Assembly (NCBI GenBank): GCA_964399235.1
Contig: CAYNQC010000002.1
Location: forward strand, 3,224 to 67,223
DNA: 64,000 bases
Direction of reading: 5' to 3'
Source of the DNA: an uncultured Candidatus Bathyarchaeia archaeon
Lineage (GTDB): Archaea > Thermoproteota > Bathyarchaeia > Bathyarchaeales > Bathycorpusculaceae
Part shown: positions 1 through 64,000 of the stretch, in pieces
How positions within the stretch are numbered: position 1 is the first letter of the stretch
Layout of the letters: the number at the start of each line of letters is the position of its first letter
Made by a program: the position numbers and the translations under genes
Notes under the pieces: generated by a model
Databases searched by the model: none
Told to the model about the DNA's origin: nothing
What the model saw: only the letters and a program-made list of their open reading frames with translations

Positions 1-213
1 AACCGTACTGGTACCCGAGCGACCCCTTATTTTGAAGGTAGCCGAAGTGATGATTGCCCCGTTCGGTATGGTTACATTTAGAAATCGCGCGTAATTAATG
101 GACTCGATGCCATCATATATCCCTAGCATGAAGCCATCGGAGTATACCTGATTGTTGAGAACTTCCTGCCCGTCATCGGCGTTGGAAGTTACGGCGAGGT
201 TTAACGTGGTCAT
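1..213 (-). CDS. structural-module protein, N-terminal fragment (gene runs past window start)
   Basis: ATG at 213 on minus strand, frame open to position 1 (MTTLNLAVTSNADDGQEVLNNQVYSDGFMLG...); absent from ORF track because truncated. Confidence 0.4.
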   Translation of the reverse strand, partial: MTTLNLAVTSNADDGQEVLNNQVYSDGFMLGIYDGIESINYARFLNVTIPNGAIITSATFKIRGRSGTSTV

Positions 214-219
214 GCTGCG

Positions 220-639
220 TTAGTCGCTGGTCACTGAGGCGGCGGTAATGACGGGCGTGACTTCGATCTTGTCGCCGTTGTTGGCCACGTTATAGGGGCC
301 GTCGCTGAACTTCTCGGCCCATACCAGTTTGCCGCTGGTCCGTTGTAGCAGCATATAGCCATAGACGTTGCCCTGGGCGCCGGTGAATGTGAAGGTCTGC
401 TTGGCGTAACTGGCTGACGTCGGAGAGCCGCCGGTCACCGTCCAATTAGCGGCGGTCAGTTCAACCAGCGCGTACCCATAGGTATCGTTGGCGATCTCGG
501 TGAAGCTGGCCTCGGTATTGGTGTTCGCCATCGTGGCGTTGTTGGTGAACAGGCACAGGTCCAGGTCTTGCGGCGCAGTGTGGTTTAAGACGGCTTTAAG
601 AGCGAGCACTTCGCCCTGGTTCGGCATGACTATACTCAT
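220..639 (-). CDS. hypothetical small structural-module protein
   Basis: 139-aa ORF, tightly packed with neighbours, beta-rich composition; no family recognised. Confidence 0.6.
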   Translation of the reverse strand: MSIVMPNQGEVLALKAVLNHTAPQDLDLCLFTNNATMANTNTEASFTEIANDTYGYALVELTAANWTVTGGSPTSASYAKQTFTFTGAQGNVYGYMLLQRTSGKLVWAEKFSDGPYNVANNGDKIEVTPVITAASVTSD

Positions 640-664
640 GGCAGTTCCTGTGTTTCTATAGCTG

Positions 665-1039
665 TTATTCGGGGACTCTTAGCGTCAGGTCAGCCAGGAT
701 CTTTATCTTTCCTAACTGGATCGTCTTCACTGTATCGGGGATGGGAGGGGTGTTCGGAATCTTGATCTGAATGTCGCGGTACGCAAAACCGGGAATTAAG
801 TCGGCGGTAGCGGAAGCCGGGATCGGCAGCGTGGCGATGCCGCCAGTGGCATCAGCGCCGGAGGGGACTGTGTAGTCCACTTGTAACTGCGCATCCGCAT
901 CCGCGTCGGTCGCGTCGGTCTTGATCGTTATCGAGATGACCCAACCAGTAATATCGTACGGGGTATCAGTCCCCGCATGCTTGAAGGTTATGGTTCTGGA
1001 GTACGAATCCCCCCGCACCCATTCTTCGATAGCTGTCAT
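665..1039 (-). CDS. Ig-like small structural protein
   Basis: ORF 665-1063; ATG at 1039 preferred because GGGAG lies 6 nt upstream; GDSYSRTITF...DITGW pattern resembles Ig-like N-domains of phage fibre/baseplate proteins (from memory). Confidence 0.5.
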   Translation of the reverse strand: MTAIEEWVRGDSYSRTITFKHAGTDTPYDITGWVISITIKTDATDADADAQLQVDYTVPSGADATGGIATLPIPASATADLIPGFAYRDIQIKIPNTPPIPDTVKTIQLGKIKILADLTLRVPE

Positions 1040-1146
1040 GTGATACTCCCATAACGTCATCACGACGTGGAAAATAAATAGGCGGCAGCGCCGCCTAGAT
1101 AATATAGCAATCTCTTGGTAGTTATGTAACAGAAGAGGCTATCCGC

Positions 1147-1524
1147 CTATGGAACGTAGACCCATTTCCCATCCTGAAGCTTGTACAGCAACGGCTTAAC
1201 AGCATAGAACCGGCGAGTATCCTGGGTGGGTTGCCGGCGGTCCAGGTAAAATGGCGCAGACGAGGCGCTTATCCCGGAGGCATTGCGAGCCTGCACCGTG
1301 ATGGTTCGCTCACCACCCAGATTCCCCACGTCATAGCGCAGCAGCCATAGGTTGTTCGCTGATTTGACAGCAGGCACCACTACGGGATTTGGCATCCCGC
1401 TAACCGACACCACAAACTCTTTTGGAGCCCCAGGCCCGTCCGGGTATGGGTTTGCCGTCAAGACTGGGGCCGCTAAGGCTGCATTTGCTAGCAGCATTCC
1501 AGCAATTAGCGTCAAATGTTTCAT
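1147..1524 (-). CDS. secreted protein (signal peptide)
   Basis: MKHLTLIAGMLLANAALAAP signal-peptide-like N-terminus; GGGAGGG SD upstream of ATG. Confidence 0.6.
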   Translation of the reverse strand: MKHLTLIAGMLLANAALAAPVLTANPYPDGPGAPKEFVVSVSGMPNPVVVPAVKSANNLWLLRYDVGNLGGERTITVQARNASGISASSAPFYLDRRQPTQDTRRFYAVKPLLYKLQDGKWVYVP

Positions 1525-1536
1525 GTCACCCTCCCA

Positions 1537-1773
1537 TCACAAATTGGTTGGTTCGTATTCAGCGATAGGGATATTAGCGTCCACTGCCTGGTGCTCTTCC
1601 TGTATGGCTCTCGACATAGCGTAGTAGGCGTCCAGGCAATCACCAAGATAAGCGGCCAGAATATAGTCTGGAGTGTTCGTTTTGTTGTCAATGTAGTGCG
1701 TATTCATGACGCTGGAGAGCCCCAATAAAAGGGCCGGGTTGGTGAGTTTGTATTCGCTCATGCGCTCCTCCAT
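1537..1773 (-). CDS. hypothetical protein
   Basis: 78-aa ORF abutting stop of upstream gene; alternative ATG at 1761 has GGAGGA SD. Confidence 0.5.
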   Translation of the reverse strand: MEERMSEYKLTNPALLLGLSSVMNTHYIDNKTNTPDYILAAYLGDCLDAYYAMSRAIQEEHQAVDANIPIAEYEPTNL

Positions 1774-1989
1774 TTAAAACGTAGTGGGTTTGGCGATCGC
1801 CCTAACCAGCGCCATCAGGCCGGTCTGGAGGTCGGTGGCGCCAATCTCTACCCAGCGCTGATCACAATAGGGAGTCTCCCGCAACTGATCCACCATTCCG
1901 CCGAGCTTGACCCCCACATGCTTGAGCGAATTGATCAGCTCTACATCAACAGCATCAAGTTGGCGATAGCCAGTAATGGGGACGCTCAT
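1774..1989 (-). CDS. Acb2-like candidate cyclic-oligonucleotide sponge (anti-CBASS type), 71 aa
   Basis: Last 71 codons of ORF 1774-2292; ATGA overlap with upstream gene at 1986-1989; C-terminal DQRWVEIGATDLQTGLMALVRAIAKPTTF resembles the Phage_gp49_66/Acb2 family as I recall it. Confidence 0.5.
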   Translation of the reverse strand: MSVPITGYRQLDAVDVELINSLKHVGVKLGGMVDQLRETPYCDQRWVEIGATDLQTGLMALVRAIAKPTTF

Positions 1990-2366
1990 TGCAACTTCAG
2001 CCCAACTGGCGCCGCAGGAGGCTCGGATGCCACGACTTTGCTTGCTTCGTTGGACCACGGACTGCATTCGTCGGCCGACTGTGGGGGCACAGTGAAGGTG
2101 CCAGGCCGGCAGGCCTTGATCCGCCCAGTAACGGTAGTCCCGGTGCGCCCTGCCAGATCTATGGTGTAGGTGGTGGCGGTAATGGGGGTTATGGCGGGCG
2201 AGGCGGCATAGGTCCCGGAGCCCATCTTGGTCTCTAAAATAAATTTGTTGGCCCCGGTATTCTGGGTACTGTTGACAGGATAGGCGTCCCACTGAAAGGT
2301 GACGACGGGGGCGGCGGAGACGAGGGTAGGAACAAACAGGGCTAGAACAATCAGGATGTACTTCAT
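1986..2366 (-). CDS. secreted Ig/FN3-like protein
   Basis: Start at MKYILIVLALFVPTLVSAAP (signal peptide) inside ORF 1986-2417; beta-rich, Thr/Gly-rich mature part. Confidence 0.6.
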   Translation of the reverse strand: MKYILIVLALFVPTLVSAAPVVTFQWDAYPVNSTQNTGANKFILETKMGSGTYAASPAITPITATTYTIDLAGRTGTTVTGRIKACRPGTFTVPPQSADECSPWSNEASKVVASEPPAAPVGLKLQ

Positions 2367-2746
2367 TATGGTATCCATAAATGGTAGGAGAACACCGGGA
2401 TTATCCAATCCGGCCACTCCTGTCTTGCAAACAGCACCAAACCTCTGATGGTGCGCGTGTCGGCCCCATCCCTGACCAATTCGGCGCGCGCCGCGTTCAT
2501 GCTTTTCCCGGTAGTGAACACATCATCAACAATAAGTAGTGTGCGAGCCTTTGGGGATTCGTGGCGCCTTAATTTAGCGGCCAGTCTGAGCCCGCCATTG
2601 GGTATTCCGATTACCCGATGAAACTTGAAAGCAGAGTGAATTATATAAGTGAAGGTCTCTAAGTCTTGGTCGGTTAGATCGTCACACTCTATTTTCCAAG
2701 TGAGCGTTTTGTCGGCGTGAGACTGAAAGACCTTCCGGTTAAACAC
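2366..2746 (-). CDS. phosphoribosyltransferase-fold protein (short, 126 aa)
   Basis: LLIVDDVFTTGKSM is a type I PRTase PRPP-binding loop; GTG start. Confidence 0.75.
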   Translation of the reverse strand: MFNRKVFQSHADKTLTWKIECDDLTDQDLETFTYIIHSAFKFHRVIGIPNGGLRLAAKLRRHESPKARTLLIVDDVFTTGKSMNAARAELVRDGADTRTIRGLVLFARQEWPDWIIPVFSYHLWIP

Positions 2747-2752
2747 AGAGGC

Positions 2753-3079
2753 TTACGGGCCAGAGGCTTCAGCATCCGGCACGATGTCATCCAGAGCTTG
2801 GGCTTGAGCAGTCAGGGCGGCCAGGGCGGCATCCGCTTCTGGAGTCAGAGCGATATTAGCCAGCGCTAGCTGTAGCGCATCAATCTTGGCCAGGATCTCA
2901 GCCTTGGCTTTGGTGAGTTGGTTATCGACCGAGACCAGGGTCGCGGCTAGTTCATTGAGTTGAGTCATGACATTCTCCACACGATTCGGCAAGTGCACCC
3001 ACTTGGATAAATCGCCATCCCCGACGGGCAGCACAATGATCGGGGTTTGCGTATCAATAGTAATCTTCATAGTATACAT
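2753..3079 (-). CDS. coiled-coil protein
   Basis: ATG at 3079 (MYTMKITID...) with AGGAG 7 nt upstream; Ala/Leu heptad-like C-terminal half. Confidence 0.55.
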   Translation of the reverse strand: MYTMKITIDTQTPIIVLPVGDGDLSKWVHLPNRVENVMTQLNELAATLVSVDNQLTKAKAEILAKIDALQLALANIALTPEADAALAALTAQAQALDDIVPDAEASGP

Positions 3080-3141
3080 CGTTGTACTCCTGGCGCCCCA
3101 GCGCCTAAACCTCGACAGTAAAGGCTCCAGGAATGCACACA

Positions 3142-3468
3142 TCAGTATTCAAACGTTAGCAGACTATCCCGGTATTGCTTCTCCAGAGACTGGCAGGCGC
3201 TGGTATAGGTAGCAAATTTGTCTAGGTTTTTGTGGATCAGGTCGGGACATGCCTTGAAGGTATGTCGATCTTTGGGAAGGTTCACCCGGGCGGCGATCGC
3301 GGCCAGGGCGGTATCCAGCACATGGTTGGTGATCTCTAAAGTCTCTCTGATCTCCATAGGCGTCTTACCATTGCAGAGCAGCTCCACAATTCTAAGTCCG
3401 ATAAGCTCCTTGGGGTTTGCGGTTGCCCAACCAGATTGGGCCTCTTCTAAAATTTTAAGGGTATCCAC
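3142..3468 (-). CDS. putative HTH DNA-binding protein
   Basis: GKTPMEIRETLEITNHVLDTALAAI looks like a helix-turn-helix. Confidence 0.45.
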   Translation of the reverse strand: MDTLKILEEAQSGWATANPKELIGLRIVELLCNGKTPMEIRETLEITNHVLDTALAAIAARVNLPKDRHTFKACPDLIHKNLDKFATYTSACQSLEKQYRDSLLTFEY

Positions 3469-3469
3469 G

Positions 3470-3766
3470 CTATTGACCTGGCTGTGTTGATTGGATGATC
3501 GCAGTAAGAACTCTCACTTGCTCACGCAATATCTTATCACGAACAGCCAGTCTTTTGTAGGCGTCAGGGGTGATACATAGCTGATTATTTACCAGTTTAA
3601 ACTCATCACGGTTGACCACGGGCAGGTCTTGCATGGGCGGGGCATCGAGGGGGATCACCACGTACTCTTTTTGGGTGGCCGCACACCCGCATAGCATGAC
3701 AAAGACCGTGATGGAGAAGATCGCGAATGTCAGCCACCAGGTTATCCGTCTCCAGTCCATGATCAT
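3470..3766 (-). CDS. lipoprotein, possible spanin component
   Basis: Hydrophobic signal followed by lipobox-like LCGC; Pro-rich then helical C-terminus; lies in the lysis neighbourhood. Confidence 0.5.
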   Translation of the reverse strand: MIMDWRRITWWLTFAIFSITVFVMLCGCAATQKEYVVIPLDAPPMQDLPVVNRDEFKLVNNQLCITPDAYKRLAVRDKILREQVRVLTAIIQSTQPGQ

Positions 3767-3978
3767 GCCAGCGACTCCCCACTATACCGGCACCATGCCA
3801 TCCTGGCCTGCAACCACGCCTTGGTATAGCGCTGCACAGCGACTGCTTGTGGCTCCTGAAAGAACCCCGCCGAGACCTCTTCGAACTCAGCCGCCAGCAG
3901 GCGCAGCTCGTGGTCTGTCTCCAGCCCATCCTCATCCGCCCGTTCTCGCATTCGTCGCACCAGGTGGGGGTTGTTCAT
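3763..3978 (-). CDS. hypothetical protein
   Basis: 71-aa ORF with 4-nt overlaps to both neighbours. Confidence 0.5.
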   Translation of the reverse strand: MNNPHLVRRMRERADEDGLETDHELRLLAAEFEEVSAGFFQEPQAVAVQRYTKAWLQARMAWCRYSGESLA

Positions 3979-4226
3979 CGCTTGCTCTCGAAGTCCTTGG
4001 GGACGTCTGGGTTAGGGGGATCTCCAAGCTCTTTATCGGCAAGGGCTCTGGCATCCTCGGCGGCTTTTCTGGTCTTCTCCAGCATATTGAGTGCGTAGTT
4101 GGAGCGTTCAGTTTCGGCTCGTGCCGCGTCATAATCTTTGCGGACATTGCGCGCCTTCTGAAATCCGATCGCGCCGCCCAATAGACCGATAATTCCAAGC
4201 AGTATGCCTATCAATCCAGTTGTCAT
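3975..4226 (-). CDS. N-terminal TM plus coiled-coil protein (i-spanin- or holin-associated-like)
   Basis: Start MTTGLIGILLGIIGLLGGAIGF (TM helix), ATGA overlap with upstream gene at 4223-4226; charged helical tail. Confidence 0.5.
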   Translation of the reverse strand: MTTGLIGILLGIIGLLGGAIGFQKARNVRKDYDAARAETERSNYALNMLEKTRKAAEDARALADKELGDPPNPDVPKDFESKR

Positions 4227-4453
4227 GACTCGCCCCCCGTGATTGGTACCATATTCCTGACAGCTTTTTTGATTACCCGGCGCCAGCACCGGTTGGCCTC
4301 AGAAACAGTCATTGTGCCATTGCCATACAGCCGCATGACGGAGTTGATGTCGTGCTGCAGGTAGGCCAGCATATCTGGGTCCTCTATTCGATATCCATGC
4401 TCGAACAATTGCTCATCCAGGGGCGGGACGCACGCACCAACACGAATCTGCAT
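4223..4453 (-). CDS. hypothetical protein
   Basis: 76-aa ORF in translationally coupled chain. Confidence 0.55.
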   Translation of the reverse strand: MQIRVGACVPPLDEQLFEHGYRIEDPDMLAYLQHDINSVMRLYGNGTMTVSEANRCWRRVIKKAVRNMVPITGGES

Positions 4454-4713
4454 CAGTTGAGCGACTCCTTGCGGTAGAGTATGGACATGACGCGATTGAA
4501 CAGTTCTTGAATGACTTCCAGAGCCGTCTCCCCCTCAAGTAGTCCGTCCTGCACCAACGCATCAACGTGCCCAATACGGGCCACCAGGAGATTAACAGCA
4601 TCCGGATCGGCCGAGCAAAACCCCCTGCTCTCAAACTGCTCAAGCACAGTTGCTGCCGGGTCCGAGAAGTCAATGTTGAAGCTTTCCTCATCGCTGGACA
4701 TGTTGACAATCAT
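4453..4713 (-). CDS. hypothetical acidic protein
   Basis: 86-aa ORF, ATGA overlap with upstream gene. Confidence 0.55.
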   Translation of the reverse strand: MIVNMSSDEESFNIDFSDPAATVLEQFESRGFCSADPDAVNLLVARIGHVDALVQDGLLEGETALEVIQELFNRVMSILYRKESLN

Positions 4714-5162
4714 GGCGGCCCAGCCTCGTTGAGGTTGTTCATTACCGATGTGTTGAGGGTCAAATCGCCGCTGAGCGCTCCTAGCGCATGCTGGAGATGG
4801 TAATCCGCCAGAGTCAACTGCTGCAGGCTAAGGTAGGTTTCCCTGCCGGCGCGATTCTGCTGTATGAGTCTGCTCCAGTGATGGATTAACGCCGCCAGTA
4901 CCGCCGCAGGATCAATCTTGTCTGGCCCGAGGTGGAGCTCTATGCCGTCTCGATGAGTGATGATCTTATATATCTTTCCGTAGCCAATACCCTCCCCCTC
5001 GAGGGGGTCTTCACCATTCAGCACAAAACTTGGCATGGCATGAGTTTCGGTATCGTTGAGCCCTTCAAAAATAAGCACGCCTCTTACCTCTTCACGATAA
5101 TCATTAAGATCTTCCCAACGACGATACCGTAATTTACGGCCCAAAACAGTAAATGCGTCCAC
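4710..5162 (-). CDS. hypothetical protein
   Basis: 150-aa ORF directly downstream of holin candidate. Confidence 0.6.
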   Translation of the reverse strand: MDAFTVLGRKLRYRRWEDLNDYREEVRGVLIFEGLNDTETHAMPSFVLNGEDPLEGEGIGYGKIYKIITHRDGIELHLGPDKIDPAAVLAALIHHWSRLIQQNRAGRETYLSLQQLTLADYHLQHALGALSGDLTLNTSVMNNLNEAGPP

Positions 5163-5163
5163 A

Positions 5164-5406
5164 TCACGGTTGCCGATCGCCCATTACCTTAACGGCGCCA
5201 GCCTCGATCGTCTTAACCCATTTCCTGCCAACCCAGATAGCTATCAGTGCCGACACTCCTGTGCCAAACCCCAGATAATCCGGGGGAGTGCCCTTGTAGG
5301 TGGCCCAGACAAAACCGGCTATCAGCGCCATCCAAGGGATAAACACCAGCGTTAGGGTGATGGATAGCAACCCATCAGAATCGCGTAACCGAGGGATCAA
5401 TCTCAT
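5164..5406 (-). CDS. holin candidate (two TM segments)
   Basis: 80 aa, two hydrophobic helices, ATGA overlap with endolysin stop. Confidence 0.55.
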   Translation of the reverse strand: MRLIPRLRDSDGLLSITLTLVFIPWMALIAGFVWATYKGTPPDYLGFGTGVSALIAIWVGRKWVKTIEAGAVKVMGDRQP

Positions 5407-6047
5407 GCCTTTTCTCCAGTGGCCTTACTTGCCAGGGTAGCTTTCCCCGGGGAGGTCTTGTAATAAGCCGACAGCCCCAGATTGTAGGCGTCTACAAAGC
5501 GTACCAGGCCGTGAATACCGCCGTTTACCTGCTTACGGGCGGATGACAGGCTCCCGTTATCAAGGGCGGTACTGATCGCCGGCCAATGGTTGGTGACGAA
5601 CCCGCATAAAATATGGGCGGCCGCTTCCGGGTCGCAAGCCAGCTCGGGTTTGCCTATCAGATCGATACTGAGCAGTTCGCCATAACGATCGTAGTTCTCC
5701 CTCCCAGTAAGCTGCACGAAGCCCCTGCCGGGGTATTTGGCGCCATCCCCTGGGTGGGTATTGCCAAGGTCGCTGCGGTTGTTGTAGAGGCTGTACGGCT
5801 CTCCCCCGGGCGGAGTGTTGTACTTGGAGATCATCTCCTTGATGGGCTCGAAGCCCTCGGTCTCGGCCCGGATCGTCGCCAGCACCACCAATGGGAACCG
5901 GTAATCCTCGATGTGCCCGCCCTCGATGGCGCGAATCACGATGGGGCCATACCTCTCGATCATGCGGGCCGACCGCGCCGTCTTGCCGGCCGACAGCGGA
6001 AACATGCCCTTGATAAAGGGGACGGATAGCCAGGGGAACTTAAACAT
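5403..6047 (-). CDS. endolysin, glycoside hydrolase family 19 (chitinase-like)
   Basis: YPGRGFVQLTGRENYDRYG matches the GH19 signature; start taken at MFKFPW (6047). Confidence 0.8.
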   Translation of the reverse strand: MFKFPWLSVPFIKGMFPLSAGKTARSARMIERYGPIVIRAIEGGHIEDYRFPLVVLATIRAETEGFEPIKEMISKYNTPPGGEPYSLYNNRSDLGNTHPGDGAKYPGRGFVQLTGRENYDRYGELLSIDLIGKPELACDPEAAAHILCGFVTNHWPAISTALDNGSLSSARKQVNGGIHGLVRFVDAYNLGLSAYYKTSPGKATLASKATGEKA

Positions 6048-6858
6048 CGGTAGGGTTGATATCCAGCAGGCCGCCCAACAGGACGGCATAATTAATGATG
6101 TCAATCAGGGTGTCATAGGCGCTCTCGTCATCAACCTCCAGCCCCGCGCAGTCATTGGCAATGTAGGTCTGCAGGCGGGCGATCTTATCCAGCATCCTGA
6201 TCAGGATCCCTGTCCCCGCAGCAACCCCCAGGAGCTCGGCCGCCCTAAAGTTGCGATAGGGGTCGAAGGTGCCGCCATAGTCCCGGTTCTTTTTAATCAG
6301 CAATCTGCGGGCATTTTTTGCCATTGACCTGTGCCGATCGCGCAGACATTCCCCGGGGGCTTTTACCGGGACCGGAACCATCTCCGGATCCTCTGCCGCC
6401 GTCGTGGCCGCGTCCTCCTTGAGAGTGTTGAGATAGCGCTCCATTTTCGCCAGCATACTCGGATCACTCCAGGTCCAGGGCGGTGGGTCCGCCAAATCCT
6501 GCGCCTCTATGGCTTCCTTGACCGCAGGAGGAGGCTTGGTGGTCCAGACCTTATCCAAGTCGATTTTGGTGCCCGTAAAGAGCTCCGTGGCCTTGCCGTG
6601 CTTGATCTCAGTGTCTGTGATGCCTTGCTTGGGTGATGGCGCAGTTGGCGCTGCCGGCGGCTGATCGTCGATCACGATAGGTGAGCCTAAATTGGGGGTG
6701 ATGTACGGATCGGTAAGCTCTATGCTGGCATCCAGCTCGCCCTGCTTAAACTGTTCTGCGTAGGCGCTGCACTGTGCAACAAAAGCCTCGACCTTGGCCT
6801 TGGCTGCCTCGAGCTTGGCTTGATCCAGTTCGGGTACCTCGGGTTGGCGGTCTGTCAT
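6040..6858 (-). CDS. protein with DUF1599-like helical C-terminal domain
   Basis: Start MTDRQPEV at 6858; C-terminal KKNRDYGGTFDPYRNF...RMLDKIARLQTYI...DTLIDIINYAVL resembles DUF1599 as I recall it. Confidence 0.5.
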   Translation of the reverse strand: MTDRQPEVPELDQAKLEAAKAKVEAFVAQCSAYAEQFKQGELDASIELTDPYITPNLGSPIVIDDQPPAAPTAPSPKQGITDTEIKHGKATELFTGTKIDLDKVWTTKPPPAVKEAIEAQDLADPPPWTWSDPSMLAKMERYLNTLKEDAATTAAEDPEMVPVPVKAPGECLRDRHRSMAKNARRLLIKKNRDYGGTFDPYRNFRAAELLGVAAGTGILIRMLDKIARLQTYIANDCAGLEVDDESAYDTLIDIINYAVLLGGLLDINPTDV

Positions 6859-6865
6859 AAAACCC

Positions 6866-7135
6866 TCAAGGAAAAACGTTAAAGGGGAAGACTTCATAGA
6901 AGTCAGGATCGTCTGCCGGCGGCGGGCAAACACCAGTGACTGCTGCAGTAGGCTGTATTTCTTCAATCTGTACGTCGTCCTGTGGCCCAAACCTCCAAGG
7001 TCCTTCGTCCTGCATAAGCTCAAATACCCCACACTCAAGCTTCACCAAATGCACGCCGGGGTGTGCGCCCCTATACCAAAAATCCATCCCTGTGGGGACT
7101 TCCTCAAATTTCACTGTCACCAGCTTACCGTCCAT
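6866..7135 (-). CDS. hypothetical protein
   Basis: 89-aa ORF. Confidence 0.55.
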   Translation of the reverse strand: MDGKLVTVKFEEVPTGMDFWYRGAHPGVHLVKLECGVFELMQDEGPWRFGPQDDVQIEEIQPTAAVTGVCPPPADDPDFYEVFPFNVFP

Positions 7136-7388
7136 CGTCTTCGCACTCCTCCAGCTCTGTCTCTAGCGCGGCGATCTCATGGTTACACGCATCAATCTCG
7201 TTGCGCGCAGCAGTAAGCTCATCCTTTAGCCTCACTATCTCTTCCTCCTTTAACCTCACTAAGGCGATCAACTCTGCCGGGGTCATCAGCTCTATGGGCT
7301 TTGGGTATGGGATGGGTGCGTCGCTCTTTGGTTGAAAGTAGCGTGGCTCTCCGAAGTGTGATTCCGGTAGTGTCGATGTCACGGGCAA
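7125..7388 (-). CDS. coiled-coil protein (start uncertain)
   Basis: Track start is TTG; first ATG is at 7286; clear heptad segment LKEEEIVRLKDELTAARNEIDA. Confidence 0.4.
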   Translation of the reverse strand: MPVTSTLPESHFGEPRYFQPKSDAPIPYPKPIELMTPAELIALVRLKEEEIVRLKDELTAARNEIDACNHEIAALETELEECEDDGR

Positions 7389-7509
7389 TCTCCTGTAGTT
7401 GGGCCATCACCTTCATGGCCTTTCGATGCTGGGGATAGCGGCCCCCACTGTTTGAATCGGTGCGAAACTCCAGGGTCAGGGTGAGCGTCCATATCACCTT
7501 CTTTCCTCG

Positions 7510-7857
7510 TCAGCATGCTTGAGGAGCTTCTGGGTCGTCTTCAGGGCCAGGGCCGCCTGGGTCCTCCCATCCGCCCGCTCCCCTTCTTTCTCGTACAGCA
7601 TCACCAGGCTCATCCACAGTCTGAGTGCTGACTCCAAATCCTTCACTCGGTTGCTCATCTGGAAACTCTCGATAGTCGCTGGCTACTGGCTTGACCTCGA
7701 TATGACCGTAGTCATAGTGTTCGCACAGGTAGCCGACGTTCTTGTTGTTCAGCAGGCATCGCTCATGGATCCACCCTCCCCCAGGGAGGCAATAGTGAAT
7801 GCAGTTGGCGCAGGCATTACCCACTATCCTGTGCGTCTCGATAATGGATGCATTCAT
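7510..7857 (-). CDS. Cys-rich putative zinc-binding protein
   Basis: CANCIHYC...C...C pattern, acidic Gly/Pro tail. Confidence 0.55.
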   Translation of the reverse strand: MNASIIETHRIVGNACANCIHYCLPGGGWIHERCLLNNKNVGYLCEHYDYGHIEVKPVASDYREFPDEQPSEGFGVSTQTVDEPGDAVRERRGAGGWEDPGGPGPEDDPEAPQAC

Positions 7858-8011
7858 TGCTATCCAGATGGAAGAGGGCGCCCTGAATGGCGGCGATCGT
7901 CATCCGGTAACGCCGGTCATGGGCCAGGTAGACGAGGGCATGCACCAGCGCCGCCCGGGCATTTTCATAATTATCTTCGTCGCTTGGCTTGCTTTCGATG
8001 TCTTCCGTCAT
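7817..8011 (-). CDS. hypothetical protein
   Basis: Start MTEDIE at 8011 gives ATGA overlap with upstream stop. Confidence 0.45.
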   Translation of the reverse strand: MTEDIESKPSDEDNYENARAALVHALVYLAHDRRYRMTIAAIQGALFHLDSNECIHYRDAQDSG

Positions 8012-8196
8012 CTTAATATCCCCGTAAATAGATAACCAGTCACCCACCAGATGGCAGCCACGTAGATAGCCCAGCCAACCAGGGTCATCAAGCCCCTAAC
8101 CGCCTGCCTGCCCAGACTCCCCCAGTGGGACTGATGGCAGGTTTTGCAGGGCGGGCGGATGGGGACCACCTTTCTGTTACGGACTGGCTCGCTCAC
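8008..8196 (-). CDS. small membrane protein
   Basis: C-terminal TM MTLVGWAIYVAAIWWVTGYLF. Confidence 0.5.
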   Translation of the reverse strand: MSEPVRNRKVVPIRPPCKTCHQSHWGSLGRQAVRGLMTLVGWAIYVAAIWWVTGYLFTGILR

Positions 8197-8486
8197 GTCT
8201 GACTCACTGACTGGCTTGGAACTAATCTCAGTATATTGGGTGAACTGGATTTGAACAGATGCGAGGTCCTTGGCCAGTAATGCTTGCCGGCCGCCCGCAC
8301 CACATAGCTGCGCTCAGATCTAACCCCCCCGATACCATTGGTATAAAGGTCAGGGAACAGCTCCTTGCAGGGCATGATGCCCGGGGGGACCACCTGCATG
8401 ACAACCCCACTCTTGGCGATGGTGGTGCCCTTGGCCTGGCTCTCCCACTCCACTCGGTCCAGCAGATTGAAGGGCTTACGCATCAT
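8193..8486 (-). CDS. hypothetical protein
   Basis: 97-aa ORF, ATGA overlaps at both ends. Confidence 0.55.
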   Translation of the reverse strand: MMRKPFNLLDRVEWESQAKGTTIAKSGVVMQVVPPGIMPCKELFPDLYTNGIGGVRSERSYVVRAAGKHYWPRTSHLFKSSSPNILRLVPSQSVSQT

Positions 8487-8896
8487 AACGTCTCTTGTAT
8501 CAGTGTCTTAAGTAGCGATGTTGCATATGGAAACTCTACTGACATTCCATGCATAATATATTCCGCAAAGTCGGCCAGAACCCGGCAGTGCAAGTAATGG
8601 GCGCCATGCGCCTCGATGGCCTCGCGAGTGACGGCATCCATGAGCCCCGTTGAGGGGCATGTAGAGGCGGCCTGTAGCCAGCAGGTAACCAGCTTAGGGT
8701 CACCGGTAAAGTCGCTCAGAATGATCACCAGCTTGAGCAGTTCATAGTCAGCGATGCAGTCGAAGCCCGGCTGTTCGTAGTACGCTTCTCGGTACTGCAA
8801 AATGCCATCACCCTCCAGGAGGATATTAGGCTGCAGCTTACCAGCCTTGTGGAGACGCTGAATGTCCTCGATGACATGATCAATAACTTTCCGCAT
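8483..8896 (-). CDS. hypothetical protein
   Basis: ATG at 8896 with GAGGAGGG upstream; track start 8941 is TTG. Confidence 0.55.
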   Translation of the reverse strand: MRKVIDHVIEDIQRLHKAGKLQPNILLEGDGILQYREAYYEQPGFDCIADYELLKLVIILSDFTGDPKLVTCWLQAASTCPSTGLMDAVTREAIEAHGAHYLHCRVLADFAEYIMHGMSVEFPYATSLLKTLIQETL

Positions 8897-9284
8897 TCCG
8901 GCCCTCCTCGGTGAGCGAATAATGAGCAGATCTTTTTCCAAAACCAGCCCGCCTGTTAGCTAAATTACGTATCTTCATTTCCTTCCTGAGCAGCCCAAGG
9001 CTAACCAATTCATTACAGCGCCTGATCATGATGTCCTTTTGCATACCCAGAACCTCCTTGAAGTCGTTATGAGTCAACTCCCTGTCTGGATCGTCATGCA
9101 AGGCCGATAAGATGCGTCTGTGGGACCTGATCAGCCTGCCCTGGTAGCGGTCCATCAAGGTGGGCGTTGGTGGTATGTAGGTCAGGTACCCAAACTGCGG
9201 GCCGGCCGCAGCGACCAGACCGGGGTCCTCACCACCGACCAAAAACCCCCGGTAACTGCCAGGCCCATCGTGAACCTGGAGCAT
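8880..9284 (-). CDS. winged-helix (MarR-like) DNA-binding protein
   Basis: C-terminal ...IMIRRCNELVSLGLLRKE... wHTH-like. Confidence 0.45.
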   Translation of the reverse strand: MLQVHDGPGSYRGFLVGGEDPGLVAAAGPQFGYLTYIPPTPTLMDRYQGRLIRSHRRILSALHDDPDRELTHNDFKEVLGMQKDIMIRRCNELVSLGLLRKEMKIRNLANRRAGFGKRSAHYSLTEEGRNAESY

Positions 9285-9286
9285 GC

Positions 9287-10312
9287 TCAGTGATTGCGCT
9301 TATCGCGCTCACGGATGCCCTGCTCACGTAATTCAATGATCATTTGCCGGCTCTCTTCAATGTCCCGTCGCGTGTAGGCGCCAAACAGCTCAACTCGTTT
9401 TTCTTTGGGAATCTCATAGATCAGTTCTGATAGCGGCCGGAGATGTTTCATTGGTTCTTTATTCAAGAAACCCTGGATGGCGCGCTGAATACGCAGGGAG
9501 GCATCCGCTATCTCGGAGTTGCCACGATTAGATCCACGGGCCTTGACCAGCCACTCTGCCAGACGCACTGCCGCAAAGTCTTGTGGCCCCATGATCTCGG
9601 TCAGCACCAAGGCCCGGCAGAATTCGAGCAGCCTCTGCGGATCCGCCCCGTTGAGATGGGCCAGCATGATGTTGTAGCGGACATTGGCATGGGATAGGTA
9701 ACGCTTAGTGGTCCGCATCGCCCCAGCGACAAACATCAGCGACTCCTTGATGGGTTCTGCGGCCAGCCGTTGTTCCCCTGTGCTGAGTTTGCGATTGCGA
9801 TAGATCATCGTGAGGATGGACAGGCAGTTAGGCTTCAGCCAGTGCTCCACTCCTGCGCGAGCATCCGCTATCTCAATCATATCCTCCCGGGTACGATTCC
9901 AACCGGTGTCGATCTTGTCTATTGTTGATGGATTGGCGTTGTAAGCGATCGCTAACCTGAATCGGTTGTCCTGGCTCGCTCCAACCGCCAAGCGGTGCTG
10001 GCCATCGATGAGCAACCCAGTGGTATCGAAGGCGATGGGTTGGTGCGTCAGGTCGAACTGCCCGCTCGCAAACATTCTCTCGAAAAAGAGGTATGAGGCT
10101 GGCTTGAGTGTGCGATTAAATCTGTTAAGGGTTAAAAAGTACCTGGCGACCTCCGGTGTGATCTCCCGCACCACAAAGTACAGGTCTTTCCTGGAGGGGT
10201 CATTCCCGATATTCCCTACCCGTGGATGAAACATTTCTTCGGTGGGAATAGCGTAGTTCTCCTCCTCGGTTCCGGTGATTCTCTTTGCCCGCATATCATC
10301 AATCTTGTTCAT
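9287..10312 (-). CDS. ParB/sulfiredoxin-fold protein with DGQHR motif
   Basis: GLLIDGQHRLAVG motif; start MNKIDD at 10312 in ATGA overlap. Confidence 0.7.
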   Translation of the reverse strand: MNKIDDMRAKRITGTEEENYAIPTEEMFHPRVGNIGNDPSRKDLYFVVREITPEVARYFLTLNRFNRTLKPASYLFFERMFASGQFDLTHQPIAFDTTGLLIDGQHRLAVGASQDNRFRLAIAYNANPSTIDKIDTGWNRTREDMIEIADARAGVEHWLKPNCLSILTMIYRNRKLSTGEQRLAAEPIKESLMFVAGAMRTTKRYLSHANVRYNIMLAHLNGADPQRLLEFCRALVLTEIMGPQDFAAVRLAEWLVKARGSNRGNSEIADASLRIQRAIQGFLNKEPMKHLRPLSELIYEIPKEKRVELFGAYTRRDIEESRQMIIELREQGIRERDKRNH

Positions 10313-10671
10313 ACAACATCTCCGCACTGCTGTTTTAGGTTGGGCAATGTAACGGTCACCAGCCGCTCATATGCCTCTTGGTTATGCTCCTGCAAGATGG
10401 GGGCTAAACGCTCCAAGGCATCAATATTGTCCAGCATGTACCGCATATTGATGACCTGGTCCTCGCGCATGGCGGGGTCTTTCGCTCCGCTGTATTTGTA
10501 GCTCCACGCCTTCATGGCGGCGATCTTGCACTGTCCCTGGTAAATCTTTCCTGTTGCCCTCTCGATCCGCTCCCAGGTCACAACCCCATCCTTGATGTCG
10601 ACCACGGTACGTTTTAGCCCCGACAGATTCCGATAGCTGTTCCCGATCAGAATTAAGAATTTCGCGCCCAT
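10309..10671 (-). CDS. hypothetical protein
   Basis: ATG at 10671 preceded by GGTGGAG. Confidence 0.55.
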   Translation of the reverse strand: MGAKFLILIGNSYRNLSGLKRTVVDIKDGVVTWERIERATGKIYQGQCKIAAMKAWSYKYSGAKDPAMREDQVINMRYMLDNIDALERLAPILQEHNQEAYERLVTVTLPNLKQQCGDVV

Positions 10672-10713
10672 TTCTCCACCCACTATAAACTGTTATTCAG
10701 AATCTGAGCAAGC

Positions 10714-10968
10714 TCAGAATTGTGCCTCCCGATAACGCCGGCGTTGCTCCATTTTTGCATCATGATTTCTATGCATAAATACAACCACCACCATCCTGCG
10801 CACCAATGGCTGCCACTCTTCTGGGGTGACCTTCCCCAATGCTGTCCGGCGATCCTCCACGCTCTCCAGCGCGCATATCTCGGCAACCCAATGCCTCGGG
10901 GCTTTGCTGCCCAGGTTGGAGCCTGGCGGGGATTTGTGGGCGGCCGGCGGGGTGTATTTCTTTTTCAT
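10714..10968 (-). CDS. hypothetical basic protein
   Basis: Start MKKKYTPP at 10968. Confidence 0.45.
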   Translation of the reverse strand: MKKKYTPPAAHKSPPGSNLGSKAPRHWVAEICALESVEDRRTALGKVTPEEWQPLVRRMVVVVFMHRNHDAKMEQRRRYREAQF

Positions 10969-11147
10969 GCCGGGGCTACCTCGAAGAAGAGGCCGACCCC
11001 TAGAATGGTGATGGTAATCAAGCGCCGGTGCGCCCATGGCTGACGCAACACCTTCACGCTGAACACATTGTGGTGCCTGAAAATGTGCGTCCACATTCCA
11101 GGAGTCCACAGATTAACCTGTCCCAGGTACCTAAAACGCATCTTCAT
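10965..11147 (-). CDS. hypothetical small protein
   Basis: Fills gap; stop overlaps next ATG (ATGA); weak. Confidence 0.3.
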   Translation of the reverse strand: MKMRFRYLGQVNLWTPGMWTHIFRHHNVFSVKVLRQPWAHRRLITITILGVGLFFEVAPA

Positions 11148-11406
11148 CATCGGTCTCCACGTAGCCCCGCATGGCTGGATCCTGCACGCGCTTGGGTCCG
11201 TGTTTGGGTGGGTACATGTCCTCCAGCTTGACTCCGCACTGGTGCATAGCCTCGCGCCAGCGCTCCTCGCATTCCTCGGTCCAGCCGTATTCAGCCAGGA
11301 AGCGCATATCGATGTCATACAGGGATTCCCCGTTCTCGATAGCCTCATTGATCGCCTGGGTGTACAGGGGGCCATAGGGGATGGCGCGGCGAGGATCCAT
11401 GTTCAT
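11131..11406 (-). CDS. hypothetical acidic protein
   Basis: Start MNMDPRR at 11406, ATGA overlap with upstream stop. Confidence 0.55.
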   Translation of the reverse strand: MNMDPRRAIPYGPLYTQAINEAIENGESLYDIDMRFLAEYGWTEECEERWREAMHQCGVKLEDMYPPKHGPKRVQDPAMRGYVETDDEDAF

Positions 11407-11993
11407 GTGACTACCCCAAACACCCACAGACTAACCAACAGCCCAAGTATGGCGCCCCTGATAGCCTCGTGAGTGTCATACCACCAGCCAACCATAGTCG
11501 GGTTTTTGGCGGACCTTAACATGCCCCGCTTGGTAATCATCGCCGCCGTTACTAAGCTGATGGGAATTGAGATCATGCTGATCAGTGCGGCCTTAACGTT
11601 TAACAACAGGCAGGGCGCCGTACACCCACCCCAAATGAGCCCCCGCACCACAACAGACGCAAAGGGCCTCTGCGGGAGAGAGCCAAACTGCCACCATTCC
11701 TTGTTGAGAGATTGGACCTGGCCACGGAAATAATCTCCAAAGGGGACGGCCCAGCCGATGCTGATGCCCGCCGTAAAGCAAAGGGTGTACATTGCCAGGA
11801 AATATAGATTCGATAGGCCGGTCTCATCGCCCCCCGCCGCCACCACCACTAATCCGCCCCCGACAGCCATCCCATAGAGCACCTGGAAAAGCGCTTTGGT
11901 GCCCGGCAGATAGCCGCTGCCGCGAAACCTATCCAGGGTGGAGCAGGCAATGGTAAAAACTAAGCAAAACAACGTATAAAGTAGGATTTTCAT
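11403..11993 (-). CDS. polytopic membrane protein
   Basis: 196 aa with about 5-6 hydrophobic segments. Confidence 0.6.
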   Translation of the reverse strand: MKILLYTLFCLVFTIACSTLDRFRGSGYLPGTKALFQVLYGMAVGGGLVVVAAGGDETGLSNLYFLAMYTLCFTAGISIGWAVPFGDYFRGQVQSLNKEWWQFGSLPQRPFASVVVRGLIWGGCTAPCLLLNVKAALISMISIPISLVTAAMITKRGMLRSAKNPTMVGWWYDTHEAIRGAILGLLVSLWVFGVVT

Positions 11994-12949
11994 GATAATT
12001 TTTTCTCCTGTTTGCGGTTGTATTCGTGTTCGGCATGTGCCCGGTAGAATTCGATATCGCCACGCGGAAACTCCCCATTGGCACGATCGTCTGCCAGCAA
12101 CATATCCAGGTCAGCGTCAACGTGAGCCTCTACAACGTCTCTCTCTGCCTTACCCGCAGGGTACTGGCTCCACATCGCTTCCATGGCCGCAGCGACCGTC
12201 TCCGTGTCTCTGACGGGGTGTATGAGCTGCCTGGGCGGGGGTTCATTGGCCAAGCCCTTCCCTGGCATCCCCAGCAGCTTCCGGATCCGCCCCAGCTCCC
12301 GTTTAGCCACGCTATTGTCGCGGTTGGTGCGGGCCAGATGCTCGAGCACTTTGGTGACTCCATTCCCCAACCCATTAGCGCCCGATAAACGTGGAGCCTG
12401 GCTAACTGCTGGCGCATCCATCAGGGTGGCCGCATAGGCATCAGGGATCCTGCCTGCGTCACGGGCAGCTATGACCGCCGCAGCGCGGCCTACAGCATCT
12501 TCTCCCAGGCTGGCAGACCATTGGGTAGGCGTGCCCGCAGATCGGGCTACTTTGAGGTGCTTGGCATAGACCTCCTTGAAAGTCATCCGGGCAGCAGTCT
12601 CATTGCCTATCTCCATCAATGGCTCGGCAATTCCCCAGGCGGCGGCCATCTCGTCGGTCCAGCACACCGTGGCGGCATCGGTCTTTGGGATGAGCGCCCA
12701 GGCTTCCTCAACTCCAGGCCGGCCGTCCTTGCTTTGGATGATTCCAATGATGTCCCCTGGCTTGGGAGGGAAAGGGGCCTTTGCTGGGTCTTTCAGGTAT
12801 TCCTTGAATGCGGCCATGATTTCATTGAATGGTATAGCCTCCAGCAGGGAGAGCCAGAAGTCTACTGTGTTTGGCTTGCATTCCTTGCCATAGGCATCCA
12901 TGGTCGCGGTCAACAGATGGGTAAAGGAGTCGGTGTCTTGAACGTTCAT
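11990..12949 (-). CDS. replication-module protein (function unknown)
   Basis: 319-aa ORF immediately downstream of replisome organiser; position only. Confidence 0.5.
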   Translation of the reverse strand: MNVQDTDSFTHLLTATMDAYGKECKPNTVDFWLSLLEAIPFNEIMAAFKEYLKDPAKAPFPPKPGDIIGIIQSKDGRPGVEEAWALIPKTDAATVCWTDEMAAAWGIAEPLMEIGNETAARMTFKEVYAKHLKVARSAGTPTQWSASLGEDAVGRAAAVIAARDAGRIPDAYAATLMDAPAVSQAPRLSGANGLGNGVTKVLEHLARTNRDNSVAKRELGRIRKLLGMPGKGLANEPPPRQLIHPVRDTETVAAAMEAMWSQYPAGKAERDVVEAHVDADLDMLLADDRANGEFPRGDIEFYRAHAEHEYNRKQEKKLS

Positions 12950-12963
12950 AATGATTCCCCTGG

Positions 12964-13986
12964 TTAATTTCTTTGCTCAAAAAATGGATTGATTACCTTT
13001 GAATCGGCTTCTTGCGCGGCCATCCTTGCGAGCATTCGGCGGTGCATCTCTGCCCTGGTTTCTGCCATCTGGGATTCCTCACGCTGCGCCTTGGTTGGCC
13101 ATAGGGCTGGCGGAGGAGAGGCTGGGACGAGCTGCTTGGAAACGACTGCCCACTCAAGGTTGAAATGCAAGTCCGGCCCAAAGAAGGTTGCCGCTTGCTT
13201 GACGAATTTCGTCCCAATCATCTTCTCGGCTTGGCAGTAAGCCAGATATCGCTTGGTTCCCTCCAAGAGGGCCTCTTCCTTGAACCCCTGATTGAGCCGT
13301 GCTTTCCATGCCTTCCATGCCGAGCGCTTGTTGTCGCTGGTGTGTCGCGTTGGATACACAACCCAGGCTTCCAAAAACATGGGCGAGAAGTCGAACTCAC
13401 TCGTCTCGGCGTCCGCTTTAGCGGGCGGCGTGACAATATCTTTTTCCTTATCTTGTGCTTTTTCTTTCAGGCCATCTAAATCTTTAAGACCGTCTATAGG
13501 AACAGGCTTCTTGCCGTTTAACGAAGTAGTTCTGTTTTCTGTTTCTGTTTCTGTATCTGTTTCTGTATCTGTATCTGTTTCTGTATCTGGGGCGTTTCTG
13601 AAACGTTTCAGAAGCGTTTCATCAGGCGCTTCATATAACCCATCAGATTGACCTAACCTATCTGATTTATCTCTGAATTTCTTAACCCGAGGGGTTGATG
13701 TGTCGCTTATAAATTGGCGCTTATTCCAAGAAAATATTTGCCAATTTTCATCAATTAATCCAGAAAAAATGAGCGTTTTTTTAACTTTTTCTGCCTTTTT
13801 TTCAGATAATCCGAGGGCTTTTAGCATCATTTTTTCTTTGACTGCCGGGGCCACATCCCGGTCGATTATCCCCGTACACTTAGCGCAGAGTATTGCGATG
13901 AAGTGTCGTTGGTCCTCAAAGCTGAGGGCTTGCATAACGGGGTCAGTGGCGAATTCTGCGTGTAGGCGAAACCAGGGCTGGCTCAT
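12964..13986 (-). CDS. replisome organiser / replication initiator-like protein
   Basis: N-terminus WFRLHAEFATDPVMQALSFEDQRHFIAILC resembles phage replisome-organiser N-domains; ATG 13986 with GGAGGG SD; iterons upstream. Confidence 0.6.
   Translation of the reverse strand: MSQPWFRLHAEFATDPVMQALSFEDQRHFIAILCAKCTGIIDRDVAPAVKEKMMLKALGLSEKKAEKVKKTLIFSGLIDENWQIFSWNKRQFISDTSTPRVKKFRDKSDRLGQSDGLYEAPDETLLKRFRNAPDTETDTDTETDTETETENRTTSLNGKKPVPIDGLKDLDGLKEKAQDKEKDIVTPPAKADAETSEFDFSPMFLEAWVVYPTRHTSDNKRSAWKAWKARLNQGFKEEALLEGTKRYLAYCQAEKMIGTKFVKQAATFFGPDLHFNLEWAVVSKQLVPASPPPALWPTKAQREESQMAETRAEMHRRMLARMAAQEADSKVINPFFEQRN
13530..13590. repeat. ten tandem WWCTGT hexamers inside the replisome-organiser gene
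   Basis: ttctgt tttctgt ttctgt ttctgt atctgt ttctgt atctgt atctgt ttctgt atctgg; encodes a (T/D/E)n linker TETDTDTETDTETETE. Confidence 0.85.
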
Positions 13987-14070
13987 GACACCACCCTCCG
14001 ACTGTTCTTTTGCCATTGGTGGTCAGCCCTCTGAGCTGTTGGTGGATTGACTTTACTGCGTGTTTTAGAT

Positions 14071-14180
14071 ATCATTGATATGCGTCCCTTGTTCATGGAA
14101 TGATTTGCGCCTCCGGTCATGGATATGCCCTTTCGGTCATTGATTGATTTGCACCTTCGGTCATTGATTGATTGCACCTC
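14071..14180. repeat. five iteron-like direct repeats (core TCATKGAT, last two nearly identical, 23-24-mers)
   Basis: tcggtcattgattgatttgcacct (14133-14156) and tcggtcattgattgattgcacctc (14157-14180), plus degenerate copies at about 14071, 14092 and 14114; spacing 20-24 bp. Confidence 0.75.
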
Positions 14181-14292
14181 TGTTTTTGGCTGGACTTGCT
14201 CTCTACTGTGGACATTAGGTCGTCTCCGTTGTGTGTTGGGTTTGGGCAGGTCTGGTTAACCTGCCGGTTCAGTGTTTCCTAGGTTGTTGAGT

Positions 14293-14323
14293 GCCCGTCA
14301 ATCCGTTGATGGGCATTTTTTTT
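14293..14323 (+). terminator. rho-independent terminator, plus strand
   Basis: gcccgtcaa-tccg-ttgatgggc stem (9 bp incl. one G.U) followed by A + T8. Confidence 0.6.
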
Positions 14324-14345
14324 GCCTCCTGGCAGGCTTCCAGCC

Positions 14346-14389
14346 AAAAAAAGCCCCACCCAGACTGAACTGGTCAACCTGAGCGGGGC
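14346..14389 (-). terminator. rho-independent terminator, minus strand (downstream of Cro-like gene)
   Basis: Minus strand GCCCCGCTCAGG...TCTGGGTGGGGC stem followed by T7. Confidence 0.55.
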
Positions 14390-14529
14390 CGTCCCCACAA
14401 CTGGTGCCCCCTTGAGGCGTAAGGAGATACCTCTGGGGGCGTCCTGAACTTGGGTTTTTTGATGCTAGCCTGCGCTAGCTGAGTGATGCCGGGGAACCCA
14501 AGCCTTCCGATATACCCCTTCCCGCACTA

Positions 14530-14739
14530 CTAAAACCCTTTCCTTGGCTGCCTGATGGCTGCCTGAAAGCTCCCTCTCGTAAGAATATGGAGTTGATACT
14601 GCCGCGCCTCGGGAATGATACCGCCCCATTGAGACACAGCCGCTCTTGAAATTCCTAGCACGCGGGCAAGGGATGACTGGGAGTTAATCCGCTGCCCCTT
14701 GATGATCGGCCGCTGTTTGATTAAATCTTTGACTTTCAT
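14530..14739 (-). CDS. Cro/YdaS-like HTH repressor (69 aa)
   Basis: SQSSLARVLGISRAAVSQWGGIIPEARQYQL HTH; ATG 14739 has no SD and sits 6 nt after a -10-like TATACA. Confidence 0.7.
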   Translation of the reverse strand: MKVKDLIKQRPIIKGQRINSQSSLARVLGISRAAVSQWGGIIPEARQYQLHILTRGSFQAAIRQPRKGF

Positions 14740-14745
14740 GATTGC

Positions 14746-14808
14746 TGTATAGCACGATTCGAAATTAATGTAAAGTGTCGTTGACAAGCGTGATAATCAT
14801 GATACAGT
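14746..14808. promoter_or_regulatory. divergent sigma70-like promoters of the switch region
   Basis: Plus: TTGACA (14781-86), 16 nt, TACAGT (14803-08). Minus: TTTACA (14774-69), 17 nt, TATACA (14751-46). Palindrome ATCATGAT in the plus-strand spacer. Confidence 0.4.
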
Positions 14809-14847
14809 CCTTCTGCATTATCAATAACTTTTTCAAGGCGGCGCTTC

Positions 14848-15180
14848 ATGAATATTTTTATCTGCTCCTCGTTCTCGCTGCTGTCGCTGGATCGGGACAG
14901 TCAGGGCAACCCTCCATGGGCACTATCGCCCTGCCGGAGCCCGTACCCGATCTGTAATCCTGCAAGGTGGGTTGCCCAGCACTGGCCGGCAATACTCACA
15001 TCATACGTCGTGGATACGGACATCGCTAAGCATATGAGTGACGTCTTGGGCGTGATAGTTCTGGTCGCCCCCCCGACCCGCAAACTGAAGCTCCCCCCAC
15101 TCACTATAGCTGAAGATACCGAGACCCTGGCGCTGATCGGAATCCTGGTTGGTGATGACTTTGAGTGGTGGGCGATGTGA
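14848..15180 (+). CDS. hypothetical protein (weak)
   Basis: 110-aa ORF, third positions GC-rich like other genes, but odd N-terminus and no SD. Confidence 0.3.
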   Translation: MNIFICSSFSLLSLDRDSQGNPPWALSPCRSPYPICNPARWVAQHWPAILTSYVVDTDIAKHMSDVLGVIVLVAPPTRKLKLPPLTIAEDTETLALIGILVGDDFEWWAM

Positions 15181-15356
15181 CCCCGGAGATTATGGGCGCG
15201 GCCGTACACATGGCCAGGATACATGCGGATTTCTTCCGCGATCGGGGGGATCTGGTGCTGGAGGCTGAGTGGCGCTCCACCGAGCGTTACTGGCGGGCCA
15301 AGTTGGTGGTGGTGGTGTATCAGCGGCGGATAGCGAATCGGAGGACACAGCAATGA
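15165..15356 (+). CDS. hypothetical protein
   Basis: 63-aa ORF, GTG start, stop overlaps next ATG. Confidence 0.4.
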   Translation: MVGDVTPEIMGAAVHMARIHADFFRDRGDLVLEAEWRSTERYWRAKLVVVVYQRRIANRRTQQ

Positions 15357-15577
15357 GTATCCTTGAAAGCAGCGTAGTACTGTTGGGGCCATCGGGTGGG
15401 AGTATCGAGATCTTCTACCGGCGCCATGAGGATGCCAGTATCGAGTTGGTCTCGGTCATGATCGGTTGCGAGGTGACTCGCCTGGATGCGCTACCCATGC
15501 TGGATGCCGGGCTTGTCGAGAGAGTCAGGCAGTGGGTAGAGGAGAGGGTTGCTGAGAATTTGGGGGGGCTCGCGTGA
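15353..15577 (+). CDS. hypothetical protein
   Basis: ATG 15353 in ATGA overlap, GGAGGA SD at about 15340. Confidence 0.5.
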   Translation: MSILESSVVLLGPSGGSIEIFYRRHEDASIELVSVMIGCEVTRLDALPMLDAGLVERVRQWVEERVAENLGGLA

Positions 15578-16347
15578 TCATCTATGACCTGCCATCAGAA
15601 GACTATTTCCGGCTCCCGGCGCTCTCGCAAAGCGGGCTGAAGGCGCTGATGAAGTCCCCCGCCCACTACCACTGGGCCTCCAGGCATCCCAACGAAAACA
15701 GTAGTACGCCTGCCAAAACGCAAGGACGTGATTTGCATTGTGCGATTCTGGAGCCAGAGCGTTTCCTGCGAACCTACGCAAGAGGCCCAAATGTATCCAA
15801 AAGTACGCTGTTATGGAAAAACGAGTGTGCAAATACTGATAAAATATTACTCAAACCGGATGAGTACGATTTATGCATGTACATTAATGATAGTATCCAA
15901 AAGAACTACTCAGCCAGGGAATTGCTGGGCTCTCCACTGGATACGGAGGTCACCGCGACCTGGGATTACAGGGGGGTACCCTGCCGGGGGCGGGCGGATG
16001 CGAAGCTCAGGGACTTGGGGGTACTGCTTGATTTGAAGAGCGCCCAGGATGCCTGTAAGCGAGAGGCTGCCCGCTCCATCAAGCGGTACCGGTACCACTG
16101 GCAGGCTGCCTGGTATCTCGATGGATTCAACTGGGCAGGGCCGGAAAGGGAGATCGAGCAGTTCGTGTTTATCTTTTTTGAGAAGCTGCCGCCTCACGGG
16201 GTGGGAGTTTATGAGCTGTCGGGGGAGATCCTTGACGAGGGCCGCCGGCGGCGCGAAGAGGGGCTGGACCTGTACTTAGCCTGTAAGGAGACCGGGGTAT
16301 GGCCAGCCTACAGTGAATATCTTGAAATGATTGAGGTGCTCGAATGA
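15574..16347 (+). CDS. PD-(D/E)XK exonuclease (RecE/Cas4-like recombination exonuclease)
   Basis: GRADAK...VLLDLKS D...(D/E)xK arrangement; directly coupled to recT. Confidence 0.7.
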   Translation: MIIYDLPSEDYFRLPALSQSGLKALMKSPAHYHWASRHPNENSSTPAKTQGRDLHCAILEPERFLRTYARGPNVSKSTLLWKNECANTDKILLKPDEYDLCMYINDSIQKNYSARELLGSPLDTEVTATWDYRGVPCRGRADAKLRDLGVLLDLKSAQDACKREAARSIKRYRYHWQAAWYLDGFNWAGPEREIEQFVFIFFEKLPPHGVGVYELSGEILDEGRRRREEGLDLYLACKETGVWPAYSEYLEMIEVLE

Positions 16348-17165
16348 GTCAGCTAGACAACATCAGATCGGATAGGACGCTAGTCATTTTCAATAAGATT
16401 GAAAAGAACGCCAAGGAATTGGCCAACGCCAGTCCACGCTTTGCCGCCGAGGCGGGGCGCATAGCCAGGATTGCCAAGAACGCGGTCAGGAGCAATATGC
16501 AATTAGCGGACTGCGAGCTGCAGTCGGTGCTTGCTTCGGTAGCCGTCGCTGCCCAGATGGGGTTGGAGATTAATGTCAACGGGCAGGCATATCTGGTCCC
16601 CTACAAGGGGCGCTGCACACTGATTCCTGGCTGGAAGGGGTTGCTCTCGCTGGTGGGTAGGACCGGGCAGGCGGTCGCCTGGACTGGGGTGGTGCGGGAT
16701 GGCGAGACCTGCGTCTACAGCCGGGGTAGCGATCCAAAAATAGAGATTTTCGGGGAGGCCCCGGATGACGCCGAGATTAATGCTTATTATGCGGTCGGGC
16801 GAGTTCGTGACCTGCAGTGGCCAATCGTCGAGAAGTGGTCGGCAGAGAAATGCATTGCCCACAGAAATCGTTATAACAAAGTTGGTGCAAGACATTACTC
16901 GTACCAGCACTTTGAGATGTATGCCAGAAAAGTGGTGCTGCTTCAGGTGCTTAAGTATTTACCCAGCTCTACAGAGCTGACCATCATGAGCAATCTTGAG
17001 TATGCAGCCCAGGCCGGCAAGCAGGATCTAAATTTCAGCAATATCGATGATGTGCTGGATGGTTCTTTTGATGTCACTGAAGATGAGGCTGCCCCTGAAG
17101 AGGCCGCGACGGATGAGGCTCCAAGTGAGGCTCAAGGAAGCGCCCCTTTCGGGACCGTGGGTTGA
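16344..17165 (+). CDS. recT: RecT-family single-strand annealing recombinase
   Basis: QMGLEINVNGQAYLVPYKGRCTLIPGWKGLLSLVGRTGQ is RecT-like; ATGA coupling to exonuclease. Confidence 0.85.
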   Translation: MSQLDNIRSDRTLVIFNKIEKNAKELANASPRFAAEAGRIARIAKNAVRSNMQLADCELQSVLASVAVAAQMGLEINVNGQAYLVPYKGRCTLIPGWKGLLSLVGRTGQAVAWTGVVRDGETCVYSRGSDPKIEIFGEAPDDAEINAYYAVGRVRDLQWPIVEKWSAEKCIAHRNRYNKVGARHYSYQHFEMYARKVVLLQVLKYLPSSTELTIMSNLEYAAQAGKQDLNFSNIDDVLDGSFDVTEDEAAPEEAATDEAPSEAQGSAPFGTVG

Positions 17166-17177
17166 GAGAGTCTTACG

Positions 17178-17319
17178 GGTAAGGATGGGCATGGCAAGCC
17201 GTGGCGGGGGCTGGGCGGGTCGGGTTAGGTAGGTTTGGGCGGGGCGTGGTGGGGCCGGGTAGTCCAAGGTGCGGGACGGTCTGGGATGGGTTGGCAAGGC
17301 TAGGCGAGGCGAGGGCTTT
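17178..17319 (+). repeat. (GGNNN)n pentamer array A1
   Basis: 28 pentamers in one register, 25 start with GG; ends 2 nt before ATG 17320. Confidence 0.9.
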
Positions 17320-17595
17320 ATGAGCGAACAAGTACAGATTTATTCGAGATCGGAGCTGACGGCCGAGGAAAAGTTGGCCCAAACAGTGAGTGCGCTTAGG
17401 CGCTTGGAGCGATGGGCACAGGCATATCCAGTGAGCGTGTTCCCGGAACCAGATATGGAGCGGGTCCATCAGGTCTTGAAGGATGCCGGCATGGGATTGG
17501 ATGGTGTTTCTGCGTATGTGATCAGGTACGTCCTGAGCGAGGTTCAGGATATCGTAAATGGCGGACTAAGAGGAATTGACGACGATGATGACTGA
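17320..17595 (+). CDS. hypothetical protein
   Basis: Start MSEQVQIY immediately after array A1. Confidence 0.6.
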   Translation: MSEQVQIYSRSELTAEEKLAQTVSALRRLERWAQAYPVSVFPEPDMERVHQVLKDAGMGLDGVSAYVIRYVLSEVQDIVNGGLRGIDDDDD

Positions 17596-17872
17596 AGACG
17601 AGATTCGTGCGGATGAGCGAGCGAACTGCATAGCGTTGATAGGTATGTTTGATGACTTGCCCGGTCCAATTCCTCCCCCTATCCACGCAATCATCAGTGC
17701 GAGCCCGGAAGCGGCAGAGATGTTCTCTAGGTCGCTAGTGCTGTTCACAAAAATAAAGGTGATCGCCATGTTGCGCGGGATCAACCCAGACGAGGAGCTA
17801 TCCGATACGGATAAGGCGATTCTGGTGAGTGACCTGGCGATGCACGACCCGAGGCGCGCGAGGAGTCATTGA
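17585..17872 (+). CDS. hypothetical protein
   Basis: First ATG (MMTEDE) in ORF 17576-17872; track start is TTG. Confidence 0.5.
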   Translation: MMTEDEIRADERANCIALIGMFDDLPGPIPPPIHAIISASPEAAEMFSRSLVLFTKIKVIAMLRGINPDEELSDTDKAILVSDLAMHDPRRARSH

Positions 17873-17873
17873 T

Positions 17874-18299
17874 ATGGATCTACAGATTCCGGTTGATGAG
17901 CATCCTGATGAGATGATTACCCCAGCAGAGGCCATGCTGATGATGATGGCAAACAAGTACACGGTGGGGCCGGACATGGACCAGACTACCGAGACCATCA
18001 CTTTTCTGGATGGCGCTGAGGCCACTATAACGGCCCACACCTTCATCTGGGATCTGCCCGGCAGGGCAGCCACCGAGACGTCTCAGCAGCTCCTGTCGGT
18101 GGCCTGGAACGTGATTAGCGAAGCATGGCCGCCCGGGTCTTATCTGAGGTGGCGGATGCGGCCGGTGTTTGAGGAGAAATACAACGAAGAGGATCAGTTG
18201 TGGATGTGCCGGCTGCGGATGCGAATAGGGGCATTCTGCCTGCCTTTTCTGGACAATGATTCTGACTCGGAAAGCTTACCGGAAAGATTGAATAGTTAA
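17874..18299 (+). CDS. hypothetical protein
   Basis: ATG 17874 with AGGAG 8 nt upstream. Confidence 0.6.
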   Translation: MDLQIPVDEHPDEMITPAEAMLMMMANKYTVGPDMDQTTETITFLDGAEATITAHTFIWDLPGRAATETSQQLLSVAWNVISEAWPPGSYLRWRMRPVFEEKYNEEDQLWMCRLRMRIGAFCLPFLDNDSDSESLPERLNS

Positions 18300-18300
18300 T

Positions 18301-18370
18301 GGAGTGGGGTGGTGCGCGAAGCCAAGGGCTGGCGAGGCATGGGATGGCGAGGCGTGGAAGGGCTGGGTTT
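18301..18370 (+). repeat. (GGNNN)n pentamer array A2
   Basis: 14 in-phase pentamers ggagt ggggt ggtgc ... ggctg ggttt. Confidence 0.85.
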
Positions 18371-18403
18371 TTATTTGTTTTCAATAACTTAGAGGTTACT
18401 ATC

Positions 18404-18631
18404 ATGGCTAAAAAGGCGGAACGAGTAATTACGAACGACGGGATGGAGAGTCTCGGCGGGGTCTCAAATGATGCGGAAGTGGAGTATGCGGCGGCAATAC
18501 CCTATGTAGTGGAAGTCACCATCCAGGGCGATGCCCCTCTACTCTTTCATCGCTGGAGTTGTGATGCGGTGGAGGCGAAAAGCAAGGCTGCTAAAAACAG
18601 CGCTGTCAAAAAATCCGATAACGTCGAGAGT
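18404..18631 (+). CDS. exon 1 of intron-split conserved phage gene (76 codons)
   Basis: ORF ends with TAA directly after the U that wobble-pairs with the intron guide sequence. Confidence 0.7.
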
Positions 18632-18926
18632 TAAACTATGGCTCTCGTAAAACTTTCCCTGATCAATGGGGAATAGCCCAACTACATAATACCGAGTCAT
18701 AGAGGCTCAATGTTATAGTAAGTGGCCAACCCTCAACAAGCAGGTGGAAGACATGATTTCCGATTAGGGGTTGTGCCTCGACCGCCAGCAGTTGCAGAGA
18801 CTAAGTGGGAAAGCTCTCACCGGCACCAAAAGTTAGTGAGGGAAGCGATAGTCCGACCTGTGCAGGAATGCGCAGAGATTGGCAGAAATGACCAATCCAC
18901 CCCGAGCCAGGGGGAGTAACAACGTG
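18632..18926 (+). ncRNA. ORF-less group I intron (3' end 18914/18924/18926 not resolved)
   Basis: P1 cgagagU.G with ggctctcg (18640-47); P-like gcaGGTGGaaga; Q-like CCGCCagcag; R gcAGAGACUAAgu (18795-804); S gAUAGUCCGACC (18847-58); P2, P8, P9, P9.1 hairpins. Confidence 0.8.
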
Positions 18927-19340
18927 TACGTTTATAGATGTGCCAATGGGAACCTCGGTCTTCCAGGTGAGTATTGCCGGATGAGTCTGATTGGTGCTGC
19001 CAAGTACCGTCAGGATCCCCGCAGCCCTCGCAAGTCGGCGATGGACCTATTCAAGGCTGGGGTTATCAGCTTGACCGAGCTGGCCGATCTGGGCCAGAAC
19101 GATTGGGACTACCTGGACCGCCGTCGGGTGATGGTGCAACGCTCGGGTATTACTCGGGTACGTCCAGCGCTGGAGACTGGGTGGAAGGCGACGTTTAAGT
19201 TACAAATTCAATTACCGGAATACATTAACGCATCTTTCCTGCGGTCGGTGATTCAGGATGGTGGAAAGTTGATCGGGCTGGCTGATTTTAGACCCAGCTA
19301 CGGACGGTATTCTATCATCAATTTCAGTGAGTTAGGTTGA
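18927..19340 (+). CDS. exon 2 of intron-split gene (137 codons)
   Basis: No ATG or SD of its own (track start is TTG); joining to exon 1 gives ...KKSDNVES/YVYRCANGNLGLPGEY..., 213 aa. Confidence 0.65.
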   Translation, partial: YVYRCANGNLGLPGEYCRMSLIGAAKYRQDPRSPRKSAMDLFKAGVISLTELADLGQNDWDYLDRRRVMVQRSGITRVRPALETGWKATFKLQIQLPEYINASFLRSVIQDGGKLIGLADFRPSYGRYSIINFSELG

Positions 19341-19352
19341 TTTAAGTTAAAG

Positions 19353-20151
19353 CGAGGCATGGGTTGGCAGGCGGGTCGATGGGGTGGAAAGGATTGGCTA
19401 GGCGGGGCAGGGCGCGGCAGGGTATGGCGGGGTCAGGCTATCTTCGGATGGGTTTGGCAGGGCTGGGCTGTGGGTGGCAAGGCGAGGGGTGGTAAGGCCG
19501 GGGTTTTCTCGGATGTCTTCATTGAGGGCATCCCGGAGAGTCAAGGCTGGGGAGGGTCCGCCGGGGTGTTGGCATGGGGTGGCTTGGCCCGGTGGGGGCG
19601 GGCGTGGCGAGGTATGGTTTGGCATGGGGTGGGGTGGCGAGGCTTGGTGTGGGCTTTCTCAAGCTCCTTGCTGTGCAGGGGGCTTCGGAAAAGGAGTGGC
19701 TAGGCGGGGGAAGGCGAGGCGGGGCTTGGCGGGGAGTGCGCAGGCTAGGTTGGGTCTAGGTGCGGTGGGGTTTGGCTTGGGCTTTTCAAGCACCTCCACC
19801 CGGGGGTGCTTCTGAGGCGGTCTGGTCGGGTGGTGCTGGGCATGGTACGGCTTGTTCCGGGCAGGCTCGGCTTGGGAAGGCAAGGTCCGGCGCGGCTTGG
19901 TGGGGGTAGGCGCGGGTCGGCGGGGTTGGGGCAGGCAAGGGGTGGCGAGGGTTTTCTCGGACATCTTCGATGAGGGTGTCCCGGAAAGCTCGGGCGGGGC
20001 CAGGCATGGCCTGGGTGCGGGGAGCGCTGGATTGGCCAGGCGAGGGGTGGTTGGCAATGGAATGGTCCGGCACTGGCGTGGCAAGCGGGGGCGCGGCGCG
20101 GCATGGTGAGGTTGGGGCAGGCGGGGGCTGGGTAGGCATGGCATGGGTTTT
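19353..20151 (+). repeat. (GGNNN)n array A3, about 0.8 kb, with four embedded hairpin elements
   Basis: Pentamer runs interrupted by hairpins at about 19504-40, 19661-85, 19788-811 and 19952-88; ends at ATG 20152. Confidence 0.9.
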
Positions 20152-20403
20152 ATGAGAAAGAAATTACAGTTTCCAGTTCCTCCTAAGTACGATCTGACGA
20201 CAGACCCACAGGACGGCAAACGACCTTACCGGTTTTGCGTTGATGGTATCCCTATGGTGGTCTGGTTGGGCGCCAAATTGGATGATCCCCTGGTCCGCTT
20301 GATGTTGGCCGGCGAGGAGCACCGAGGGAAGAGAGTAACCTTTGACGAGCCCCGGCAGGGTTGGCCAAAGCTTGATTCAATACCTGAGTATCATGGCAAG
20401 TGA
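20152..20403 (+). CDS. hypothetical protein
   Basis: Start MRKKLQ directly after gggttttATG. Confidence 0.55.
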   Translation: MRKKLQFPVPPKYDLTTDPQDGKRPYRFCVDGIPMVVWLGAKLDDPLVRLMLAGEEHRGKRVTFDEPRQGWPKLDSIPEYHGK

Positions 20404-20467
20404 CAGGCTAGGCGAGGCAGGGGGAGGTCGGGGCTGGTTTGGGACGGCGTGGCTGGGTGAGGTTTTT
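20404..20467 (+). repeat. (GGNNN)n pentamer array A4
   Basis: 12 pentamers between stop 20403 and ATG 20468. Confidence 0.85.
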
Positions 20468-20644
20468 ATGCTAGTGAAGGACTTTATTAAGTTGCTGGAA
20501 CAGTGCCCACAGGAGTCTGTGGTTGTGCTGGAGGATCGTGATGGCGACCAGGTTTCTGATATAGCTGTCACACTCAAAGGGCCGGCTGAGTACATCAAAA
20601 GCGATGGGCCGGTGGTGCTTATCCATATAGATTTTTCCTGGTGA
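20468..20644 (+). CDS. hypothetical small protein (58 aa)
   Basis: MLVKDFIKLLEQ... follows gaggtttttATG. Confidence 0.5.
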   Translation: MLVKDFIKLLEQCPQESVVVLEDRDGDQVSDIAVTLKGPAEYIKSDGPVVLIHIDFSW

Positions 20645-20844
20645 GGCCCGGCAAGGGATGGCAAGGGGTGGCTGGGCAAGGTTCGCCGAGGAGTGGCGCG
20701 GGCCGGGATGGGCGGGCGTGGGCGGGCGGGGTAGGGCATGCTAAGGTGGGGCCGGGATAGGCCGGGTGGGGCCTGGCAGGGCCGGGGATGGTCGGGACCG
20801 GCAGGGCCGGGGATGGGTGGGTGAGGTATGGTTTGGCATGGTTT
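20645..20844 (+). repeat. (GGNNN)n pentamer array A5
   Basis: 40 pentamers in one register, 38 start with GG. Confidence 0.9.
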
Positions 20845-20865
20845 TTATTTGAGGGGGAGCAAGCA

Positions 20866-21132
20866 ATGACGGACGCGATCGGGATGTACATGAAAGATGA
20901 CCGACGCCCGCAGGTTGATATCGCAGGGGGCGATCGCCGCTGTGCGAGTTGTCGGTATTGGTCTGCGACGCTATCCCGCGCTGTGGGCTCCAGGGCTGTC
21001 CAGGCCGTTTGTTTAGCGCCGGACGGGCCACACTTTGAGACGTGGTGCTTTCCAACTCAATGGTGCCCTTCCTGGGCTCCTGGTGAGCCCGTGGACACGC
21101 CGACTTTTGAGGCAATTGTGTTTCCAGGTTGA
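20866..21132 (+). CDS. Cys/Trp-rich hypothetical protein
   Basis: ATG 20866 with GGGGGAG SD. Confidence 0.55.
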   Translation: MTDAIGMYMKDDRRPQVDIAGGDRRCASCRYWSATLSRAVGSRAVQAVCLAPDGPHFETWCFPTQWCPSWAPGEPVDTPTFEAIVFPG

Positions 21133-21315
21133 CGGTTTGGTGAGGCAAGGTTGGGCTGGGGTAGGTCCGGTATGGCCAGGCTGGGATGGGCAAGGTGAGG
21201 GAAGGAAAGGCCAGGCCAGGTTGGGCAGGGGAGGGAGAGGCTCGGGTTGGTATGGTAGGGGGAGGCGTCGGCAAGGTCAGGATGGGGCGGGCTCGGGTAG
21301 GTGTGGCGAGGTTTT
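21133..21315 (+). repeat. (GGNNN)n pentamer array A6
   Basis: 36 in-phase NGGNN pentamers from stop 21132 to ATG 21316. Confidence 0.9.
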
Positions 21316-21690
21316 ATGAATTACGAATCGGTTGATCCGGGTTTCAAGAGTCGGGCGGATTTTTGGGTCGGTATCGGTCCTGGGGCCGAGTGGTTGGGGT
21401 CCGTATGCCACGATGGCGGGCAATGGCAATACCCGAGTATGGGCTTGCTGCCGCTGACCAGTGAACAGGATTACCGGCAACGGGTTACAACTATCCTCCA
21501 GAACGATCCGCTGGCGAGTATGCCCTCGGATGGCTGGCCATGGCCTTGGCCAAGCTCACAGGACACAGATTTTGTATATTCCTGGCATGACGGATGCGTA
21601 CAACTCGAAAAGCGTAATGATTGGCCAGATATGTCCGACAGGCGTTCCGCTGTTTTGGGGCCGAAGTCGGGGATTTATGTTGTTGATTGA
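21316..21690 (+). CDS. hypothetical Trp-rich protein
   Basis: Start MNYESVD after gaggttttATG. Confidence 0.6.
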   Translation: MNYESVDPGFKSRADFWVGIGPGAEWLGSVCHDGGQWQYPSMGLLPLTSEQDYRQRVTTILQNDPLASMPSDGWPWPWPSSQDTDFVYSWHDGCVQLEKRNDWPDMSDRRSAVLGPKSGIYVVD

Positions 21691-21725
21691 GCTACGGTTT
21701 GTGGAGACAGGCTCTAGCCCGGCTC

Positions 21726-22025
21726 GGCTGGGCAGAGAAAGGGGTGGCGTGGTGTGGCTGGCTGGGGTCCGGCAGGGCTCGGCGGGCGTTGGCTTGGTAG
21801 TCAGAGGCTGGCAGTGGTAATGACTGGCTTGGCACGGCGTGGCAGGGCCAGGTGGGGACGGGCAAGGGGTGGTACGGCGGGCTCCGGCAAGGCGGGGTCA
21901 GGCAGGGATGGGCGAGGCGCGGACGGGTATGGTGCGGGGGTGTAGGGTCAGCAGAGGTTAGGTGTGGCCTGGTCGGGACGGGTATTGGCTGGCAAGGTCT
22001 GGGCTGGCAAGGTCTGGTATGGCAA
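21726..22025 (+). repeat. (GGNNN)n pentamer array A7
   Basis: 60 pentamers in one register, 50 start with GG; contains direct 15-mer gctggcaaggtctgg twice. Confidence 0.9.
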
Positions 22026-22032
22026 TGATTAA

Positions 22033-22052
22033 CCCCCCCACGGATGGGGGGG
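22033..22052. terminator. GC hairpin between convergent operons (bidirectional terminator candidate)
   Basis: ccccccca-cgga-tggggggg, 8-bp stem; T-rich ctccgtgtttgt follows on plus strand, ttaatcatt on minus strand. Confidence 0.5.
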
Positions 22053-22071
22053 CTCCGTGTTTGTCTGGTTG

Positions 22072-22335
22072 CTAGGTGGTAGCGCTGGCCTTAGCATCAA
22101 GCAATTTCAAAACCCTGCACAAAACATACGCCTGACCGCCGGCAATGTGGCCATCACCGTAGATCGGATGCCCTGGAATCTCGCCCTCCCAGTCCAGGGT
22201 GAAGGGATTTTTCCAAGCGCGGCCTAGCAGGTCGCCACCGACCTTGGAGCGCACAATCCATTCCCTGCTGTAGTAGTTGAGACTCAGGTCGAGCCCTAGC
22301 TCAGTTGCTTCGTCAATGATCGCCTTAATTTTCAT
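22072..22335 (-). CDS. hypothetical protein
   Basis: 87-aa ORF, last gene of minus-strand early operon. Confidence 0.6.
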   Translation of the reverse strand: MKIKAIIDEATELGLDLSLNYYSREWIVRSKVGGDLLGRAWKNPFTLDWEGEIPGHPIYGDGHIAGGQAYVLCRVLKLLDAKASATT

Positions 22336-22532
22336 ACATGTCTCCGAATGGCCAAGTGGGCCTCGTCAATGTTCTCTTGGGGGCAGCCTTCCAGGTCCGG
22401 CAGCACTTCTTCGAGTGCTTCCAGGATGGTTTCGCTGTAGCGGGGGCTGTCCAGGTCTACCAGGCTGTTGCAGGCCAGGTCTGAACGTCCGCGCCGACGG
22501 CGCCCGGGGGGTGCATAGGGGTCTTCGTTCAT
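22332..22532 (-). CDS. hypothetical protein
   Basis: 66-aa ORF, ATGA overlaps. Confidence 0.5.
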   Translation of the reverse strand: MNEDPYAPPGRRRRGRSDLACNSLVDLDSPRYSETILEALEEVLPDLEGCPQENIDEAHLAIRRHV

Positions 22533-22825
22533 AACTTATCCAACCTTTCCAGAGGCTCGACAGGGGTTTCGGCATCCTTGATGGCTGTCCAGGCAGCATC
22601 AAATAGCTCGGCTGGCATCTCGTCTGTGCGCTCCCCCCACCATTCCATAATCCCGCGCAAGGCATTCAATAGGGGTGATATGTCTCTGGCGAAGTAGTGG
22701 ATACACTCCAGGCGCAGCTCAGTGCGATGGGTCTCATTCAGGCGGTCCCAAAGCCTTTTTCCGATAGCATGGAACTCCCGCACCTTTTCGTCTGGGTCTG
22801 GTGAAAAATAGATCTTGTATTTCAT
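22529..22825 (-). CDS. member 1 of MKY.(I/V/A)YF paralog family
   Basis: ATG 22825 (MKYKIYFSPD) with GGAG upstream; track start is TTG; C-terminal MPAELFDAAWTAIK matches paralogs. Confidence 0.55.
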   Translation of the reverse strand: MKYKIYFSPDPDEKVREFHAIGKRLWDRLNETHRTELRLECIHYFARDISPLLNALRGIMEWWGERTDEMPAELFDAAWTAIKDAETPVEPLERLDKL

Positions 22826-23018
22826 GTTGTTACGCTCCGCTAAGGGCTCGAAATTGAGCCAATCGGTAGCCAGCGCACTGACTACCTGTTGGGTCAACTC
22901 AGTACTTCCAATAAGTCCAGGCCTTGCCGCGCATCTTCCTGGTTAGATGTGGATTGGCAAACCCCCCTTCCGCGTACCAGGCTTTGCGTGACATTCGCTG
23001 CCATCCAGTTCTCATGAC

Positions 23019-23258
23019 TTACTCCTTGGGTGGTGAGGGCAAGTCTGCCCAGTGGGTGACTCGGGTGGTGATGTCCCAGCGCTCGCTGTCGGCGGTGTAC
23101 CAGCAGCAAGGAAAGTCGGAATCAACTTCCTCGTAGGTGGCGACGATCATCTTCTCGGTGCCTGCCAGGTAAACCAGTACCGGCCTGCTGGCGGGCCAGA
23201 AATACTCACTGCAGAACATTTGCGGCGGATCAGTTGCTGCGATATGCCAGATAGTCAT
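23019..23258 (-). CDS. DUF551-like protein
   Basis: W...DPP...VLVY....VATY....W......VTHWADLPSPP pattern typical of DUF551 (from memory). Confidence 0.55.
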   Translation of the reverse strand: MTIWHIAATDPPQMFCSEYFWPASRPVLVYLAGTEKMIVATYEEVDSDFPCCWYTADSERWDITTRVTHWADLPSPPKE

Positions 23259-23262
23259 GGGG

Positions 23263-23640
23263 TTACTCCTTCACCATGAAGATTATTGCGCGGGCCTCGG
23301 CAACCAGATGCTCAGGGAGGGCTTCACCATAGCCGGTGATGATCTTCTCCAGGCAGTCGAGAAAGGCCGGGGCATAGGGGCGTAAGCGCTCTTCAGGGGA
23401 TAGCCACCCTACATGCTCACGCTTGGCTGGCTGGGTGCGGCCTTCGGTAACGCTCCAGATACTGATCCGGTTCACTTCCAGGCCGCCGGACGTGTCAAAG
23501 TCAAGCTGACTTGACTGGTCAGGGGCATAGATCATATCAAGGGCGATCGCTAGGGCGGCGGCTGGGTTATCAGCGTGGATAACCTCGGCGGCCTGCCCCA
23601 CATTGGCATCAAAATAAGCTTGGTATTTCATGGGGTTCAT
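23263..23640 (-). CDS. member 2 of MKY.(I/V/A)YF paralog family
   Basis: MNPMKYQAYFDANVGQAAEVIHADNPAAALAIAL...LPEHLVAEARAIIF. Confidence 0.6.
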   Translation of the reverse strand: MNPMKYQAYFDANVGQAAEVIHADNPAAALAIALDMIYAPDQSSQLDFDTSGGLEVNRISIWSVTEGRTQPAKREHVGWLSPEERLRPYAPAFLDCLEKIITGYGEALPEHLVAEARAIIFMVKE

Positions 23641-23642
23641 CC

Positions 23643-23840
23643 TTACTCCTTGATTTGTGGGAATGCGCTGCGCAGGTAGCGGATCAGGGCGGTGGCGACC
23701 TCTTCATCCAGGTAGATGTAGTGGGTGCCATTCTCGCGCTCGGTCCACATGCACAGATCACCTCGGGCGGCGTTGATATACACCCCATCACCCAGATAGG
23801 TAGGTGGTGCTGGTACTTGGTTCTCGGTCATGTCATTCAC
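23643..23840 (-). CDS. hypothetical protein
   Basis: 65-aa ORF between the two paralogs. Confidence 0.55.
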   Translation of the reverse strand: MNDMTENQVPAPPTYLGDGVYINAARGDLCMWTERENGTHYIYLDEEVATALIRYLRSAFPQIKE

Positions 23841-24192
23841 CTTGAGTGAGTAAGCCGATCAGCGTCTTGGCCTCAGCGATTAAGTAGGCGGGCAGGGGCA
23901 TGGTGGGGGAATACTCGTCAATGACGTTGGTCACCCACTCAAGTAGCAGAGGCGCGCTTTGGCGTAGTAGCTCGTCCGGGTTCACCCACTCGGCAGCATG
24001 CTGCCCATTGGCATCGAATACGGTGATGACATTGGTTTCCGCGTGGTCGCTGTCGTCAAAATCCATCTCATATTCAACCATGTCATCAAGGGCAAGCTGA
24101 CGGGCAGCAAGGATAGCCAGCTCGGGGTTGTCGGCTTCGATCTCATCGCTGGCTTGCCCGACGTTGGCCTGAAAATAAACGGTGTACTTCAT
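23833..24192 (-). CDS. member 3 of MKY.(I/V/A)YF paralog family
   Basis: ATG 24192 (MKYTVYFQANVGQASDEIEADNPELAILAA...) with AAGGAG SD. Confidence 0.6.
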   Translation of the reverse strand: MKYTVYFQANVGQASDEIEADNPELAILAARQLALDDMVEYEMDFDDSDHAETNVITVFDANGQHAAEWVNPDELLRQSAPLLLEWVTNVIDEYSPTMPLPAYLIAEAKTLIGLLTQGE

Positions 24193-24272
24193 GGGGTTAC
24201 TCCTTACTAGGTCAGGGCTCAATTGTCCTGCCAATGCCCCCCAGCGGGTGGTGAGGGGCATGGACTGTGCAA

Positions 24273-25079
24273 CTAGGCGGCTTTAAGTTCGGCCATTTTT
24301 TCGGTCATGGTCCAGAGGGCGCGGTTCAGGCTGACGGTAGCGTCCACGGCCTTGATGGCACGAGTATGGGTGCGCTGGCCATTGGCGTTGAGCCCTCGAA
24401 TACCACCCTTCATCAGGTTTTCCTGCAACTTCTGAAAGGTGACCCACAGGCTATTGTCGCGGTCCTCGCGGCGGCGAACACTCAGCAGGCTGGCGGGCTC
24501 AATCGGGGCCTTATCACCCCAGCGCAATTCCACGGCGGCCTCAGCCATAACGGTCTGTTCTTGGTGCGTCAGTTGCAGTGCCTGAAAGTTGTCTACCTGA
24601 GCAGCAATGCGGGGCAAGTCATGGACCACCTCGCAAGTACCCTCGATAACAGCCTGCTCGGCGTTACCTGCATGGCGGCGGCGCACCTGCCCAAGGTCGC
24701 AGGACTGCACGATCAGGCCGTTAAGACACACGATGCGGAACAGGCCAGCATAAAATTGGTAGCTACCAACACCATCATGGCTGTTTACCAGCACCAACTC
24801 GGGGATACTGTCGCCGACCATTGGGAGTTCCATGGTGTTGCGGAAGCGCACAATGTGCTTGGTGAATTCTCTGCGATCCGCTAGGCGGGTATTGGACTGC
24901 TGGGCAGTCACAGGTTGCCAGCCCAGGTCCTGCAGGCACTCCATCATCTCAAGGGTGGAGATGAACTTGTAGCGGCCACTGGTACGCTCATGGGCATGGT
25001 CAGCGAATACGCTGGGGGCGTAGCGCTGCATGGCATTCATGTCCAGAGGGCGAAAAGAAGTGTGGGATTGCATGTACAT
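24273..25079 (-). CDS. DUF932-family protein (common on ICEs, plasmids and phages)
   Basis: VLVNSHDGVGSYQFYAGLFRIVCLNGL matches the DUF932 core as I recall it. Confidence 0.65.
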   Translation of the reverse strand: MYMQSHTSFRPLDMNAMQRYAPSVFADHAHERTSGRYKFISTLEMMECLQDLGWQPVTAQQSNTRLADRREFTKHIVRFRNTMELPMVGDSIPELVLVNSHDGVGSYQFYAGLFRIVCLNGLIVQSCDLGQVRRRHAGNAEQAVIEGTCEVVHDLPRIAAQVDNFQALQLTHQEQTVMAEAAVELRWGDKAPIEPASLLSVRRREDRDNSLWVTFQKLQENLMKGGIRGLNANGQRTHTRAIKAVDATVSLNRALWTMTEKMAELKAA

Positions 25080-25162
25080 GGTAAATCCTCGGGTTGGTCC
25101 AGGGGCCGATCCCCTGGGGTGCAAACAACTTAACAAAGGGCGATTCAATTGTAAACAGAAAT

Positions 25163-26215
25163 TTACACAGTTTCCGAAACTTTCTGCTTAACGCCAAACA
25201 ATTCAGCTACTTGCGACAGGTAGTTGACATAGTACCGACAAGCTTCTGGGACCTCGGCCAGGTAATCGAAAAACAGTTGCACAGGGTATTTGCCCGCCGG
25301 GTCGAAACCCGCTTTTTGGCAGAACATCAGCACGCCGGACTTGCAGAATTTCAGCTCCCGAACAGTAGCCATTGACACCACTGGGCCGGTGTAGTCCTGC
25401 ATGGCGGCCTTGGTATCTCTGGCCAGGGTATAGTTGCGGATAGCCTCAAGCCTGGTCGCGCCCCTGGCCATGATATCGCTACCAACCACGGCATAATCCA
25501 CGGGCGGAATCAGCGGCTGGCTGTCCAGCTCCAGGGTGCGGATGTACACGCTCACCACCTCTTCAGGGCTGGTGCATAGCGTGGTGGTGCTGACGCGCTC
25601 CACCCCATAGACAGAATGCCCCTGTATCCTGCGCAGCTTGCTTGACCGGCAGGTCACCGGCACCACGATGCCACTCTGCACTACGGCATTCATGATGACA
25701 TTCCTGCCCCAGTGTTCGACCACAACATCCTTGATCTCGATCGCTTTAGTGCTGGGGTTCCAGCGCCGTATGCGCACTGCCCTTTCCTTGACTATGGCTT
25801 TGGTGGCGTAGTAGGAGCGGTCCAGGCTCGCGTCCTGCCATGGCCATACCCACCATGAACCTACCTTGGCCACGGCCGGGTCATCGACTCGCAGTTGATG
25901 GAGCGGGATGATTTTAATCCTGGCCTCAGCGTTCTCGGTCGGCTTGAAGCCGAGGGCTCGCAGTGGATACCCGGCGGCAGCATCGCGCTTGCTGGCCTCA
26001 TAATCGGCTTTCCCGGCGCTAATCTGCCAGGGGCCACGAAGGTAGCGGCAATCACTCTGCATGTTGGTGGCGTGGGCTGAGGCGGTCTCGTGCAGCAATT
26101 TATTGATGAGCTTTAGCTCCGTGATGCCACGCTTGCCACGAGGGCAGTTGAGGACAGCCAGCAGCGCACCGCCTAGCAGCGCATCAGTACGGGCATAGGT
26201 TGGCGTGAACTTCAT
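25163..26215 (-). CDS. hypothetical protein (350 aa)
   Basis: Long ORF with genome-typical codon pattern; no family recognised. Confidence 0.65.
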   Translation of the reverse strand: MKFTPTYARTDALLGGALLAVLNCPRGKRGITELKLINKLLHETASAHATNMQSDCRYLRGPWQISAGKADYEASKRDAAAGYPLRALGFKPTENAEARIKIIPLHQLRVDDPAVAKVGSWWVWPWQDASLDRSYYATKAIVKERAVRIRRWNPSTKAIEIKDVVVEHWGRNVIMNAVVQSGIVVPVTCRSSKLRRIQGHSVYGVERVSTTTLCTSPEEVVSVYIRTLELDSQPLIPPVDYAVVGSDIMARGATRLEAIRNYTLARDTKAAMQDYTGPVVSMATVRELKFCKSGVLMFCQKAGFDPAGKYPVQLFFDYLAEVPEACRYYVNYLSQVAELFGVKQKVSETV

Positions 26216-26278
26216 CAGGGTACTCCTTGGTTGTGTGGGTCCGTGGGAGCCCCCCCAGGGCGAGGGGCTCGGGCCGAC

Positions 26279-26557
26279 CTACGCAGTCATACCGGTTTGC
26301 CGGCGAAGTGGCTCCAGGGCCTCAAAGGTGGTGGCAACCTCCGGGGCTCGATCGATCGCCCATATCAGGCACTCCTCGCGGCTGGCAGTAATCCAGGCTG
26401 TCCCGGCGGCACCATGCCAGCCCCGAGCATTCTCGTAGACCACGGTGAGCAGCAGATTGGTGTTGGCATCGCGCAGTTGGTAAACCGGGCTGTTGACCCC
26501 ATTCACGGACACGTCAGCAGGGGCGACAGTCAGGGTATAGTTCTCAGGTTTGAACAT
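26279..26557 (-). CDS. hypothetical protein
   Basis: ATG 26557 (MFKPENY) with GAGGAG SD. Confidence 0.55.
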   Translation of the reverse strand: MFKPENYTLTVAPADVSVNGVNSPVYQLRDANTNLLLTVVYENARGWHGAAGTAWITASREECLIWAIDRAPEVATTFEALEPLRRQTGMTA

Positions 26558-26567
26558 GTCAGACTCC

Positions 26568-26813
26568 TCAAGGGCAGGGGTGGCTGGTGAGTACGGCGAC
26601 CCAGTCATGGAGACTGTCCAGCCGGAACAGATACACAGGCTCTCCGGGATGGTTGCGCAACATGCTGTCCAGGCGCGTCATAGTCATGGGTACACCATCG
26701 ACAGTCAGGTATCCTTCCTGGTACCTCCTGACAGCAAGGTCGAGACGCTCCAAAGAGACCACCAGAGGGCGAGTTATAGCGGACACCAGCATTGCGGTAT
26801 TAGTCATAGTCAA
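26568..26813 (-). CDS. hypothetical protein
   Basis: 81-aa ORF. Confidence 0.5.
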   Translation of the reverse strand: MTMTNTAMLVSAITRPLVVSLERLDLAVRRYQEGYLTVDGVPMTMTRLDSMLRNHPGEPVYLFRLDSLHDWVAVLTSHPCP

Positions 26814-27042
26814 TCACCCATTTATCATCGATTTTTTCGATCAGCAACGGACACCAATCGGGAACCACTTCAGCATTCTCGATGCTGGGCGGGTCGGCCA
26901 GGGTCGGGTCCAGGTCGCAGTGATTGGGAACATCCGGGGCATGCGCTAGCTCAAAACCCTCAGCGAAGTGCGGGCAGTCAAGGCAGCGCGTCACGATGTA
27001 CCCTGGAATGGTCTTGGGCGGTATCTTGGCGCTGTTAGCCAT
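26800..27042 (-). CDS. Cys-rich hypothetical protein
   Basis: Start MANSAKIPP at 27042; CLDCPHF...HC...WC. Confidence 0.5.
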   Translation of the reverse strand: MANSAKIPPKTIPGYIVTRCLDCPHFAEGFELAHAPDVPNHCDLDPTLADPPSIENAEVVPDWCPLLIEKIDDKWVIDYD

Positions 27043-27271
27043 GCTTGCGCTTCCTGGGTGCGGGCACAGTAGCGACATCAAGGCAATCGCCCATCTCATC
27101 ACCATCTTTGTAAATTTCGACAGATACCCCACCCTCGGCATGGCGGATGTACACAGAATAGGGGCCGACCGTCACCCAGCATGATTCCTTGACCAGGACG
27201 TAATCACAGCCACTGCTACCCGTGGGCTCAAGGGCGTCGGGGTCAGCCATGTAATCGAATGCGCTTTCCAT
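27035..27271 (-). CDS. hypothetical protein
   Basis: 78-aa ORF. Confidence 0.55.
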   Translation of the reverse strand: MESAFDYMADPDALEPTGSSGCDYVLVKESCWVTVGPYSVYIRHAEGGVSVEIYKDGDEMGDCLDVATVPAPRKRKHG

Positions 27272-27355
27272 AGAAAAATCCTCACGTTATGCCCTGGACC
27301 AGGGCGGGTAGTAGGTCCATACATGCCCCCCAAGTGAGAGGCATGACTAGGCCGA

Positions 27356-27601
27356 CTAAAGCAGAACCTTGTGCAACTTCAGCAACACGGACCAGCCTGC
27401 AGTCGATGTTGGGTCATACAGTCGTACCGGCTCAAACCCGCGCAAAGCTTGTTCCAGGCTGGCAGGGTGCACATACCCACCGCCCATGAATTCCAGGTCG
27501 CGGGAGCAGTACCAGGCAATAGTCGCGGGCAACTTGGCCAGGTACGTGTCACTGTCTGGGGTAGTGATTGATACCAGCTCCACCGGGGTGAGTTGTCTCA
27601 T
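27356..27601 (-). CDS. hypothetical protein
   Basis: Start MRQLTP in ATGA overlap with upstream stop. Confidence 0.55.
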   Translation of the reverse strand: MRQLTPVELVSITTPDSDTYLAKLPATIAWYCSRDLEFMGGGYVHPASLEQALRGFEPVRLYDPTSTAGWSVLLKLHKVLL

Positions 27602-27837
27602 GGTAGCCAATCCCGGTGAGCACTCAGGCGCACAATGCAGGTATAGAATTCCTCAGTTGTGATGCGGCTGTCGGTCTTGCTGGCATCGAGGGCCAGGCAA
27701 TAGGGGTCGTGGCTGTCGAGCAGGGCGGCAATATCGGCGGACACGCTGGCATCGCGACCAAGGAAAGCCAGGGTTGACTCCTCGATGGCATAGTAGCGGG
27801 GCTGTGGGTGCGAGAATGGGCGTTGAAACAGTGACAT
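27598..27837 (-). CDS. hypothetical protein
   Basis: 79-aa ORF; AGGAG overlapping the upstream stop. Confidence 0.55.
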   Translation of the reverse strand: MSLFQRPFSHPQPRYYAIEESTLAFLGRDASVSADIAALLDSHDPYCLALDASKTDSRITTEEFYTCIVRLSAHRDWLP

Positions 27838-27848
27838 GGGGTATACTC

Positions 27849-28028
27849 CTAACGGTTGTTGGCAATGGCCAGCACGGCATCACGGGTCTTGCCAGACTTC
27901 AGCAGGCGCATGCTGGGGTTGGCGAAGGTCCTGGTGCCGGGTCTATAGTGGGACGTGACACGAGTGTAGACGTTCTGAGTCAGGGTACTGGCGATGTAGA
28001 CATGGCCATGCAGGATGATCTTGTGCAT
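27849..28028 (-). CDS. hypothetical small protein (59 aa, below track cutoff)
   Basis: Hand translation MHKIILHGHVYIASTLTQNVYTRV...AIANNR; AAGGAG 9 nt upstream of ATG 28028. Confidence 0.45.
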   Translation of the reverse strand: MHKIILHGHVYIASTLTQNVYTRVTSHYRPGTRTFANPSMRLLKSGKTRDAVLAIANNR

Positions 28029-28097
28029 AGTGATTACTCCTTGGGTTGTAGTGGGTCTGGTCTGACACCCTCGTGAGAGGGCATCAGTACTGAGCCA

Positions 28098-28286
28098 CTA
28101 GGCGGCTAGGGTATGGCCTTGCAGGCGAAGGAACGCTTCCACCTCGGCCCAGTAGATAGCCTGATCAATCTTGCCTTGATGCATAGCCTTGTTGGCATGC
28201 TCCGCAGCGCGGGCTATAGACAGGTGGAGCTGGCTTTCCATCAGGATGGACTGGGTGCGGCTGGCAATGGCTTGCTGGGTGTTCAT
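28098..28286 (-). CDS. hypothetical small helical protein, first gene of minus early operon
   Basis: ATG 28286 (MNTQQAIASR) with GGAGAG SD. Confidence 0.5.
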   Translation of the reverse strand: MNTQQAIASRTQSILMESQLHLSIARAAEHANKAMHQGKIDQAIYWAEVEAFLRLQGHTLAA

Positions 28287-28437
28287 GGTTTGACTCTCCG
28301 GTTGGTTTTGGGTGGTCGCTTTCGACCTGGCAATCAAGCTACTCGCGCCGGTTTTGGATGTCAATCCAGGTTTACTAAATAATTCGCAAAGCGGAAATTA
28401 ATATTAGCTTTTCAAGCAGTTACAGCGGTAGGTAATT

Positions 28438-28884
28438 ATGGCGAACACCAGAGTTAAGACCGGTCCGCTGGCGGCGGACGAGTTTACAGAGCAGGTGGAC
28501 GGTGAGGTTGGGCTTAGGCGATATGGCCGGGGAAAGCTGGTTCAAAGGTTCGTTACAGAGCTTGCTCTGGACTTCGAGAGGAACGGCAGGAAGGTCATAT
28601 GGGCTTTAAGGGAAAAGAACCCTGTTGAGTACTGTAAGATCATTGCAGCCCTAGTTCCGAAAGATATCAACCTGAATATCTCGGCAGATCAAGAGCTTGG
28701 CTCCCTGCCAGATCACATTTTACGGTCAATGCTGTCTGACAGCCTAAGCAAGCTTCAGCAGCAAGGGGTCAGCACGGGCTATGTGATTGATGCACAACGA
28801 GTTCCACTGCCCAGTGCTAGTACTCACATGGTGCTAGCTGATGCAGCAGCAGAGCAGCCTGACCCTGAGTGTACTGATACGTAA
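28438..28884 (+). CDS. hypothetical protein (possible small terminase/DNA-binding; weak)
   Basis: 148-aa ORF after AT-rich divergent region; position only. Confidence 0.45.
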   Translation: MANTRVKTGPLAADEFTEQVDGEVGLRRYGRGKLVQRFVTELALDFERNGRKVIWALREKNPVEYCKIIAALVPKDINLNISADQELGSLPDHILRSMLSDSLSKLQQQGVSTGYVIDAQRVPLPSASTHMVLADAAAEQPDPECTDT

Positions 28885-29216
28885 TCAGTAGGTCTACTGT
28901 GAGTGCTGCCTTATTCCCTAGTGATATCAGTGACTTGCAGCGCATGTTGTGTACTGTCCTGTTTACGGTAGACGTATGGTAGACAGTTGGTGATTGTTTG
29001 TGCCTGCTGTGAGCTCTGTAGGGCCTGGGCCTGGTACTGTGTGGAGATAACACCCTATTTATCTTGCCTGACCCCATTTCTGACCCCCTACCCCCCATTT
29101 CGGGCGCGGGAGTCCCAGTGATCAAAGACCACTCCTCATCCCTACAAGATTTTAAAACAATTATCATCTAACGTCCCTAGAACTCCTCAACTCCGCAACC
29201 GATAGATCTAGCGCAG

Positions 29217-29564
29217 CTAGAACGACTCGGTGCGCCAACCCCCTCCGTGCTTCTTCGGGACCGCATAGATCGCCACAAAGCGCATAGGAAACATCTCAGC
29301 GGCGACCTTGATCTTCACCTTGGAGTCCCCCAGCCAGATGGATTTGACCTCTCTGCACTCCAGCTCACCATTCTGGAGCATCACCACGAAGTCGGGCGTA
29401 TACCGGGTATCCGGCGCCAGCTTGAAGGTTATAGCTCCGAACCGGTACCACAGAATCTCCCCTGCTGACAAAAGGGTCTTCAGGTAAGCCTCGTATCTCG
29501 CCTCGGTCTGATTCATCTCCCCAGGCTTCAGATGGCCCAGAGCGTACAAGGGTGGTCTTGCCAT
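29217..29564 (-). CDS. DUF1064-like putative PD-(D/E)XK nuclease/resolvase
   Basis: MNQTEARYEAYL...YTPDFVV...ECREVKS...KIKVAAEMFP pattern. Confidence 0.6.
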   Translation of the reverse strand: MARPPLYALGHLKPGEMNQTEARYEAYLKTLLSAGEILWYRFGAITFKLAPDTRYTPDFVVMLQNGELECREVKSIWLGDSKVKIKVAAEMFPMRFVAIYAVPKKHGGGWRTESF

Positions 29565-29714
29565 TCAACACCTTTTTAACCTAAAATTCTTTGCTAACTC
29601 GAAGTTGTTGATTTGTAGTGCTTTTTACGCTGTCGTCACCTATAAGATAAATAGCGTCATGTTTTTGTAAACCGGTACGCTACTGGTACATTGTCCGCAA
29701 GACTGTCAATGCTA

Positions 29715-29812
29715 AAGGTATCCTTGGATGGTTTCTCCTTACTTCTCCTTGATGGTTTTCCTTGCATCCTTTCCTTAATCCTTATCCTAAATCCTCTTCC
29801 TTAATCCTACCA
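29715..29812 (-). repeat. cluster of 11 (A)AGGA motifs (TCCTT on plus strand)
   Basis: Minus strand: GGAttaaGGAagaGGAtttaGGAtaaGGAttaaGGAaaGGAtgcaaGGAaaaccatcaaGGAgaagtaaGGAgaaaccatccaaGGA. Confidence 0.8.
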
Positions 29813-30004
29813 AAGGTGTGTGTTTACCTCTTACTATGGTGTACTTATGTTTCCAAAGACGTAAGAAGGTATGCCTGTTTCTTTTATATAGGGGTGATCA
29901 GGGCGTCTGTTTTAAGAAAATATCAATAACTTACAGAAATATTTTGTATCGACCCCTTTTTTTTGCTATTTTAATAACACTTCTCGCTCACTCTGAGGCA
30001 TCCC

Positions 30005-30406
30005 ATGGGTAGACGCTCCCTTGACCTGGCTGGTAAACACTTCCATCGCTGGGTGGTTCTGGAACAGGCGTCCGGCTTACCGGGTTGGTGGCTCTGCTGC
30101 TGTAAGTGTGGGACTGTGAAGACGGTGCTGGGGAGTTCCCTGGTGTATGGCAACAGCAAATCCTGTGGGTGCTTGCAGAAAGAGCTGCAGCGTGTACGGG
30201 CTACTGAGCCTACCAAGCGCAGTCATCTGCTGACCTATCAGGGTAAGACCCAGTCATTGGCGCGCTGGTCGCGTGAGTATAACCTGGCTGCCGACACCAT
30301 CCGCAATCGCCTGAATCGGGGCTGGGATCTGGAGAAGGCCTTGAGCACTCCCTCGCGGGCTGCGCGCTCTCCTGATCTGGTGACGGTCTTCGAGGTTATG
30401 CCGTGA
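30005..30406 (+). CDS. zinc-ribbon plus HTH DNA-binding protein upstream of terminase
   Basis: WWLCCCKCGTVKTV...SKSCGC ribbon; C-terminal QSLARWSREYNLAADTIRNRLNRGWDLEKAL HTH-like. Confidence 0.6.
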   Translation: MGRRSLDLAGKHFHRWVVLEQASGLPGWWLCCCKCGTVKTVLGSSLVYGNSKSCGCLQKELQRVRATEPTKRSHLLTYQGKTQSLARWSREYNLAADTIRNRLNRGWDLEKALSTPSRAARSPDLVTVFEVMP

Positions 30407-33400
30407 TTCCTAACCTGGGTGCCTTGCCCCTCTGTGAGCTGGCCCCGGCGCATCATGCGATCCTGATCGAGCAGGAGCTGTCTCGGCGGGCTGAGAAGAA
30501 AATCCTGGAGCGTGACTTCGCGGCCTTCGCCAAAGCGGCCTGGCACGTAGTAGCCCCGGATCGGGAGCTGGTTTGGAACTGGCACCACGATCTGATCTGC
30601 AACTACCTGGAAGCATTCGCCCTGCGCTACATCCGCAACCTGCAGATCAACATCCCCCCGCGCTGCACCAAGTCCATCCTGTGCGCGGTCCTCTACCCGG
30701 TATGGGTATGGATCAAGCAGCCCAACCATCAGTTCCTGACCTTGAGCTTCAAGGAAGACCTCTCAACCCGCGATGCCGTGGCCTCGAGGAACCTTATGGC
30801 CTCAGAGTGGTTTCAGCGCAGGTGGAGCGATCGCTTCAAGTTCAGCGGGGATACCAACGCCAAGACCAGATACCAAAACGATCATTCCGGGCATCGGATC
30901 TCCTCGGGTATGACCTCTGGCGTGTTGGGTGACGGTGGTGATTGCCTTCCTGGGGAGACCAGGGTGATGACGGAGGTAGGGGAGATTCGTATCGACACCC
31001 TCACCCAGTTGATAGACAAGCCGAGGGTGTTATCCTACAATCATCTGACCGAACAACTCGAATATCGCCCTGTGGTGGCGGCCCGGGAGCTTCCTGCAGA
31101 TGAACTTATCGAATTTAAAACATCCAGCGGTAATACGCTCAGAACTACCCGGCGGCATCGTCTGTACGTCCATAAATCCGGTTACCGGCCAGCGAAGAAT
31201 ATCTGCCTTGGTGAAAGATTCCTCGAACTCGTGCCCGGTATGCCATGGGTCCAAACTCAAGGAGAGCCAGTTCTGCAGCCCCTGTTATCACCAGATGAAG
31301 CGCCAGGAAGTGGAGACGGTGTGCTCGTTATGTGGGACCCCGGTAATCCAGGAACTCTCGGCATTCAGGAAAAAAGTCGAGCGGGATGGGCAGACCGAAT
31401 TCTATTGCTGTGTCGAGCATTCGCGGGCGCATCACGCAGTCAAGAATCGCCGGAAGTGCGCGGTTTGCGGATCCAGGGTAGCGAAGAAAACCAGGAAATA
31501 CTGCTCGACAGCCTGCCGGGAGTCAGCCAGAAAGCCCGCCTTGGAGATTGCCTGCGAAACCTGTGGGAAGCGATTTCATCCGGCGAACTCCAAGGTTCGG
31601 TATTGCTCGCTGGACTGTTCGGCGCTGGCCCACAGCCGGCGTATGCGGGGAGAAGGGAATACCAGATACCAGGATGGGAGATGCGTCCAGAGTGGGTTCC
31701 GTGCGATGCGGCCGGTGATTATGGAGCGGGATGGGCGGGCTTGTGTGGCTTGCAGGACGCAGGAAAACTTGATCGTGCATCACATGGACCGGGACCGGAA
31801 GAACAATCGGGTAGAGAATCTGGTCGTTCTGTGTCAGCCCTGCCACGTCAGGAGGCATCACTGCGCACCTCCGGCGTTCGAGTGGTTGCCAGGGTACGTC
31901 ATGGGGGCGAGCCAGTCTATGACCTCCAGGTTGCAGGAAACAGCAACTTCTTTGCTAACGGAATTCTGTCCCACAACAGCATAATAATCGACGATCCGCA
32001 CGACCCAGAGGGCGCGCAGTCGGATGCTCAGCGGGCGACCACCCTGCGGTCCTACGACGGTCAGCTCATCACGCGCTTGAACGATCGGCGCTCGGGCGGG
32101 ATCCTGATCTTCATGCAGCGGCTGCACGACCACGATCTGTGCGGGCATGTGCTGGCCAGGGAGGGGCAGGCTGATCAGGGCGGGCGCTGGCATCGCCTGG
32201 TAGTACCCATGCGCTACGACCCAGAGCTCAGCCTGTCGACTTACCCTGAAGCCGGCAAGGACCCGCGCACCAAGCCTGGGGAGCTGTTGGATCCGATCCG
32301 TTTCCCAAGAGGGGAAGTAGACTTGCTGGAGACGACCCTGGGGCCTTACAACGTCTCGGGCCAGCACCAGCAGTCCCCATCCCCCCCGGGCGGAGGGATC
32401 CTGAAAACGGCCTGGTGGCAGATGTGGCCCAAGGAGCGCCCGCTGCCCAAATGCAGGGAAATCTTCGCCTCCCTGGATACCGCCTTCACTGAGCGCCATC
32501 ACAAGGAAATGGAGCAGACAGGTCATGCGGCGCGCTCGGCCTGCACGGTCTGGGGGGTGTTCGAGGAGGACAATGGGGCGCCTGGGGTGATGCTGATTGG
32601 GTCCTGGGCTGACTGGATTGATTGGCCGGCCCTGGTGAAAAAGGCCAGGGAGACCTACGATCGCCACGACCCTGACTACATCCTGATCGAGAAAAAGGCC
32701 TCTGGCATATCCCTGCTGCAGGACCTGAAGTACCAGGGCATCCCTGTCGTCGAGTACACGCCGGATGGTGACAAGATTGCCCGCGCCTACGCCTGTCAGT
32801 CCATCCTGTCCTCGGGCTTTGTGTGGTATCCGGATCGTGCCTGGGCGCACGAGGTGGTGGCGGAATGCGCTGCTTTCCCGCGTGGCTCACTGAAGGACTA
32901 TCCCGATACCTGCGTGACTCCGGATACGGAAATCTACTGCGCCGAGGGCGTGAAGCCGATTCGTGACATAGTCCCTGGAGATTGGGTGCTTACTCATGCG
33001 GGTAGATTCAGAAGGGTCACCAGCGTGATGACCAGAACCAGCGACCATATCCACCGCTTCAAGGCTAAGTGCCTGGATGAAATATCGATAACCGGGAACC
33101 ATCCAATGTTTATCCAGAGGGCTGATGGGGTGGGATGGATACCGGTTGCCGAGGTCAAGCCAAGAGAGAAGTTTCAGTTCTATAGAAAAGGCAAGGTAGT
33201 AAGCTGTCCCGTTTACTTGAAGTCGGCCGATTTTGATATGGCTGTGCTGCCGGAAATACGCGGGGCTGACGGGGCTTGGTCAGTGCTTGTTGGTGCCTTC
33301 GCCGAGGAAGAATTGACTGGCTTGCGTGCCGGACGGAAGAAGTGTGAGAAAAAATTTAGTCTGAATTATGACCAGGGATGGTTGTTTGGGTTGTTTCTTG

Positions 33401-34179
33401 CAGAGGGGTGCGTAACCAAGAGCCGGGGTATCCCCAGTAAAATTGTCATCGCCTGTAATGAGGGCGCCATGCTGAAGGCGCAGAGCATCATCAGCAGCAC
33501 TTTTGGGGTTGATGTCAAGATTCGGAATGAAGGGGTTTGCCATAAGCTGGTGATTTGCAGAAAAGCGCTCGTGCCGGTATTTGAAACCTTCGGTCACCTC
33601 GCTGAAAATAAATATATCCCCCGGTGGGTCATGGAGGCCCCCATATCCTTCGTAAAAGGGTTCGTCGAGGGTTACGTAACCGGTGATGGAACTATCGATC
33701 ATGACGCTATACGATGCTCGTCCGCATCGAGATCTCTATTGCTGCAGCTTAGGTTATTGCTGATCAGATTAGGGAAATCGGCAAGCCTTTGCATGGAAAA
33801 GCCGGCCGGGGTGCGCGTCATCAACGGCGCCATGTGTGAGTGTTTGCCGGCGTACTCGATTAATTGGGTGACCAGGGACGATACGACGACGATAGGAAGA
33901 CCGCTGGAGGGCGGCGGTATGGGCTACTGGGTCGAGAGAAATGACAGGATCGAGGGGCCTGTTGAAGTCATGAACCTGTCCGTCGATGAAGACGAATCTT
34001 ACGTAACGACCGGCGGGACTGTGCATAACTGCACGCAGGCGTGGCTGCGAATCAAGAAATCAGGGCTGCTGCGCCGAAAAGTCATCCCCTTCAGGGACCC
34101 TGGACTTGATGACGAGGAGGATGAGCCGGCATTTGTGAAACCCAAGAAATACCGCAGGGTAGTAGGTATTTACGGCTAG
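30403..34179 (+). CDS. terL: terminase large subunit precursor containing two inteins (540 aa after splicing)
   Basis: GTG start in GTGA overlap; extein motifs ...GVLGDGGD/SIIIDDPHD (Walker B-like) and ...KDYPDT/CTQAWL; QRLHDHDL. Confidence 0.85.
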   Translation: MIPNLGALPLCELAPAHHAILIEQELSRRAEKKILERDFAAFAKAAWHVVAPDRELVWNWHHDLICNYLEAFALRYIRNLQINIPPRCTKSILCAVLYPVWVWIKQPNHQFLTLSFKEDLSTRDAVASRNLMASEWFQRRWSDRFKFSGDTNAKTRYQNDHSGHRISSGMTSGVLGDGGDCLPGETRVMTEVGEIRIDTLTQLIDKPRVLSYNHLTEQLEYRPVVAARELPADELIEFKTSSGNTLRTTRRHRLYVHKSGYRPAKNICLGERFLELVPGMPWVQTQGEPVLQPLLSPDEAPGSGDGVLVMWDPGNPGTLGIQEKSRAGWADRILLLCRAFAGASRSQESPEVRGLRIQGSEENQEILLDSLPGVSQKARLGDCLRNLWEAISSGELQGSVLLAGLFGAGPQPAYAGRREYQIPGWEMRPEWVPCDAAGDYGAGWAGLCGLQDAGKLDRASHGPGPEEQSGRESGRSVSALPRQEASLRTSGVRVVARVRHGGEPVYDLQVAGNSNFFANGILSHNSIIIDDPHDPEGAQSDAQRATTLRSYDGQLITRLNDRRSGGILIFMQRLHDHDLCGHVLAREGQADQGGRWHRLVVPMRYDPELSLSTYPEAGKDPRTKPGELLDPIRFPRGEVDLLETTLGPYNVSGQHQQSPSPPGGGILKTAWWQMWPKERPLPKCREIFASLDTAFTERHHKEMEQTGHAARSACTVWGVFEEDNGAPGVMLIGSWADWIDWPALVKKARETYDRHDPDYILIEKKASGISLLQDLKYQGIPVVEYTPDGDKIARAYACQSILSSGFVWYPDRAWAHEVVAECAAFPRGSLKDYPDTCVTPDTEIYCAEGVKPIRDIVPGDWVLTHAGRFRRVTSVMTRTSDHIHRFKAKCLDEISITGNHPMFIQRADGVGWIPVAEVKPREKFQFYRKGKVVSCPVYLKSADFDMAVLPEIRGADGAWSVLVGAFAEEELTGLRAGRKKCEKKFSLNYDQGWLFGLFLAEGCVTKSRGIPSKIVIACNEGAMLKAQSIISSTFGVDVKIRNEGVCHKLVICRKALVPVFETFGHLAENKYIPRWVMEAPISFVKGFVEGYVTGDGTIDHDAIRCSSASRSLLLQLRLLLIRLGKSASLCMEKPAGVRVINGAMCECLPAYSINWVTRDDTTTIGRPLEGGGMGYWVERNDRIEGPVEVMNLSVDEDESYVTTGGTVHNCTQAWLRIKKSGLLRRKVIPFRDPGLDDEEDEPAFVKPKKYRRVVGIYG
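30943..31977 (+). mobile_element. intein 1 (345 codons) at the Walker B-like motif
   Basis: Starts CLPGETRV, block B GNTLRTTRRHRLYV, ends PVYDLQVAGNSNFFANGILSHN followed by S. Confidence 0.8.
31100..31984 (+). CDS. HNH endonuclease ORF in +1 frame nested within intein 1
   Basis: Five CxxC-type pairs, then CVACRTQENLIVHHMDRDRKNNRVENLVVLCQPCHVRRH; GGGAG 10 nt upstream of ATG 31100; stop 7 nt past the intein end. Confidence 0.6.
   Translation: MNLSNLKHPAVIRSELPGGIVCTSINPVTGQRRISALVKDSSNSCPVCHGSKLKESQFCSPCYHQMKRQEVETVCSLCGTPVIQELSAFRKKVERDGQTEFYCCVEHSRAHHAVKNRRKCAVCGSRVAKKTRKYCSTACRESARKPALEIACETCGKRFHPANSKVRYCSLDCSALAHSRRMRGEGNTRYQDGRCVQSGFRAMRPVIMERDGRACVACRTQENLIVHHMDRDRKNNRVENLVVLCQPCHVRRHHCAPPAFEWLPGYVMGASQSMTSRLQETATSLLTEFCPTTA
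32911..34029 (+). mobile_element. intein 2 (373 codons) with LAGLIDADG homing endonuclease domain
   Basis: Starts CVTPDTEIY, block B ITGNHPMF, LAGLIDADG motifs WLFGLFLAEGCV and FVEGYVTGDGTI, ends SYVTTGGTVHN followed by C. Confidence 0.85.
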
Positions 34180-34220
34180 ATCGGCTACGCTATGGAAAAT
34201 CAACGTTTTGGGGGGAGTCA

Positions 34221-36575
34221 ATGCACAACCTAGCCACTGACCTGAGTACGATCTATAGTCTGGTCGATCAGGGTGGGGAGGATTTGCTGACCGACGAAGA
34301 GCGTGCCCAGCTCCCCGCCAAACGAGTCAAGGCCCGCAAACCCAAGTTCCAAGAAAATCTGGCAGAGGTCCTTGACGATACGACGCTGGGGAATATCGCC
34401 GAGGATGTGGTGCTGGGCTACAACGAGGACGAGGCCAGCCGCCAGGATTGGCGAGCCAGGGAGAAATTGGGCATCCGGCTGCTGGGCATCAGTGAGAATG
34501 CGGATGGGTTGCCGGCCTTCGAGAATGCCTCGGTCGCTGTCCATCCCGGCCTGATCGAAGCCGTTATCCAATTCCAGGCCCGCGCTATCTCCGAGTTGTG
34601 GCCACCGGAAGGTCCGGCCAAAGCTTTCGTCGAGGGGCAAGCCGCCAACTATGAGCGGGAGCTGCAGGCTCAGCGCGTCGCCGACTACCTGAACTGGCTC
34701 TACACCTCCAGGATGCCGGGCGGGTACTTGAACCACGATCGCCTGCTGATGCGCCTGCCCTTATCAGGGTCGGTCTTCAAGAAAGTCTTCTACGACCCCC
34801 TGGCCCGCACCATCGTGTCGCGCTACGTCGCTGCTGAAGACCTGGTTATTCCCTATGGGGCCACTGACCTGCTGACGGTCCCCCGCGCCACCCACATCAT
34901 CCCCTACACCGAGACTGACCTGCGGCGCCTGATTGAAGCCGGGACGTATCGCGATATCGACATCGACACGCTGTCCTATCAGGACGAGAAGACCGAGCTG
35001 CAGCCGGAGCTGGATGCTGTCTCATCGACGAAGCCTACAGGCATCCGCCTCAAGAATGCCGGCCGGTTTGTGTTCCTGGAGCAGTCCGCCTTCCTGGATA
35101 TCGACGGGGAGCCAGAGAATTCGCCCTATTTGGTGACGGTTGACCGCGACTCCATGCAGGTCTTCTCGATCTACCGGGATTGGCGCAAGGCCGACAAATA
35201 CCGTACCCGGCGCCAGCGCTTCATCCACTACTACTTCTTGCCTGGCCTGGATGGATTTTACGGGCTGGGGCTGCTGCACATTCTTGGCCGGCTGGCCGAA
35301 GCGCTGTCTGGGAATCTTCGCGCCCTACTCGATTCTGCCACGCTGGCCAACCTACAAGGGGGCTTTCGCTCTGCCGACGTCAAGCTGCCGCGCGGGAATC
35401 GTGGCGAGGACTTGATGATCAGGCCGGGCGCCTGGCCGGCAGTGGAGGCGACGGTCGATGACCTCAACAAGCTGTTTTTCAAGATCCCCTACAAGGAACC
35501 CAGCCAGACCCTGTTCAACCTGCTCCAGTACCTCGACGAGGTGTTCCGGCGCATTGCCACCACGAGTACGGAGCTGGTCGGCGAAGGAACTAAGCCAGTC
35601 CCAGTGGGCACGACCCTGGCGCGCATCGAGCAGGGCCTTAAAGTCCAGTCTGGAATCCAGATCCGCTGCCATCACGCCCAAGCTCAGGAGCTGGTGCTGG
35701 TTTGCGAGCTAACTTCGGAGACGCTGCCTGACGAGGGCTATTGCCGCGACGTGTTAAACACCACTCCCGACGTGTTCGCTGCAGATTTTGATGCTCGCGT
35801 AGACGTCAGGCCGGTCTCCGATCCTAATGCCATCACCTCGACCCAGCGGTTGGTGATCGCGCAGGCCACGGTCGATATGGCCAACCAGTCCCCGGATATC
35901 GTGGATCGCCGGGAAGCCTATAAGCGGCTGATGGAGGCCATGCGTCAGCAGGACATCGAGCTGTTATTGCCCGACAAGGCCAAAGTCGAGCGCATGGGGC
36001 CGATCGAGGAAAACATGGCGATGATGATCATGAAGCCCGTCAAGAGCTATCCTGATCAGGACCATACTGCGCACATCGCGGTCCATCAGCCTTGGTTCAT
36101 GGGCCTGGATACCGAGACTCAGACCCGCCTGCAGGGAGCCGCGATGGCCCACATGGCCGAGCACCAGGCCTGGATGTACCAGATTCAGATGCAGCAGATG
36201 CTGGGTATCCAGCTCCCGGCCCCGGGGGAGGCCAGCCAGATGGATCCCCAGATGGAAAACCAGTTGGCGGCCATGGCGGCCCAGGCATCTCAGTTGATGG
36301 CACAGTATCAAGCCTCCCAGCCGCCGCCGGCCGACCCCAACGCGATCATTGCCGATGGCAAAGTCCAGGCAGAGCGGCAAAAGGCCGAGGCCGATATTCG
36401 CCGCAAGGATGCTCTGGCCAGCGCCTCAATGGCCCGCGACTCCGCCACTACCATCGCCAGGCTCAACCAGGATGCGGCCCAGCACGAGGCCAATTTACTG
36501 TCCAAATACATGAGCGCCGAGGCATCCAAAGCTTTGACACAAGCCCAGATCGATGCCAAGAGTAAGACTCAATGA
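34221..36575 (+). CDS. portal protein
   Basis: 784 aa directly after terminase; size and position; GGGGGGAG SD. Confidence 0.75.
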   Translation: MHNLATDLSTIYSLVDQGGEDLLTDEERAQLPAKRVKARKPKFQENLAEVLDDTTLGNIAEDVVLGYNEDEASRQDWRAREKLGIRLLGISENADGLPAFENASVAVHPGLIEAVIQFQARAISELWPPEGPAKAFVEGQAANYERELQAQRVADYLNWLYTSRMPGGYLNHDRLLMRLPLSGSVFKKVFYDPLARTIVSRYVAAEDLVIPYGATDLLTVPRATHIIPYTETDLRRLIEAGTYRDIDIDTLSYQDEKTELQPELDAVSSTKPTGIRLKNAGRFVFLEQSAFLDIDGEPENSPYLVTVDRDSMQVFSIYRDWRKADKYRTRRQRFIHYYFLPGLDGFYGLGLLHILGRLAEALSGNLRALLDSATLANLQGGFRSADVKLPRGNRGEDLMIRPGAWPAVEATVDDLNKLFFKIPYKEPSQTLFNLLQYLDEVFRRIATTSTELVGEGTKPVPVGTTLARIEQGLKVQSGIQIRCHHAQAQELVLVCELTSETLPDEGYCRDVLNTTPDVFAADFDARVDVRPVSDPNAITSTQRLVIAQATVDMANQSPDIVDRREAYKRLMEAMRQQDIELLLPDKAKVERMGPIEENMAMMIMKPVKSYPDQDHTAHIAVHQPWFMGLDTETQTRLQGAAMAHMAEHQAWMYQIQMQQMLGIQLPAPGEASQMDPQMENQLAAMAAQASQLMAQYQASQPPPADPNAIIADGKVQAERQKAEADIRRKDALASASMARDSATTIARLNQDAAQHEANLLSKYMSAEASKALTQAQIDAKSKTQ

Positions 36576-36766
36576 TCTCCGACTTTATGAGAGAGTTGGA
36601 ACAAGTTTTGCGGTATGAGATGGAATCTCTGGCAAAGTCGACCGGGGTTGGATGTGCCCAAGACTGGGCAGATTACAAATACCGGGTCGGAATAGTTACG
36701 GGTTACACGCGCGCGCTTGAAAAAGCCACGGACCTTTATCAGAAATATTTGAACGACGAGGATTAA
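36572..36766 (+). CDS. hypothetical small protein
   Basis: ATGA overlap with portal stop. Confidence 0.5.
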   Translation: MISDFMRELEQVLRYEMESLAKSTGVGCAQDWADYKYRVGIVTGYTRALEKATDLYQKYLNDED

Positions 36767-36767
36767 C

Positions 36768-37124
36768 ATGGCCTTAGTGAATTACGACTGGGTCCCGGAG
36801 CCAGTTGGGTTTAAGATGATTGTCAAACCGCCCCCCATCGAAGCGACCACGAAAGGTGGGATCATCCTGGTGGACGAAAGCAAGCAGTACGCGGATACGG
36901 CGACGTTCTGTGGAGAGGTGGTCAGGCAGGGGCCGGACTGCTACAGGGACAAGGCCAGCCGCTGGTGCAACGTAGGGGACAAAGTCCTGTACGCCCGTCA
37001 CCACGGTCAGGCAATCAAGGTGAAAACCCCGACGGGGGACTGGGAGAAGTTTGTTATCATCAACGACGATGATGTCAGGACAAAGCTAGACGATTTTGGC
37101 CAAGTCAAGATGTACTTAGAATAA
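36768..37124 (+). CDS. GroES/Cpn10-like protein
   Basis: KMIVKPPPIEATTKGGIILVDES...GEVVRQGP...NVGDKVLYARHHG pattern parallels GroES. Confidence 0.5.
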   Translation: MALVNYDWVPEPVGFKMIVKPPPIEATTKGGIILVDESKQYADTATFCGEVVRQGPDCYRDKASRWCNVGDKVLYARHHGQAIKVKTPTGDWEKFVIINDDDVRTKLDDFGQVKMYLE

Positions 37125-37192
37125 ACACTCGGGGCACCCCCCGGATCACGCTGTGAAGCGTCATGTAACACGACTATGAGCATAGAAATTCT

Positions 37193-38071
37193 ATGGAACC
37201 CGATGAGTTAGACGAGAGCAACCTGGATGTTGAACAGCCAGAGTTAGCCCTTGAAGAAGAGGCTGATATCCTTGAAGAGCCCAAGCAGAAGACTGCTAAG
37301 GAACTCGAAAAGGAGCAGTACTCCAAGAATGTTCAGGATCGGATAGGCAAGGAAGTCTGGAAGCGAAAGGTTGCCGAAGAGGAGAGAACTCGGCTGGCAG
37401 CCCAGGTAGAGACGATGCGTGCCGACCTGGAGGCCCTCAAATCCCGTAGTGCGGAGGTCGACGCCCAGACCGCCGTGGGCACATTGCAGGATAAGCTGAG
37501 GGCCGCTCAGGCACGGTTGCGCAAGGCCAAGGAAGAAGGTGACATCGACGCTGAGCTGGAAGCCCAGACCGAGATGACTGATTTGCATGTGGAGGCCAGG
37601 CTGACCAGTGAGCGCGCCCAGCGTGTCACCAAACAGCCTGAGCAGCCCGTGGTCCAGCGCCCCCAGGTGCCCGATACCAGTTCGCTGCCCCCAGGCATGC
37701 GGAAGTGGTTGGACAACAATCCCTGGTATCTTCAGGGTGAAAACAAGCGGGCGGCCATGCTGGCCAACGAGCTTGATCAGGAACTGCGGTTGGAGGGCTT
37801 CGATCCTGCTGACCCAGATATGTACGATGAGCTGTCCAAGCGCCTACAAGCGGTATTCCCCAAGTCCAATTTCATCAAGCCGATAACGGCTGAGAAGCGG
37901 TCACCTAAAGACCTCCCACCGCCCACGGGCGCGGGCAGTCAGGATGGGTCTCCCAAGGGTGCCGGCATCAAGCGCAAGCTGACCCAAGAGGATTTGGATG
38001 AAATGCGGTCCTATGGGATGGACCCGACCGACAAAGATAACCGCGTGGCATGGCTGAGGACGCACCAATGA
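37193..38071 (+). CDS. scaffolding-like acidic coiled-coil protein
   Basis: Glu/Lys/Ala-rich heptad regions; position between portal and capsid. Confidence 0.5.
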   Translation: MEPDELDESNLDVEQPELALEEEADILEEPKQKTAKELEKEQYSKNVQDRIGKEVWKRKVAEEERTRLAAQVETMRADLEALKSRSAEVDAQTAVGTLQDKLRAAQARLRKAKEEGDIDAELEAQTEMTDLHVEARLTSERAQRVTKQPEQPVVQRPQVPDTSSLPPGMRKWLDNNPWYLQGENKRAAMLANELDQELRLEGFDPADPDMYDELSKRLQAVFPKSNFIKPITAEKRSPKDLPPPTGAGSQDGSPKGAGIKRKLTQEDLDEMRSYGMDPTDKDNRVAWLRTHQ

Positions 38072-38838
38072 CAGTAGCAAAGAAAACCCCGTATAAGCCG
38101 GTTTTTAAGACGAAGGGGAAGGTTGTCGATCCCCCTCAGAAGCCTGCCGCTGCCGCCAAAGTGGTGACGGACCCAGTGGTGACGGAAGCCCCTATGCAGG
38201 CGATGCCGCTACCCCCTGTTGTGCAGGCCGTACAGCCTGAGCCAGAGCCTGTTTGCGAGCCGGAAATACCGGATCCCGTACCCTCCAACAAGCGGGCGCC
38301 GCTAGAGGTCAGCACTGACCTGTTGAGCGCCTTCACGCAAGCAGTAGAGGTCGATCCTCGCCTCACTCGGGAGCAGACCAGTCATGCCACTGTCGATATG
38401 GAGCAGTGGGCGGACGATTGGGCTCCAGAACCATTTACCTCGGCGCCACCCCCCAGGGAAGGAATGGAGCAACGCTGGGCTCGCTGCCGTTTGGGGCCGC
38501 ATGACGATATCAAAAATATCCTCAAGAAGCGCCAGGCCGGCTGGGTCCCTCGCCCCGCTGATACGATCCCACCCGCCTATCAGGCGATGGTGACTCGCTT
38601 CGGCGATCAGGGTAACGTGATTGGTAACCACGATAGCATCCTCATGGAACGGCCGATCTTTATCGGTGAACGGATGCGTGCGTTTATCCGCAAGAAAGGT
38701 GAGCGGCTGCATGCTAGTATTGCGGCTAACGTCCAAGAAAGCATGCCGCGCCAGCACGGGTCCAAGGGTGGCTCTGTGGAAGAATTCGAGATGAGTGTTA
38801 CCGGGTCGCCGCCGAGGCGGCCACGAGTAGACGACTAA
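38068..38838 (+). CDS. head-module protein of unknown function
   Basis: ATG 38068 in ATGA overlap; Pro-rich N-terminus. Confidence 0.5.
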   Translation: MTVAKKTPYKPVFKTKGKVVDPPQKPAAAAKVVTDPVVTEAPMQAMPLPPVVQAVQPEPEPVCEPEIPDPVPSNKRAPLEVSTDLLSAFTQAVEVDPRLTREQTSHATVDMEQWADDWAPEPFTSAPPPREGMEQRWARCRLGPHDDIKNILKKRQAGWVPRPADTIPPAYQAMVTRFGDQGNVIGNHDSILMERPIFIGERMRAFIRKKGERLHASIAANVQESMPRQHGSKGGSVEEFEMSVTGSPPRRPRVDD

Positions 38839-38874
38839 TACTACCGATCGTCGTGAGACGAACTGGAGTGAAAT

Positions 38875-39456
38875 ATGGCTAATTTAAACGCACCTCGCGG
38901 GTTCAAGCCCGTGGGGACTATCCATGGGGGGACGGTCCAGCAAAATGCCTACACGATCGCCTCTACCTATGGATACAACATTGCTCAAGGTGACCCCGTC
39001 ATGGAGACGGGTACCGGCAGCAATATCCAACTTGCCGTAGGTACGGGCGGCACTCCAACTCCCGACGGGATCGGGGTCTTTGCCGGTTGCAGCTACGTTG
39101 ATGCCAATGGCAAGCCAACTTTCAGCAAATACTGGCCTGCCGGCATTACTGCTACCGACATCGTAGCCATGGTCTGGGACGATCCTGACACCATCTTTGA
39201 GGTGCAGGCCGACTCTTGCGCGGCGAACGACGTCAAGGCACTGGCTGACTTCACGGCCGGCACCATGGATGCCGTCGCCAAGTTGAGCACGGCCTTCCTG
39301 AATGTGTCTGGGGCCACTGGTACCTCTGCCAAGACCTTCCGCATCGAGCGCATCGTAGATCGCCCGGACAATGCGGCTGGGGCCTACGCCAAGGTAGAAG
39401 TAATCTACGTAGAGCATGCTCGTAAGGGTGTGATCTCCGGCGCGGGAGGCATGTAA
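38875..39456 (+). CDS. head-module structural protein (decoration or accessory?)
   Basis: 193 aa immediately upstream of capsid gene; GGAG SD. Confidence 0.5.
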   Translation: MANLNAPRGFKPVGTIHGGTVQQNAYTIASTYGYNIAQGDPVMETGTGSNIQLAVGTGGTPTPDGIGVFAGCSYVDANGKPTFSKYWPAGITATDIVAMVWDDPDTIFEVQADSCAANDVKALADFTAGTMDAVAKLSTAFLNVSGATGTSAKTFRIERIVDRPDNAAGAYAKVEVIYVEHARKGVISGAGGM

Positions 39457-39457
39457 C

Positions 39458-40360
39458 ATGGCAATGCAACGTAGTACTTACCCCAAGAGCCTGGAGCCTG
39501 GCATCAATGCCGTCTGGGAATCCGCTGAGAAAGACTACCCCGATGACTGGGCTGGGCTTTACGAAGTTAAGACCTCTAATCGGGCCTGGGAAGAGCAGGT
39601 GCTCAGAGTCAGTCTGGGTATCGCGCCGATCCGCCAGGAAGGGACCGCATTCCACGAAGACGCCGGTGGCGAATTCTGGACCCAGCGGTATATCAATCTG
39701 ACCGTCGGCCTGAAGTTCTCGCTGACCCAGGAAGCGCTAGAGGACAACCTGTACAAGGACCTCGCCGCGACCAACTCCCGTGGTCTGTTGAGGGCTATGA
39801 AGGAAACCAAGGCCATCATGGCCTGCAAGTTCTTCAACGACGCCTTCACCACCACCATGGGCGATGGGGCAGCTTTCCTGTCAACCAGCCATCCGTTATG
39901 GGGCGGCGGGACTTGGAGCAACAAGCTGGCGACCCCAGCCGACCTCTCCGAAGCTTCCATCGAAGATTTGCTGGTGCAGATCAGCAATGCGGTCAGTGAC
40001 CGTAATCTTCCCACCCCCGTCAATGCTAAGCAGCTCGTGGTTGGCACCGCCAACATCTTCGAGGCTGCCCGCATTCTGCGCTCGGTACAGCGTGTAGGGA
40101 CCAACGAGAATGACATCAACGCCCTCAAGGCGCTGGGTATTTTCGGCAATGACCCCATCGTGCTGCGCCGTCTGTCAGATACGGATACGTTCTTCATCAC
40201 CACGGATGCCCCCATGGGCCTGCAGCACTTTGTTCGCATCGGGCTCCAGAAGGGTGGTCAGGAAGACTTCAATACTGGCAATTACGAGTACAAAGCTCGT
40301 GAGCGGTACTGCTTCGGCGGCACCAACCAGCGTTCCCTGTATGGTACTGAGGGTAACTAG
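39458..40360 (+). CDS. major capsid protein (HK97-fold type)
   Basis: 300 aa; position, size and overall pattern typical of HK97-like capsids (from memory, no alignment). Confidence 0.7.
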   Translation: MAMQRSTYPKSLEPGINAVWESAEKDYPDDWAGLYEVKTSNRAWEEQVLRVSLGIAPIRQEGTAFHEDAGGEFWTQRYINLTVGLKFSLTQEALEDNLYKDLAATNSRGLLRAMKETKAIMACKFFNDAFTTTMGDGAAFLSTSHPLWGGGTWSNKLATPADLSEASIEDLLVQISNAVSDRNLPTPVNAKQLVVGTANIFEAARILRSVQRVGTNENDINALKALGIFGNDPIVLRRLSDTDTFFITTDAPMGLQHFVRIGLQKGGQEDFNTGNYEYKARERYCFGGTNQRSLYGTEGN

Positions 40361-40457
40361 GTTATTGATTTTAAAGGGATTTTAGTTTAATACAGCGCTT
40401 TGTTGCGAGTAGGCAGTAATCAGGGTATGATAAAGGCTTCTAGCCGGAGATCGTGTC

Positions 40458-41240
40458 ATGCCCTGTTCTTACTGTGGTTTCGAGAAGGTTGCTGCTAAAG
40501 GTTTATGCGTTCGGTGCTATTGCCGGATGCGGTCAACCGGAAGCCCGGAGTACAAGCGGAAAGGGAGATCGCCGCTGCTGTGTAGTGTCGATGGATGCGA
40601 AAAGATTGTTCACGCCCAAGGGTTGTGCAACAACCATTACATGACGACAAAACGGCACGGAGATGTAGTTTCTCCCTTCGGATATGGAGAGCGACGGAAG
40701 CACCCGTTATATGAGAGTTGGGTATACCAAGGACGGATAAAGCTTGGCAGGGAGGATGCCTGGGCTGATTTTTGGAAGTTCGTCGACGATGTTGGCGAAA
40801 AACCGGCCGGCAAACACTGGCTCACAAGGATCGATGTACAGCGACCATGGGGTCCTGACAACTTTATCTGGGCTGCGCGCAAGGGCAGCACTACTCATCG
40901 GTCAGCGTATGTTAAAGCCTGGAGAGATGAAAATCTAGGCAAGGTTAAGAACACAGAGCTGAAACGGAATTTCGGGATCACGCTGGACGATTATATGCGA
41001 ATGTATACCGAGCAGAATGGAGTCTGCGCGATTTGTGGCAGGAAGGGCGAGCCGGTAGGTACGCGAAAGACTACCAAGGACACGCTGGTCGTCGATCATT
41101 GTCATGTCCAGGGAGGCGTAAGAGGGCTATTATGTAGCTACTGCAATCTCGGTCTAGGGTATTTCTTTGATGGCACGGATATCCTCAGAAAGGCCGCGCA
41201 GTATGTAGAGAGCCGTCAATTTCTGCCCAGTATTGGGTGA
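40458..41240 (+). CDS. free-standing homing endonuclease, Endonuclease VII (HNH-related) family
   Basis: CAICGRKGE...LVVDHCHVQGGVRGLLCSYCNLGLGYF is the Endo VII signature; N-terminal CxxC zinc ribbons. Confidence 0.75.
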   Translation: MPCSYCGFEKVAAKGLCVRCYCRMRSTGSPEYKRKGRSPLLCSVDGCEKIVHAQGLCNNHYMTTKRHGDVVSPFGYGERRKHPLYESWVYQGRIKLGREDAWADFWKFVDDVGEKPAGKHWLTRIDVQRPWGPDNFIWAARKGSTTHRSAYVKAWRDENLGKVKNTELKRNFGITLDDYMRMYTEQNGVCAICGRKGEPVGTRKTTKDTLVVDHCHVQGGVRGLLCSYCNLGLGYFFDGTDILRKAAQYVESRQFLPSIG

Positions 41241-41258
41241 CCTGAATTGGAGTTTGAA

Positions 41259-42062
41259 ATGGCCAAAAATCATCTTTCCTCGTCTGTAAATAATTACATC
41301 GGCAGCGGGTACGACCAGGCTGTCTTCGCCGTCAATCGTCGCAAGGGTGTGCCCGTAGTCTTCCTGACCAAGGTTGATCTGGGCTCCCCGATCGCGGCCG
41401 ACCTCAATGCCATTATCGCGGCGGCTGCCGGGTCTGGCGAACTCCCCAATAACAGCACCAAGACTTTCTCGGCTGCCACGACTGGGACTGGTTCTCCGTG
41501 CGACGACGCCGGCAAGCGCACCATCACCACAATCACCACTTCGACCGGTGAAACGGCGACGGTATGGCCCTTGGATGTGCCACGCGCTTTGTCCTACAAC
41601 GGCACTCACGGCAGCTCGGTGGTCTCCACGCGGGTCACCGTCACCGGCTACGACAAATACTTCGTCAAGATGAAGGAGCGCGTAACCCTGTCGGGCACCA
41701 CCTCGGTCACCGTGGAAGGCACTAAAGCCTTTGCGTACATCGAAGCCGTGGAGCTTTACTCTGCCTCCGATACCACTACCAATACCGGTATCAATGTCGG
41801 CTGGAAAGACGTGCTGGGTCTGCCTTATGTAGCGGCCGCCAAGTCCGATGTGGTGCGTGTCTACTTCAATGGGGTCCTGGATGACTCTGCGACCGTAGTT
41901 GCTGCTGACGCCACTGCGACCCAAACCATCAGTACTGGGGATGTCAGGGGTACTGTGGACACCAACAGCGCGGCCGATGGCTCTGCGGTGGTCGTGTACA
42001 TGCATGTGGCCGATCCTGACTCTGCTGTAGGTATCCGGGGCATCGCCCAGTACGGAGGCTAG
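41259..42062 (+). CDS. virion structural protein
   Basis: ATG 41259 with TGGAG SD; Thr/Ala/Val-rich beta-type sequence. Confidence 0.55.
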   Translation: MAKNHLSSSVNNYIGSGYDQAVFAVNRRKGVPVVFLTKVDLGSPIAADLNAIIAAAAGSGELPNNSTKTFSAATTGTGSPCDDAGKRTITTITTSTGETATVWPLDVPRALSYNGTHGSSVVSTRVTVTGYDKYFVKMKERVTLSGTTSVTVEGTKAFAYIEAVELYSASDTTTNTGINVGWKDVLGLPYVAAAKSDVVRVYFNGVLDDSATVVAADATATQTISTGDVRGTVDTNSAADGSAVVVYMHVADPDSAVGIRGIAQYGG

Positions 42063-42064
42063 TC

Positions 42065-42691
42065 ATGATCAGCTACCCGTTTGCACCCACGGCGCTCGAT
42101 GCCGATGGGATTTGCGCGGCCCAGCAGCTAGTGGGCGCAGGCGATCTGCTGATCGATGGCGACTTAGCGGTTAGTGGAGTGGTGACGCTGGGCGAGCAGG
42201 CCCGGGTCACGCTGTATAGTGCGGCCGATCTGAGCCTGATCACCTTCACGGTGTATGGCACAACCAAGCATGGGATTTCGATCTCTGAAGAGATTGCCGG
42301 ACCAACTGCTGGCGCAACGGTCACCACCACCGCCAACTTCAAAACTATTACCGAGGTCGCGGCAGATGCCGCCGTCGGCAGCGATGTGACTGTCGGCAAC
42401 AGCGACACCCTGGAGACTGGATGGGTCGCCCTGAATGGCTACTCGCCACTAAAGGGAATCTCGGTACAGCTAGGAAGTACCGCCAATCTCACCTACGAAG
42501 TGCAGTACGCCACTAGCTCGGTACAAACCGGCGACGACACCGGCGTGCTGGCGCTGGCGGACGGGGTACTGACCGGGAAGACCACCTCGGCCGGGCTGGT
42601 AGCGGCGATCCCCTGGTTTGCCATGCGATTAGCGATCACCTCCTTTGTGGCCGGCGGGGGGACCTTGCGGGTTACGGAGTCGCCGGGATGA
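42065..42691 (+). CDS. virion structural protein
   Basis: 208-aa ORF tightly following the previous gene. Confidence 0.55.
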   Translation: MISYPFAPTALDADGICAAQQLVGAGDLLIDGDLAVSGVVTLGEQARVTLYSAADLSLITFTVYGTTKHGISISEEIAGPTAGATVTTTANFKTITEVAADAAVGSDVTVGNSDTLETGWVALNGYSPLKGISVQLGSTANLTYEVQYATSSVQTGDDTGVLALADGVLTGKTTSAGLVAAIPWFAMRLAITSFVAGGGTLRVTESPG

Positions 42692-42861
42692 GCGCCATTA
42701 GACGCAAGCTGGCCAGCTTACTGGCCTTCGACTTTCCCTACGGGATTTTCTATGGGGCGTCGTACATTAAGAAACAGTCTAGCGATCTGGTGCGCGCGGA
42801 TTCCACGAGGATCAAGGCAAACTCTACCGTGATTACGGTGGACAGGGTGACGGTGAAATAA
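42688..42861 (+). CDS. small protein (57 aa, below track cutoff)
   Basis: Hand translation MSAIRRKLASLLAFDFPYGIFYG...; ATGA overlap upstream and TAATG overlap downstream. Confidence 0.45.
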   Translation: MSAIRRKLASLLAFDFPYGIFYGASYIKKQSSDLVRADSTRIKANSTVITVDRVTVK

Positions 42862-43988
42862 TGGCTAAGCAAGTGATTGGATTAGGGGCTGTCCCTGACG
42901 ACGATACGGGCGATACGCTCGCCGCCGCCTTCGATAAAGTAAATGACAACTTCACCGAGGTGTACGCGGCTTATGCGCCGGTCGCCAAAGGCGTCACCAA
43001 TGGCGATACCCACAACCACGTCGGCGGGGATGGGGCATCACTGATCGTCTCGGCGCTGACCTTTACCGCTACCGACAAGATAGCGGGACGCTCAACAGCC
43101 GGCGCCGGGCTTGGTGAAGAGATCGCTTGTACCGCCGCTGGGCGAGCCTTGATTGACGATGCGGCTGCTTCGGATCAGCGTACTACCCTGGGCTTGGGGA
43201 CTGCCGCTCTATTGACCGCCACCGACTTGCCTTTGCTGGCAGGGCGGACAGGTGGGACCACGATTATCGGCGGGACGGCCGCCGGTGATGCCCTCAACCT
43301 GCAGGGGACCAGTGGGAACGGGACTGCCGGTACCAACGCCATCAACCTGAAGGTTGGAAATAACGGCAATGCTACCCCGCTGGCGATCGCCAACAATGGC
43401 ACGGTCACCCTGACGAATGCCTCCATCGTGGCGGCCGCTCCAGCCCTGAAGATCATCGACTCCGATGCCGTGGATGGAGATGCTGGGGTTAGTGTCTCGG
43501 CTAATTGCACCACGACTACAGCGGGGGCTGAGAATGTTGATGCAGCCTTCTCTCAACAAGTGGCAGGGTCGCCATTTACATTCCTTAGCTCTGTAGCTGG
43601 CGGTCAGTTGGTGCTTGGTTATGGCGGCCAAACCGCCTATGCGGCCAAGCTGGCCCATGGGGTCCCGATAACTCCAGTCACGACCACAGCGGCGCCAGCC
43701 GCGACAGTCAGCGGCACCCACTTCACTAACGAAGGGGATGCGGATGGGGCGATTATCACCCTGCCGACGGCGAGCGCGGGACTTACCTTTACTGCTATCG
43801 TTCAGGCCGCTCAAGACCTTGCCATCATGGCCAACACCGGCGATACGATTCGGTGGGGGGCTGATGTGACGGCTGCTGCTGGAGGGATTCATGCGGCTAC
43901 CGTCGGTAACGTTATCACCCTGGTGGCTATCAATGCCACAGAGTGGGTTGCTACCTCCATGATTGGCACCTGGGTCGTGGTTTCCTAG
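42861..43988 (+). CDS. tail fibre/spike-like protein
   Basis: N-terminal GLGAVPDDDTGDTLAAAFDKVNDNFTEVY motif common in phage fibre N-termini; Gly/Ala/Thr-rich. Confidence 0.55.
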   Translation: MAKQVIGLGAVPDDDTGDTLAAAFDKVNDNFTEVYAAYAPVAKGVTNGDTHNHVGGDGASLIVSALTFTATDKIAGRSTAGAGLGEEIACTAAGRALIDDAAASDQRTTLGLGTAALLTATDLPLLAGRTGGTTIIGGTAAGDALNLQGTSGNGTAGTNAINLKVGNNGNATPLAIANNGTVTLTNASIVAAAPALKIIDSDAVDGDAGVSVSANCTTTTAGAENVDAAFSQQVAGSPFTFLSSVAGGQLVLGYGGQTAYAAKLAHGVPITPVTTTAAPAATVSGTHFTNEGDADGAIITLPTASAGLTFTAIVQAAQDLAIMANTGDTIRWGADVTAAAGGIHAATVGNVITLVAINATEWVATSMIGTWVVVS

Positions 43989-43990
43989 CT

Positions 43991-44794
43991 ATGTACCTGT
44001 TAGGCCTGATCGAGTCAATTAGGGTGCGTCTGGATGACCAAGGTGGGGATGCAGGGACGATCCCTGCCGGGTACTATGCCTACTGGCAGTACGATGATAC
44101 GTCGTGCTTATGGAAGAACAAGGAACTGGTCGGTTATCTGAAGGCGGCATTGCTGGAGGTGGCCGGCCGGGCGCCATGGACTGCCGAGGGCACTATTGGG
44201 GATCATCTCGGGGTCCCGACTCGGCTGACGGTCAAGGCCCTCAACCCAGAGATAACCCTGCATATATCGACGCTGGCGATCGAGCAGGTAAGACTGGTGT
44301 CCTCGGGGCTCATATTGACCAAGGCAACCAGTTCTCAGTTGGAGAAGATAGGCGGTGATGAATGGGCCACCCTCACAGGGGTTCCCACTCATTACGTCGA
44401 GCCGATCCGTGGTTTGATCAGGCTGTATCCCATCCCTAGTAGCGCTGATGAGGTCAGGTTGGTGGTTCGGCGGCGGACCCTAGATGAGTTTGAGTGGACC
44501 GATGTGGCGACCGAGGAGGCCCCTTATCTGGAGTTGTCGGATATCCCTGAAGATCTGCGCGAGGCGCTGGTGGTAGGAGTATGCAAGCTCGCCTACCTGA
44601 AAAACGACGCGGATACAATAAATATCCAGTTGTCCCAGGAGTATGAGCGTCAATTCACGGCCATGGTAGGCCCCGTAGTGTCTTGGCGGCAGAAGGAAGC
44701 GCGGCGCGAAAACGCCAATCTCAATGTGCAAATACACGGCTACGGCTATACCCGGAACAAGATGCGGGTCGCCGATACCGAGGAGGATTGGTGA
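43991..44794 (+). CDS. virion protein (adaptor-like position)
   Basis: ATG 43991 (MYLLGLIESIRVRL). Confidence 0.5.
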   Translation: MYLLGLIESIRVRLDDQGGDAGTIPAGYYAYWQYDDTSCLWKNKELVGYLKAALLEVAGRAPWTAEGTIGDHLGVPTRLTVKALNPEITLHISTLAIEQVRLVSSGLILTKATSSQLEKIGGDEWATLTGVPTHYVEPIRGLIRLYPIPSSADEVRLVVRRRTLDEFEWTDVATEEAPYLELSDIPEDLREALVVGVCKLAYLKNDADTINIQLSQEYERQFTAMVGPVVSWRQKEARRENANLNVQIHGYGYTRNKMRVADTEEDW

Positions 44795-46836
44795 TGGCTA
44801 AGGTATCCGGCAAGGGCGGCCCGCGCGGGGACAAGATTCCTATCAAGGTCAGCGATGGTGAGTATGTGCTCCCGGCCGACACCACTCAGATGCTGGGCGC
44901 CCACAACCTGGACCGGTTGGTCGAACATACCCATAAGTTCGCGGATGGCGGGCTGGCCAACAGCTTTACCCGCTTCCTGGGCGCGCTGATCACCCCGAAT
45001 GTCTATGGGACCTCGGCCCCGGATATGCGCAGTCAGGCGGCTACGGCTGCCATGGGGACCCCCTTGCCTGCCCCAGTGGTGAGTGACACCCCCCAAATGG
45101 ATGAGGCCGCTAGACAGCGCACCCTGGCCGCCAGAGCCCAGCTCCGGCAGATGAATCAGGGTGCTTACCAACCCAACTACGCCGGTTACGAAGATGGCGG
45201 CAGGGTCGCTCCCCCGCTGCTTTCCAATCTGCTTCAGGCTATGATGGGCAGGCCGGCGGGCATGATGAGTCCGGTTGGGGCTGGCCTAGGCATGGCACTG
45301 CACTCAACTCCAGCCGCAGCAGGAACCACGCAGTCCGCCGGCGACCGTGCGATTGGTGAATGGTCTGGCGTCAAGCAACCAGAGCCCCAGATGTACGGCG
45401 GGTTACAGCAGGGCTACGAAGATGGCGGCCAAGCCTTCAATCTGCGGGCGATCCTTGATCGGATGCAGGGACCGTGGACCAAAGCCATAGATGCCGGCAC
45501 TCAGGCCGCTCTCATCCCACCGCCCGGATCGTCCTTCCAGGACACGTTGGCCTTCGACCGAGGGCCTCTCCAAAATGCCGTTGATACTGGATTCAGTAAC
45601 GCTGCGAATACGGTTGGGGGTGTGCTCAAGCGGGGCGCCCAACAGGACATCAACCTCATTGGTCAATTGCCCGGGGTAGCACAGGCGAGCCAGGCACTGA
45701 ATAGCTTCGTAACCAATCGAAACCCAACCCTATCCCCAATTGGTGCTGACCAGGCGGCTAGGGTTAGAGCCAATCTGGATCAGCAGAACAGGCTGTTGAC
45801 CCCGGCGGGGGCGCAAACGCTATCTACGCACGTACCCACTGGGATGGGATTTAACCCCGGGGAGATTCCATCGGGTAAGCCCGCTACTCCCGCTCCCGCC
45901 GTACCTGCGGCTGGTGTCGGCGCCTCTTTGCCTGGGGTAGTCTCCTCGATGGGCAACTATAATCGCGCCAGTCAGGACGTGAACCCCACAGAATCGTTTG
46001 CGGCGGTCCGGGGAGCTAAAGGCTTTTCCCAGATGCCCAACACCATTCCAGGGCTAATGTCCAAGAGTGCCGCCCTACCCAACGGGCAGTATCAGCGCGA
46101 CTACACTTCGCCTTGGGGCACGGCCTCTGGGGTCACCTCGGCGCCTCCTGGCAGGGGTACGCTCTCGGTGATGGATCAGGGTAATGGTGGCACCATCGAG
46201 GGCAATGTGGCCGCCCTGGATCGCCAGACTGCTGCCCTGCGCTCACTGCGCGAAGCGGCCAATCCTGGGATCACGACCGGCAACTATGGGGGTGGCGGCA
46301 TCCAGGAGCCCGAGGTCCCCTCCCTGCAAGACTCCATCTCGAGGGCTTACGGCGGGGCCAGGAATGCGGACTTCCTATTCAGGACCGACATGCAGGATAA
46401 GGGCACCAACCGGCACAGGAAGGATCAGATGATGCAGGGTATCCTGGCCGACTATCAAGGCCAATTGAAAGGCATGGATGTGCAGGGTGATCTACTCAAG
46501 AATCAGGCTACCACCAACGCCTCGATGGCCAATTGGGCTGCCCAGCGCAAGATGGATGTCGATAAGTATAGCCTCGAAGCCCAGAAGCAGGCCTACGATC
46601 GCGAGCGCAACGCCGTCAATGATCCAATCGCGAACAAGGCCAAGTTGCTGAATGCTTTGCCAGACCCCATGAAGGCTAATGCGGCACAGTATTTTGATCT
46701 CATGCAGCAGAATACTCCGCAATCCCTGGCTGCCGCTGCCAAGCTTTTGGAACAAATGAAAGCCGTATCAGGGGCAGGGTTTAAGCCGGATCCATTTGTG
46801 GAAGCAATGAATCGGACGCAGGCAAATCAGCAGTAA
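44794..46836 (+). CDS. internal virion/ejection-type protein
   Basis: ATG 44794 with AGGAGGA SD; Gly/Ala/Gln/Pro-rich low-complexity body. Confidence 0.5.
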   Translation: MAKVSGKGGPRGDKIPIKVSDGEYVLPADTTQMLGAHNLDRLVEHTHKFADGGLANSFTRFLGALITPNVYGTSAPDMRSQAATAAMGTPLPAPVVSDTPQMDEAARQRTLAARAQLRQMNQGAYQPNYAGYEDGGRVAPPLLSNLLQAMMGRPAGMMSPVGAGLGMALHSTPAAAGTTQSAGDRAIGEWSGVKQPEPQMYGGLQQGYEDGGQAFNLRAILDRMQGPWTKAIDAGTQAALIPPPGSSFQDTLAFDRGPLQNAVDTGFSNAANTVGGVLKRGAQQDINLIGQLPGVAQASQALNSFVTNRNPTLSPIGADQAARVRANLDQQNRLLTPAGAQTLSTHVPTGMGFNPGEIPSGKPATPAPAVPAAGVGASLPGVVSSMGNYNRASQDVNPTESFAAVRGAKGFSQMPNTIPGLMSKSAALPNGQYQRDYTSPWGTASGVTSAPPGRGTLSVMDQGNGGTIEGNVAALDRQTAALRSLREAANPGITTGNYGGGGIQEPEVPSLQDSISRAYGGARNADFLFRTDMQDKGTNRHRKDQMMQGILADYQGQLKGMDVQGDLLKNQATTNASMANWAAQRKMDVDKYSLEAQKQAYDRERNAVNDPIANKAKLLNALPDPMKANAAQYFDLMQQNTPQSLAAAAKLLEQMKAVSGAGFKPDPFVEAMNRTQANQQ

Positions 46837-46845
46837 GGAGAGGTG

Positions 46846-49800
46846 ATGGCTAATTGGTGGGAAACTCCGCAGCAGCCGGTTCCACTGCCGTCCGCTCAGC
46901 CGGATCTCGGCTCAATGGATTTGGCGCAACTATACAGAGAAGCTTATGGGTTCCGTGATGTGCCCCCTTCTGCTGCGCCCCTCCCCCCTGTCGCGAGCAC
47001 CGAACCAGTACCACCCCAGCCCGGGCTGCTCTCCGATGTAGGTAATCTGCTCAAGCGGGGCTATGCCAGCACCGCCGAGGGCGTCAACTGGCTGGCCGGA
47101 CAAACCCCGGGGCTCAACAATATTCCGGCCTTGGACTGGCAGGGTAACGCTGATTACTGGAAGCAGGTCGCCGATCAGACCACCCAGAAGCTCTCGCTCG
47201 CCCAGCAGGCTGCCGGTGAAAAGAAGTTCTTCAATGAAGATTACACCCCCGGGGAAGCCTGGAAAGACCCTCGTTCCTACCTGGGTGGTGCTGTCGAGTC
47301 GATTCCTGGCACTGTGGTCGGCATGGCTGCTGGTGCGCCGATCGCCGGCATTGTCAATAAGGTCGGGATGGGGCTGCTTACCCGTGGCGCTACGGCGGCG
47401 GCCGAGAAGGCCCTGGCGGGTGGGGCTGAGGCAGCGGCCGTCAAGGCGGCGGGACAGGTCACTAATAAGGCGGCTGGTCGGGTCGCGATGGGGGCTGGCG
47501 CTGTAGGCTATGGTGCTGGTGAAGGAGTTACGGCGGCGGCTACGGATGGGGCGCAGGCGCGTGATCTGGTTATGGGTCGGTCCCCCGAGGAGATGGCTGC
47601 TTCCCCGCTGTATCAGCAGTTGCTGGCAAAAGGACTACCCCCTGACCAGGCCCAGCAGCAGGTAGCCGATACGGTTGCCGAGCAGGTAGCGACTCGGGCC
47701 GGGATCTCGGTGGCCGTCATGGGCGCACCTATGGGCGCCGTCTTTGGTAAGTGGTTCCACTCTGCCGGCGGTGAAAAAATCACCAAATCTCTGCTGGGTG
47801 AGCTGGCAGTGGGTACGCTCGGAGAGGGCGCGCAGGAGTTCCCACAATCTGGTGCTGAGCAGTTTTTTCAGAACCAGGCCATCAAGCAGCATGTCGATCC
47901 CAAGCAGAAGCTCTGGGAAGGGGTGCTTAATGCATCGGTGGCGGGCTCTGTCTCGGGGGCGGTCATGGGTGGCGCCATGGGTGGCTTCCAGGGTATTGGG
48001 GCCAAGGCCGGCGCCGCCAATGCAAGAATCAATGAAGAGCTAAGCAAGGCTGCTTTTGCGAACAATCTGCAATTTGCGACGGCTGATGATCTGCATGCTG
48101 CCATGGCGCACCTGGATACGCTCGGTCAGCAGAAGGATCTGCCTAAAGAGTCAATTGATCGGGTCGCTCAGGCCCGCAGCACCATCCAGGCCGAGATGGC
48201 CCTCAGAGCCACTCCTGAGACGCTGGCACAGCCTCTGCGTGACGACCAGGGCAACGTACAGCCCAGAGCTGAATCCGCCTTCCTGGGGCTCTCAGAGCGT
48301 CCACACGGGCTTAGCGATGACCAGCTAGCCGAAGCCGCCAATCGTCCGCTAGGTGAAGATGCGCCGGCTGAATGGGGGGCCGCCCAGGATCGCTACAAAG
48401 CCGAGATCGCCCATCGGACTGCCCTCAGTAATACCGTCAAGCACTTTACCGATAACCCGGGGGCGGTTGGTGGTGTCAGCTCCAGAATACTAGATATAGT
48501 GTCTGGCAGGCCGCTTACTCCCAAAGGGTATGGGTCTACTGACTTCAACCTGGCCACCCTGTCAGATGATCTGTTGACTCGCTATCGGATGGCGGGTGAA
48601 GTGCTGTTGCGTGACCATCCTGAGACACTTGGCAAGAAGCAAACATCCAAGTTGACCGAGGCGGTAGACCAGCTCCATCAAGAGGCCGATCGCCGCGCTG
48701 CCGGCCAGCAGGGCAACCCCGAGGAGATCAAGGTTAATGAGCAGGTCACCAGCCTCGCTTCCCAGCCTGCTAAGAAATTCAGTGATACCGTTAAAACGCT
48801 CTCTGCAGAGGCGCTCACGCGCGCTGCGAAGATTATTGAGTCACGCCTCCAGCTTGAGCCCGCGCTGGCTCCAAAACTGGAAGAGATCAACGCCAGAGTC
48901 GGGGTCCTACAGGCCCAACAGGCGAGCGTTCAACAAGCAAGTGTCGCTACGCCTGCGCCTGAGAGCGTACAGGGAGCTGCACCGGTCGTTGAGGCTGTCG
49001 CTCCTGCAACCCCTGCCCCCGCGCCTGCGGCGGCTGTCCCGGAGTCTGTCGTGGCCCCGGCGCCCAGCGCCCAGGCAGCCCCAGCGGTAACTGCGCCAGC
49101 ACCATCAGCACCATCAGCGCCATCAGCGCTCGCCCTGCCTGCCCCGGCCACGCCGGTTGCAGTGGAGAGGGTAGCCGCCGGCCTGCCGGTGATCTACTCC
49201 AATAAGGACCGGATCAAAGAGGTCAAGGCCAACCCCAACTACAACGTGATCGCCCTCCCGGATGGGCGCGCCAAGGTGGTTGGTGTGCTGCATCCAAAGA
49301 CTCAACAGTGGATCGGATTTCCCCCTAATGCACCCGTACCAGCCGCGCCTAAAGCCCTACCCGCTCCCGCGCCGACCACTCCCGCTGCTCAACCCGTGGA
49401 GGCAGCTCAGCCGGCTGCGGAAGTTGCCCCGAAGGGTGGTGCTGCAAGTGCTATTCCTAGCGCTCCATCGGTCGAGCCGCCCATCGAGGCGCCAAGCGTA
49501 CCTGTCACTAAACCCAAAAAGGTAACCTCCAATGCCACTAGCATACGTCAAGATCAGAGATTCCCTAGCCAAAGGGGCCAAGAAGGACAGTCCGGCGTAC
49601 AACAAGGCTCAGAGCCGGGCGGCGGCAATTTACGTGTCCAAGGGAAAAAGCAAGTCGCAGCGAAGCAAGTTGGCGAAACAGTTACACGACAAGTAGTTTC
49701 AACGAAGGGCAAATTTGGCCTTCCTAAGTCGTCTCCAGATGGTGTCGCCGCAAACGCCAAGCTGCTTCCCCACGGCGCGAACCGACAAGCCACTCTCGTA

Positions 49801-52800
49801 AAGGGCTTTGATAGTCTCAATAGGAATCGGCAGCGTGCGGTGCTCGGCCATGTGATCAGCGTGCTTCAAGATGACGAGGTTGCACGGTCTGTTGTCAAGA
49901 CCATCCCCGTTGATGTGATGGACATGCTCACTGGAAAGGATGGGTCTTCCGAGGAGGTTTTGCATAACCCATCGATGCTCCGTAATGCTCTTATTGTCCC
50001 GCTTGATGCGTCTATACCTGCTGGTGTGAGCAGATTTATCGAGTCTATAGCCGGTAGGGCGGCATCGGCCAGCACAAGTCCTGCTGCAGTAAAAGCCAGC
50101 TTGACGAACAAGACGGCCGGCAGCGAACTTTCTGGTAAAAACGGTCCCACAAAAGTCGCAAGCAAGGGTAATGGTAGCCAAGGGGTGGGCTCCGAAAGCA
50201 GTAAGAAGCAAGAGAGTATACGCGGACAACGCCAGTCAAAACAAGCAGCCAAGTCGGTCACCCCGCTGCAAAGCACGGCCACGATGGCTAGGCATGCAGC
50301 CTACAAGACGCTTGGCATCAACTGGAATAAGACCCACGAGGTCGTCAAGCAAGATCAAGACTGGGCAGTCGTCGAGAAACCTACAGTTGCCAAAGAAGAG
50401 GGACCGCTGGCTGCCCCCAATCTTGACCTGTTTGCAGAGCCAAATCCCGACCAGTTCGATCTGTTTTCTGACGCTGAGCCCACCAACGACCCCAAGCTGC
50501 AGAAGGCCCAGGATGGGGCTAGGAAGGCGGTGGAGGCACTGCGGACTCAGCGAGGCTCGATACTTGGGAATGCGATCGCCAAGGACTTCGAGGATCACAG
50601 CATCACGTCATTGATAGGCAAGAAGATCCGGTCAGCCAAGGATTTGGCGGTGCTGGCGCAGGTCTATCGCAATCCCAGCTTTGAGACCTTCAGGTACTTC
50701 TTCACCAAAGGTAATGCTGTGGTAGCCCAAACTGCCACCACCGCTCGGCTGCCAGGCTGTACCCCAATCTTCACGGGCCACGATACGACGTGGGGAGACG
50801 GACTGGAGCAGCTCAAGCGGATGATGGCCGAGTCAGGTGCTGATGGGTATTACATCCTCCACAACCACCCCTCTGGGTCGCCAGAGCCTTCCGCAGCCGA
50901 TGTTCAGGTGACCAAGGGTCTGGCCGCCATGCTGCCCGGGTTTAAGGGTCATGTCGTTATCGATCAGACCAAGTATGGATTGATGCGCGCGAATGGCAGT
51001 CAGTTGGTGGCCGACCTTCCAGAGAAGGCACTTCAGGACGATACCCGCTATAACGTCGACCGCCAGTACACACGGCCGCATTTTGCGCTCGGTGCAAGGA
51101 TTAATTCGTCAGCAGATGTCGCGGCGACCGCCAGTGCTCTGCGGTATAACTCCGGCAGTGGGTACTTCCAATTGGTTGGGACCAACAGACATGGTGTGCG
51201 TGGCATCATGGAGGTCCCCATAGAGGCGCTCAAGGGCTACCGCCAAACAAAAACCGGAAGCTTGCGGATAGTTGCGGAGGTGAGGAGATTCGCCAGAACT
51301 ACTGGCAGTGTTGACATATTCGCTATCAACCTCCCCGGAAACATCGGTCGCATGAGCGTGCTGGGGGCGATCAAGTCAGGCCTGTTTAAAGATGTCCATT
51401 TTGCCGGGGACACCAACACCATCAGGGAAACGACGATAGTTGGTACGACGCCGGGGGCCGAAATGGGCAGAATTGGCTCTCGCGGGATCGGGGCTTCAGA
51501 AAGCCAAGCATCCCCTTATGTGGAAACCAAACTGGCCGAGTCTGAGCCGATCGTCCCCAAGGGGATGGCCGGTCTGCAAAATGCTGCCAGCATCAGCGCC
51601 ATCAACCATCTCGCCAAGGCCAGGAAGTTTGACAGCAACCTAGAGCTGAAGGATGTCATCGAGGATCGAGTAACTGCGGCGGCGGCCAGGCTGAAGGACT
51701 TCAACCTGCGGGCCAAGACCCTTGGGCAGCGCGAGAAGAGCTACCTGTCGACCCAGTTATACAACGAGATGCGCCAGGGTCTGCTGAGCGGGAGTGATGC
51801 GCTGGGATGGTATGAGGGAAAGGTGCATGGGGCCTTTGAATACCTGGCGCTCAAGCATCCCGAACTGAAGTTTCTTGACAAAGACCATGGCGGTATGGAG
51901 CAGGTTCGCAGGAATCGCTTTGCCTACACCTACATCCTGGCGATGACCTCCAACGGGACCAAGGTCGAGAAGAACGCCGAAAACGCCCAGAGACTCTACA
52001 CCAGATTCCTAGAGAATGGCCATTTGCCAACGACAGGATTTGGTAGCGGTACGGCCGCCACGAACATCGAAAAATCGGCAGAACTGTTCAATGAGCTGGC
52101 TGATCGATTTGGGATAGACCGGTTTGGTCGGATGATGATGACCCAGTTCAAGGTGATCGATCTGAGCAACGCCGGTATCAAGACCAGCGGTGAGACTTCC
52201 GATCAGGACGTGCTTGGCGCGTTGGTGTTGGGGCCGAAGCTGGGCAATGGGTTCTTTGCCAATCTGAACGGAATCTTCGATCAGCTCACCATGGATCGCT
52301 GGTTCATGCGTACCTGGGGGCGGCTGATCGGGCACCTGCGCGAGGTTTATCCGGAAAGGGTTAATACTCATCGCGCAAGTGTGCGAGATATCATAAATAA
52401 CTTAACAAATGAAGTCAGGGATGTTATAGTTGATCATCTGACCCGTCCGGGCTCCCGTCAGGCAACCAAGGATAAGGCCAAGCTACTGACGGCGGCGATG
52501 GCGCCCGGCGCGACCGATGAGGATATCGATGCCTTGGCTTGGATGGTCAAGGGGCTGACGGTTAGTGATCAGTTCAGGGACATACTAAATCCGGCCGGAA
52601 ATGGGCAGGGCAGTGAGCTGCGGCTGGCGACCAACTCCCTGACGACCAATCTGATGGGTGATATCGAGGCGCCCACTAGGACCCAGCGGCCCCAGATCCG
52701 CGAGGTGATGACCGAGGCCATCCGCCTATTGGGGGAGCATACCGGGGTCAATCTGACCGCCGCCGACGCACAGGCCCTGCTCTGGTATCCAGAGAAGCTT

Positions 52801-55800
52801 CTGTATGACAAGGCGAAGCTGGCGGCCGGTCAGGAGAAGACATATGCAGCAGATGACCTGCCCGACTATGAAAACATCGCCCGGCAGCTTGTCGCAACTT
52901 TAGGAGTGCCACAACATGAAATCGATGCAGTCACCAGCCGACTTGCCGGAGAGCGAGCAACGCCTGACGCCGGACGATCAGCAGGAGCTGTTCTACCAGG
53001 GCCTGGAGGGGAAGGACTTCAAGCAGATAGCGGCCAACTTAGATACGCTGGTTTCAACGAAGGAGAGAGGCGAGAGTTCCTCCGGCAAGAAACCCTCCGC
53101 ACTCTCCATACCGGACCTGCTTTTGGAGGGGATAATACGGGATTACCCGGGTCTTTCAAGGGAGGAAGCCCAGGCAGTCTTAGATATGAGTTAGGCGGGA
53201 CGTCTTACGACGTCGTCACCACGCAGACATTCAACCCATCTCAGCTAGTCACCCATCGGTTTGGCAGGGCTGCCATCACCCCGTTGAAGATAGCTGAGGT
53301 GGATACTGCTGATGCAAAGTCAGTAGAGGCATTCCATGCGGCTGTCGCAGATGCCAAAGCCAACACCCTATATGGGGCCGCTGTTGAGCCAAAATCGATT
53401 GCCCAGTTGAGTGGCCAGGAGGATGGCTATCAGGGCATCCGGCTGTTCATGACCAAGGATGGGAAATCGGGGTTTGCCATCAAAAAGAATGGCGATATCG
53501 TCTCCGTCTTCTCGCAGTCCAGGGAGGGGGTCCAATTCACCACCGGTAGCATGCTCATGCTGGCCATCCAAGAAGGTGGCCGCAAGCTGGATGCTTATGA
53601 CATCGGACTTCCCAGACTCTACTCCGTGCACGGGATGAAGGAAGTCGCCAGGACTCCTTTCAATGAGCAGTATGCCCCGGAAGACTGGGACTATGAAGTT
53701 TTTAAGAAATTCAACAACGGTCGTCCAGACATCGTCTTTATGGTCTTCGACCCAGATCGTGCGCACTTCGCCATCTATGGTGACGGCGCCCCCAGGGCCG
53801 CTCCAGTCCCCGAGTACGACGATGGTGTAAATATCCAGCAGGCTGCCATCGAGTCTCTGCGTGCCCAGCGTCAAACCGCCAATGCTCAAGCTGGCATAAC
53901 GCCCAGGCTCCGCTACTCCAAGTCTGCTGGTGGTGTTGGTGTTTCCATCCAAGAGGCCCGTGCTCAGCTCATTAACGCCATTGGGGCTGCGCAGGTCCAG
54001 GCTCTGGAGAAGGCTGGCCGGCTGGTGTTCCACGAGTCTGATCCCACCGGTATGGGTGGTGCTGGCTATGTGGACAGCAAGGGCGTCATTCACCTGATCC
54101 CCGCCAACATGGACTCCACAGCCCTCGACGTCGCGCTGCATGAGGCTGTGCATGTCGGCAAGGACGATCGGTTCTTTGAAGGTAGCCGCGCCCAGATCCA
54201 GCTTGCTCATGCCACGTTGAGCCTGGTGGGGCTGAAAAACTTCATCGGGGCGCCCAGCTTCAATGATCTGGCCGGGCAGGTCCGGCGGCTGGCTGCGGCA
54301 GGCAATAAAGCGGCTCAAGATGCCCTAGCGAAGGCGACCGAAGTCGATCCCACCAATGTGGACGAGGAGAGTGTCGCTTATTTATCTCAGTACGCCGATG
54401 CCAAGCTCCCCCTGGTCCGCCGTATCCTGGCCGCCATCCGCGCCGTCCTCTATCGCATGGGTGTGAAAATCGAACTGCGACCGGAGGATATTCGAGCCTT
54501 GGCGATGAGCGCCTTGAAGGCCAGGGCCTCGATGACGACCCAGACCCAGAGGGTTGCCCCAGCCTACAGTGAGCCGGGGATAGAGGTGACCGACATCTCA
54601 TGGGAAGAGTTCTCCCGCATCCGCAATGCCTATATGACCGCTCCGAAGACCTCAGAGGGCGCCTTTAAGGCCTGGTTCGGCAAAGGGGTTGAGGGTGTCA
54701 ATGCAATCAATGGCAAGCCTCTCACGCTGTACCACGCTTCTTCTGGCGGGTATACCCAGTGGGATGAGACCAAGGCCGGGCAGGCCAGCGGGCACCCCAC
54801 CAGTGGGCTCGGATTCTTCATGACGGCCGATGCTGGCGCGGCTGCCCGGTATGGCAACAATGTCCAGGAGTTCTACGTCAAGATTAGCAACCCCTACTAC
54901 TTGACCGACGCCGACCTGATGGGCCTCAACTCGGTGGATGATGCCACCAAGCTCAGGAGGCGCCTACAGTCTCAAGGTTATGACGCGGGGGTGGTAACGG
55001 CGCCGGGGGCTGCTCCCTATGTGATCGCCTTCACCAGCAACCAAGTCAAGTTCACTTCCAACACCAATCCCACTGCCAGCCCTGACTTCCGCTATTCGCT
55101 GACAGGTAGGCCTGTCGCCACCGGTCTGACCGGCGATCGCATCCTGGACGAGTTCAACCGCAAGGCCGGCATGTCCGAGCGGGAGAGCACCATCCAAGCC
55201 GTGCAGCGGGTGATGAAGAATCCCGCCCAACGGCAGACCGTCATCCAGAGCATGATCAACCGCTTCATCGAGGGGACCTTCGACGAGACCCATCAGGGCA
55301 AGCTGCACGAGCTGGCGCAGGGCATCGATATTTCCGACCCCTCGGTGAGTGGTAATGCCGCGCAGCGCCTGTCCACGGGCTGGGCCGACACCCTCTACCA
55401 CATCCTGGTCCATGGTGCCCCCATGTGGCGGAATGGAGTCGTGGCCAGGAAGACCATGAAGGGTCTGTTCGATATCCTCAGTCCGGTCTCCGACCCCGAG
55501 CTGATGCGTGAGTGGCTGGGCTGGAGAGCGGCTACTCGTGCTGACCGACTGCTCCGTGAGCGGAATCCCGATGGGACCCCCAAAGAGAAAAACTTCACCC
55601 GGGCCGAGGTAGACCATGTCCTCAATCGTATCAACGCGGACCCCGCCAAGCTCGCAATGTTCGAGTCTGTGGGTGTGGAGTTTAATCAGTTTGAGAGCGA
55701 CATGCTGGACTTGGCCGTGGGGGCTGGACTTGTCGATGCAAGGCTGGCCGCTCAGTGGAAAGCACACGAAGACTATCTGCCCTTCTTCCGTGAAGTAGAG

Positions 55801-57852
55801 GGCAAGATCAAGGGTCCCAAGGGCTCCCGGGGTATCGCCAATCAGGCTGGTTTCAAGAAGCTGTCGGGTGGCCCCGAGGAGCTGAACAACCCCCTGGAGA
55901 ATATCATCCTGGGCGCCGCCAATATCCTCCGCCGGTCAATGGCGAATAAGGCCAGTCAGCTCTATCGCAACAACCTCCAGCCCACCGGCATTCTGGAGAA
56001 GATCCCGCCTGCCTTCAAGCAGGTGATCGTGCCGGCTGGGCAGATCAAATCCTTCCTGAAGAACAATCCAGACTTCGATGCGTGGTTGACTTCCATTGGC
56101 CAGAATGCCCGCGCCATGCCGACAGCGACCTTCCAGGGCCTGCTGAAGATGTGGTCCATGCAGGCCCCCACAGACCCTGATGTGATCCGGATCATGGACA
56201 ATGGCCAGGCCAACTACTACCGGGTGCATGACCAGGGGCTGCTGCGGGCGCTTGCCGGGGCTGAGCGAGTCAACCTTGGCGGGATCCTGAAGCCGCTGGT
56301 GTTCTTCAAGCAGTTGCTGACCTCGGCGGTGACCAGCACCCCGGAGTTCATCGCCCGTAACTGGATCCGTGATGCCGTCCACAACTGGACCATCAACCCC
56401 GATATGGGCATCACCCATCTGATGAGTGGCACCAAGGCTGCTTTGCAGAATAACGGGCATGCGATCGATATGGGGTTTGCCGGGGCGGCCTTTGGCGGCG
56501 GTGGGTACGTCAATGCCAACGAGCCTGGCACCATGGATAGGATGATCAAGCGAGCCCAGCAGGCAACCGGCACCACCTCGGCCAGCGGCGCTGCCAGCAC
56601 CCTGTTCGACTGGACCTCGCGAGCCTGGGGTCAGTACATGGAGATCAATCACCGGTTTGAGAATGCCGGCCGTGAAGCTCGCTATGAGCAGGTGTTGGCG
56701 GCGACCGGGTTGACGGGCAGGGCAGCCTTCGAGGCCAAGGACGTCCTAGACTTCTCCATGCGCGGCAACTTCAAGTCCATGCAGATCCTGACGGCGGTAC
56801 TGCCCTTCTTTAATGCCAGGCTCCAGGGGCTGTACAAGCTGGGTCGGGCCGGGGCGCTGCCTTACAATCGGAAAACGCTGCTTTCAAAAGTGGTGATGCG
56901 CGGGGCGATGATCGCCATGGCGTCGGCCATGCTGCTGGCGGCCAACAAGGATGACCCGCGCTACCAGGCTCTGAATGACTGGGAGAAGGATAACTACTGG
57001 TGGTTCTTCTTCCCGAAGGGGTTCCCGATCGAGCGGATCCACATGCCCAAGCCCTTCGAGGTCGGGTTCATCTATGGGACCCTGATTGGTGAGCGGCTGC
57101 CGCAGAAGATCATGGGCAACGATAACTGGAAGAAGCTTGGTTCTCGCTTCCTGCGTGGCACCTACGATCAGTTGGCCTTCGACCCCATCCCGCAGGCATT
57201 CCGGCCGACCTTTGATGTCGTCAAGAATCGGGTCAGCTTCACGGGCGCGCCCATCGAGGACTTCAGTGACGAGGGTTTGCTCAAGGCAGCTCGGTACAAC
57301 GAGTCCACCTCGAAGACTATGAGGTTGATTGGGGAAGGAGTCTCCGACACCATCAATTTGTCACCCAAGCAGCTTGAGGCGCTCTACAGGGGCTACTTCG
57401 GCTCGATGGGCATGTACCTACTGGCGGCTAGTGATGGGGTCGTAAACGCGCTCACAGGCGGTCCTAGGAGTCCTGCGTGGGAGGCTGGGGATGCGCCGCT
57501 GCTGAAGGCGTTCCTGTCGCCGGAGGTGCCGAGGAGCACCCAGCACAAAACCGACATTTATGATTTTCGCAGGGATATCAACGAGATATACAAAACCGTC
57601 ACAACCTATGCGTTGGAGGGTCGGGTCGCGGAGGCTCAGGCGCTCATCGAGAAGAATAAGGCCAAGCTTGACCAGCGCCCAGTTCTTAACTCGGCCGCCA
57701 AGATGCTGACCACGGTTAGGAAATCGATGGATGTTGTGCTGAGGGATCCAGACAAGAGTTCGGCTGAAAAACGTATAGAACTCAATAGATTACAAGAGAG
57801 GGCAAACACGATTGCCGAGGTGACAGCCAAGATGGTTCGGGTGGCGTGGTGA
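46846..57852 (+). CDS. giant polyvalent virion protein (3668 aa)
   Basis: ATG 46846 5 nt after AAGGAGAGG; Gly-zipper hydrophobic N-region, Ala/Pro linkers, RadC-like JAB, HExxH and ART-like domains, long C-terminal region. Confidence 0.8.
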   Translation: MANWWETPQQPVPLPSAQPDLGSMDLAQLYREAYGFRDVPPSAAPLPPVASTEPVPPQPGLLSDVGNLLKRGYASTAEGVNWLAGQTPGLNNIPALDWQGNADYWKQVADQTTQKLSLAQQAAGEKKFFNEDYTPGEAWKDPRSYLGGAVESIPGTVVGMAAGAPIAGIVNKVGMGLLTRGATAAAEKALAGGAEAAAVKAAGQVTNKAAGRVAMGAGAVGYGAGEGVTAAATDGAQARDLVMGRSPEEMAASPLYQQLLAKGLPPDQAQQQVADTVAEQVATRAGISVAVMGAPMGAVFGKWFHSAGGEKITKSLLGELAVGTLGEGAQEFPQSGAEQFFQNQAIKQHVDPKQKLWEGVLNASVAGSVSGAVMGGAMGGFQGIGAKAGAANARINEELSKAAFANNLQFATADDLHAAMAHLDTLGQQKDLPKESIDRVAQARSTIQAEMALRATPETLAQPLRDDQGNVQPRAESAFLGLSERPHGLSDDQLAEAANRPLGEDAPAEWGAAQDRYKAEIAHRTALSNTVKHFTDNPGAVGGVSSRILDIVSGRPLTPKGYGSTDFNLATLSDDLLTRYRMAGEVLLRDHPETLGKKQTSKLTEAVDQLHQEADRRAAGQQGNPEEIKVNEQVTSLASQPAKKFSDTVKTLSAEALTRAAKIIESRLQLEPALAPKLEEINARVGVLQAQQASVQQASVATPAPESVQGAAPVVEAVAPATPAPAPAAAVPESVVAPAPSAQAAPAVTAPAPSAPSAPSALALPAPATPVAVERVAAGLPVIYSNKDRIKEVKANPNYNVIALPDGRAKVVGVLHPKTQQWIGFPPNAPVPAAPKALPAPAPTTPAAQPVEAAQPAAEVAPKGGAASAIPSAPSVEPPIEAPSVPVTKPKKVTSNATSIRQDQRFPSQRGQEGQSGVQQGSEPGGGNLRVQGKKQVAAKQVGETVTRQVVSTKGKFGLPKSSPDGVAANAKLLPHGANRQATLVKGFDSLNRNRQRAVLGHVISVLQDDEVARSVVKTIPVDVMDMLTGKDGSSEEVLHNPSMLRNALIVPLDASIPAGVSRFIESIAGRAASASTSPAAVKASLTNKTAGSELSGKNGPTKVASKGNGSQGVGSESSKKQESIRGQRQSKQAAKSVTPLQSTATMARHAAYKTLGINWNKTHEVVKQDQDWAVVEKPTVAKEEGPLAAPNLDLFAEPNPDQFDLFSDAEPTNDPKLQKAQDGARKAVEALRTQRGSILGNAIAKDFEDHSITSLIGKKIRSAKDLAVLAQVYRNPSFETFRYFFTKGNAVVAQTATTARLPGCTPIFTGHDTTWGDGLEQLKRMMAESGADGYYILHNHPSGSPEPSAADVQVTKGLAAMLPGFKGHVVIDQTKYGLMRANGSQLVADLPEKALQDDTRYNVDRQYTRPHFALGARINSSADVAATASALRYNSGSGYFQLVGTNRHGVRGIMEVPIEALKGYRQTKTGSLRIVAEVRRFARTTGSVDIFAINLPGNIGRMSVLGAIKSGLFKDVHFAGDTNTIRETTIVGTTPGAEMGRIGSRGIGASESQASPYVETKLAESEPIVPKGMAGLQNAASISAINHLAKARKFDSNLELKDVIEDRVTAAAARLKDFNLRAKTLGQREKSYLSTQLYNEMRQGLLSGSDALGWYEGKVHGAFEYLALKHPELKFLDKDHGGMEQVRRNRFAYTYILAMTSNGTKVEKNAENAQRLYTRFLENGHLPTTGFGSGTAATNIEKSAELFNELADRFGIDRFGRMMMTQFKVIDLSNAGIKTSGETSDQDVLGALVLGPKLGNGFFANLNGIFDQLTMDRWFMRTWGRLIGHLREVYPERVNTHRASVRDIINNLTNEVRDVIVDHLTRPGSRQATKDKAKLLTAAMAPGATDEDIDALAWMVKGLTVSDQFRDILNPAGNGQGSELRLATNSLTTNLMGDIEAPTRTQRPQIREVMTEAIRLLGEHTGVNLTAADAQALLWYPEKLLYDKAKLAAGQEKTYAADDLPDYENIARQLVATLGVPQHEIDAVTSRLAGERATPDAGRSAGAVLPGPGGEGLQADSGQLRYAGFNEGERREFLRQETLRTLHTGPAFGGDNTGLPGSFKGGSPGSLRYELGGTSYDVVTTQTFNPSQLVTHRFGRAAITPLKIAEVDTADAKSVEAFHAAVADAKANTLYGAAVEPKSIAQLSGQEDGYQGIRLFMTKDGKSGFAIKKNGDIVSVFSQSREGVQFTTGSMLMLAIQEGGRKLDAYDIGLPRLYSVHGMKEVARTPFNEQYAPEDWDYEVFKKFNNGRPDIVFMVFDPDRAHFAIYGDGAPRAAPVPEYDDGVNIQQAAIESLRAQRQTANAQAGITPRLRYSKSAGGVGVSIQEARAQLINAIGAAQVQALEKAGRLVFHESDPTGMGGAGYVDSKGVIHLIPANMDSTALDVALHEAVHVGKDDRFFEGSRAQIQLAHATLSLVGLKNFIGAPSFNDLAGQVRRLAAAGNKAAQDALAKATEVDPTNVDEESVAYLSQYADAKLPLVRRILAAIRAVLYRMGVKIELRPEDIRALAMSALKARASMTTQTQRVAPAYSEPGIEVTDISWEEFSRIRNAYMTAPKTSEGAFKAWFGKGVEGVNAINGKPLTLYHASSGGYTQWDETKAGQASGHPTSGLGFFMTADAGAAARYGNNVQEFYVKISNPYYLTDADLMGLNSVDDATKLRRRLQSQGYDAGVVTAPGAAPYVIAFTSNQVKFTSNTNPTASPDFRYSLTGRPVATGLTGDRILDEFNRKAGMSERESTIQAVQRVMKNPAQRQTVIQSMINRFIEGTFDETHQGKLHELAQGIDISDPSVSGNAAQRLSTGWADTLYHILVHGAPMWRNGVVARKTMKGLFDILSPVSDPELMREWLGWRAATRADRLLRERNPDGTPKEKNFTRAEVDHVLNRINADPAKLAMFESVGVEFNQFESDMLDLAVGAGLVDARLAAQWKAHEDYLPFFREVEGKIKGPKGSRGIANQAGFKKLSGGPEELNNPLENIILGAANILRRSMANKASQLYRNNLQPTGILEKIPPAFKQVIVPAGQIKSFLKNNPDFDAWLTSIGQNARAMPTATFQGLLKMWSMQAPTDPDVIRIMDNGQANYYRVHDQGLLRALAGAERVNLGGILKPLVFFKQLLTSAVTSTPEFIARNWIRDAVHNWTINPDMGITHLMSGTKAALQNNGHAIDMGFAGAAFGGGGYVNANEPGTMDRMIKRAQQATGTTSASGAASTLFDWTSRAWGQYMEINHRFENAGREARYEQVLAATGLTGRAAFEAKDVLDFSMRGNFKSMQILTAVLPFFNARLQGLYKLGRAGALPYNRKTLLSKVVMRGAMIAMASAMLLAANKDDPRYQALNDWEKDNYWWFFFPKGFPIERIHMPKPFEVGFIYGTLIGERLPQKIMGNDNWKKLGSRFLRGTYDQLAFDPIPQAFRPTFDVVKNRVSFTGAPIEDFSDEGLLKAARYNESTSKTMRLIGEGVSDTINLSPKQLEALYRGYFGSMGMYLLAASDGVVNALTGGPRSPAWEAGDAPLLKAFLSPEVPRSTQHKTDIYDFRRDINEIYKTVTTYALEGRVAEAQALIEKNKAKLDQRPVLNSAAKMLTTVRKSMDVVLRDPDKSSAEKRIELNRLQERANTIAEVTAKMVRVAW
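49699..50229 (-). CDS. HNH homing endonuclease gene, antisense and codon-aligned inside the giant gene
   Basis: CDFCGTVF...YCSRTCA ribbon, EHRWVMQNLLGRPILSSEHVHHINGDGLDNRPCNLVILKHADHMAEH (HNH_3-like), C-terminal HTH SVRAVGKQLGVCGDTIWRRL; no ATG before the ribbon (TTG start only). Confidence 0.6.
   Translation of the reverse strand: MSAYTLLLLTAFGAHPLATITLACDFCGTVFTRKFAAGRLVRQAGFYCSRTCAGRCRPTGYRLDKSAHTSRYRRIKRDNKSITEHRWVMQNLLGRPILSSEHVHHINGDGLDNRPCNLVILKHADHMAEHRTLPIPIETIKALYESGLSVRAVGKQLGVCGDTIWRRLRKAKFALR
50611..50980 (+). other. RadC-like JAB/MPN domain of the giant protein
   Basis: YYILHNHPSGSPEPSAADVQVTKGL (HNHPSG at 50860-50877). Confidence 0.7.
52916..53194 (+). CDS. 92-codon ORF in +1 frame nested in the giant gene
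   Basis: AGGAG 9 nt upstream of ATG; in-frame TAG 5 codons upstream; third positions GC-rich in this frame but not in the giant-gene frame. Confidence 0.45.
   Translation: MKSMQSPADLPESEQRLTPDDQQELFYQGLEGKDFKQIAANLDTLVSTKERGESSSGKKPSALSIPDLLLEGIIRDYPGLSREEAQAVLDMS
54010..54480 (+). other. zincin-like metallopeptidase domain of the giant protein
   Basis: ALDVALHEAVHVGKDD, HEAVH at 54139-54153. Confidence 0.55.
54640..55050 (+). other. ADP-ribosyltransferase-like domain (polyvalent-protein type)
   Basis: FKAWFGKG...GKPLTLYHASS...GLGFFMTADAGAAARYG...VQEFYVKISNP...GYDAGVV...VIAFTSNQVKF. Confidence 0.55.
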
Positions 57853-57884
57853 ACACCACAGACTTATGAACACCACGCCGGTCA

Positions 57885-57994
57885 TGACCAAACCCAACCG
57901 TACCATGCCGTGCCCGACCTATCCATTCCTGGCCTCTGCACGCCTCGGCCGTCCCTGCCATGCCCGGCCGTCCCGATCCAAGCCTTACCTGGCC
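57885..57994 (-). repeat. (GGNNN)n pentamer array A8, G-rich strand is the minus strand
   Basis: Plus strand reads 22 in-phase NNNCC pentamers (tgacc aaacc caacc gtacc atgcc ...), 20 end in CC. Confidence 0.85.
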
Positions 57995-58057
57995 ACGTCG
58001 CGCACCACAAAAGGATGCATGGAATGAGCCATGTTTGTTTGGAATTAGCAAAAAGGT

Positions 58058-58082
58058 GGAGCCCTGAGTCGCACAGGGCTTT
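58058..58082. terminator. hairpin terminator candidate between convergent operons
   Basis: (gg)agccctg-agtcgca-cagggct(tt), then ctgtttcc on plus strand; on minus strand followed by ccaccTTTTT. Confidence 0.5.
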
Positions 58083-58181
58083 CTGTTTCCGGGCTAGCCG
58101 CAACAGAATAAGCTTTTGCCCGAGGCGGAGCGGGCAGACAGATAGTACCTACGCTTAAGGGGTTATGCAAGCCAATAGAGG

Positions 58182-60923
58182 TCAAGCCCATCCGACAAAT
58201 ACAGAGGCAAACATCTGTTCTTGCCAGGTATCCCAATCTATCAATGGCAGTGTATCGTCGGTAACGTTATACATCGGTCGGTATGTCATTAGTACCCCGT
58301 TCTCAAATAGCCCCCACTGTTTGAGGGTGAGCGCTATGCATCGGTAACTCTCGTTAAGCGCAACCATAGCGTCGAACCAGGGGTAAAATTCAACAGGGCT
58401 TATTTCGACTTCCCATTTGTGCTCCCCAAAGCAGTCTGATGGAGTTATCCCCTCTGCCGGGTAATCAACGTATGGAGGCGCAAATGCGGTTACTGCATAT
58501 CGTTTTGCCCCGGTATGTATGGCCGTCTCATTAAACGTGAGCTCAGAGTTTCCTGCCGATGCGTAGTACAGCTTTTTGGTATCGAACTCCTCATCCCAGT
58601 TCCCTTCATAAGCTCTGTATATTTGTCCGCCGCCAGCATCCTGCTGAAACCTCACATCGTTGTATGTTGGTGAATCCGCGACATGGGAAAGAACCCAGCC
58701 ATCTCCCTCATATGGGCCTATGCCGGCGCCCCTCATCCACCATCTAAGCGGCTCATTTTCATAAAACTCGGTATGCGCATCTTCAAAAACGGCCGTCCCA
58801 GACCAGTGGGTTGGCCTTCTTGTATATGAATACTCTACGTTTCTGTGCCCTTCATTGCTTATCTCATCCCTCTGTATATACACTGAATCCCCGCTATTGT
58901 ATGGGAAGACAAGCGTGTGCCTGAATGAGATAACTGCCCGGCGATGATCCATAAAGGATTCCCATGCACCACTAGGCTCAACTATATCAACCCTGATTCC
59001 ACCATACATCCTATCTGGTATTTCTTGTGGATCGCTCCCGCTGCATGTCTTGGCGCTCAACGGCCAGTAGTCTAAATCGTTATACCCGCCAAAATTGGCC
59101 ATCGCCGTCCTGTATCGAGTAGTGGTTGGCCCAAAGTCAACCCGCATGTCGATGGCCTGATGGTAGTACGTGTAATACTCTGGAGATTCCAGCAAGTCTT
59201 CATGAATCGATATCTCGCCCGGGTCTGCGTCTGTGGCCAGGTAATAGCCATTCCTGGAGTCTATGTAGTTTGTGAAGAATACGTCCTGGTCTCTTCTTGA
59301 CGCGGATGGCCCGCACGCATAGAAGCTCCCCGTTGTCATTCCCCCCGCGTAATTGTTAAACTGAGTATCCACCTGGGCGTTGGTGTAGGCTGTAGATGGG
59401 GAGGAGTACTTATCCCTAACAACTACCAACCTGCTTTCCCCGTCTTCTGTGATTGAATACCAGCAATACATGGGGGCATCAAAATCCATAGACGCCGGGT
59501 ATCCCCTGGTTGGCCCAAGCCTCCACTCATGCCAATCTTCCCATTCAAGAATGTGCCCGAAGCTGGCTGGCTTCCTCCAGGGACGCAAGCATTTGTTGAA
59601 CGGAGTTGCGGATACCTCTTCGACTGTGCTTAGAGCTGCCGAGAATGGCACATCTTCTTTGGCACCTAAGAAAGACAGGGTTATTTTGTACCGCCTAAAA
59701 ATATGATGACTAATAACCCCGGAGGCCGAGATAGTTTCCATTGTTACTATCTGTGCTTCGTCGCCTTTATAATTGAATTTCCAGCCTTCATGAAGCGGGG
59801 AGCCTGCCATGCCGGCAAGTAACCCATCGTTTATGGGGATGGCAGGCCCGAACTTTACGCACCTGGATAGGAAATATGACTCAATCTTTGTTCTTTCTAT
59901 AAAGGTTAATGATTGGTTCTGGAGCAGGGTTCTTCTGAGTATTGCAGACTCAAATGGGAAGTATAGTTTCTGTGCGGATAACGAGATTCCATCTATTTTT
60001 AGAAGCCAATACTCATAATCATCTGACACATACATCCCTCGGCTGTAATCCCAATTAAATGCTATGTTTGGGTTACCTACAGATTGCCAATAATCACCCA
60101 TTATCCCTGAAACAATCGCCGAAACCTCTTCAGAGAAAGGGTCTGTCTTGCCTTGCTCGTCGAGGACAAAGCTGTTGTTAATTACCCCCCCGAGGATCGC
60201 CTGCAGATAGAGCTTTAGCCGGCCCGTAGCATATCCTGGGTTTGGTGTACATGCTTGAGTTCTCGTGTACTCGAACGTTTTTATACCGCCAGCAAAATAC
60301 TCAAAAGTTTGTAGGGCGATCGAGTGAAGATGGTCTGCCGGCGGGTATCCGCTACCATCCTCTACTGCGTGGGGGGCTCTTACCTCACCATCTGTTACCG
60401 ACAATAGAACATCGTTCTGGTTAAGGATAAGCGCTATCTCATCAAGCCATCTCGGCCTAAGAGAAGTGTTTAAGGCCTCATATTGCTCGCCCCCGTAATA
60501 AAGCAGGTTGGTTGTTGGGAGAGCCCCAGATGAGATATTCCCTAGATTTACAAGCCCGGTTTCCAGGAACACATAGATGCTCCTCCCATCAACATCCTTT
60601 TTCTTCCGAACATCAACCTCGATTATCCGAATATCGCCATTGCGGATTACCCTTATTTCTGTCCCATCAGATAGTCTTACATGCTTGGCGCCCTGAGCTA
60701 TCCTCCCCAGCTCTGTCCTATTGATTACATCTCCTAAAATTGTCTGAGCAATAGGCAGGTATTCGGCCGCTATCTTTGGGTCTCCCTGCAAGCGCTTAAT
60801 GGCCGGGAGGGTATTCCTAACATTCAGGCTATTGTTTGCCTGATGATTACCGCGATCAAGGCTATCAAGAATAGAGTCTTCCGGTGGCCTTCTCCTGTCT
60901 CGCCCCCCTATTCTATTAATCAC
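58182..60923 (-). CDS. large tail/structural protein (913 aa)
   Basis: Long Tyr/Trp/Gly-rich beta-type ORF in the tail module. Confidence 0.6.
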   Translation of the reverse strand: MINRIGGRDRRRPPEDSILDSLDRGNHQANNSLNVRNTLPAIKRLQGDPKIAAEYLPIAQTILGDVINRTELGRIAQGAKHVRLSDGTEIRVIRNGDIRIIEVDVRKKKDVDGRSIYVFLETGLVNLGNISSGALPTTNLLYYGGEQYEALNTSLRPRWLDEIALILNQNDVLLSVTDGEVRAPHAVEDGSGYPPADHLHSIALQTFEYFAGGIKTFEYTRTQACTPNPGYATGRLKLYLQAILGGVINNSFVLDEQGKTDPFSEEVSAIVSGIMGDYWQSVGNPNIAFNWDYSRGMYVSDDYEYWLLKIDGISLSAQKLYFPFESAILRRTLLQNQSLTFIERTKIESYFLSRCVKFGPAIPINDGLLAGMAGSPLHEGWKFNYKGDEAQIVTMETISASGVISHHIFRRYKITLSFLGAKEDVPFSAALSTVEEVSATPFNKCLRPWRKPASFGHILEWEDWHEWRLGPTRGYPASMDFDAPMYCWYSITEDGESRLVVVRDKYSSPSTAYTNAQVDTQFNNYAGGMTTGSFYACGPSASRRDQDVFFTNYIDSRNGYYLATDADPGEISIHEDLLESPEYYTYYHQAIDMRVDFGPTTTRYRTAMANFGGYNDLDYWPLSAKTCSGSDPQEIPDRMYGGIRVDIVEPSGAWESFMDHRRAVISFRHTLVFPYNSGDSVYIQRDEISNEGHRNVEYSYTRRPTHWSGTAVFEDAHTEFYENEPLRWWMRGAGIGPYEGDGWVLSHVADSPTYNDVRFQQDAGGGQIYRAYEGNWDEEFDTKKLYYASAGNSELTFNETAIHTGAKRYAVTAFAPPYVDYPAEGITPSDCFGEHKWEVEISPVEFYPWFDAMVALNESYRCIALTLKQWGLFENGVLMTYRPMYNVTDDTLPLIDWDTWQEQMFASVFVGWA

Positions 60924-60925
60924 GG

Positions 60926-62887
60926 CTATACTCTCTTCTCCTCGTAATAATGGTATTCACTAAACTGATCAGAAGTCGTAGACCCAGAACTCAACGACGC
61001 ACCGACGTTCATGGCGCTCATGGCCGACCCGGCAAGCTGAGAGCCGGTCCTGGCAATTCCGTCCAGCGCCGACAGCGCGACCTTCGATAACTCAAGCTCC
61101 TTGGTTTGTTCCAGGTCAGCCTCTTTTAGCGTTATATCCGCCTCCAGCTTATTAACGGACAGGAAGTAATCGAGCTTCTTCATTCCAAAATCGGTATACG
61201 CTGACTCTACGAAAGCCTTGGTTTTGTAGATGTCTGCGCCAAGACTTTGCTGTTTAACCAGCGATTCAACACGCGCAATCTCGGTCTGCAGTTCAGCCTT
61301 GTATTGCTCAAGCTGGCTTTGCCATGCCTCTAGCGATAGCTTTACTCCAGTAATATCGAGGTCGGCCATCACCTTGGCCGCATCCACTTGGCTGGCATAC
61401 CCTGCTACACGCGAGGAGAACGCTTTTGCCTGGGCATCAAATAATTCTACTTTGCTCTTCTCTGCGTCGGCAGCAATGCCATAAGCCCTCCACTCTGATT
61501 CGTAAGCGCCCACCTGTGCAGTGTAGATGGCTACCATTTTTGCCGACCATTCCAGCTTCGCAATCTCTGCCTTTAGCAGGCTATCTGCGGCTTCTACCTG
61601 GCTCTTGTAGATGGAGACTCTGATTCCGATAGCTTCCCATTGTGCCTTGTAAATCTCTATTCCCTGCTGGTTGAGCTGTCCAATAAGCTTTTGCCCTTCA
61701 AGTTCTGATTTGAATATCTCCAGCTTTGCAAGCTCTGCCTGTAACTGATCTTTTATGGTTTCAAATTCAACCTGCCAGGCGGATACCTTAGCTTTATAAA
61801 GGTCAATGGCGGCCTGCAGTATCTTTAGGTCAACCTCTATATCGGTCTGAGCAAGGGATTGTACGATCCCATACAGCTTCGCCCAGGAATCTCTCAGCAT
61901 TCCTTCGTAGCTCATCCCTTGCTGGATGGCAAATCGCAAGTTCTCAATCTCTAGTTTTGCCTCCTCTACCCACAGGTCCCTGTTTAGTTGAGCTTTCTTG
62001 TCTCTGTTTAGCTGTCGCACCTGGGCAAGCTTGGCCTCTAGCGCCCCCCCTGGCAAGGTGAACCCTCTGGATAGCCAGTCAGTGATAGCGACTTGTTCCG
62101 CCTGAAATGCTTGTTGGTCTTCGGCGGCGAATGCCCTGTCTCTCAGCGCCTGAGCAACTGCCGGGGGTAGTCCCGTAGATGTGCCAGACAGTAGCTCAGA
62201 CAGGCGCGGACATAGGCTTGCCAGTGCAGAGCAGTTGCCGACAAATGCCGTCAATTGTTGATTCGTTAGCGCGTAATAGGCCAGGGCCAGAGAATTAAAA
62301 TCTTCCGGGCTTGCCATGACTGGTGCTATTGGAGTGGATGCACGCAGAGACGCGATCAGCGCTTCAACGGCAGCCAAGTCTGGGGGGTCGAGCGTTGGGA
62401 GCGAGACAGGCCTTATCTCTGGCAAGTCGGGATCGCCAGTTACAGGAACTTCAGGATACTCGGGAGCGGTTAGTGGAGATGGGCCTGCAGGGGCCGCAGG
62501 AAGCGTGCTTGATGGCCGGCTGGGCAACTGTATCGGGAGCGGGGTATCGGTGAATAGCGGGACGGCTAACTGAGAAAACCTATTTTTTGCCTCCGTGAGG
62601 GCACCGTCTACGTCTGCTTTCGACATAGGCTCCCCAGGACTCGGCGGAATATTAAATGGGGTCTCTACAGCCTCTGGAGCAGGCTCCGGCTTTACGTAGT
62701 CAGGGATCCCGGCCACATTCCCAGTAGTAAGGCTCCCGGTCCCATAGCCGGCAGCTTGTGGCGAGTCAGAATAGGCTCCCGAGATTTGATTGAGCGCCTC
62801 TATGGCAGTGTGAAAGCTGGTATCGGCATAGTGTTTGAAAGAGTCTATCTGCGCCTGCACGAGCTCATTTGTGGAAATCCAAGCCAT
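60926..62887 (-). CDS. coiled-coil tail/ejection protein (653 aa)
   Basis: Pro-rich N-third, then about 400 aa of heptad-like repeats (KAELQ..., KSQVEA...). Confidence 0.6.
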   Translation of the reverse strand: MAWISTNELVQAQIDSFKHYADTSFHTAIEALNQISGAYSDSPQAAGYGTGSLTTGNVAGIPDYVKPEPAPEAVETPFNIPPSPGEPMSKADVDGALTEAKNRFSQLAVPLFTDTPLPIQLPSRPSSTLPAAPAGPSPLTAPEYPEVPVTGDPDLPEIRPVSLPTLDPPDLAAVEALIASLRASTPIAPVMASPEDFNSLALAYYALTNQQLTAFVGNCSALASLCPRLSELLSGTSTGLPPAVAQALRDRAFAAEDQQAFQAEQVAITDWLSRGFTLPGGALEAKLAQVRQLNRDKKAQLNRDLWVEEAKLEIENLRFAIQQGMSYEGMLRDSWAKLYGIVQSLAQTDIEVDLKILQAAIDLYKAKVSAWQVEFETIKDQLQAELAKLEIFKSELEGQKLIGQLNQQGIEIYKAQWEAIGIRVSIYKSQVEAADSLLKAEIAKLEWSAKMVAIYTAQVGAYESEWRAYGIAADAEKSKVELFDAQAKAFSSRVAGYASQVDAAKVMADLDITGVKLSLEAWQSQLEQYKAELQTEIARVESLVKQQSLGADIYKTKAFVESAYTDFGMKKLDYFLSVNKLEADITLKEADLEQTKELELSKVALSALDGIARTGSQLAGSAMSAMNVGASLSSGSTTSDQFSEYHYYEEKRV

Positions 62888-64000
62888 TACCTTCTCCTGC
62901 TAAGCGTGTCTACCGCTAGCCGTAATTCATGTATCTCTGAGGGGCCAGTCCCCTGCAAGGCTATTTGCCAATAAATCGACGTGACTCCCTTCCCTACCTT
63001 TATCACCCCGTCGCGATAGGAATTCCTGGTTATATCCGTCAACGTGTAATCCCATTCTTGCTTGCGCCCATATCTATCTGACACCAGTTGCAAATTGGTG
63101 ACCCCTTGAGTTCTTCCCTGGACGCTCACATCCTGTACGCGCTTAAGCTTTTCGCTTCCCATATTTGAAAACCCAGTCCTAAGCTCCCAGGTTACTGCCC
63201 CATCGTCATCCTCGACGGAGTCCATTGCGTATAGGCCATCCGGGCCTACTAAGTACAAAGTTCCCCTGTACTCTGCCAGTCCTGAGATAACTGGGGTCAT
63301 GGTGTAGGTGCTAAATGCCCCTGTCTCGGCATTCGTGACAATCAGCACCTGATAGGCGCTATCAGAAATAGAATCGCCCGCAATAACTGAGTCTGACAAT
63401 ACCCCGGCGAGGGTCAATGCCCCGGACAGGGAATCACTAACTGAAATACTATTCGATAAAGCGGGTGTGGCGGATGTAATCGTGCCAGATAGGCTTTTTG
63501 AAACATTCAGCGTATCTGAGAAGCCTGTGCTGTAAACAGAAACTACCCCAGCTAAGGAATCGGTCACTGACAGCGAGTTTGTGGTGCTTGCGATTGCCCC
63601 GGCATCGAGGGATTCGCTGACTGTTACTGTATTAGACAGGCTGGCTATAAAGCGTGCGGATGATGCTATTAGATCATTGAGCGTTACCGTATCAATCAGA
63701 TGACTCGTGAACGTGCTGGCAAGCGATGAAGACAGGCTTATTGTGTCAGTCGATACTCCCTGCACATGGACGCCAGTTGAGTCCGAAAATGATAGGGTAT
63801 CTGCAGCCCTTTGTGCTATCGACAAGGCCCCTCTGATTGCGTCAGAGGCCGTTATTAACTCTACCGTAGTCTTAGTGTCAACCCCGGAAATAGAATCAGA
63901 GAAGGAGACGGACTGTGCGGTTGAGTTGTACCATATTGGGACTGATAGCGGATCATCAATATTGATGGTATCAGCAAAAACTATAGCCTCCCCAACGCTC
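62887..64000 (-). CDS. tail protein with Ser/Asp/Thr-rich periodic repeats, 5'-truncated by window end
   Basis: Track start 63825 is TTG; frame stays open to 64000 and continues the same repeat (..SVSFSDSISGV..). Confidence 0.6.
   Translation of the reverse strand, partial: SVGEAIVFADTINIDDPLSVPIWYNSTAQSVSFSDSISGVDTKTTVELITASDAIRGALSIAQRAADTLSFSDSTGVHVQGVSTDTISLSSSLASTFTSHLIDTVTLNDLIASSARFIASLSNTVTVSESLDAGAIASTTNSLSVTDSLAGVVSVYSTGFSDTLNVSKSLSGTITSATPALSNSISVSDSLSGALTLAGVLSDSVIAGDSISDSAYQVLIVTNAETGAFSTYTMTPVISGLAEYRGTLYLVGPDGLYAMDSVEDDDGAVTWELRTGFSNMGSEKLKRVQDVSVQGRTQGVTNLQLVSDRYGRKQEWDYTLTDITRNSYRDGVIKVGKGVTSIYWQIALQGTGPSEIHELRLAVDTLSRRR

Follow-up and report, generated by a model that had tools for sequence, protein, structure and literature searches.

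The window, that is, the whole 64,000-nt stretch of DNA analysed here, contains tracts of GGNNN pentamers which fill every non-overlapping gap of a plus-strand operon, each starting right after a stop codon. They are interleaved with four small conserved ORFs, and a RecT/exonuclease pair lies just upstream. The gene between tracts A2 and A3 encodes Vipr, a minimal Cas7-like RAMP, and an intron-like insert divides it in two; a vap accessory gene was not recognised. The list below treats the tracts as candidate arrays of guide RNA (vrRNA) in a VIPR system (Viral Interference Programmable Repeat) and gives the period-5 z-score of each operon tract.

17178..17319, plus strand: candidate vrRNA array A1, 28-29 pentamers, 25 GG-initial, end GGCGAGGGCTTT, then the ATG of the next ORF (17320); z = 20.9
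18301..18373, plus strand: candidate vrRNA array A2, directly 5' of vipr, 14 pentamers, 12 GG-initial, end GGGTTTTTAT; z = 11.2 (18301-18370)
18405..18631, plus strand: vipr exon 1, residues 1-76, ending in KKSDNVES
18632..18926, plus strand: intron-like insert in vipr, 295 nt, starting with an in-frame TAA
18927..19340, plus strand: vipr exon 2, residues 77-213, with thumb residue R155 and G-loop GLADFRPSYGRY
19353..20148, plus strand: candidate vrRNA array cluster A3, 97 pentamers, 95 GG-initial, with five sub-arrays (19381-19505, 19571-19655, 19693-19783, 19859-19953, 19993-20148) and four structured tails (~19504-19543, 19655-19696, 19783-19817, 19952-19990); z = 4.9 (19353-20151)
20149..20403, plus strand: small ORF between arrays, 84 aa
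20404..20467, plus strand: candidate vrRNA array A4, 12 perfect GGNNN units, end GGTTTTT, then the ATG of the next ORF; z = 10.4
20468..20644, plus strand: small ORF, 58 aa
20645..20849, plus strand: candidate vrRNA array A5, 41 pentamers, 39 GG-initial, perfect runs of 9, 10 and 20 units; z = 43.7 (20645-20844)
20866..21132, plus strand: small ORF, 88 aa, cysteine-rich, with a CxxC motif
21133..21315, plus strand: candidate vrRNA array A6, 36 of 36 pentamers GG-initial, two runs, 27 and 9 units long, with a 1-nt shift between them; z = 31.9
21316..21690, plus strand: small ORF, 124 aa
21726..22025, plus strand: candidate vrRNA array A7 at the operon 3' end, 60 pentamers, 50 GG-initial; z = 52.5
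22030..22062, plus strand: terminator-like hairpin CCCCCCCACGGATGGGGGGG, then GTTTG, closing the operon and kept in the related locus L373
57885..58004, minus strand: vrRNA-like array A8, remote, 24 pentamers, 20 GG-initial

The period-5 GGNNN tracts are real. Against 500 dinucleotide-preserving shuffles of each tract, a check proposed with the original prediction, the Fourier power of G at period 5 was 5-52 sd higher in all seven operon tracts (z 4.9-52.5). The low value of A3 reflects its four non-array spacers and the phase shifts between sub-arrays, which dilute the signal. The single register, the non-coding character of the tracts, their position on the sense strand and the GG-initial counts originally given for A1 (25 of 28-29), A5 (38 of 40) and A7 (50 of 60) were all reproduced. 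A whole-window scan recovered the same seven tracts, and the original list needs correction in two respects: A3 consists of five sub-arrays with four structured spacers, and an eighth array, A8, with its G-rich strand on the minus strand (~57885-58004), had been missed. A8 is downstream of a terminator-like hairpin (58080-58060), itself 3' of a 913-aa minus-strand gene. The scan also returned a weak 60-nt signal at 32141-32200, barely above threshold.

The eight arrays together hold ~290 repeats, the longest perfect GGNNN run being 27 units (21134-21265), and the pentamer parse shows that the register is held through broken pentamers. Position 1 is G in 97% and position 2 in 95% of units, position 3 is C, T, G or A in 44, 26, 20 and 9%, with a pyrimidine in only 72% of units, and positions 4-5 are close to random. 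Successive pentamers resemble each other only at chance level (identity 0.24-0.30 at lags 1-7), so the pattern reflects a constraint on GG spacing and not recent slippage.

Ten of the 12 array or sub-array ends have the form RGG(G)YTTT(T) and lead into the start codon ATG of the next ORF, an ATTTG or a hairpin. The A3 tails fold as hairpins beginning at the U-run, and compensatory changes are found in 4 of 15 pairs between copies and in 5 of 22 pairs in comparison with the relative L370. Most arrays (A1, A2 and A4-A8) have no hairpin tail of the A3 type, and most are much longer than 9-16 repeats; A4 (12 units) has the length of one published vrRNA.

The spliced product of vipr, 213 aa, matches PDB 36pp_D ('SUSP1 Vipr protein') with E 2e-4 on its own, and a profile of 46 homologues matches the same entry with E 1.4e-11 over nearly the full length. 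In SUSP1 Vipr, residues H17, R138 and D177-W178-R179 are reported to contact G1 and G2 of the repeat (10.64898/2026.04.26.720927). They align to H49, to the thumb residue R155 and to D196-F197-R198 of the window Vipr, which are invariant or nearly invariant in its family. The top Foldseek matches of the AlphaFold2 model of the window protein (pLDDT 81, pTM 0.75) are all Cas7-family RAMPs, namely type VII Cas7, Csm3 and Cas7-11, with E down to 1.6e-6.

Production of Vipr would need splicing across the 295-nt insert, which is absent from L370 and from all ~60%-identical Vipr homologues; the uninterrupted L370 homologue P0122 reads ...DNIES|YVYRC at this point and is also 213 aa long. The insert is probably a group I intron without a homing-enzyme ORF, a class that we infer from its features, since an Rfam search of the insert gave no group I match. 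GAGAGU, the end of exon 1, pairs with GCUCUC in the insert; the junction has U.G, and the minimum-free-energy fold contains this pairing. The last base of the insert is G, and the fold z-score is -4.3. The in-frame TAA, the Rfam result, the relaxation of position 3 to 72% Y and target scans that returned no match would also suit a decayed VIPR locus, in which the insert inactivated vipr and the arrays are relics no longer used as guides. Such decay is very unlikely in view of the GG conservation of 95-97% over ~290 units in preserved register, of the group I hallmarks of the insert (P1 helix with U.G at the junction, terminal G, fold z), and of two exons which retain frame, full length and all residues invariant in the family. 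The identical sequence was, moreover, assembled from at least seven sequencing runs.

The link between arrays and Vipr was followed by scanning viral contigs blindly for the DNA pattern (GGNNN)13GG, with Vipr searched by profile in the fetched loci. The scan gave 101 high-complexity (degenerate) arrays and 19 simple-repeat matches. A Vipr-profile match was present in the locus of 73 of the 101 high-complexity arrays, on the same strand in 73 of 73, and beside none of the 19 simple repeats. This same-strand RAMP linkage is not predicted if the tracts act through nucleic-acid properties alone, whether as G-quadruplex 5'UTRs, as insulators with a Rho-loading C-rich antisense strand or as Chi/KOPS-like polar signals, all of which had been put forward in the original prediction. 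The G-rich strand is indeed always the sense strand and the antisense C-rich, as seen in the sequence, and G2N3 repeats could form two-tetrad quadruplexes. None of these candidates, however, calls for a strict register of 5 nt in which the NN positions are free, or predicts structured 3' tails, and in the SUSP1 complexes that have been solved, protein holds the guanines (10.64898/2026.04.26.720927). The candidates find no support here, are superfluous beside the VIPR reading and are extremely improbable.

Relatives have their arrays immediately next to vipr, with hairpin-forming spacers between them that are repeated and specific to each locus. Like A2 in the window, an array lies immediately 5' of vipr in related loci and in phage DSL-LC04. 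Among close relatives the array content turns over while flanking genes remain 77-90% identical, the pattern expected for guides. A7 is wholly replaced in L373 except for its last ~25 nt, its flanks being kept. The last 66 nt of A6 differ from L373 by one base, in a block ~90% identical which includes the following gene. The 5' part of the 84-aa ORF, for which no Pfam or PHROG family was matched, lies within an 88.9%-identical block common to L370, where the flanking arrays are poorly alignable and indel-rich. The 124-aa ORF has a same-length homologue with conservative substitutions (P0127) and a weak homologue in the array-bearing locus L012.

The arrays might in addition serve as intercistronic linkers and recombination junctions, their conserved 3' end GAGG-N-TTTT-ATG providing small accessory ORFs with a ribosome-binding site and start codon, and recombination between low-complexity arrays shuffling the ORF cassettes. 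Among the six arrays proximal to genes, four run right up to the ATG of the following ORF and have GAGG 6-8 nt before it. The downstream array of L370 contains an additional hydrophobic ORF of 38 aa, with a junction, GGCGAGGGCTTTATG, identical to the A1 end. The replacement of A7 between kept flanks and the nearby RecT/exonuclease pair point the same way. The comparison, however, covered only two relatives, GAGG before ATG can occur by chance in G-rich sequence, no gene follows A7 or A8, and in 13 loci with 50-60%-identical Vipr the arrays are contiguous, with no interleaved ORFs. Such dual use is unlikely, and would supplement guide function rather than replace it.

The tracts are very likely the vrRNA arrays, or guide-RNA arrays, of a VIPR system. 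VIPR, known since 2026, is a CRISPR-like system of phages for RNA-guided silencing of DNA, in which exposed NN dinucleotides read dsDNA with a one-base skip and silence competing phages (10.64898/2026.04.26.720920; 10.64898/2026.04.26.720927), so that the tracts can no longer be regarded as an undescribed phage element. On the vrRNA, Vipr forms a polymer in which each GGYNN unit carries one protomer, gripping GGY (10.64898/2026.04.26.720927). The window consensus (G 97%, G 95%, Y 72%, N, N) fits the published GGY/NN description, the seven operon arrays are on the same strand as vipr, and hairpin tails are conserved for four A3 sub-arrays.

By analogy with SUSP1 and Pseudomonas fulva, the arrays would be transcribed with the rightward early operon and processed to vrRNAs of roughly 9-20 repeats. 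One Vipr protomer per pentamer would assemble into a helical filament, making period 5 the footprint of one protomer; each protomer would hold G1, G2 and Y3 in a flipped-out state and offer N4N5 for pairing. The invariant GG would thus be the protein handle and the free NN the programmable guide. The joined dinucleotides are predicted to base-pair with dsDNA as NNxNNx..., one base skipped per unit, giving an R-loop triplex which would block transcription of competing phages, prophages or satellites. Under the 1-nt-skip rule no self-targets were found for the window arrays, and published VIPR systems are likewise reported to have none (10.64898/2026.04.26.720920; 10.64898/2026.04.26.720927). 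Counted against the VIPR reading are the looser position 3 (G 20%), the long tail-less arrays, the missing vap, the stop codon at the start of an insert not recognised by Rfam as a group I intron, and the absence of a natural target in any target scan.

TRAP on the trp leader resembles VIPR in that a homo-oligomer reads short, regularly spaced G-containing motifs on single-stranded RNA. TRAP is, however, a closed 11-mer ring which reads (G/U)AG with 2-3-nt spacers and controls attenuation; its spacers carry no information and its fold is unrelated to Vipr. The original suggestion that, on TRAP-like logic, the tracts bind an RNA-binding protein which forms filaments and places one subunit on each short repeat was essentially right, the Vipr gene lying between A2 and A3. 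It overlooked this partner encoded mid-region, and the variable NN bases as the informative part, the guide for DNA recognition.

The effector backbones of class 1 CRISPR systems, Cas7/Csm3 filaments on crRNA, share the RAMP fold of Vipr (RRM core, G-loop, thumb) and provide the best structural matches of the window Vipr model. In both, one protomer occupies a fixed guide step with thumb-induced base flipping. The VIPR step is 5 nt, with three bases sequestered and two read, whereas that of Cas7/Csm3 is 6 nt with five read, and published VIPR activity is dsDNA binding and repression, not cleavage. The window contains no CRISPR repeats, cas1/cas2 or other cas genes.

The closest deposited phage genome is DSL-LC04 (OR003939.1, Dishui Lake), whose Vipr homologue has 52.8% full-length identity and whose portal protein has 35% identity. 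A ~300-nt GGYNN array precedes its vipr, and the tail of this array, which begins with GGGTTTCTT and includes a hairpin, resembles the A3 tails. Its vipr, annotated as 'helix-turn-helix transcriptional regulator', is uninterrupted, unlike that of the window. The next gene, which overlaps vipr and encodes 147 aa rich in lysine, may be a vap, and no arrays occur downstream or between other genes.

Published type II VIPR examples are those of Escherichia phage SUSP1 and a P. fulva prophage (10.64898/2026.04.26.720920; 10.64898/2026.04.26.720927). Like them, the window has a minimal RAMP of ~200 aa, encoded by the phage, in which the G1/G2-contact residues are conserved; GGY/NN arrays with hypervariable NN that flank it on the same strand, one upstream and several downstream of vipr; structured 3' tails on some arrays; and no self-targets. 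Its Vipr is only distantly similar to that of SUSP1, most of its arrays have no hairpin or pseudoknot tail, Y3 is less strict, and its vipr is split, with no recognisable vap. Published systems have four vrRNAs of 9-16 repeats, as against ~290 repeats in eight arrays here, which reach 2.7 kb past vipr with four small ORFs interleaved and include one array 36 kb away on the opposite strand. The phage carries an unusually large, gene-interleaved version of VIPR, with a Cas7-like gene split by an intron-like insert.

The seven plus-strand GGNNN tracts between 17178 and 22025 (A1–A7) are real and highly non-random. Fourier power of G at period 5, determined per tract against 500 dinucleotide-preserving shuffles, gave z values of 20.9, 11.2, 4.9, 10.4, 43.7, 31.9, and 52.5 for A1–A7, in order, so the original prediction of a period-5 signal above such controls holds for all seven. 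The low value for A3 (19353–20151) is due to its being composed of five sub-arrays with differing phases and with spacers between them; A3 had been taken for one array, which it is not. The claim of a single register over long runs was also confirmed. The longest perfect GGNNN run has 27 units, many perfect runs have 9–20 units, and the register is kept across broken pentamers, therefore the damage is by substitution and not by indel. The consensus of 288 parsed pentamers has G1 in 97% and G2 in 95% of units, C, T, G, and A at position 3 in 44, 26, 20, and 9% (Y3 in 72%), and nearly uniform N4 and N5. Identity between neighbouring pentamers is 0.24–0.30 (lags 1–7), no higher than chance. The GG spacing is under constraint, and the tracts are not young tandem duplications. 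A CsrA sponge was dropped as an explanation because of the low frequency of A at position 3.

The arrays start directly 3' of stop codons. The motif RGG(G)YTTT(T) is found at 10 of the 12 array or sub-array ends, and what comes after it is the ATG of the next ORF, ATTTG, or a hairpin. A scan sliding over the entire window recovered A1–A7 and an eighth array on the minus strand (A8). A weak, isolated G period-5 signal of 60 nt at 32141–32200, within the terminase/intein gene (power 2.1, threshold 2.0), is probably due to chance.

Arrays of this kind, which the original prediction had proposed to trace in other viral genomes, do occur there. The pattern (GGNNN)13GG matched at least 120 viral contigs; among the 120 matches listed, 101 have high-complexity degenerate GGC/GGT-NN arrays and 19 have simple repeats or poly-G. 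Comparison of all window ORFs with these loci by tblastn revealed one recurrent gene, corresponding to the ORF pair 18405–18634 and 18879–19340, which usually lies directly upstream of the arrays and is a single uninterrupted gene in relatives. No Pfam family covers the predicted spliced product of 213 aa, and its sole PHROG match is an uncharacterised one. In the PDB, phmmer matched it to 36pp_D, "SUSP1 Vipr protein" of an Escherichia phage (E 2e-4). A profile of 46 homologues (~60% identical) matched SUSP1 Vipr with E 1.4e-11 over residues 6–188 of 202, and the family comprises 6754 proteins at E <= 1e-3. Among the matches listed, the Vipr-family profile matched at 73 of the 101 array loci and at 0 of the 19 simple-repeat loci, the array strand is the vipr strand in 73 of the 73 linked loci, and many of the 28 array loci without a match have the array near a contig end. 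The DNA pattern alone thereby independently confirms that, in environmental phages, degenerate GGNNN arrays occur in linkage with Vipr genes. A search of the literature on intergenic G-rich phage pentanucleotides and GGCNN by repeat pattern gave nothing relevant, and the PDB match was the lead. The main features of the locus are as follows.

14047–14075 and 14781–14808, upstream of the rightward operon: promoter-like sites (promoter scan)
17178–22025, plus strand: arrays A1–A7
18405–18631 and 18927–19340, plus strand: vipr, between A2 and A3
18632–18926: intron-like insert in vipr, 295 nt
Directly after A7: terminator-like hairpin, closing the operon
About 57885–58004, minus strand: array A8

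VIPR (Viral Interference Programmable Repeat) is described in two 2026 preprints from the Doudna laboratory as RNA-guided DNA recognition with a noncontiguous code and as a proposed ancestor of CRISPR (10.64898/2026.04.26.720920; 10.64898/2026.04.26.720927). In these accounts it consists of a minimal phage-encoded RAMP, Vipr, and guide RNAs (vrRNAs) of 9–16 YNNGG repeats with a structured 3' tail; seven types with variable array layouts are distinguished, including NNNGG-type variants (10.64898/2026.04.26.720920; 10.64898/2026.04.26.720927). The Vipr filament is reported to be helical, with one protomer per repeat; in SUSP1 Vipr, residues H17, D177, R138, and W178 hold G1 and G2, and the Y3 pocket excludes purines (10.64898/2026.04.26.720927). 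N4 and N5 are reported to pair with dsDNA, reading NNxNNx..., which results in an R-loop triplex and transcriptional repression (10.64898/2026.04.26.720920; 10.64898/2026.04.26.720927).

SUSP1 H17, R138, and D177-W178-R179 align with H49, R155, and D196-F197-R198 of the window Vipr, and these five residues are invariant or nearly so across the family alignment. An alignment-based AlphaFold2 model (pLDDT 81.4, pTM 0.75) was used instead of a single-sequence model, which was discarded (pLDDT 39). All top 50 Foldseek matches of the model are Cas7/Csm3/Cas7-11/Cmr RAMPs, the best being type VII Cas7, Csm3, and Cas7-11 (E down to 1.6e-6); the library is older than the release of the Vipr structure, therefore the comparison is with Cas7-type RAMPs and not with Vipr itself. 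By homology, the window protein is a stand-alone minimal RAMP related to the described Vipr proteins; its model has the RAMP fold (RRM core, G-loop, and thumb), and the residues that contact G1 and G2 in SUSP1 Vipr have conserved counterparts. On the DNA side, A2 lies directly upstream and A3 directly downstream of vipr; the tandem GGY/NN repeats flank vipr on its strand and have hypervariable NN, and position 3 is looser than strict GGY.

The tracts are very probably the vrRNA arrays of a VIPR system, with its protein gene among them. By analogy with the SUSP1 work, the arrays would give rise to vrRNAs that are bound by Vipr, and the NN guide would read dsDNA. The leading original hypothesis, an array for a filament-forming RNA-binding protein, was close to the truth, since vipr is encoded among the tracts. 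The others (G-quadruplex, Rho insulator, Chi/KOPS) become superfluous given VIPR, and the opinion that this is not a described phage element does not stand, the kind being present in the 2026 preprints (April to June). Several further candidates from before the Vipr match were abandoned, including RecT monomers each covering 5 nt, mutagenesis of adenines in a (GGCAA)n template as in a DGR, an anti-Shine-Dalgarno "ribosome track," and an analogy with R-loops or switch regions. Class 1 CRISPR-Cas was rejected: the window has no CRISPR-type direct repeats (TRF) and no Rfam CRISPR-DR match, and the neighbours are RecT, a PD-(D/E)XK exonuclease, and genes without known family, with no cas set.

Spurious G/W/R-rich ORFs and proline-rich antisense ORFs are called over the arrays (window 19359–20155, 20788–21132, and others), for example a 114-aa "gene" at 10472–10816 of contig L121. 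Such miscalls inflate the counts of hypothetical proteins in VIPR-bearing phages.

The vipr gene of the window is split. In relative L370 (~80% nucleotide identity), Vipr is an uninterrupted 213-aa protein, with the junction ...DNIES/YVYRC exactly at the insert site. The insert starts directly after U, and its internal GCUCUC can be paired with GAGAGU at the exon end (P1-like, with U.G at the junction); the terminal base of the insert is G, the first bases of exon 2 can pair with the insert start (a possible P10), and the insert region has a fold z of -4.3. With these boundary features, the insert is probably a group I-like intron. The alternative is an insertion that inactivates vipr; the insert gave no Rfam group I match even at E <= 5, no catalytic core (P3–P9) was recognised in it, and it contains no homing-endonuclease ORF.

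The operon reads, in order, PD-(D/E)XK exonuclease, RecT, A1, three small ORFs, A2, vipr, A3, then four array-preceded small ORFs, A7, and the hairpin. Among the four ORFs 3' of A3, the first is preceded by the last A3 sub-array and the others by A4, A5, and A6. The interleaved ORFs encode 84, 58, 88, and 124 aa. They have homologues of the same length with conservative substitutions (proteins P0127 and P0129), the 5' end of the 84-aa ORF lies within an 88.9%-identical block common to L370, whose arrays align poorly, and they look like real genes. For the ORFs adjoining vipr or lying between arrays, Pfam and PHROG gave weak matches only (E >= 0.002), none of them significant; these ORFs are not conserved next to vipr in other array loci, and no accessory gene (vap1–6) was recognised among them by this annotation. 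In four viral loci whose Vipr is ~60% identical (L010, from 7065; L027; L062; L098), the gene directly following the arrays has a product starting M..LPFPPS/LPYPP..N..W(R)R. It resembles, by eye, a RusA-type Holliday-junction resolvase; it could be a nuclease with an accessory role or simply reflect synteny of the early region.

Two kinds of structured tail, four tails in all, occur in A3; each is a hairpin starting at the U-run, with compensatory changes in 4 of 15 pairs between copies and in 5 of 22 pairs relative to L370. In relatives, arrays are separated by locus-specific, repeated, hairpin-forming spacers. A1, A2, and A4–A8 have no recognisable 3' tail beyond the U-run; one possibility is that RNAs of such arrays end by cleavage at GG/UUUU, a motif that resembles the preference of RNase E. 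No hammerhead, group I intron, or other Rfam family was found (gathering thresholds for the whole window; E <= 5 for 17000–22200), therefore the arrays are not of the hammerhead-interspersed type. A tRNA scan found no tRNA genes.

A8 lies, in the minus-strand region 57885–58170, downstream of a terminator-like hairpin (58080–58060), itself located after a 913-aa gene. A candidate promoter, TTGCAT-N17-TACTAT, was seen by eye near 58170–58140 on the same strand and was not called by the promoter scan; a short RNA reaching to this terminator could be transcribed from it. Two other repeats, TTCTGT x 10 at 13530–13589, in or beside the replication-initiator gene (12964–14016, minus strand), and a 24-nt repeat of 3.8 copies at 14093–14179, in the regulatory gap from which the leftward and rightward operons diverge, are candidate iterons or operators.

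Seven contigs from seven different sequencing runs (L121–L123, L371, L372, L374, and L375) are 100% identical to the window. More distant relatives were found to differ in their arrays. The downstream array cluster of L370 is 1246 nt vs. 808 nt in the window and is mostly unalignable, with conserved tails. Relative L373 has a single base difference in the final 66 nt of A6, whereas the block including the following gene is ~90% identical, and A7 is wholly replaced except for its last ~25 nt and the terminator. Replacement instead of gradual drift fits guide turnover, as judged from these alignments. L370 also has a 38-aa hydrophobic ORF (MKLHMVITFIAVLLLAVLVYRLTIGLDAWLASFGHLTQ) inside its downstream vrRNA array (2403–2519; SRR32827935); the window has no such ORF. 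At the start of this ORF the junction reads GGCGAGGGCTTTATG, exactly as at the end of A1 in the window. No close relatives emerged when viral contigs were searched by RecT, megablast of the 14–24 kb region against phages gave no match, and an exact vipr 41-mer is absent from GTDB species genomes.

The replacement pattern in these two relatives prompts a "cassette junction" reading, namely a VIPR architecture outside the descriptions in the 2026 papers, in which arrays spread through the early operon act as junctions for cassettes of small accessory genes. It is considered unlikely. The conserved array end GAGG-N-TTTT-ATG may mark the 3' limit of the vrRNA and at the same time provide the embedded ORF with its ribosome-binding site and start codon, and inter-array recombination, possibly aided by the adjacent RecT/exonuclease pair, may gain, lose, or swap guides and ORFs. 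If true, this architecture would resemble an integron for guides and small genes. On the same reading, the relaxed position 3 might reflect a slightly different reading code.

Natural VIPR targets named in the preprints are satellites, prophages, and other VIPR systems, and no self-targets are reported there (10.64898/2026.04.26.720920; 10.64898/2026.04.26.720927). Targets were sought here by the rule of NN dinucleotides against dsDNA with a 1-nt skip, the published match level being >=80% of NN. When all 16 guide blocks were compared locally and without gaps with both window strands, no self-target stood out from a shuffled-guide null, and the same blocks gave nothing above this null in 1.08 Mb from the 120 listed array-scan viral loci. 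Exact-core scans of viral, metagenome, and genome collections with A4, A3.4, A3.2, A2, A3.1, and A6b (A3.1–A3.4 being A3 sub-arrays) gave zero matches or flanking units at chance level; they covered ~7 of roughly 25 possible guides, as perfect 7–11-unit cores only. The best match, 25 of 28 NN positions in a TolC-like gene on an AT-rich contig (L344), was put down to chance (p ~0.05 after multiple testing). With this coverage, the null result does not show that targets are lacking.

The genome in the window is that of a tailed phage, encoding a terminase large subunit, a portal protein, and a virion protein of 3669 aa. The terminase large subunit (30403–34179) has 1258 aa because it carries two inteins, at residues ~180–525 (Intein_splicing) and ~836–1250 (Hint_2 and LAGLIDADG); these inteins and the vipr insert make the genome rich in selfish elements. 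The portal is <= 39% identical to portals of Roseobacter, Pelagibacter, Planktothrix, and Caulobacter podophages. The 3669-aa ORF (46843–57852) is similar at its N-terminus to DarB-like antirestriction, virion RNA polymerase, and lysin PHROGs, has a conserved C-terminal domain of unknown function, and probably encodes an ejected internal virion protein. The palindrome GCGATCGC, known as HIP1 of cyanobacteria, occurs at 9 sites (e.g., 20930–20937) vs. 1.4 expected, a number reached in 0 of 100 shuffles, and its excess is a weak hint of a cyanobacterial host.

The locus has one of the largest guide repertoires to be expected (~290 repeats, perhaps ~25 guides). Three of its features are unusual: vipr is split by a probable intron, the arrays are interspersed with conserved small ORFs, and one array lies far away on the opposite strand. 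The locus therefore lends itself to studies of vrRNA processing without hairpin tails, of guide turnover between strains, and of whether arrays carry accessory genes.

Among deposited phages, DSL-LC04 (OR003939.1), of lake origin, is the closest; its Vipr homologue is 52.8% identical and is deposited as a "helix-turn-helix transcriptional regulator," an annotation problem. There, a GGYNN array lies upstream of vipr in an unannotated 320-nt gap (region 5690–7058), and a lysine-rich 147-aa gene, possibly an accessory (vap) gene, overlaps and follows vipr. The tracts of the window are explained and are not new as a kind. VIPR has already been described, and the locus is a new, architecturally unusual member of it: it is very large and dispersed, ORFs alternate with its arrays, its vipr is split by a probable intron, its position 3 is relaxed, and no vap could be recognised.

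Follow-up and report, generated by a model that had tools for sequence, protein, structure and literature searches.

The classical group I introns of phages are self-splicing, sit near phase 0 in the most conserved part of a gene, place an early stop codon after the 5' splice site and are sometimes ORF-less. The td, nrdB and nrdD introns of phage T4 belong to subgroup IA2, and subgroup IA, typical of T4-like and SPO1-like phages, is defined by the P7.1/P7.2 elements, while the psbA intron of cyanophages is an ORF-less intron that is mobilised by a free-standing endonuclease. Introns in the capsid and tail genes of Cluster J mycobacteriophages are reportedly a precedent for hosts outside the enzymes of nucleotide metabolism.

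VIPR systems, of which seven types are distinguished and with which vap accessory genes are associated, were described only in 2026 and have been proposed as the ancestor of CRISPR RAMPs. Vipr, a minimal RAMP, forms polymers on vrRNAs, each with 9-16 YNNGG repeats and a tail, and binds DNA via a 1-nt-skip code, and the vrRNAs sit in long intergenic regions flanking vipr (2026 VIPR preprints). SUSP1 Vipr polymerises on GGY/NN repeat RNAs, the GGY bases being held by D177, W178 and R179 of its G-loop, which leads to silencing of matching DNA, and VIPR systems are reported to attack one another (2026 VIPR preprints). Hammerhead ribozymes are interspersed in some vrRNA arrays, where they process vrRNAs (bioRxiv 10.64898/2026.04.26.720920). 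The 2026 VIPR preprints make no mention of introns.

In the window, which is the whole stretch of 64,000 nucleotides that was analysed, positions 18632-18926 are very probably an ORF-less group I intron that separates codons 76 and 77 in the vipr gene of a phage and splices itself out to give the mRNA of a 213-aa Vipr (Table 1).

Table 1. Features of the interrupted vipr gene, its putative intron and the surrounding repeat tracts (window positions).
Feature	Position	Strand	Basis
vrRNA-like NNGGY tract, 28 units, between recT and next small gene	17176..17315	+	
vrRNA-like tract just 5' of vipr, about 14 NNGGY units	18299..18368	+	
Predicted vipr exon 1 (aa 1-76, C-terminus ...KKSDNVES)	18405..18631	+	ORF and sequence; aligned to N-terminal third of uninterrupted homologues
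P1: exon 18625-31 (CGAGAGU) with internal guide 18641-47 (GCUCUCG)	18625..18647	+	Direct reading, Rfam alignment
Putative ORF-less group I intron, 295 nt, phase 0 between S76 and Y77 codons, in-frame UAA first	18632..18926	+	Rfam RF00028, homologue alignment, covariation
P3 5' strand CUUUCCC, partner 18807-18813	18653..18659	+	6/7 pairs compensatory, 100% of cells paired
P4 (18668-71/18730-33) around P5 (18676-78/18724-26) and long P5 extension hairpin	18668..18733	+	Covariation for P4; own fold alone for P5 and extension
P6 with extension (GCAGGUGG...CCGCCAGC)	18740..18789	+	Place after P4 3' strand and before J6/7-P7; conserved base GC/GC
P7, 5' strand to 3' strand: G18797 and 18799-803 with 18849-54, A18798 bulged	18797..18854	+	Invariant in 6/6 sequences
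P3 3' strand	18807..18813	+	Mapped structure
P8	18814-20/18836-42	+	6/7 pairs compensatory
P9, 7 bp, GGAA (GNRA) loop	18858..18875	+	Direct reading; 28 lineage members
P9.1, 5 bp around conserved loop CAGAAAUGA	18878..18896	+	28 lineage members
P9.2 (CCCC/GGGG) and conserved 3' tail GAGUAACAACGUG, omega-G18926 last	18900..18926	+	Tail recurs in relatives
Predicted vipr exon 2 (aa 77-213, YVYRCANG...; G-loop GLADFRPSYGRY)	18927..19340	+	ORF, homologue alignment; profile match to SUSP1 Vipr over aa 126-201
vrRNA-like NNGGY array downstream of vipr, two pairs of conserved tails between (e.g. 19500-19543, 19951-19993)	19355..20147	+	
Further NNGGY tracts (20404-463, 20638-842, 21132-312, 21719-22023), alternating with small ORFs	20404..22023	+	

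The interrupted gene reads as one protein across the gap. By direct reading, its first frame starts at ATG 18405 and ends with the codons AAC GTC GAG AGT (N V E S), the final base being U18631; an in-frame TAA at 18632-34 follows at once, just as an earlier note on this DNA, made from the letters alone, had described. The second frame is open from inside the gap and continues with TAC 18927 to 19340. The 213-aa joined product (...NVES/YVYR...) matches PHROG 4652 in one stretch, over aa 36-206, and a search of 5.8 billion proteins returned 6754 relatives, of which the best full-length ones are mostly 200-215 aa long, with 58-69% identity and 84-100% coverage; the sole relative to exceed 90% identity is the ORF of exon 2 from this very phage. 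Alignments of 21 and of 95 sequences both give KK(T/S)D(N/D)xES-YVYR for the homologues, gapless at the junction, and the position that follows the D-N of the NVES-type block is V, I or L across about 270 uninterrupted homologues (...DN(V/I/L)ES-YVYR..., without indel). D72, E75, S76, Y77, V78, Y79 and R80 are invariant or nearly so in these alignments, and the window protein keeps all 36 of the 36 residues that are invariant in the family, both exons included (95-sequence alignment).

Since the homologues read ES-YVYR without a gap, the splice sites can be resolved: the alignment fixes U18631 as the last base before the predicted 5' splice site and G18926 as the last before the 3' one, for an intron of 295 nt in phase 0. 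The earlier note had preferred this ES/YVYR junction while calling the 3' splice site ambiguous, and had proposed that the 213-aa product be aligned to uninterrupted homologues to settle it; that alignment places the site after G18926, and its lack of gaps rules out the two alternative junctions, ES/SNNVYVYR and ES-L-YVYR. The two "hypothetical" ORFs and the 295-nt gap between them thus appear to be one vipr gene. The earlier note had also thought the host unusual for a phage intron, but the insertion point lies in a block that is among the best conserved of an already very conserved protein, as is typical for phage introns.

An uninterrupted vipr match is present in 193 of 198 IMG/VR loci and in 73 of 80 loci of species-representative genomes, and none of the remaining loci holds an intron: they are explained by contig ends, frameshifts, a tandem duplicate and truncated fragments. 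Five loci considered as further split vipr genes were rejected on inspection: L246 is frameshifted, L199 and L274 run into contig ends, two vipr genes lie in L220, and in L249 a vipr truncated at its 5' end adjoins unrelated upstream DNA. No intron was found in any other vipr locus among those examined (198 IMG/VR and 80 genome loci), so that, as far as could be found, this is the only intron among about 270 vipr loci and the first seen in a VIPR locus.

The earlier note had assigned the host gene no recognised function, and several lines of evidence now point to a Vipr RAMP. A profile built from the 95 homologues matches one PDB sequence, 36pp, the SUSP1 Vipr, at E=2.5e-11 over aa 126-201 only. 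The match aligns the C-terminal 76 residues, among them GVGDFRPTYGRF vs GVGDWRPRFGRF, and sets D196-F197-R198 opposite D177-W178-R179 of SUSP1, the D-aromatic-R residues of the G-loop. For the spliced protein AlphaFold2 gave a model (pLDDT 89.9, pTM 0.80) whose best Foldseek matches are type VII Cas7 and Csm3, with a probability of 1.00 and a TM of about 0.5. The gene lies among plus-strand NNGGY tracts, at least 12 of them between 17176 and 22023, whose copy spacings are multiples of 5, and NNGGY tracts are found in 182 of 198 vipr loci vs none of 90 unrelated intron loci used as controls. On this evidence the host gene is identified as vipr, a Cas7-like single-RRM RAMP of a VIPR system, and the NNGGY tracts around it are probably the vrRNAs of this phage. 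Rfam searches detected no hammerhead anywhere in the window and no other family in its vrRNA region, and none of the small ORFs nearby matches Pfam or PHROG.

The gap itself has the features of a group I intron. The earlier note had called for a search with the Rfam group I model, and RF00028 does match in a 1-kb search (E=0.0063), with the whole model (1-253) aligned to 18622-18875 and the R and S elements at high posterior probability, but at 21.3 bits the match stays below the gathering score of 50. At the gathering threshold Rfam returned nothing in the whole 64-kb window, and in E-value mode the intron was unlisted in searches of 64 kb and 5 kb and present in the 1-kb search only. At that threshold RF00028 misses all tested members of the lineage described below, including the intron of Brochothrix phage A9, which explains the low score of the window intron: it reflects limited model coverage, not a missing fold. 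The minimum free energy of the gap has a z-score of -4.3 against dinucleotide shuffles. Covariation was scored after MAFFT had aligned the window intron, blind to structure, with those of loci L154, L133, L107, L089 and L093, and P7 was entered as a pseudoknot. In this 6-intron alignment 97.4% of the cells form standard pairs and 25 of 38 pairs show compensatory changes on both sides, while none of 500 shuffles reached the observed pairing and controls with slid partners were 38-44% paired; P7 is without any variation in the six. Together with the single-stretch match to PHROG 4652 and the gapless homologues of 200-215 aa, this core covariation supports the central claim of the earlier note, of one gene split by an ORF-less group I intron.

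The mapped core follows the group I order P3-P4-P5-P6-P7-P3'-P8-P7', with the P3/P7 pseudoknot. P1 pairs as the earlier note had drawn it, over 7 bp with a wobble at the 5' splice site (U18631.G18641), and a P1 of 6-7 bp that closes on U.G is also found in L154, L133 and the A9 intron. By direct reading, the R element is GCAGAGACUAAG (18794-805) and the S element is GAUAGUCC (18847-54). The G18799-C18853 pair, next to the bulged A18798, is invariant in all six aligned introns, and we take it to be the guanosine site by analogy with Tetrahymena. In P4, 2 of 4 pairs are compensatory and 100% are paired, in the register G18668-71/18730-33. P9 is 99.4% paired with 20 distinct strands, and P9.1 is 98.6% paired with 22 distinct stems vs 57% for shuffled partners, both over 28 lineage members. 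Direct reading and covariation thus agree with the earlier placement of R/S, P7, P8, P9 and P9.1. Two other elements had been misplaced: the P/Q pairing GGUGG/CCGCC (18743-47/18782-86), taken for P4, is really P6, and a P2 at 18654-73 is incompatible with P3 (18653-59/18807-13) and with P4, the lineage being without P2. The P5 and P6 extensions and P9.2 are drawn from the window sequence alone, and relatives have short hairpins or homing-endonuclease ORFs at the P6 position. G18926, the omega-G, directly precedes the TAC of Y77, and the tail GUAACA(A/G)N3G that ends at the splice site is also found in L110, L106, L091, L129 and phage A9. P10 is weak, with 2 bp adjoining the splice site and an offset UAAAC/GUUUA pairing. 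P7.1/P7.2 were sought between P3' (18807-13) and P8 (18814-42) and are absent, the strands abutting, and assignment to subgroup IA was rejected for their absence.

On this structure the established group I pathway can be laid out for the vipr transcript. The primary transcript would fold into P1 and P3-P9.2, without P2, pairing the end of exon 1 with the internal guide. A free guanosine bound at G18799-C18853 in P7 would attack after U18631; omega-G18926 would then take the same guanosine site, and the freed exon 1 would attack after G18926. Ligation of ...GAG AGU/UAC GUU... would yield the mRNA for the 213-aa Vipr, with the predicted ligated-exon junction ...GTCGAGAGT/TACGTTTAT..., while on unspliced RNA translation would stop at the UAA with which the intron opens, leaving a 76-aa product. 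The data directly show where the intron begins and ends, its core fold, a continuous and conserved host protein and the VIPR setting; catalysis and timing are inferred, as is any regulatory or protective role.

The intron belongs to a lineage of phage introns. An exact pattern of the window R...S elements had 0 matches in IMG/VR, and a looser one was found in 90 IMG/VR loci, none of which encodes vipr. A nhmmer search with the window intron recovered about 45 of these as related introns. Their common plan has a short P1 ending in U.G, no P2 and a J1/3 of (A/U)UAAA leading directly into a 7-bp P3, followed by the blocks CUGAUCAAUGGGRAA (J3/4-P4), CAACAAGCAGG (P4'-P6), GCAGUUGCAGAGACUAAGUG (J6/7-P7-J7/3) and GCGAUAGUCCGA (J8/7-P7'); in the 3' domain P9 is capped by a GNRA loop and P9.1 by the loop CAGAAAUGA, P9.2 is variable and the tail comes last. 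The window intron shares this architecture from J1/3 to the 3' tail, including the lack of P2 and the covarying stems, and differs in its long P5 and P6 extensions. Relatives in L154, L133, L107 and L093 are likewise ORF-less, whereas those in L110, L129, L091, L120 and L106 carry HNH-like or other ORFs. In several members the flank translates as protein up to the R element, which puts an ORF in the P6 position; the HNH-like motifs of L110 and L129 were seen by eye in translations, and L089 has its ORF in P9.2. Some relatives hold homing-endonuclease ORFs in P6 or P9.2, unlike the window intron. The relatives interrupt other genes, several of them apparently capsid genes as judged by eye from translations, and none lies in vipr.

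The window copy lacks the marks of a mobile (homing) intron, having neither an internal nor an adjacent endonuclease. Its sole internal ORF, a 65-aa GTG frame that runs across the catalytic core from P6 to P9.2, is not credible, and a Pfam/PHROG scan of ten neighbouring ORFs found no endonuclease domain other than that of a RecE-like exonuclease; the two genes upstream encode this RecE-like exonuclease and RecT. Within the window there is no second copy, a 4-kb BLAST search against annotated phages gave no match, and the combined pattern of P9.1 loop, tail and YVYR codons occurred 0 times in IMG/VR and 0 times in JGI metagenomes. The intron is also present, 100% identical, in three Logan contigs of the same phage, which occurs in samples ERR3804377, ERR4334731 and ERR4334734, and the four copies, being 100% identical, hold no within-lineage selection signal for this copy. 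Because the exon sequences of P1 vary among lineage members, the intron probably reached vipr by ectopic insertion, not by homing from another vipr.

Other readings of the gap have to be set against these data. That it is an ordinary spacer between two unrelated small genes, resembling an intron by chance, would agree with an Rfam score below threshold, but uninterrupted homologues span the junction, the covariation lies beyond every shuffle and the 3' domain of the lineage is conserved in 28 sequences, so that this reading can be regarded as effectively refuted. A gene that is split but not spliced, making a 76-aa piece and, from GTG 18924, a 138-aa piece, with the gap as what is left of a dead intron or else a structured but unrelated spacer, also seems extremely unlikely. 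The earlier note was right that exon 2 has no ATG, but not that it lacks a Shine-Dalgarno sequence, since an in-frame GTG (18924-26) stands 7 nt after GGGGGAG (18910-16), and the annotators of phage A9 called gp128 from an equivalent TTG. Both signals, however, are part of the conserved P9.2/tail of the lineage and are sequestered in the P9.2 fold, and we conclude that the A9 annotators were misled. The core elements are moreover all intact and identical to those of relatives that still carry homing-endonuclease genes, and of about 266 intact homologues not one is interrupted at this point. The break falls where a short helix (aa 74-77) ends in the AlphaFold2 model, and would separate strand 34-42 and the N-terminal helices (to aa 77) from the strands and helices that follow from aa 86.

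It is very unlikely, too, that the intron splices poorly and leaves vipr a pseudogene or strongly down-regulated. The lack of a homing endonuclease, the weak P10, the absence of introns from other vipr genes and the identity of the intron copies could all be read in that way; against it, both exons keep every one of the 36 family-invariant residues, at least 12 Vipr-dependent vrRNA tracts are maintained around the gene, and the sequences of P7, J8/7 and P3 are those of the lineage consensus. A self-splicing intron within a functional vipr gene is the reading that we prefer.

Whether such an intron could also protect its host can be considered in the light of the attacks among VIPR systems. By splitting the DNA of the near-invariant ES/YVYR block, the intron might remove the target of a rival VIPR or of a homing endonuclease, with splicing restoring the protein; we regard this idea as improbable. 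Targets were predicted by the published 1-nt-skip rule for all NNGGY tracts of the fetched loci. Five independent vrRNAs in other loci have predicted targets in vipr coding sequence, with the skip bases all on codon position 3, and 10 distinct 8-unit words match vipr coding sequence vs a shuffled mean of 0.25. Two of these five vrRNAs cover S76/Y77, in L263 (aa 74-82) and L188 (aa 69-77), and another two are predicted to target the G-loop block; 8-unit matches that span the junction were observed twice vs 0 in 100 shuffles. The vipr gene of L263 encodes the same peptide with AGT (Ser) and AGG (Arg) and is matched at 13 of 18 positions vs 17-18 of 18 in rivals, so that it probably escapes its own vrRNA by this codon choice. 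The idea is weakened by the window junction, which already has the escape codons AGT and AGA, and no vrRNA that matches its intronless form was found. The vrRNAs of the window itself show no targeting of vipr genes beyond chance, and a role of the intron as protection from them was rejected for that reason. Introns and vrRNAs are both expected to favour conserved sequence, and conservation alone could explain the coincidence. If the idea were true, self-splicing introns would be linked to escape from RNA-guided DNA targeting.

The intron is an element of an ordinary type; what makes it interesting is that it interrupts vipr and that no other intron turned up among about 270 vipr loci. It is a third class of self-processing element in this phage, beside two terminase inteins. 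With its relatives it reveals a phage lineage of group I introns, sizeable but missed by the Rfam model at threshold, and the annotation is corrected in that two "hypothetical" ORFs merge into vipr.

Brochothrix phage A9 (Herelleviridae) carries the nearest annotated relative, an intron between gp127 and gp128 that interrupts its ribonucleotide reductase gene and gave the best match in the annotated-phage database, with 77% identity over 75 nt. The two introns have in common a short P1 ending in U.G and the entire 3' domain: the S element, the P9 GNRA loop, the P9.1 loop CAGAAAUGA, P9.2 and a tail, GUAACAAAUUG in A9, that ends with the omega-G at the splice site. In the 5' half they differ, J3/4-P4 being AAUUGCGGGAA in A9 and CUGAUCAAUGGGGAA in the window; the A9 intron has extra hairpins between P3' and P8 that are not found in the window copy, and its host is a metabolic enzyme whereas that of the window intron is vipr. 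Compared with the T4 introns, the window intron has no BLAST similarity and no P7.1/P7.2. The cyanophage psbA introns are served by free-standing endonucleases, whereas no endonuclease gene lies within about 1.5 kb of the window intron, and the introns of Cluster J mycobacteriophages are found in other phages and in other genes than this one. Among VIPR loci the closest parallel is the hammerhead ribozymes (bioRxiv 10.64898/2026.04.26.720920), which like the putative window intron are self-processing RNAs in a VIPR locus, but the hammerheads process vrRNAs, whereas the group I ribozyme of the window interrupts a protein gene.

The NNGGY tracts of the window, which recur with a 5-nt periodicity, are interleaved with small ORFs, and many of them extend as far as the following start codon (...GGTTTTTATG). 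Within the array located 3' of vipr, the gene encoding the Cas7-like protein Vipr, two pairs of conserved tail sequences are found. A single isolated tract is located on the minus strand, distant from vipr.

Coordinates of the features in the window and in comparison locus L263
Feature	Positions	Strand	Description
NNGGY tracts	17176-22023; 57872-57996	+; -	at least 12 tracts, 9-61 units each, 5-nt periodicity
Terminase large subunit	30403-34179	+	1258 aa
Polyvalent protein	46843-57852	+	3669 aa; ADP-ribosyltransferase, RadC-like JAB and LPD38 domains
L263 vrRNA	2464-2508		just 5' of L263's own vipr
L263 vipr	2548-3192		

The DNA coding for ES/YVWRN in about 12 rival vipr loci matches the vrRNA (the NNGGY-repeat RNA) of L263, a vipr locus used for comparison, at 17-18 of 18 positions. 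In L263's own vipr the identical peptide is encoded with Ser as AGT and Arg as AGG; only 13 of the 18 positions there match the same vrRNA. At those same Ser and Arg codons, the window vipr uses AGT and AGA. VIPR-versus-VIPR targeting is also predicted in two other loci, at 2778-2840 of L213 and at approximately 9478 on the minus strand of L283.

The vipr clade of the window is found, at 45-66% identity, in assemblies of many phyla (loci L293-L372 of the genome contigs), including Phycisphaerales and other Planctomycetota, Proteobacteria, Actinobacteria, Bacillota, Acidobacteriota, Cyanobacteria and Patescibacteria, a distribution that does not reveal which host the window's phage infects. The vipr of L249 (~4136-4558) is without its first 70 codons; its homology begins 5 codons ahead of the position of the window intron and is preceded by unrelated DNA, in which no intron-like sequence was seen. 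L220, one viral contig, carries vipr paralogues at 1471-2037 and 3753-4331, separated by ~1.7 kb.

The terminase large subunit contains intein-type domains in two inserted regions: an Intein_splicing domain at approximately aa 202-525 in the first, and Hint_2 from aa 836 together with a LAGLIDADG domain at aa 1083-1135 in the second. Judged by these domains, we read the inserts as two inteins, so that the phage possesses self-splicing elements at the protein level as well as the RNA level.

Further group I introns were identified in L106 (6359-6591; 75 bits) and L107 (5654-5890; 53 bits), where both Rfam hits reach the gathering score and each lies a few hundred bases 3' of the intron of the window's lineage in the same locus; these loci look as if they hold several introns within one gene region. 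In Brochothrix phage A9 (L292), the annotated TTG start of gp128 (2575-2577) is the 3'-terminal triplet of a group I intron (ending GUAACAAAUUG), and gp127 and gp128 probably represent exons of a single ribonucleotide reductase gene.

Follow-up and report, generated by a model that had tools for sequence, protein, structure and literature searches.

Inteins usually carry their endonuclease as an in-frame domain in the slot between the splicing blocks. Nucleases encoded in another frame have also been described, so the sequence-only reading of this locus, made by a model from the DNA letters, was wrong in believing that no such intein was known. The terminase-intein HNH of Brucella phages is explicitly stated to be out of frame in a paper of 2015 (PMC4422536), and the record of Brucella phage Pr (NC_019447) annotates F355_gp07 as “intein present” and F355_gp08 as “putative HNH endonuclease.” Out-of-frame nucleases in other inteins have been explained by the invasion of the intein by a free-standing nuclease gene (bioRxiv 10.1101/2025.01.02.630785). 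The same preprint places the intein of Gordonia phage Clown in its cluster 108 and lists it as “HNH,” a class that its text describes as in-frame; it seems not to state that the Clown nuclease is out of frame. Another preprint describes a cyanobacterial dnaX intein with an out-of-frame LAGLIDADG enzyme and cites Gorbalenya 1998 (bioRxiv 10.64898/2026.09.14.751524), 1998 being the year to which the preprints of 2025-2026 trace the idea of out-of-frame nucleases.

The stretch of DNA analyzed here (the window, 64,000 nucleotides) contains a terminase gene with two inteins. Intein 1 is, with a probability of about 0.8, a class-1 terminase intein whose endonuclease slot holds, in the +1 frame, a separately translated zinc-ribbon HNH homing gene of the free-standing type. 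The terminase and its splicing parts are arranged as follows.

30403..34179, + strand: precursor ORF of the terminase large subunit, 1258 codons with no stop, housing both inteins
30943..31977, + strand: intein 1, 345 aa, class-1 type, with Cys1, a block B TxxH, C-terminal His-Asn and Ser+1
30943..31230, + strand: N-terminal splicing region of intein 1 (blocks A and B), homologous in about 50 loci
31231..31875, + strand: linker in the terminase frame, about 215 codons, with no Pfam domain
31876..31977, + strand: C-terminal splicing region of intein 1, VRVVARVRHGGEPVYDLQVAGNSNFFANGILSHN, overlapping the HNH ORF at its 3' tail
32911..34029, + strand: intein 2, 373 aa, whose LAGLIDADG endonuclease is conventional and in frame
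Intein-less terminase junction (DNA; the slash marks the insertion site): ...GGTGAT/AGCATAATAATCGACGAT...

Removal of both inteins from the precursor leaves a predicted terminase of 540 aa, which aligns as a single piece to phage TerL proteins, with 41-44% identity to those of Roseobacter phages CRP-901/902. The nearest TerL relatives carry no intein. The closest counterparts of the terminase are found in phages of Alphaproteobacteria. A nucleotide search of the gene against phage genomes returned a sole match of 83 nt, to Gordonia phage Clown. None of seven neighboring ORFs matched Pfam. A repeat had also been suspected from two ORF pairs of similar length (at about 12-14 kb and 24-26 kb), and direct repeats of at least 100 nt were not found.

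The splicing parts of intein 1 lie in the terminase frame, as the sequence-only reading had proposed, and are those of a class-1 intein: an N-terminal nucleophile with block A, a TxxH, and His-Asn followed by Ser+1. In about 50 homologs Cys1 aligns with that of the window (30943, within CLPGETRV). Block B, GNTLRTTRRHRLYV, spans 31129..31170 and holds the TxxH as T69-R-R-H72, and the C-terminal end reads VYDLQVAGNSNFFANGILSHN/S, that is ...GILSHN (31977) followed by Ser+1. Pfam Intein_splicing scores 46.1 bits on this frame (cutoff 35.8), with matches confined to the N and C parts. From 31100 on, the N-terminal splicing region shares its DNA with the 5' end of the HNH gene. The DNA of the C-terminal splicing region is 80.7% identical to the Clown terminase across 83 nt. 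The insertion site in the window is GVLGDGGD/SIIIDDP, directly ahead of a conserved hhhDDP motif that is probably the Walker B; the position is the same in all related loci, where the shared pattern is G.GG.TG.G.[NDH]/C...HN/[CS]hhhDDP. A protein search with the 345-aa intein in frame 0 returned nothing at E <= 0.001, likely because gene callers rarely call that frame.

These in-frame splicing blocks on both sides of the insert speak against its being a self-splicing intron with an HNH ORF. An intron would also leave unexplained the selection that keeps the host frame open (see below), and an Rfam scan of 30400..34200 gave no intron family at E <= 1. The RefSeq label “intron-encoded” on the Brucella phage Pr HNH (NC_019447) is the sole support for an intron, which is extremely improbable.

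The +1 frame of the same DNA holds the nuclease gene, with the following parts.

31085..31089, + strand: GGGAG, a putative Shine-Dalgarno-like motif 10 nt 5' of the HNH ATG
31100..31984, + strand: ORF of the HNH endonuclease, 294 aa, +1 relative to the terminase frame, with an ATG start
31232..31618, + strand: Cys-rich zinc-ribbon array of the HNH protein (C45..C173), with Pfam DZR_2 and invariant Cys columns
31742..31858, + strand: HNH catalytic core, C215-x2-C218 ... H227 H228 ... N240 ... C245-x2-C248-H249 ... H252 H253

The ORF ends in a TAA, 7 nt beyond the end of intein 1. ORF calls and Pfam (HNH_3 at 28.4 bits against a cutoff of 24.8; DZR_2 at 31.4 bits against 27) confirm the Cys-rich HNH ORF that had been proposed here, with its GGGAG 10 nt before the ATG. 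A protein search found 13 homologs (E about 1e-50 to 1e-29), and H227, H228, N240, H249, C215, C218, and C245 are invariant in the family alignment (A1). The catalytic motif with its flanking CxxC zinc site has the features of a ββα-metal HNH enzyme, so the protein is a predicted nuclease. In the AF2 model (mean pLDDT 78) the catalytic core matches locally the fold of the Cap5 HNH domain (probability 0.97), and the zinc-ribbon array, presumed to be the DNA-binding part, matches zinc-finger-array folds. The likeness is local to the HNH and zinc-finger parts, as a Foldseek search of the PDB with the whole model found no global match (best E 0.02).

In the terminase frame the linker that faces this gene has an excess of G, L, A, P, S, E, R, and Q, and 64% of its residues are disorder-promoting. 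The earlier description of it as low-complexity and G/P/S/Q/E-rich was thus roughly right on composition, while the sequence is not strictly of low complexity. Judged by composition, the linker of about 215 residues is probably unstructured; the AF2 model of intein 1 from its single sequence (pLDDT 31) is uninformative on this point.

Both frames had been claimed to be open over more than 200 codons, and the count is higher: across 31100..31977 the terminase and HNH frames are both stop-free for 292 codons, with 12 stops in the third frame. In the other coding genes of the window the +1 frame has about 3-6 stops per 100 codons, with a longest open run of 170 codons, and the -1 (=+2) frame has 2-8 per 100; intein 2, as an internal control, contains 22 stops in its +1 frame and 29 in its +2 frame. 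The double openness exceeds chance. When HNH-frame codons of the window were replaced by synonymous shuffling, a mean of 6.9 terminase-frame stops arose, and 1 of 2000 shuffles was stop-free. The avoidance lies in codon choice: of the 68 HNH codons at risk of creating a terminase-frame stop none ends in T, vs. 20.4% elsewhere, and T-ending HNH codons before codons starting with AA, AG, or GA are absent in every related locus. The naive probability of finding zero stops is 1.8e-7 for the window and falls as low as 1e-19 in low-GC loci.

The same arrangement recurs in related loci, in 55 of the 56 distinct ones: the HNH (32-45% identical to that of the window) lies in the +1 frame at the same terminase insertion site. 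The terminase frame has no stop across the HNH region in these 55 loci, over 600-1200 nt, vs. 3-28 stops in the third frame (20-28 at 34-38% GC). Selection holds both frames open, and the avoidance of terminase-frame stops comes at the expense of synonymous sites in the HNH gene. The sources of the loci are genomes of Streptomyces and other actinobacteria, Gordonia phage Clown, contigs from viral metagenomes, and MAG contigs labeled Pedobacter, Bacteroidetes, Clostridia, and Methanothrix; Brucella phage Pr was examined apart from the 56. Many loci are mutually related, so these counts overstate the number of independent events. With the shared site, the homologous zinc-ribbon HNH and the open terminase frame, intein 1 of the window belongs to this terminase intein family (the type of Brucella phage Tb/Pr and Gordonia phage Clown), and the proposal of an overprinted HNH gene, within an intein that requires an open host frame, is supported by the 55 loci.

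The sequence-only reading had offered two compensating indels, from assembly error or in a decaying endonuclease domain, as an alternative. As an assembly or sequencing artefact, such indels would have put an in-frame HNH out of frame in the window. The exact window HNH protein is absent from the other public assemblies in which it was looked up, which leaves the window sequence itself without independent confirmation. An error confined to the window does not account for the same frame relation in 55 of 56 loci at such low HNH identity and in finished phage genomes (Brucella Pr and Gordonia Clown), nor would an artefact be expected to avoid stops actively in the terminase frame. This alternative is effectively refuted. 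The comparison with homologous inteins, named earlier as a way of finding relatives with the HNH in frame with the terminase, gave no in-frame relative among the related loci.

The position of the most variable codon site switches within the intein in five groups of related loci. Over the first ~90-270 nt of the intein the third position of the terminase codons is the most variable, and after that it is mostly the third position of the HNH codons; in the largest, Streptomyces-like group the switch falls about 180 nt into the intein. The HNH frame is thus under purifying selection as protein in the middle of the intein. Conservation at the two ends of the HNH ORF perhaps does no more than reflect splicing blocks B and F/G. 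These ends vary among loci, eight of which stop 17-25 codons earlier, and many of which start later.

Several members of the family are reduced. One locus (L057) is a 166-aa mini-intein in which only the tail of the HNH is left, another (L054) holds an HNH remnant, the HNH of L017 has an internal stop, and in L068 both frames are displaced by an indel. The HNH homolog L063 is apparently free-standing. Together with the sporadic distribution and the intein-less alleles, the products of decay (L057, L054, and L068) are those expected of a mobile intein. The mini-intein, the remnant, the indel copy and the apparently free-standing homolog suggest that the element is mobile and, once it has spread, decays. 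Decayed relatives (L054, L057, L017, and L068) raise the possibility that the window ORF is itself an inactive relic, in which case only read-through of the terminase frame would matter. That ORF is, by contrast, full length; all Cys, His, and Asn columns that are invariant in the family are preserved in it, its Pfam scores exceed the cutoffs, and its model has the mean pLDDT of 78 given above. A relic is very unlikely.

In the HNH-terminase systems of HK97-like phages an HNH protein is the partner of the terminase, and the HNH of intein 1 could likewise not be, or no longer be, a homing enzyme and have been recruited for DNA packaging or cos cleavage. Its location in the terminase gene and the persistence of the arrangement down to ~32% identity would suit such a role. 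The packaging HNH proteins are small, unlike the multi-zinc-ribbon HNH of ~300 aa in the window, and the nuclease gene always lies within the intein, at a single insertion site. The mini-intein that has lost its HNH, the locus with a remnant and the nearest TerL relatives, which have no intein at all, show that these phages do not need the HNH. A functional association of HNH and terminase has been speculated on for brucellaphages (PMC4422536), but as an account of this family recruitment for packaging is unlikely.

Separate translation of the HNH is suggested by its start sites. The start recurs +148 to +172 nt after Cys1 across loci, with the window ATG at +157 behind GGGAG, where it overlaps a terminase-frame GAT (31099..31101), and its position varies by locus; several of the Shine-Dalgarno-like motifs are weak or 12 nt off. 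In two loci (L025 and L033) an ATG with AGGAG or GGGAG lies only 6-12 nt past a stop in the HNH frame, and two others (L022 and L023) are similar. In the Streptomyces-like group the ATG arises from GAT, a rare Asp codon (3-15% of Asp codons), in all eight loci that have it.

The same sites bear on programmed frameshifting, the other alternative named in the sequence-only reading. A +1 shift after block B followed by a -1 shift before block F would yield an intein with an in-frame HNH domain, and a single +1 shift a fusion of N-extein, N-intein, and HNH that ends shortly past the intein. Such a fusion is geometrically possible, since in many loci the HNH frame is already open 5' of block B, and in most its stop lies 7-13 nt past the intein end. 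The short distance between HNH-frame stop and ATG in L025 and L033, with their strong Shine-Dalgarno-like motifs, leaves almost no room for a shift site, and the codon retained to make the ATG is a rare one. A double shift, moreover, would not need a selected stop-free terminase frame across the HNH. Independent starts after HNH-frame stops, and an upstream frame selected to stay open beyond the putative shift, are not the marks of a frameshift gene, and frameshifting is quite unlikely here.

The anatomy, conservation, stop avoidance and phase switch would be accommodated by a nested homing gene that works as follows. Ribosomes on the terminase mRNA would stay in frame 0 and produce a precursor whose intein bears the linker, and the flanking splicing blocks would remove the entire intein and join the exteins into active terminase. 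Viable cultured phages (Brucella Tb/Pr and Gordonia Clown) have the same plan in their gene for the terminase large subunit, so by inference the precursor must splice. The HNH protein would be made from the same mRNA by internal initiation, likeliest at the ATG at 31100 behind GGGAG. It would then cleave intein-less terminase alleles of co-infecting or resident phages, and repair would copy in the intein together with its nuclease gene (homing).

Tentatively, and with more doubt than confidence, the out-of-frame state can be seen as an architecture that selection has kept stable in one old lineage, carried by phages of several phyla, and not as an accident of invasion. If so, the +1 frame would uncouple the amount and timing of the nuclease from terminase synthesis. 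Dual coding would be genuine over short stretches, where the HNH N-segment overlaps block B and the HNH C-terminal helices overlap blocks F/G, and the HNH synonymous sites would be under measurable selection solely for an open host frame. The family would then offer a natural model of mutual constraint between overlapping genes, and it would support an origin of in-frame intein endonuclease domains from nested free-standing genes that later slipped into frame.

Two phage inteins are among the closest described systems. The intein of the Brucella phage Tb/Pr group (Perisivirus) is highly diverged from that of the window, sits at the same site (GITGNRAD/C...VHN/CVIIDDP) and has homologous class-1 splicing blocks. 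The HNH of phage Pr lies in the +1 frame opposite an open terminase frame and is 31.6% identical over 89% of the window ORF. As annotated, the Brucella HNH begins further downstream, at a GTG, and is shorter (228 aa); residue +1 is Cys where the window has Ser, and the terminase lacks a second intein. Gordonia phage Clown (MT771343 gene 5; locus L007, HNH 1961..3088, terminase 1378..4137) shares site, family and +1 frame with the window; the nucleotide match noted above falls in its block F/G DNA, and its intein is longer (385 aa), with extra zinc ribbons.

More distant systems share parts of this plan. The terminase intein at the Vincenzo site (bioRxiv 10.1101/2025.01.02.630785) follows the same principle: its endonuclease slot is occupied by a nuclease gene of the free-standing type that runs in a different frame or strand, and the host frame stays open. 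Its nuclease is of another family, in frame 3 and not frame 2, and the terminase insertion site is another. The widely distributed dnaX intein resembles that of the window in its out-of-frame homing endonuclease, its mini-intein relatives and the purifying selection in its nuclease frame, and differs in its cellular host gene, LAGLIDADG enzyme, and +2 frame. The ShiLan element of phage methylases (PMC11855218) also hides an HNH gene in another frame of an open host ORF; it has no intein splicing domain, and the insert is thought to form a loop that the protein keeps. Fractured genes with split inteins (PMC2677866) place a self-translated nuclease gene between the N- and C-splicing parts, with the host gene in two ORFs and splicing in trans, whereas splicing from the continuous frame of the window would be in cis.

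The window intein is thus real and ordinary for a rare class whose arrangement is already known, and current concepts are unchanged in view of the brucellaphage precedent and the recent preprints. With about 55 related loci, the class is widespread in phage terminases and keeps the host frame open through codon choice. Gene callers often split such terminases or miss their N-terminal part, of which annotation should be wary. All stages are present among the relatives, from apparently free-standing gene to nested gene, remnant and mini-intein, which supports the view that inteins gain nucleases through invasion by free-standing genes. The window adds a non-actinobacterial member to the rare inteins that have a separate, overlapping gene for their homing nuclease.

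The terminase large-subunit gene of the window is interrupted by two inteins, the first of which is overlapped by a gene for an HNH endonuclease in another reading frame:

30403..34179, + strand: terminase precursor ORF, a single 1258-codon reading frame
30943..31977, + strand: intein 1, Cys1 at 30943 and Asn at 31977, then Ser+1
31100..31984, + strand: HNH ORF, +1 frame, 294 aa, Pfam HNH_3 and double zinc ribbon, both above cutoff
32911..34029, + strand: intein 2, 373 aa, conventional, in-frame LAGLIDADG endonuclease (Pfam LAGLIDADG_3, Hint_2)

In the precursor, Pfam detects an intein splicing domain that is divided into an N and a C part (residues 202-525), another intein of the Hint/LAGLIDADG type, and the terminase RNaseH-like nuclease domain as a weak, sub-threshold match (19.2 bits vs. 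a cutoff of 22.6). Intein 2 is located near the terminase C-terminus (...DYPDT/C...VHN/CTQAW; slashes mark splice junctions). The predicted spliced terminase (540 aa) aligns in one piece to phage terminase large subunits, and its best matches, from Roseobacter phages CRP-901/902 (41-44% identity), both lack an intein. The HNH ORF has GGGAG 10 nt upstream of its ATG, and its TAA stop ends 7 nt beyond intein 1. An AF2 model of its product (mean pLDDT 78, pTM 0.39) depicts separate modules on a string, which locally resemble zinc-finger arrays and HNH domains (probability 0.97 for Cap5). The ORF and Pfam analysis thus agrees with the sequence-only reading, which was accurate on the intein blocks, the +1-frame HNH ORF, the GGGAG and the stop position.

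The window resembles the genome of a phage or prophage, with a terminase most similar to alphaproteobacterial phage terminases, and no tRNA genes were found anywhere in the 64 kb. A giant ORF of 3669 codons (46843..57852, + strand) lies downstream of a portal-like ORF (34221..36575). ORF 30005..30406, which overlaps the start of the terminase ORF by 4 nt, encodes a Cys-rich product of 133 aa (…WWLCCCKCG…SCGC…) that has no Pfam match; a small terminase subunit and a zinc-finger protein are both candidate identities.

The double openness of the terminase and HNH frames exceeds chance according to three controls within the window. Over 31100..31977, both frames have 0 stops in 292 codons, bearing out the earlier claim of more than 200 open codons, and the third frame has 12. 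The +1 frame of the other coding regions contains about 3-6 stops per 100 codons (longest open run, 170 codons), the frame one nt upstream of coding frames contains 2-8 per 100 codons, and the two off-frames of intein 2, which lies in the same gene, hold 22 and 29 stops. For the terminase frame to gain a stop, an HNH-frame codon that ends in T must be followed by one beginning with AA, AG or GA. T-ending codons occur at 0 of the 68 at-risk positions, vs. 20.4% T elsewhere (naive probability 1.8e-7), and synonymous shuffling of the HNH ORF yields a mean of 6.9 terminase-frame stops, with only 1 of 2000 shuffles stop-free.

This arrangement is widespread. For the HNH ORF there are 13 homologous proteins (36-44% identity, E about 1e-50 to 1e-29), nearly all of which share a C-terminal tail, ...SMTSKWKATATSLLTxYSSTTA, produced when intein blocks F/G are read in the +1 frame. 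On their contigs the HNH lies each time inside a terminase gene whose own frame continues across it as a long ORF. Pattern searches enlarged the locus set by 50 viral and 11 genome contigs, and in all loci the insertion site is G.GG.TG.G.[NDH]/C...HN/[CS]hhhDDP and the N-terminal splicing region is homologous. Across the whole HNH match the terminase frame, one nt upstream of the HNH frame, has 0 stops in 55 of 56 distinct loci, and the third frame has 3-28. The same holds at low GC: loci L013, L030, L044 and L064 (GC 0.345, 0.372, 0.378 and 0.369) have 0 terminase-frame stops each, and 28, 23, 26 and 20 in the third frame. At-risk positions lack T-ending codons in every locus, with naive probabilities as low as 1e-19. 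Since the terminase frame is stop-free in 55/56 loci, even at low GC, it is evidently kept open by selection. Compensating indels or an assembly error, offered earlier as alternatives, are excluded by this recurrence, and none of the loci compared encodes the HNH in the intein's own frame.

Two Methanothrix/Methanosaeta MAG contigs from methanogen bins (L058, L060) also carry a bacterial-phage-like terminase intein with a +1-frame HNH; they could derive from a virus of archaea or from contamination of the bins. The automatic gene calls of three loci (L001, L004, L005) include the HNH ORF and the C-terminal terminase half but omit the N-terminal half, where the intein begins. Because automatic callers skip this half, such terminases are systematically mis-annotated in public protein sets.

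Variability by codon position was compared along the intein in five groups of related loci. Terminase position 3 is most variable over the first ~90-270 nt (about 180 nt in the Streptomyces-like group, the largest of the five), and terminase position 1, equivalent to HNH position 3, over most of the remainder. Variability in the Streptomyces-like group is 0.47 at terminase position 3 over nt 1-90 and 0.39-0.44 at HNH position 3 over nt 271-720. As the peak moves to HNH position 3, the mid-intein evolves as an HNH gene. The terminase-frame linker evolves freely except for stop avoidance. Disorder-promoting residues make up 64% of this linker in the window (mean 60% in 42 loci), vs. 47-50% in the HNH and splicing parts.

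A start codon for the HNH recurs 148 to 172 nt past Cys1 (in the window, the ATG with GGGAG is at +157). In other loci (L025, L033), an ATG with AGGAG or GGGAG is located at +247 to +265, and an HNH-frame stop precedes it by only 6-12 nt. Within the Streptomyces-like group, the HNH ATG arises from GAT, a rare codon that accounts for 3-15% of the Asp codons of the same gene and is nevertheless kept behind (A/G)AGGAC in all 8 loci with this start. These start codons favour internal initiation of the putative HNH protein over frameshifting, although they fall short of proof. The proposed mechanism, in which the intein would splice in cis through a junk linker, the HNH would be translated by internal initiation and its activity would drive homing of the element, appears well supported by comparison. 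The overprinted gene proposed from the sequence alone is likewise supported by the conserved frame arrangement, stop avoidance and phase switch.

Several loci show signs of mobile-element traits. A Pseudomonadota MAG contig (L063, JBDLIZ010000524.1) encodes at 2749..3777 a homologue, 42% identical to the window HNH, with its own Met and N-terminus; stops abound in both other frames, with 12 in the upstream one. No terminase was found nearby on this contig, which ends inside the gene before its C-terminus, and the homologue is apparently free-standing. Two short inteins at the same terminase site look like deletion derivatives: a 166-aa mini-intein (L057, IMGVR_UViG_3300007177_002415) retains only the last ~52 HNH-frame codons, and L054 (IMGVR_UViG_3300027653_000649) a +1-frame remnant of the last ~70. 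L017 has a stop within the HNH ORF. In the copy of the element from Clostridia bacterium UC5.1-1D2 (L068, BBZN01000054.1, 2376..4689), one indel near 3200-3296 shifts both the terminase and the HNH frame, through either decay of a prophage or an error in the assembly. The HNH ORF ends 17-25 codons early in eight loci and starts later in many, indicating that its extreme ends, which overlap the splicing blocks, are dispensable; their conservation would largely reflect the intein.

The sequence-only reading knew of no intein with an out-of-frame endonuclease, a view contradicted by Brucella phage annotation and by a preprint on a cyanobacterial dnaX intein with an out-of-frame nuclease, which traces the idea to Gorbalenya 1998 (bioRxiv 10.64898/2026.09.14.751524). 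A tblastn search of phage genomes with the window HNH recovered 41 Brucella phage records in which a "terminase large subunit" overlaps a "putative HNH endonuclease." In NC_019447 the terminase is annotated "intein present," the insertion site is GITGNRAD/C...VHN/CVIIDDP, and the HNH (2681..3367 in L069, Brucella phage Pr) lies in the +1 frame. Gordonia phage Clown (L007, MT771343) carries the same element, with the HNH at 1961..3088 in the +1 frame of the terminase (1378..4137), whose intein has no domain in its in-frame translation; a 2025 actinophage intein survey lists it only as "HNH," a class termed in-frame there (bioRxiv 10.1101/2025.01.02.630785). A methylase insertion with an out-of-frame HNH has also been described (PMC11855218). 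The window element is a diverged new member of this known, rare class; as far as found in the searched literature, what is new is the breadth of the family, the quantitative stop avoidance and the phase switch.
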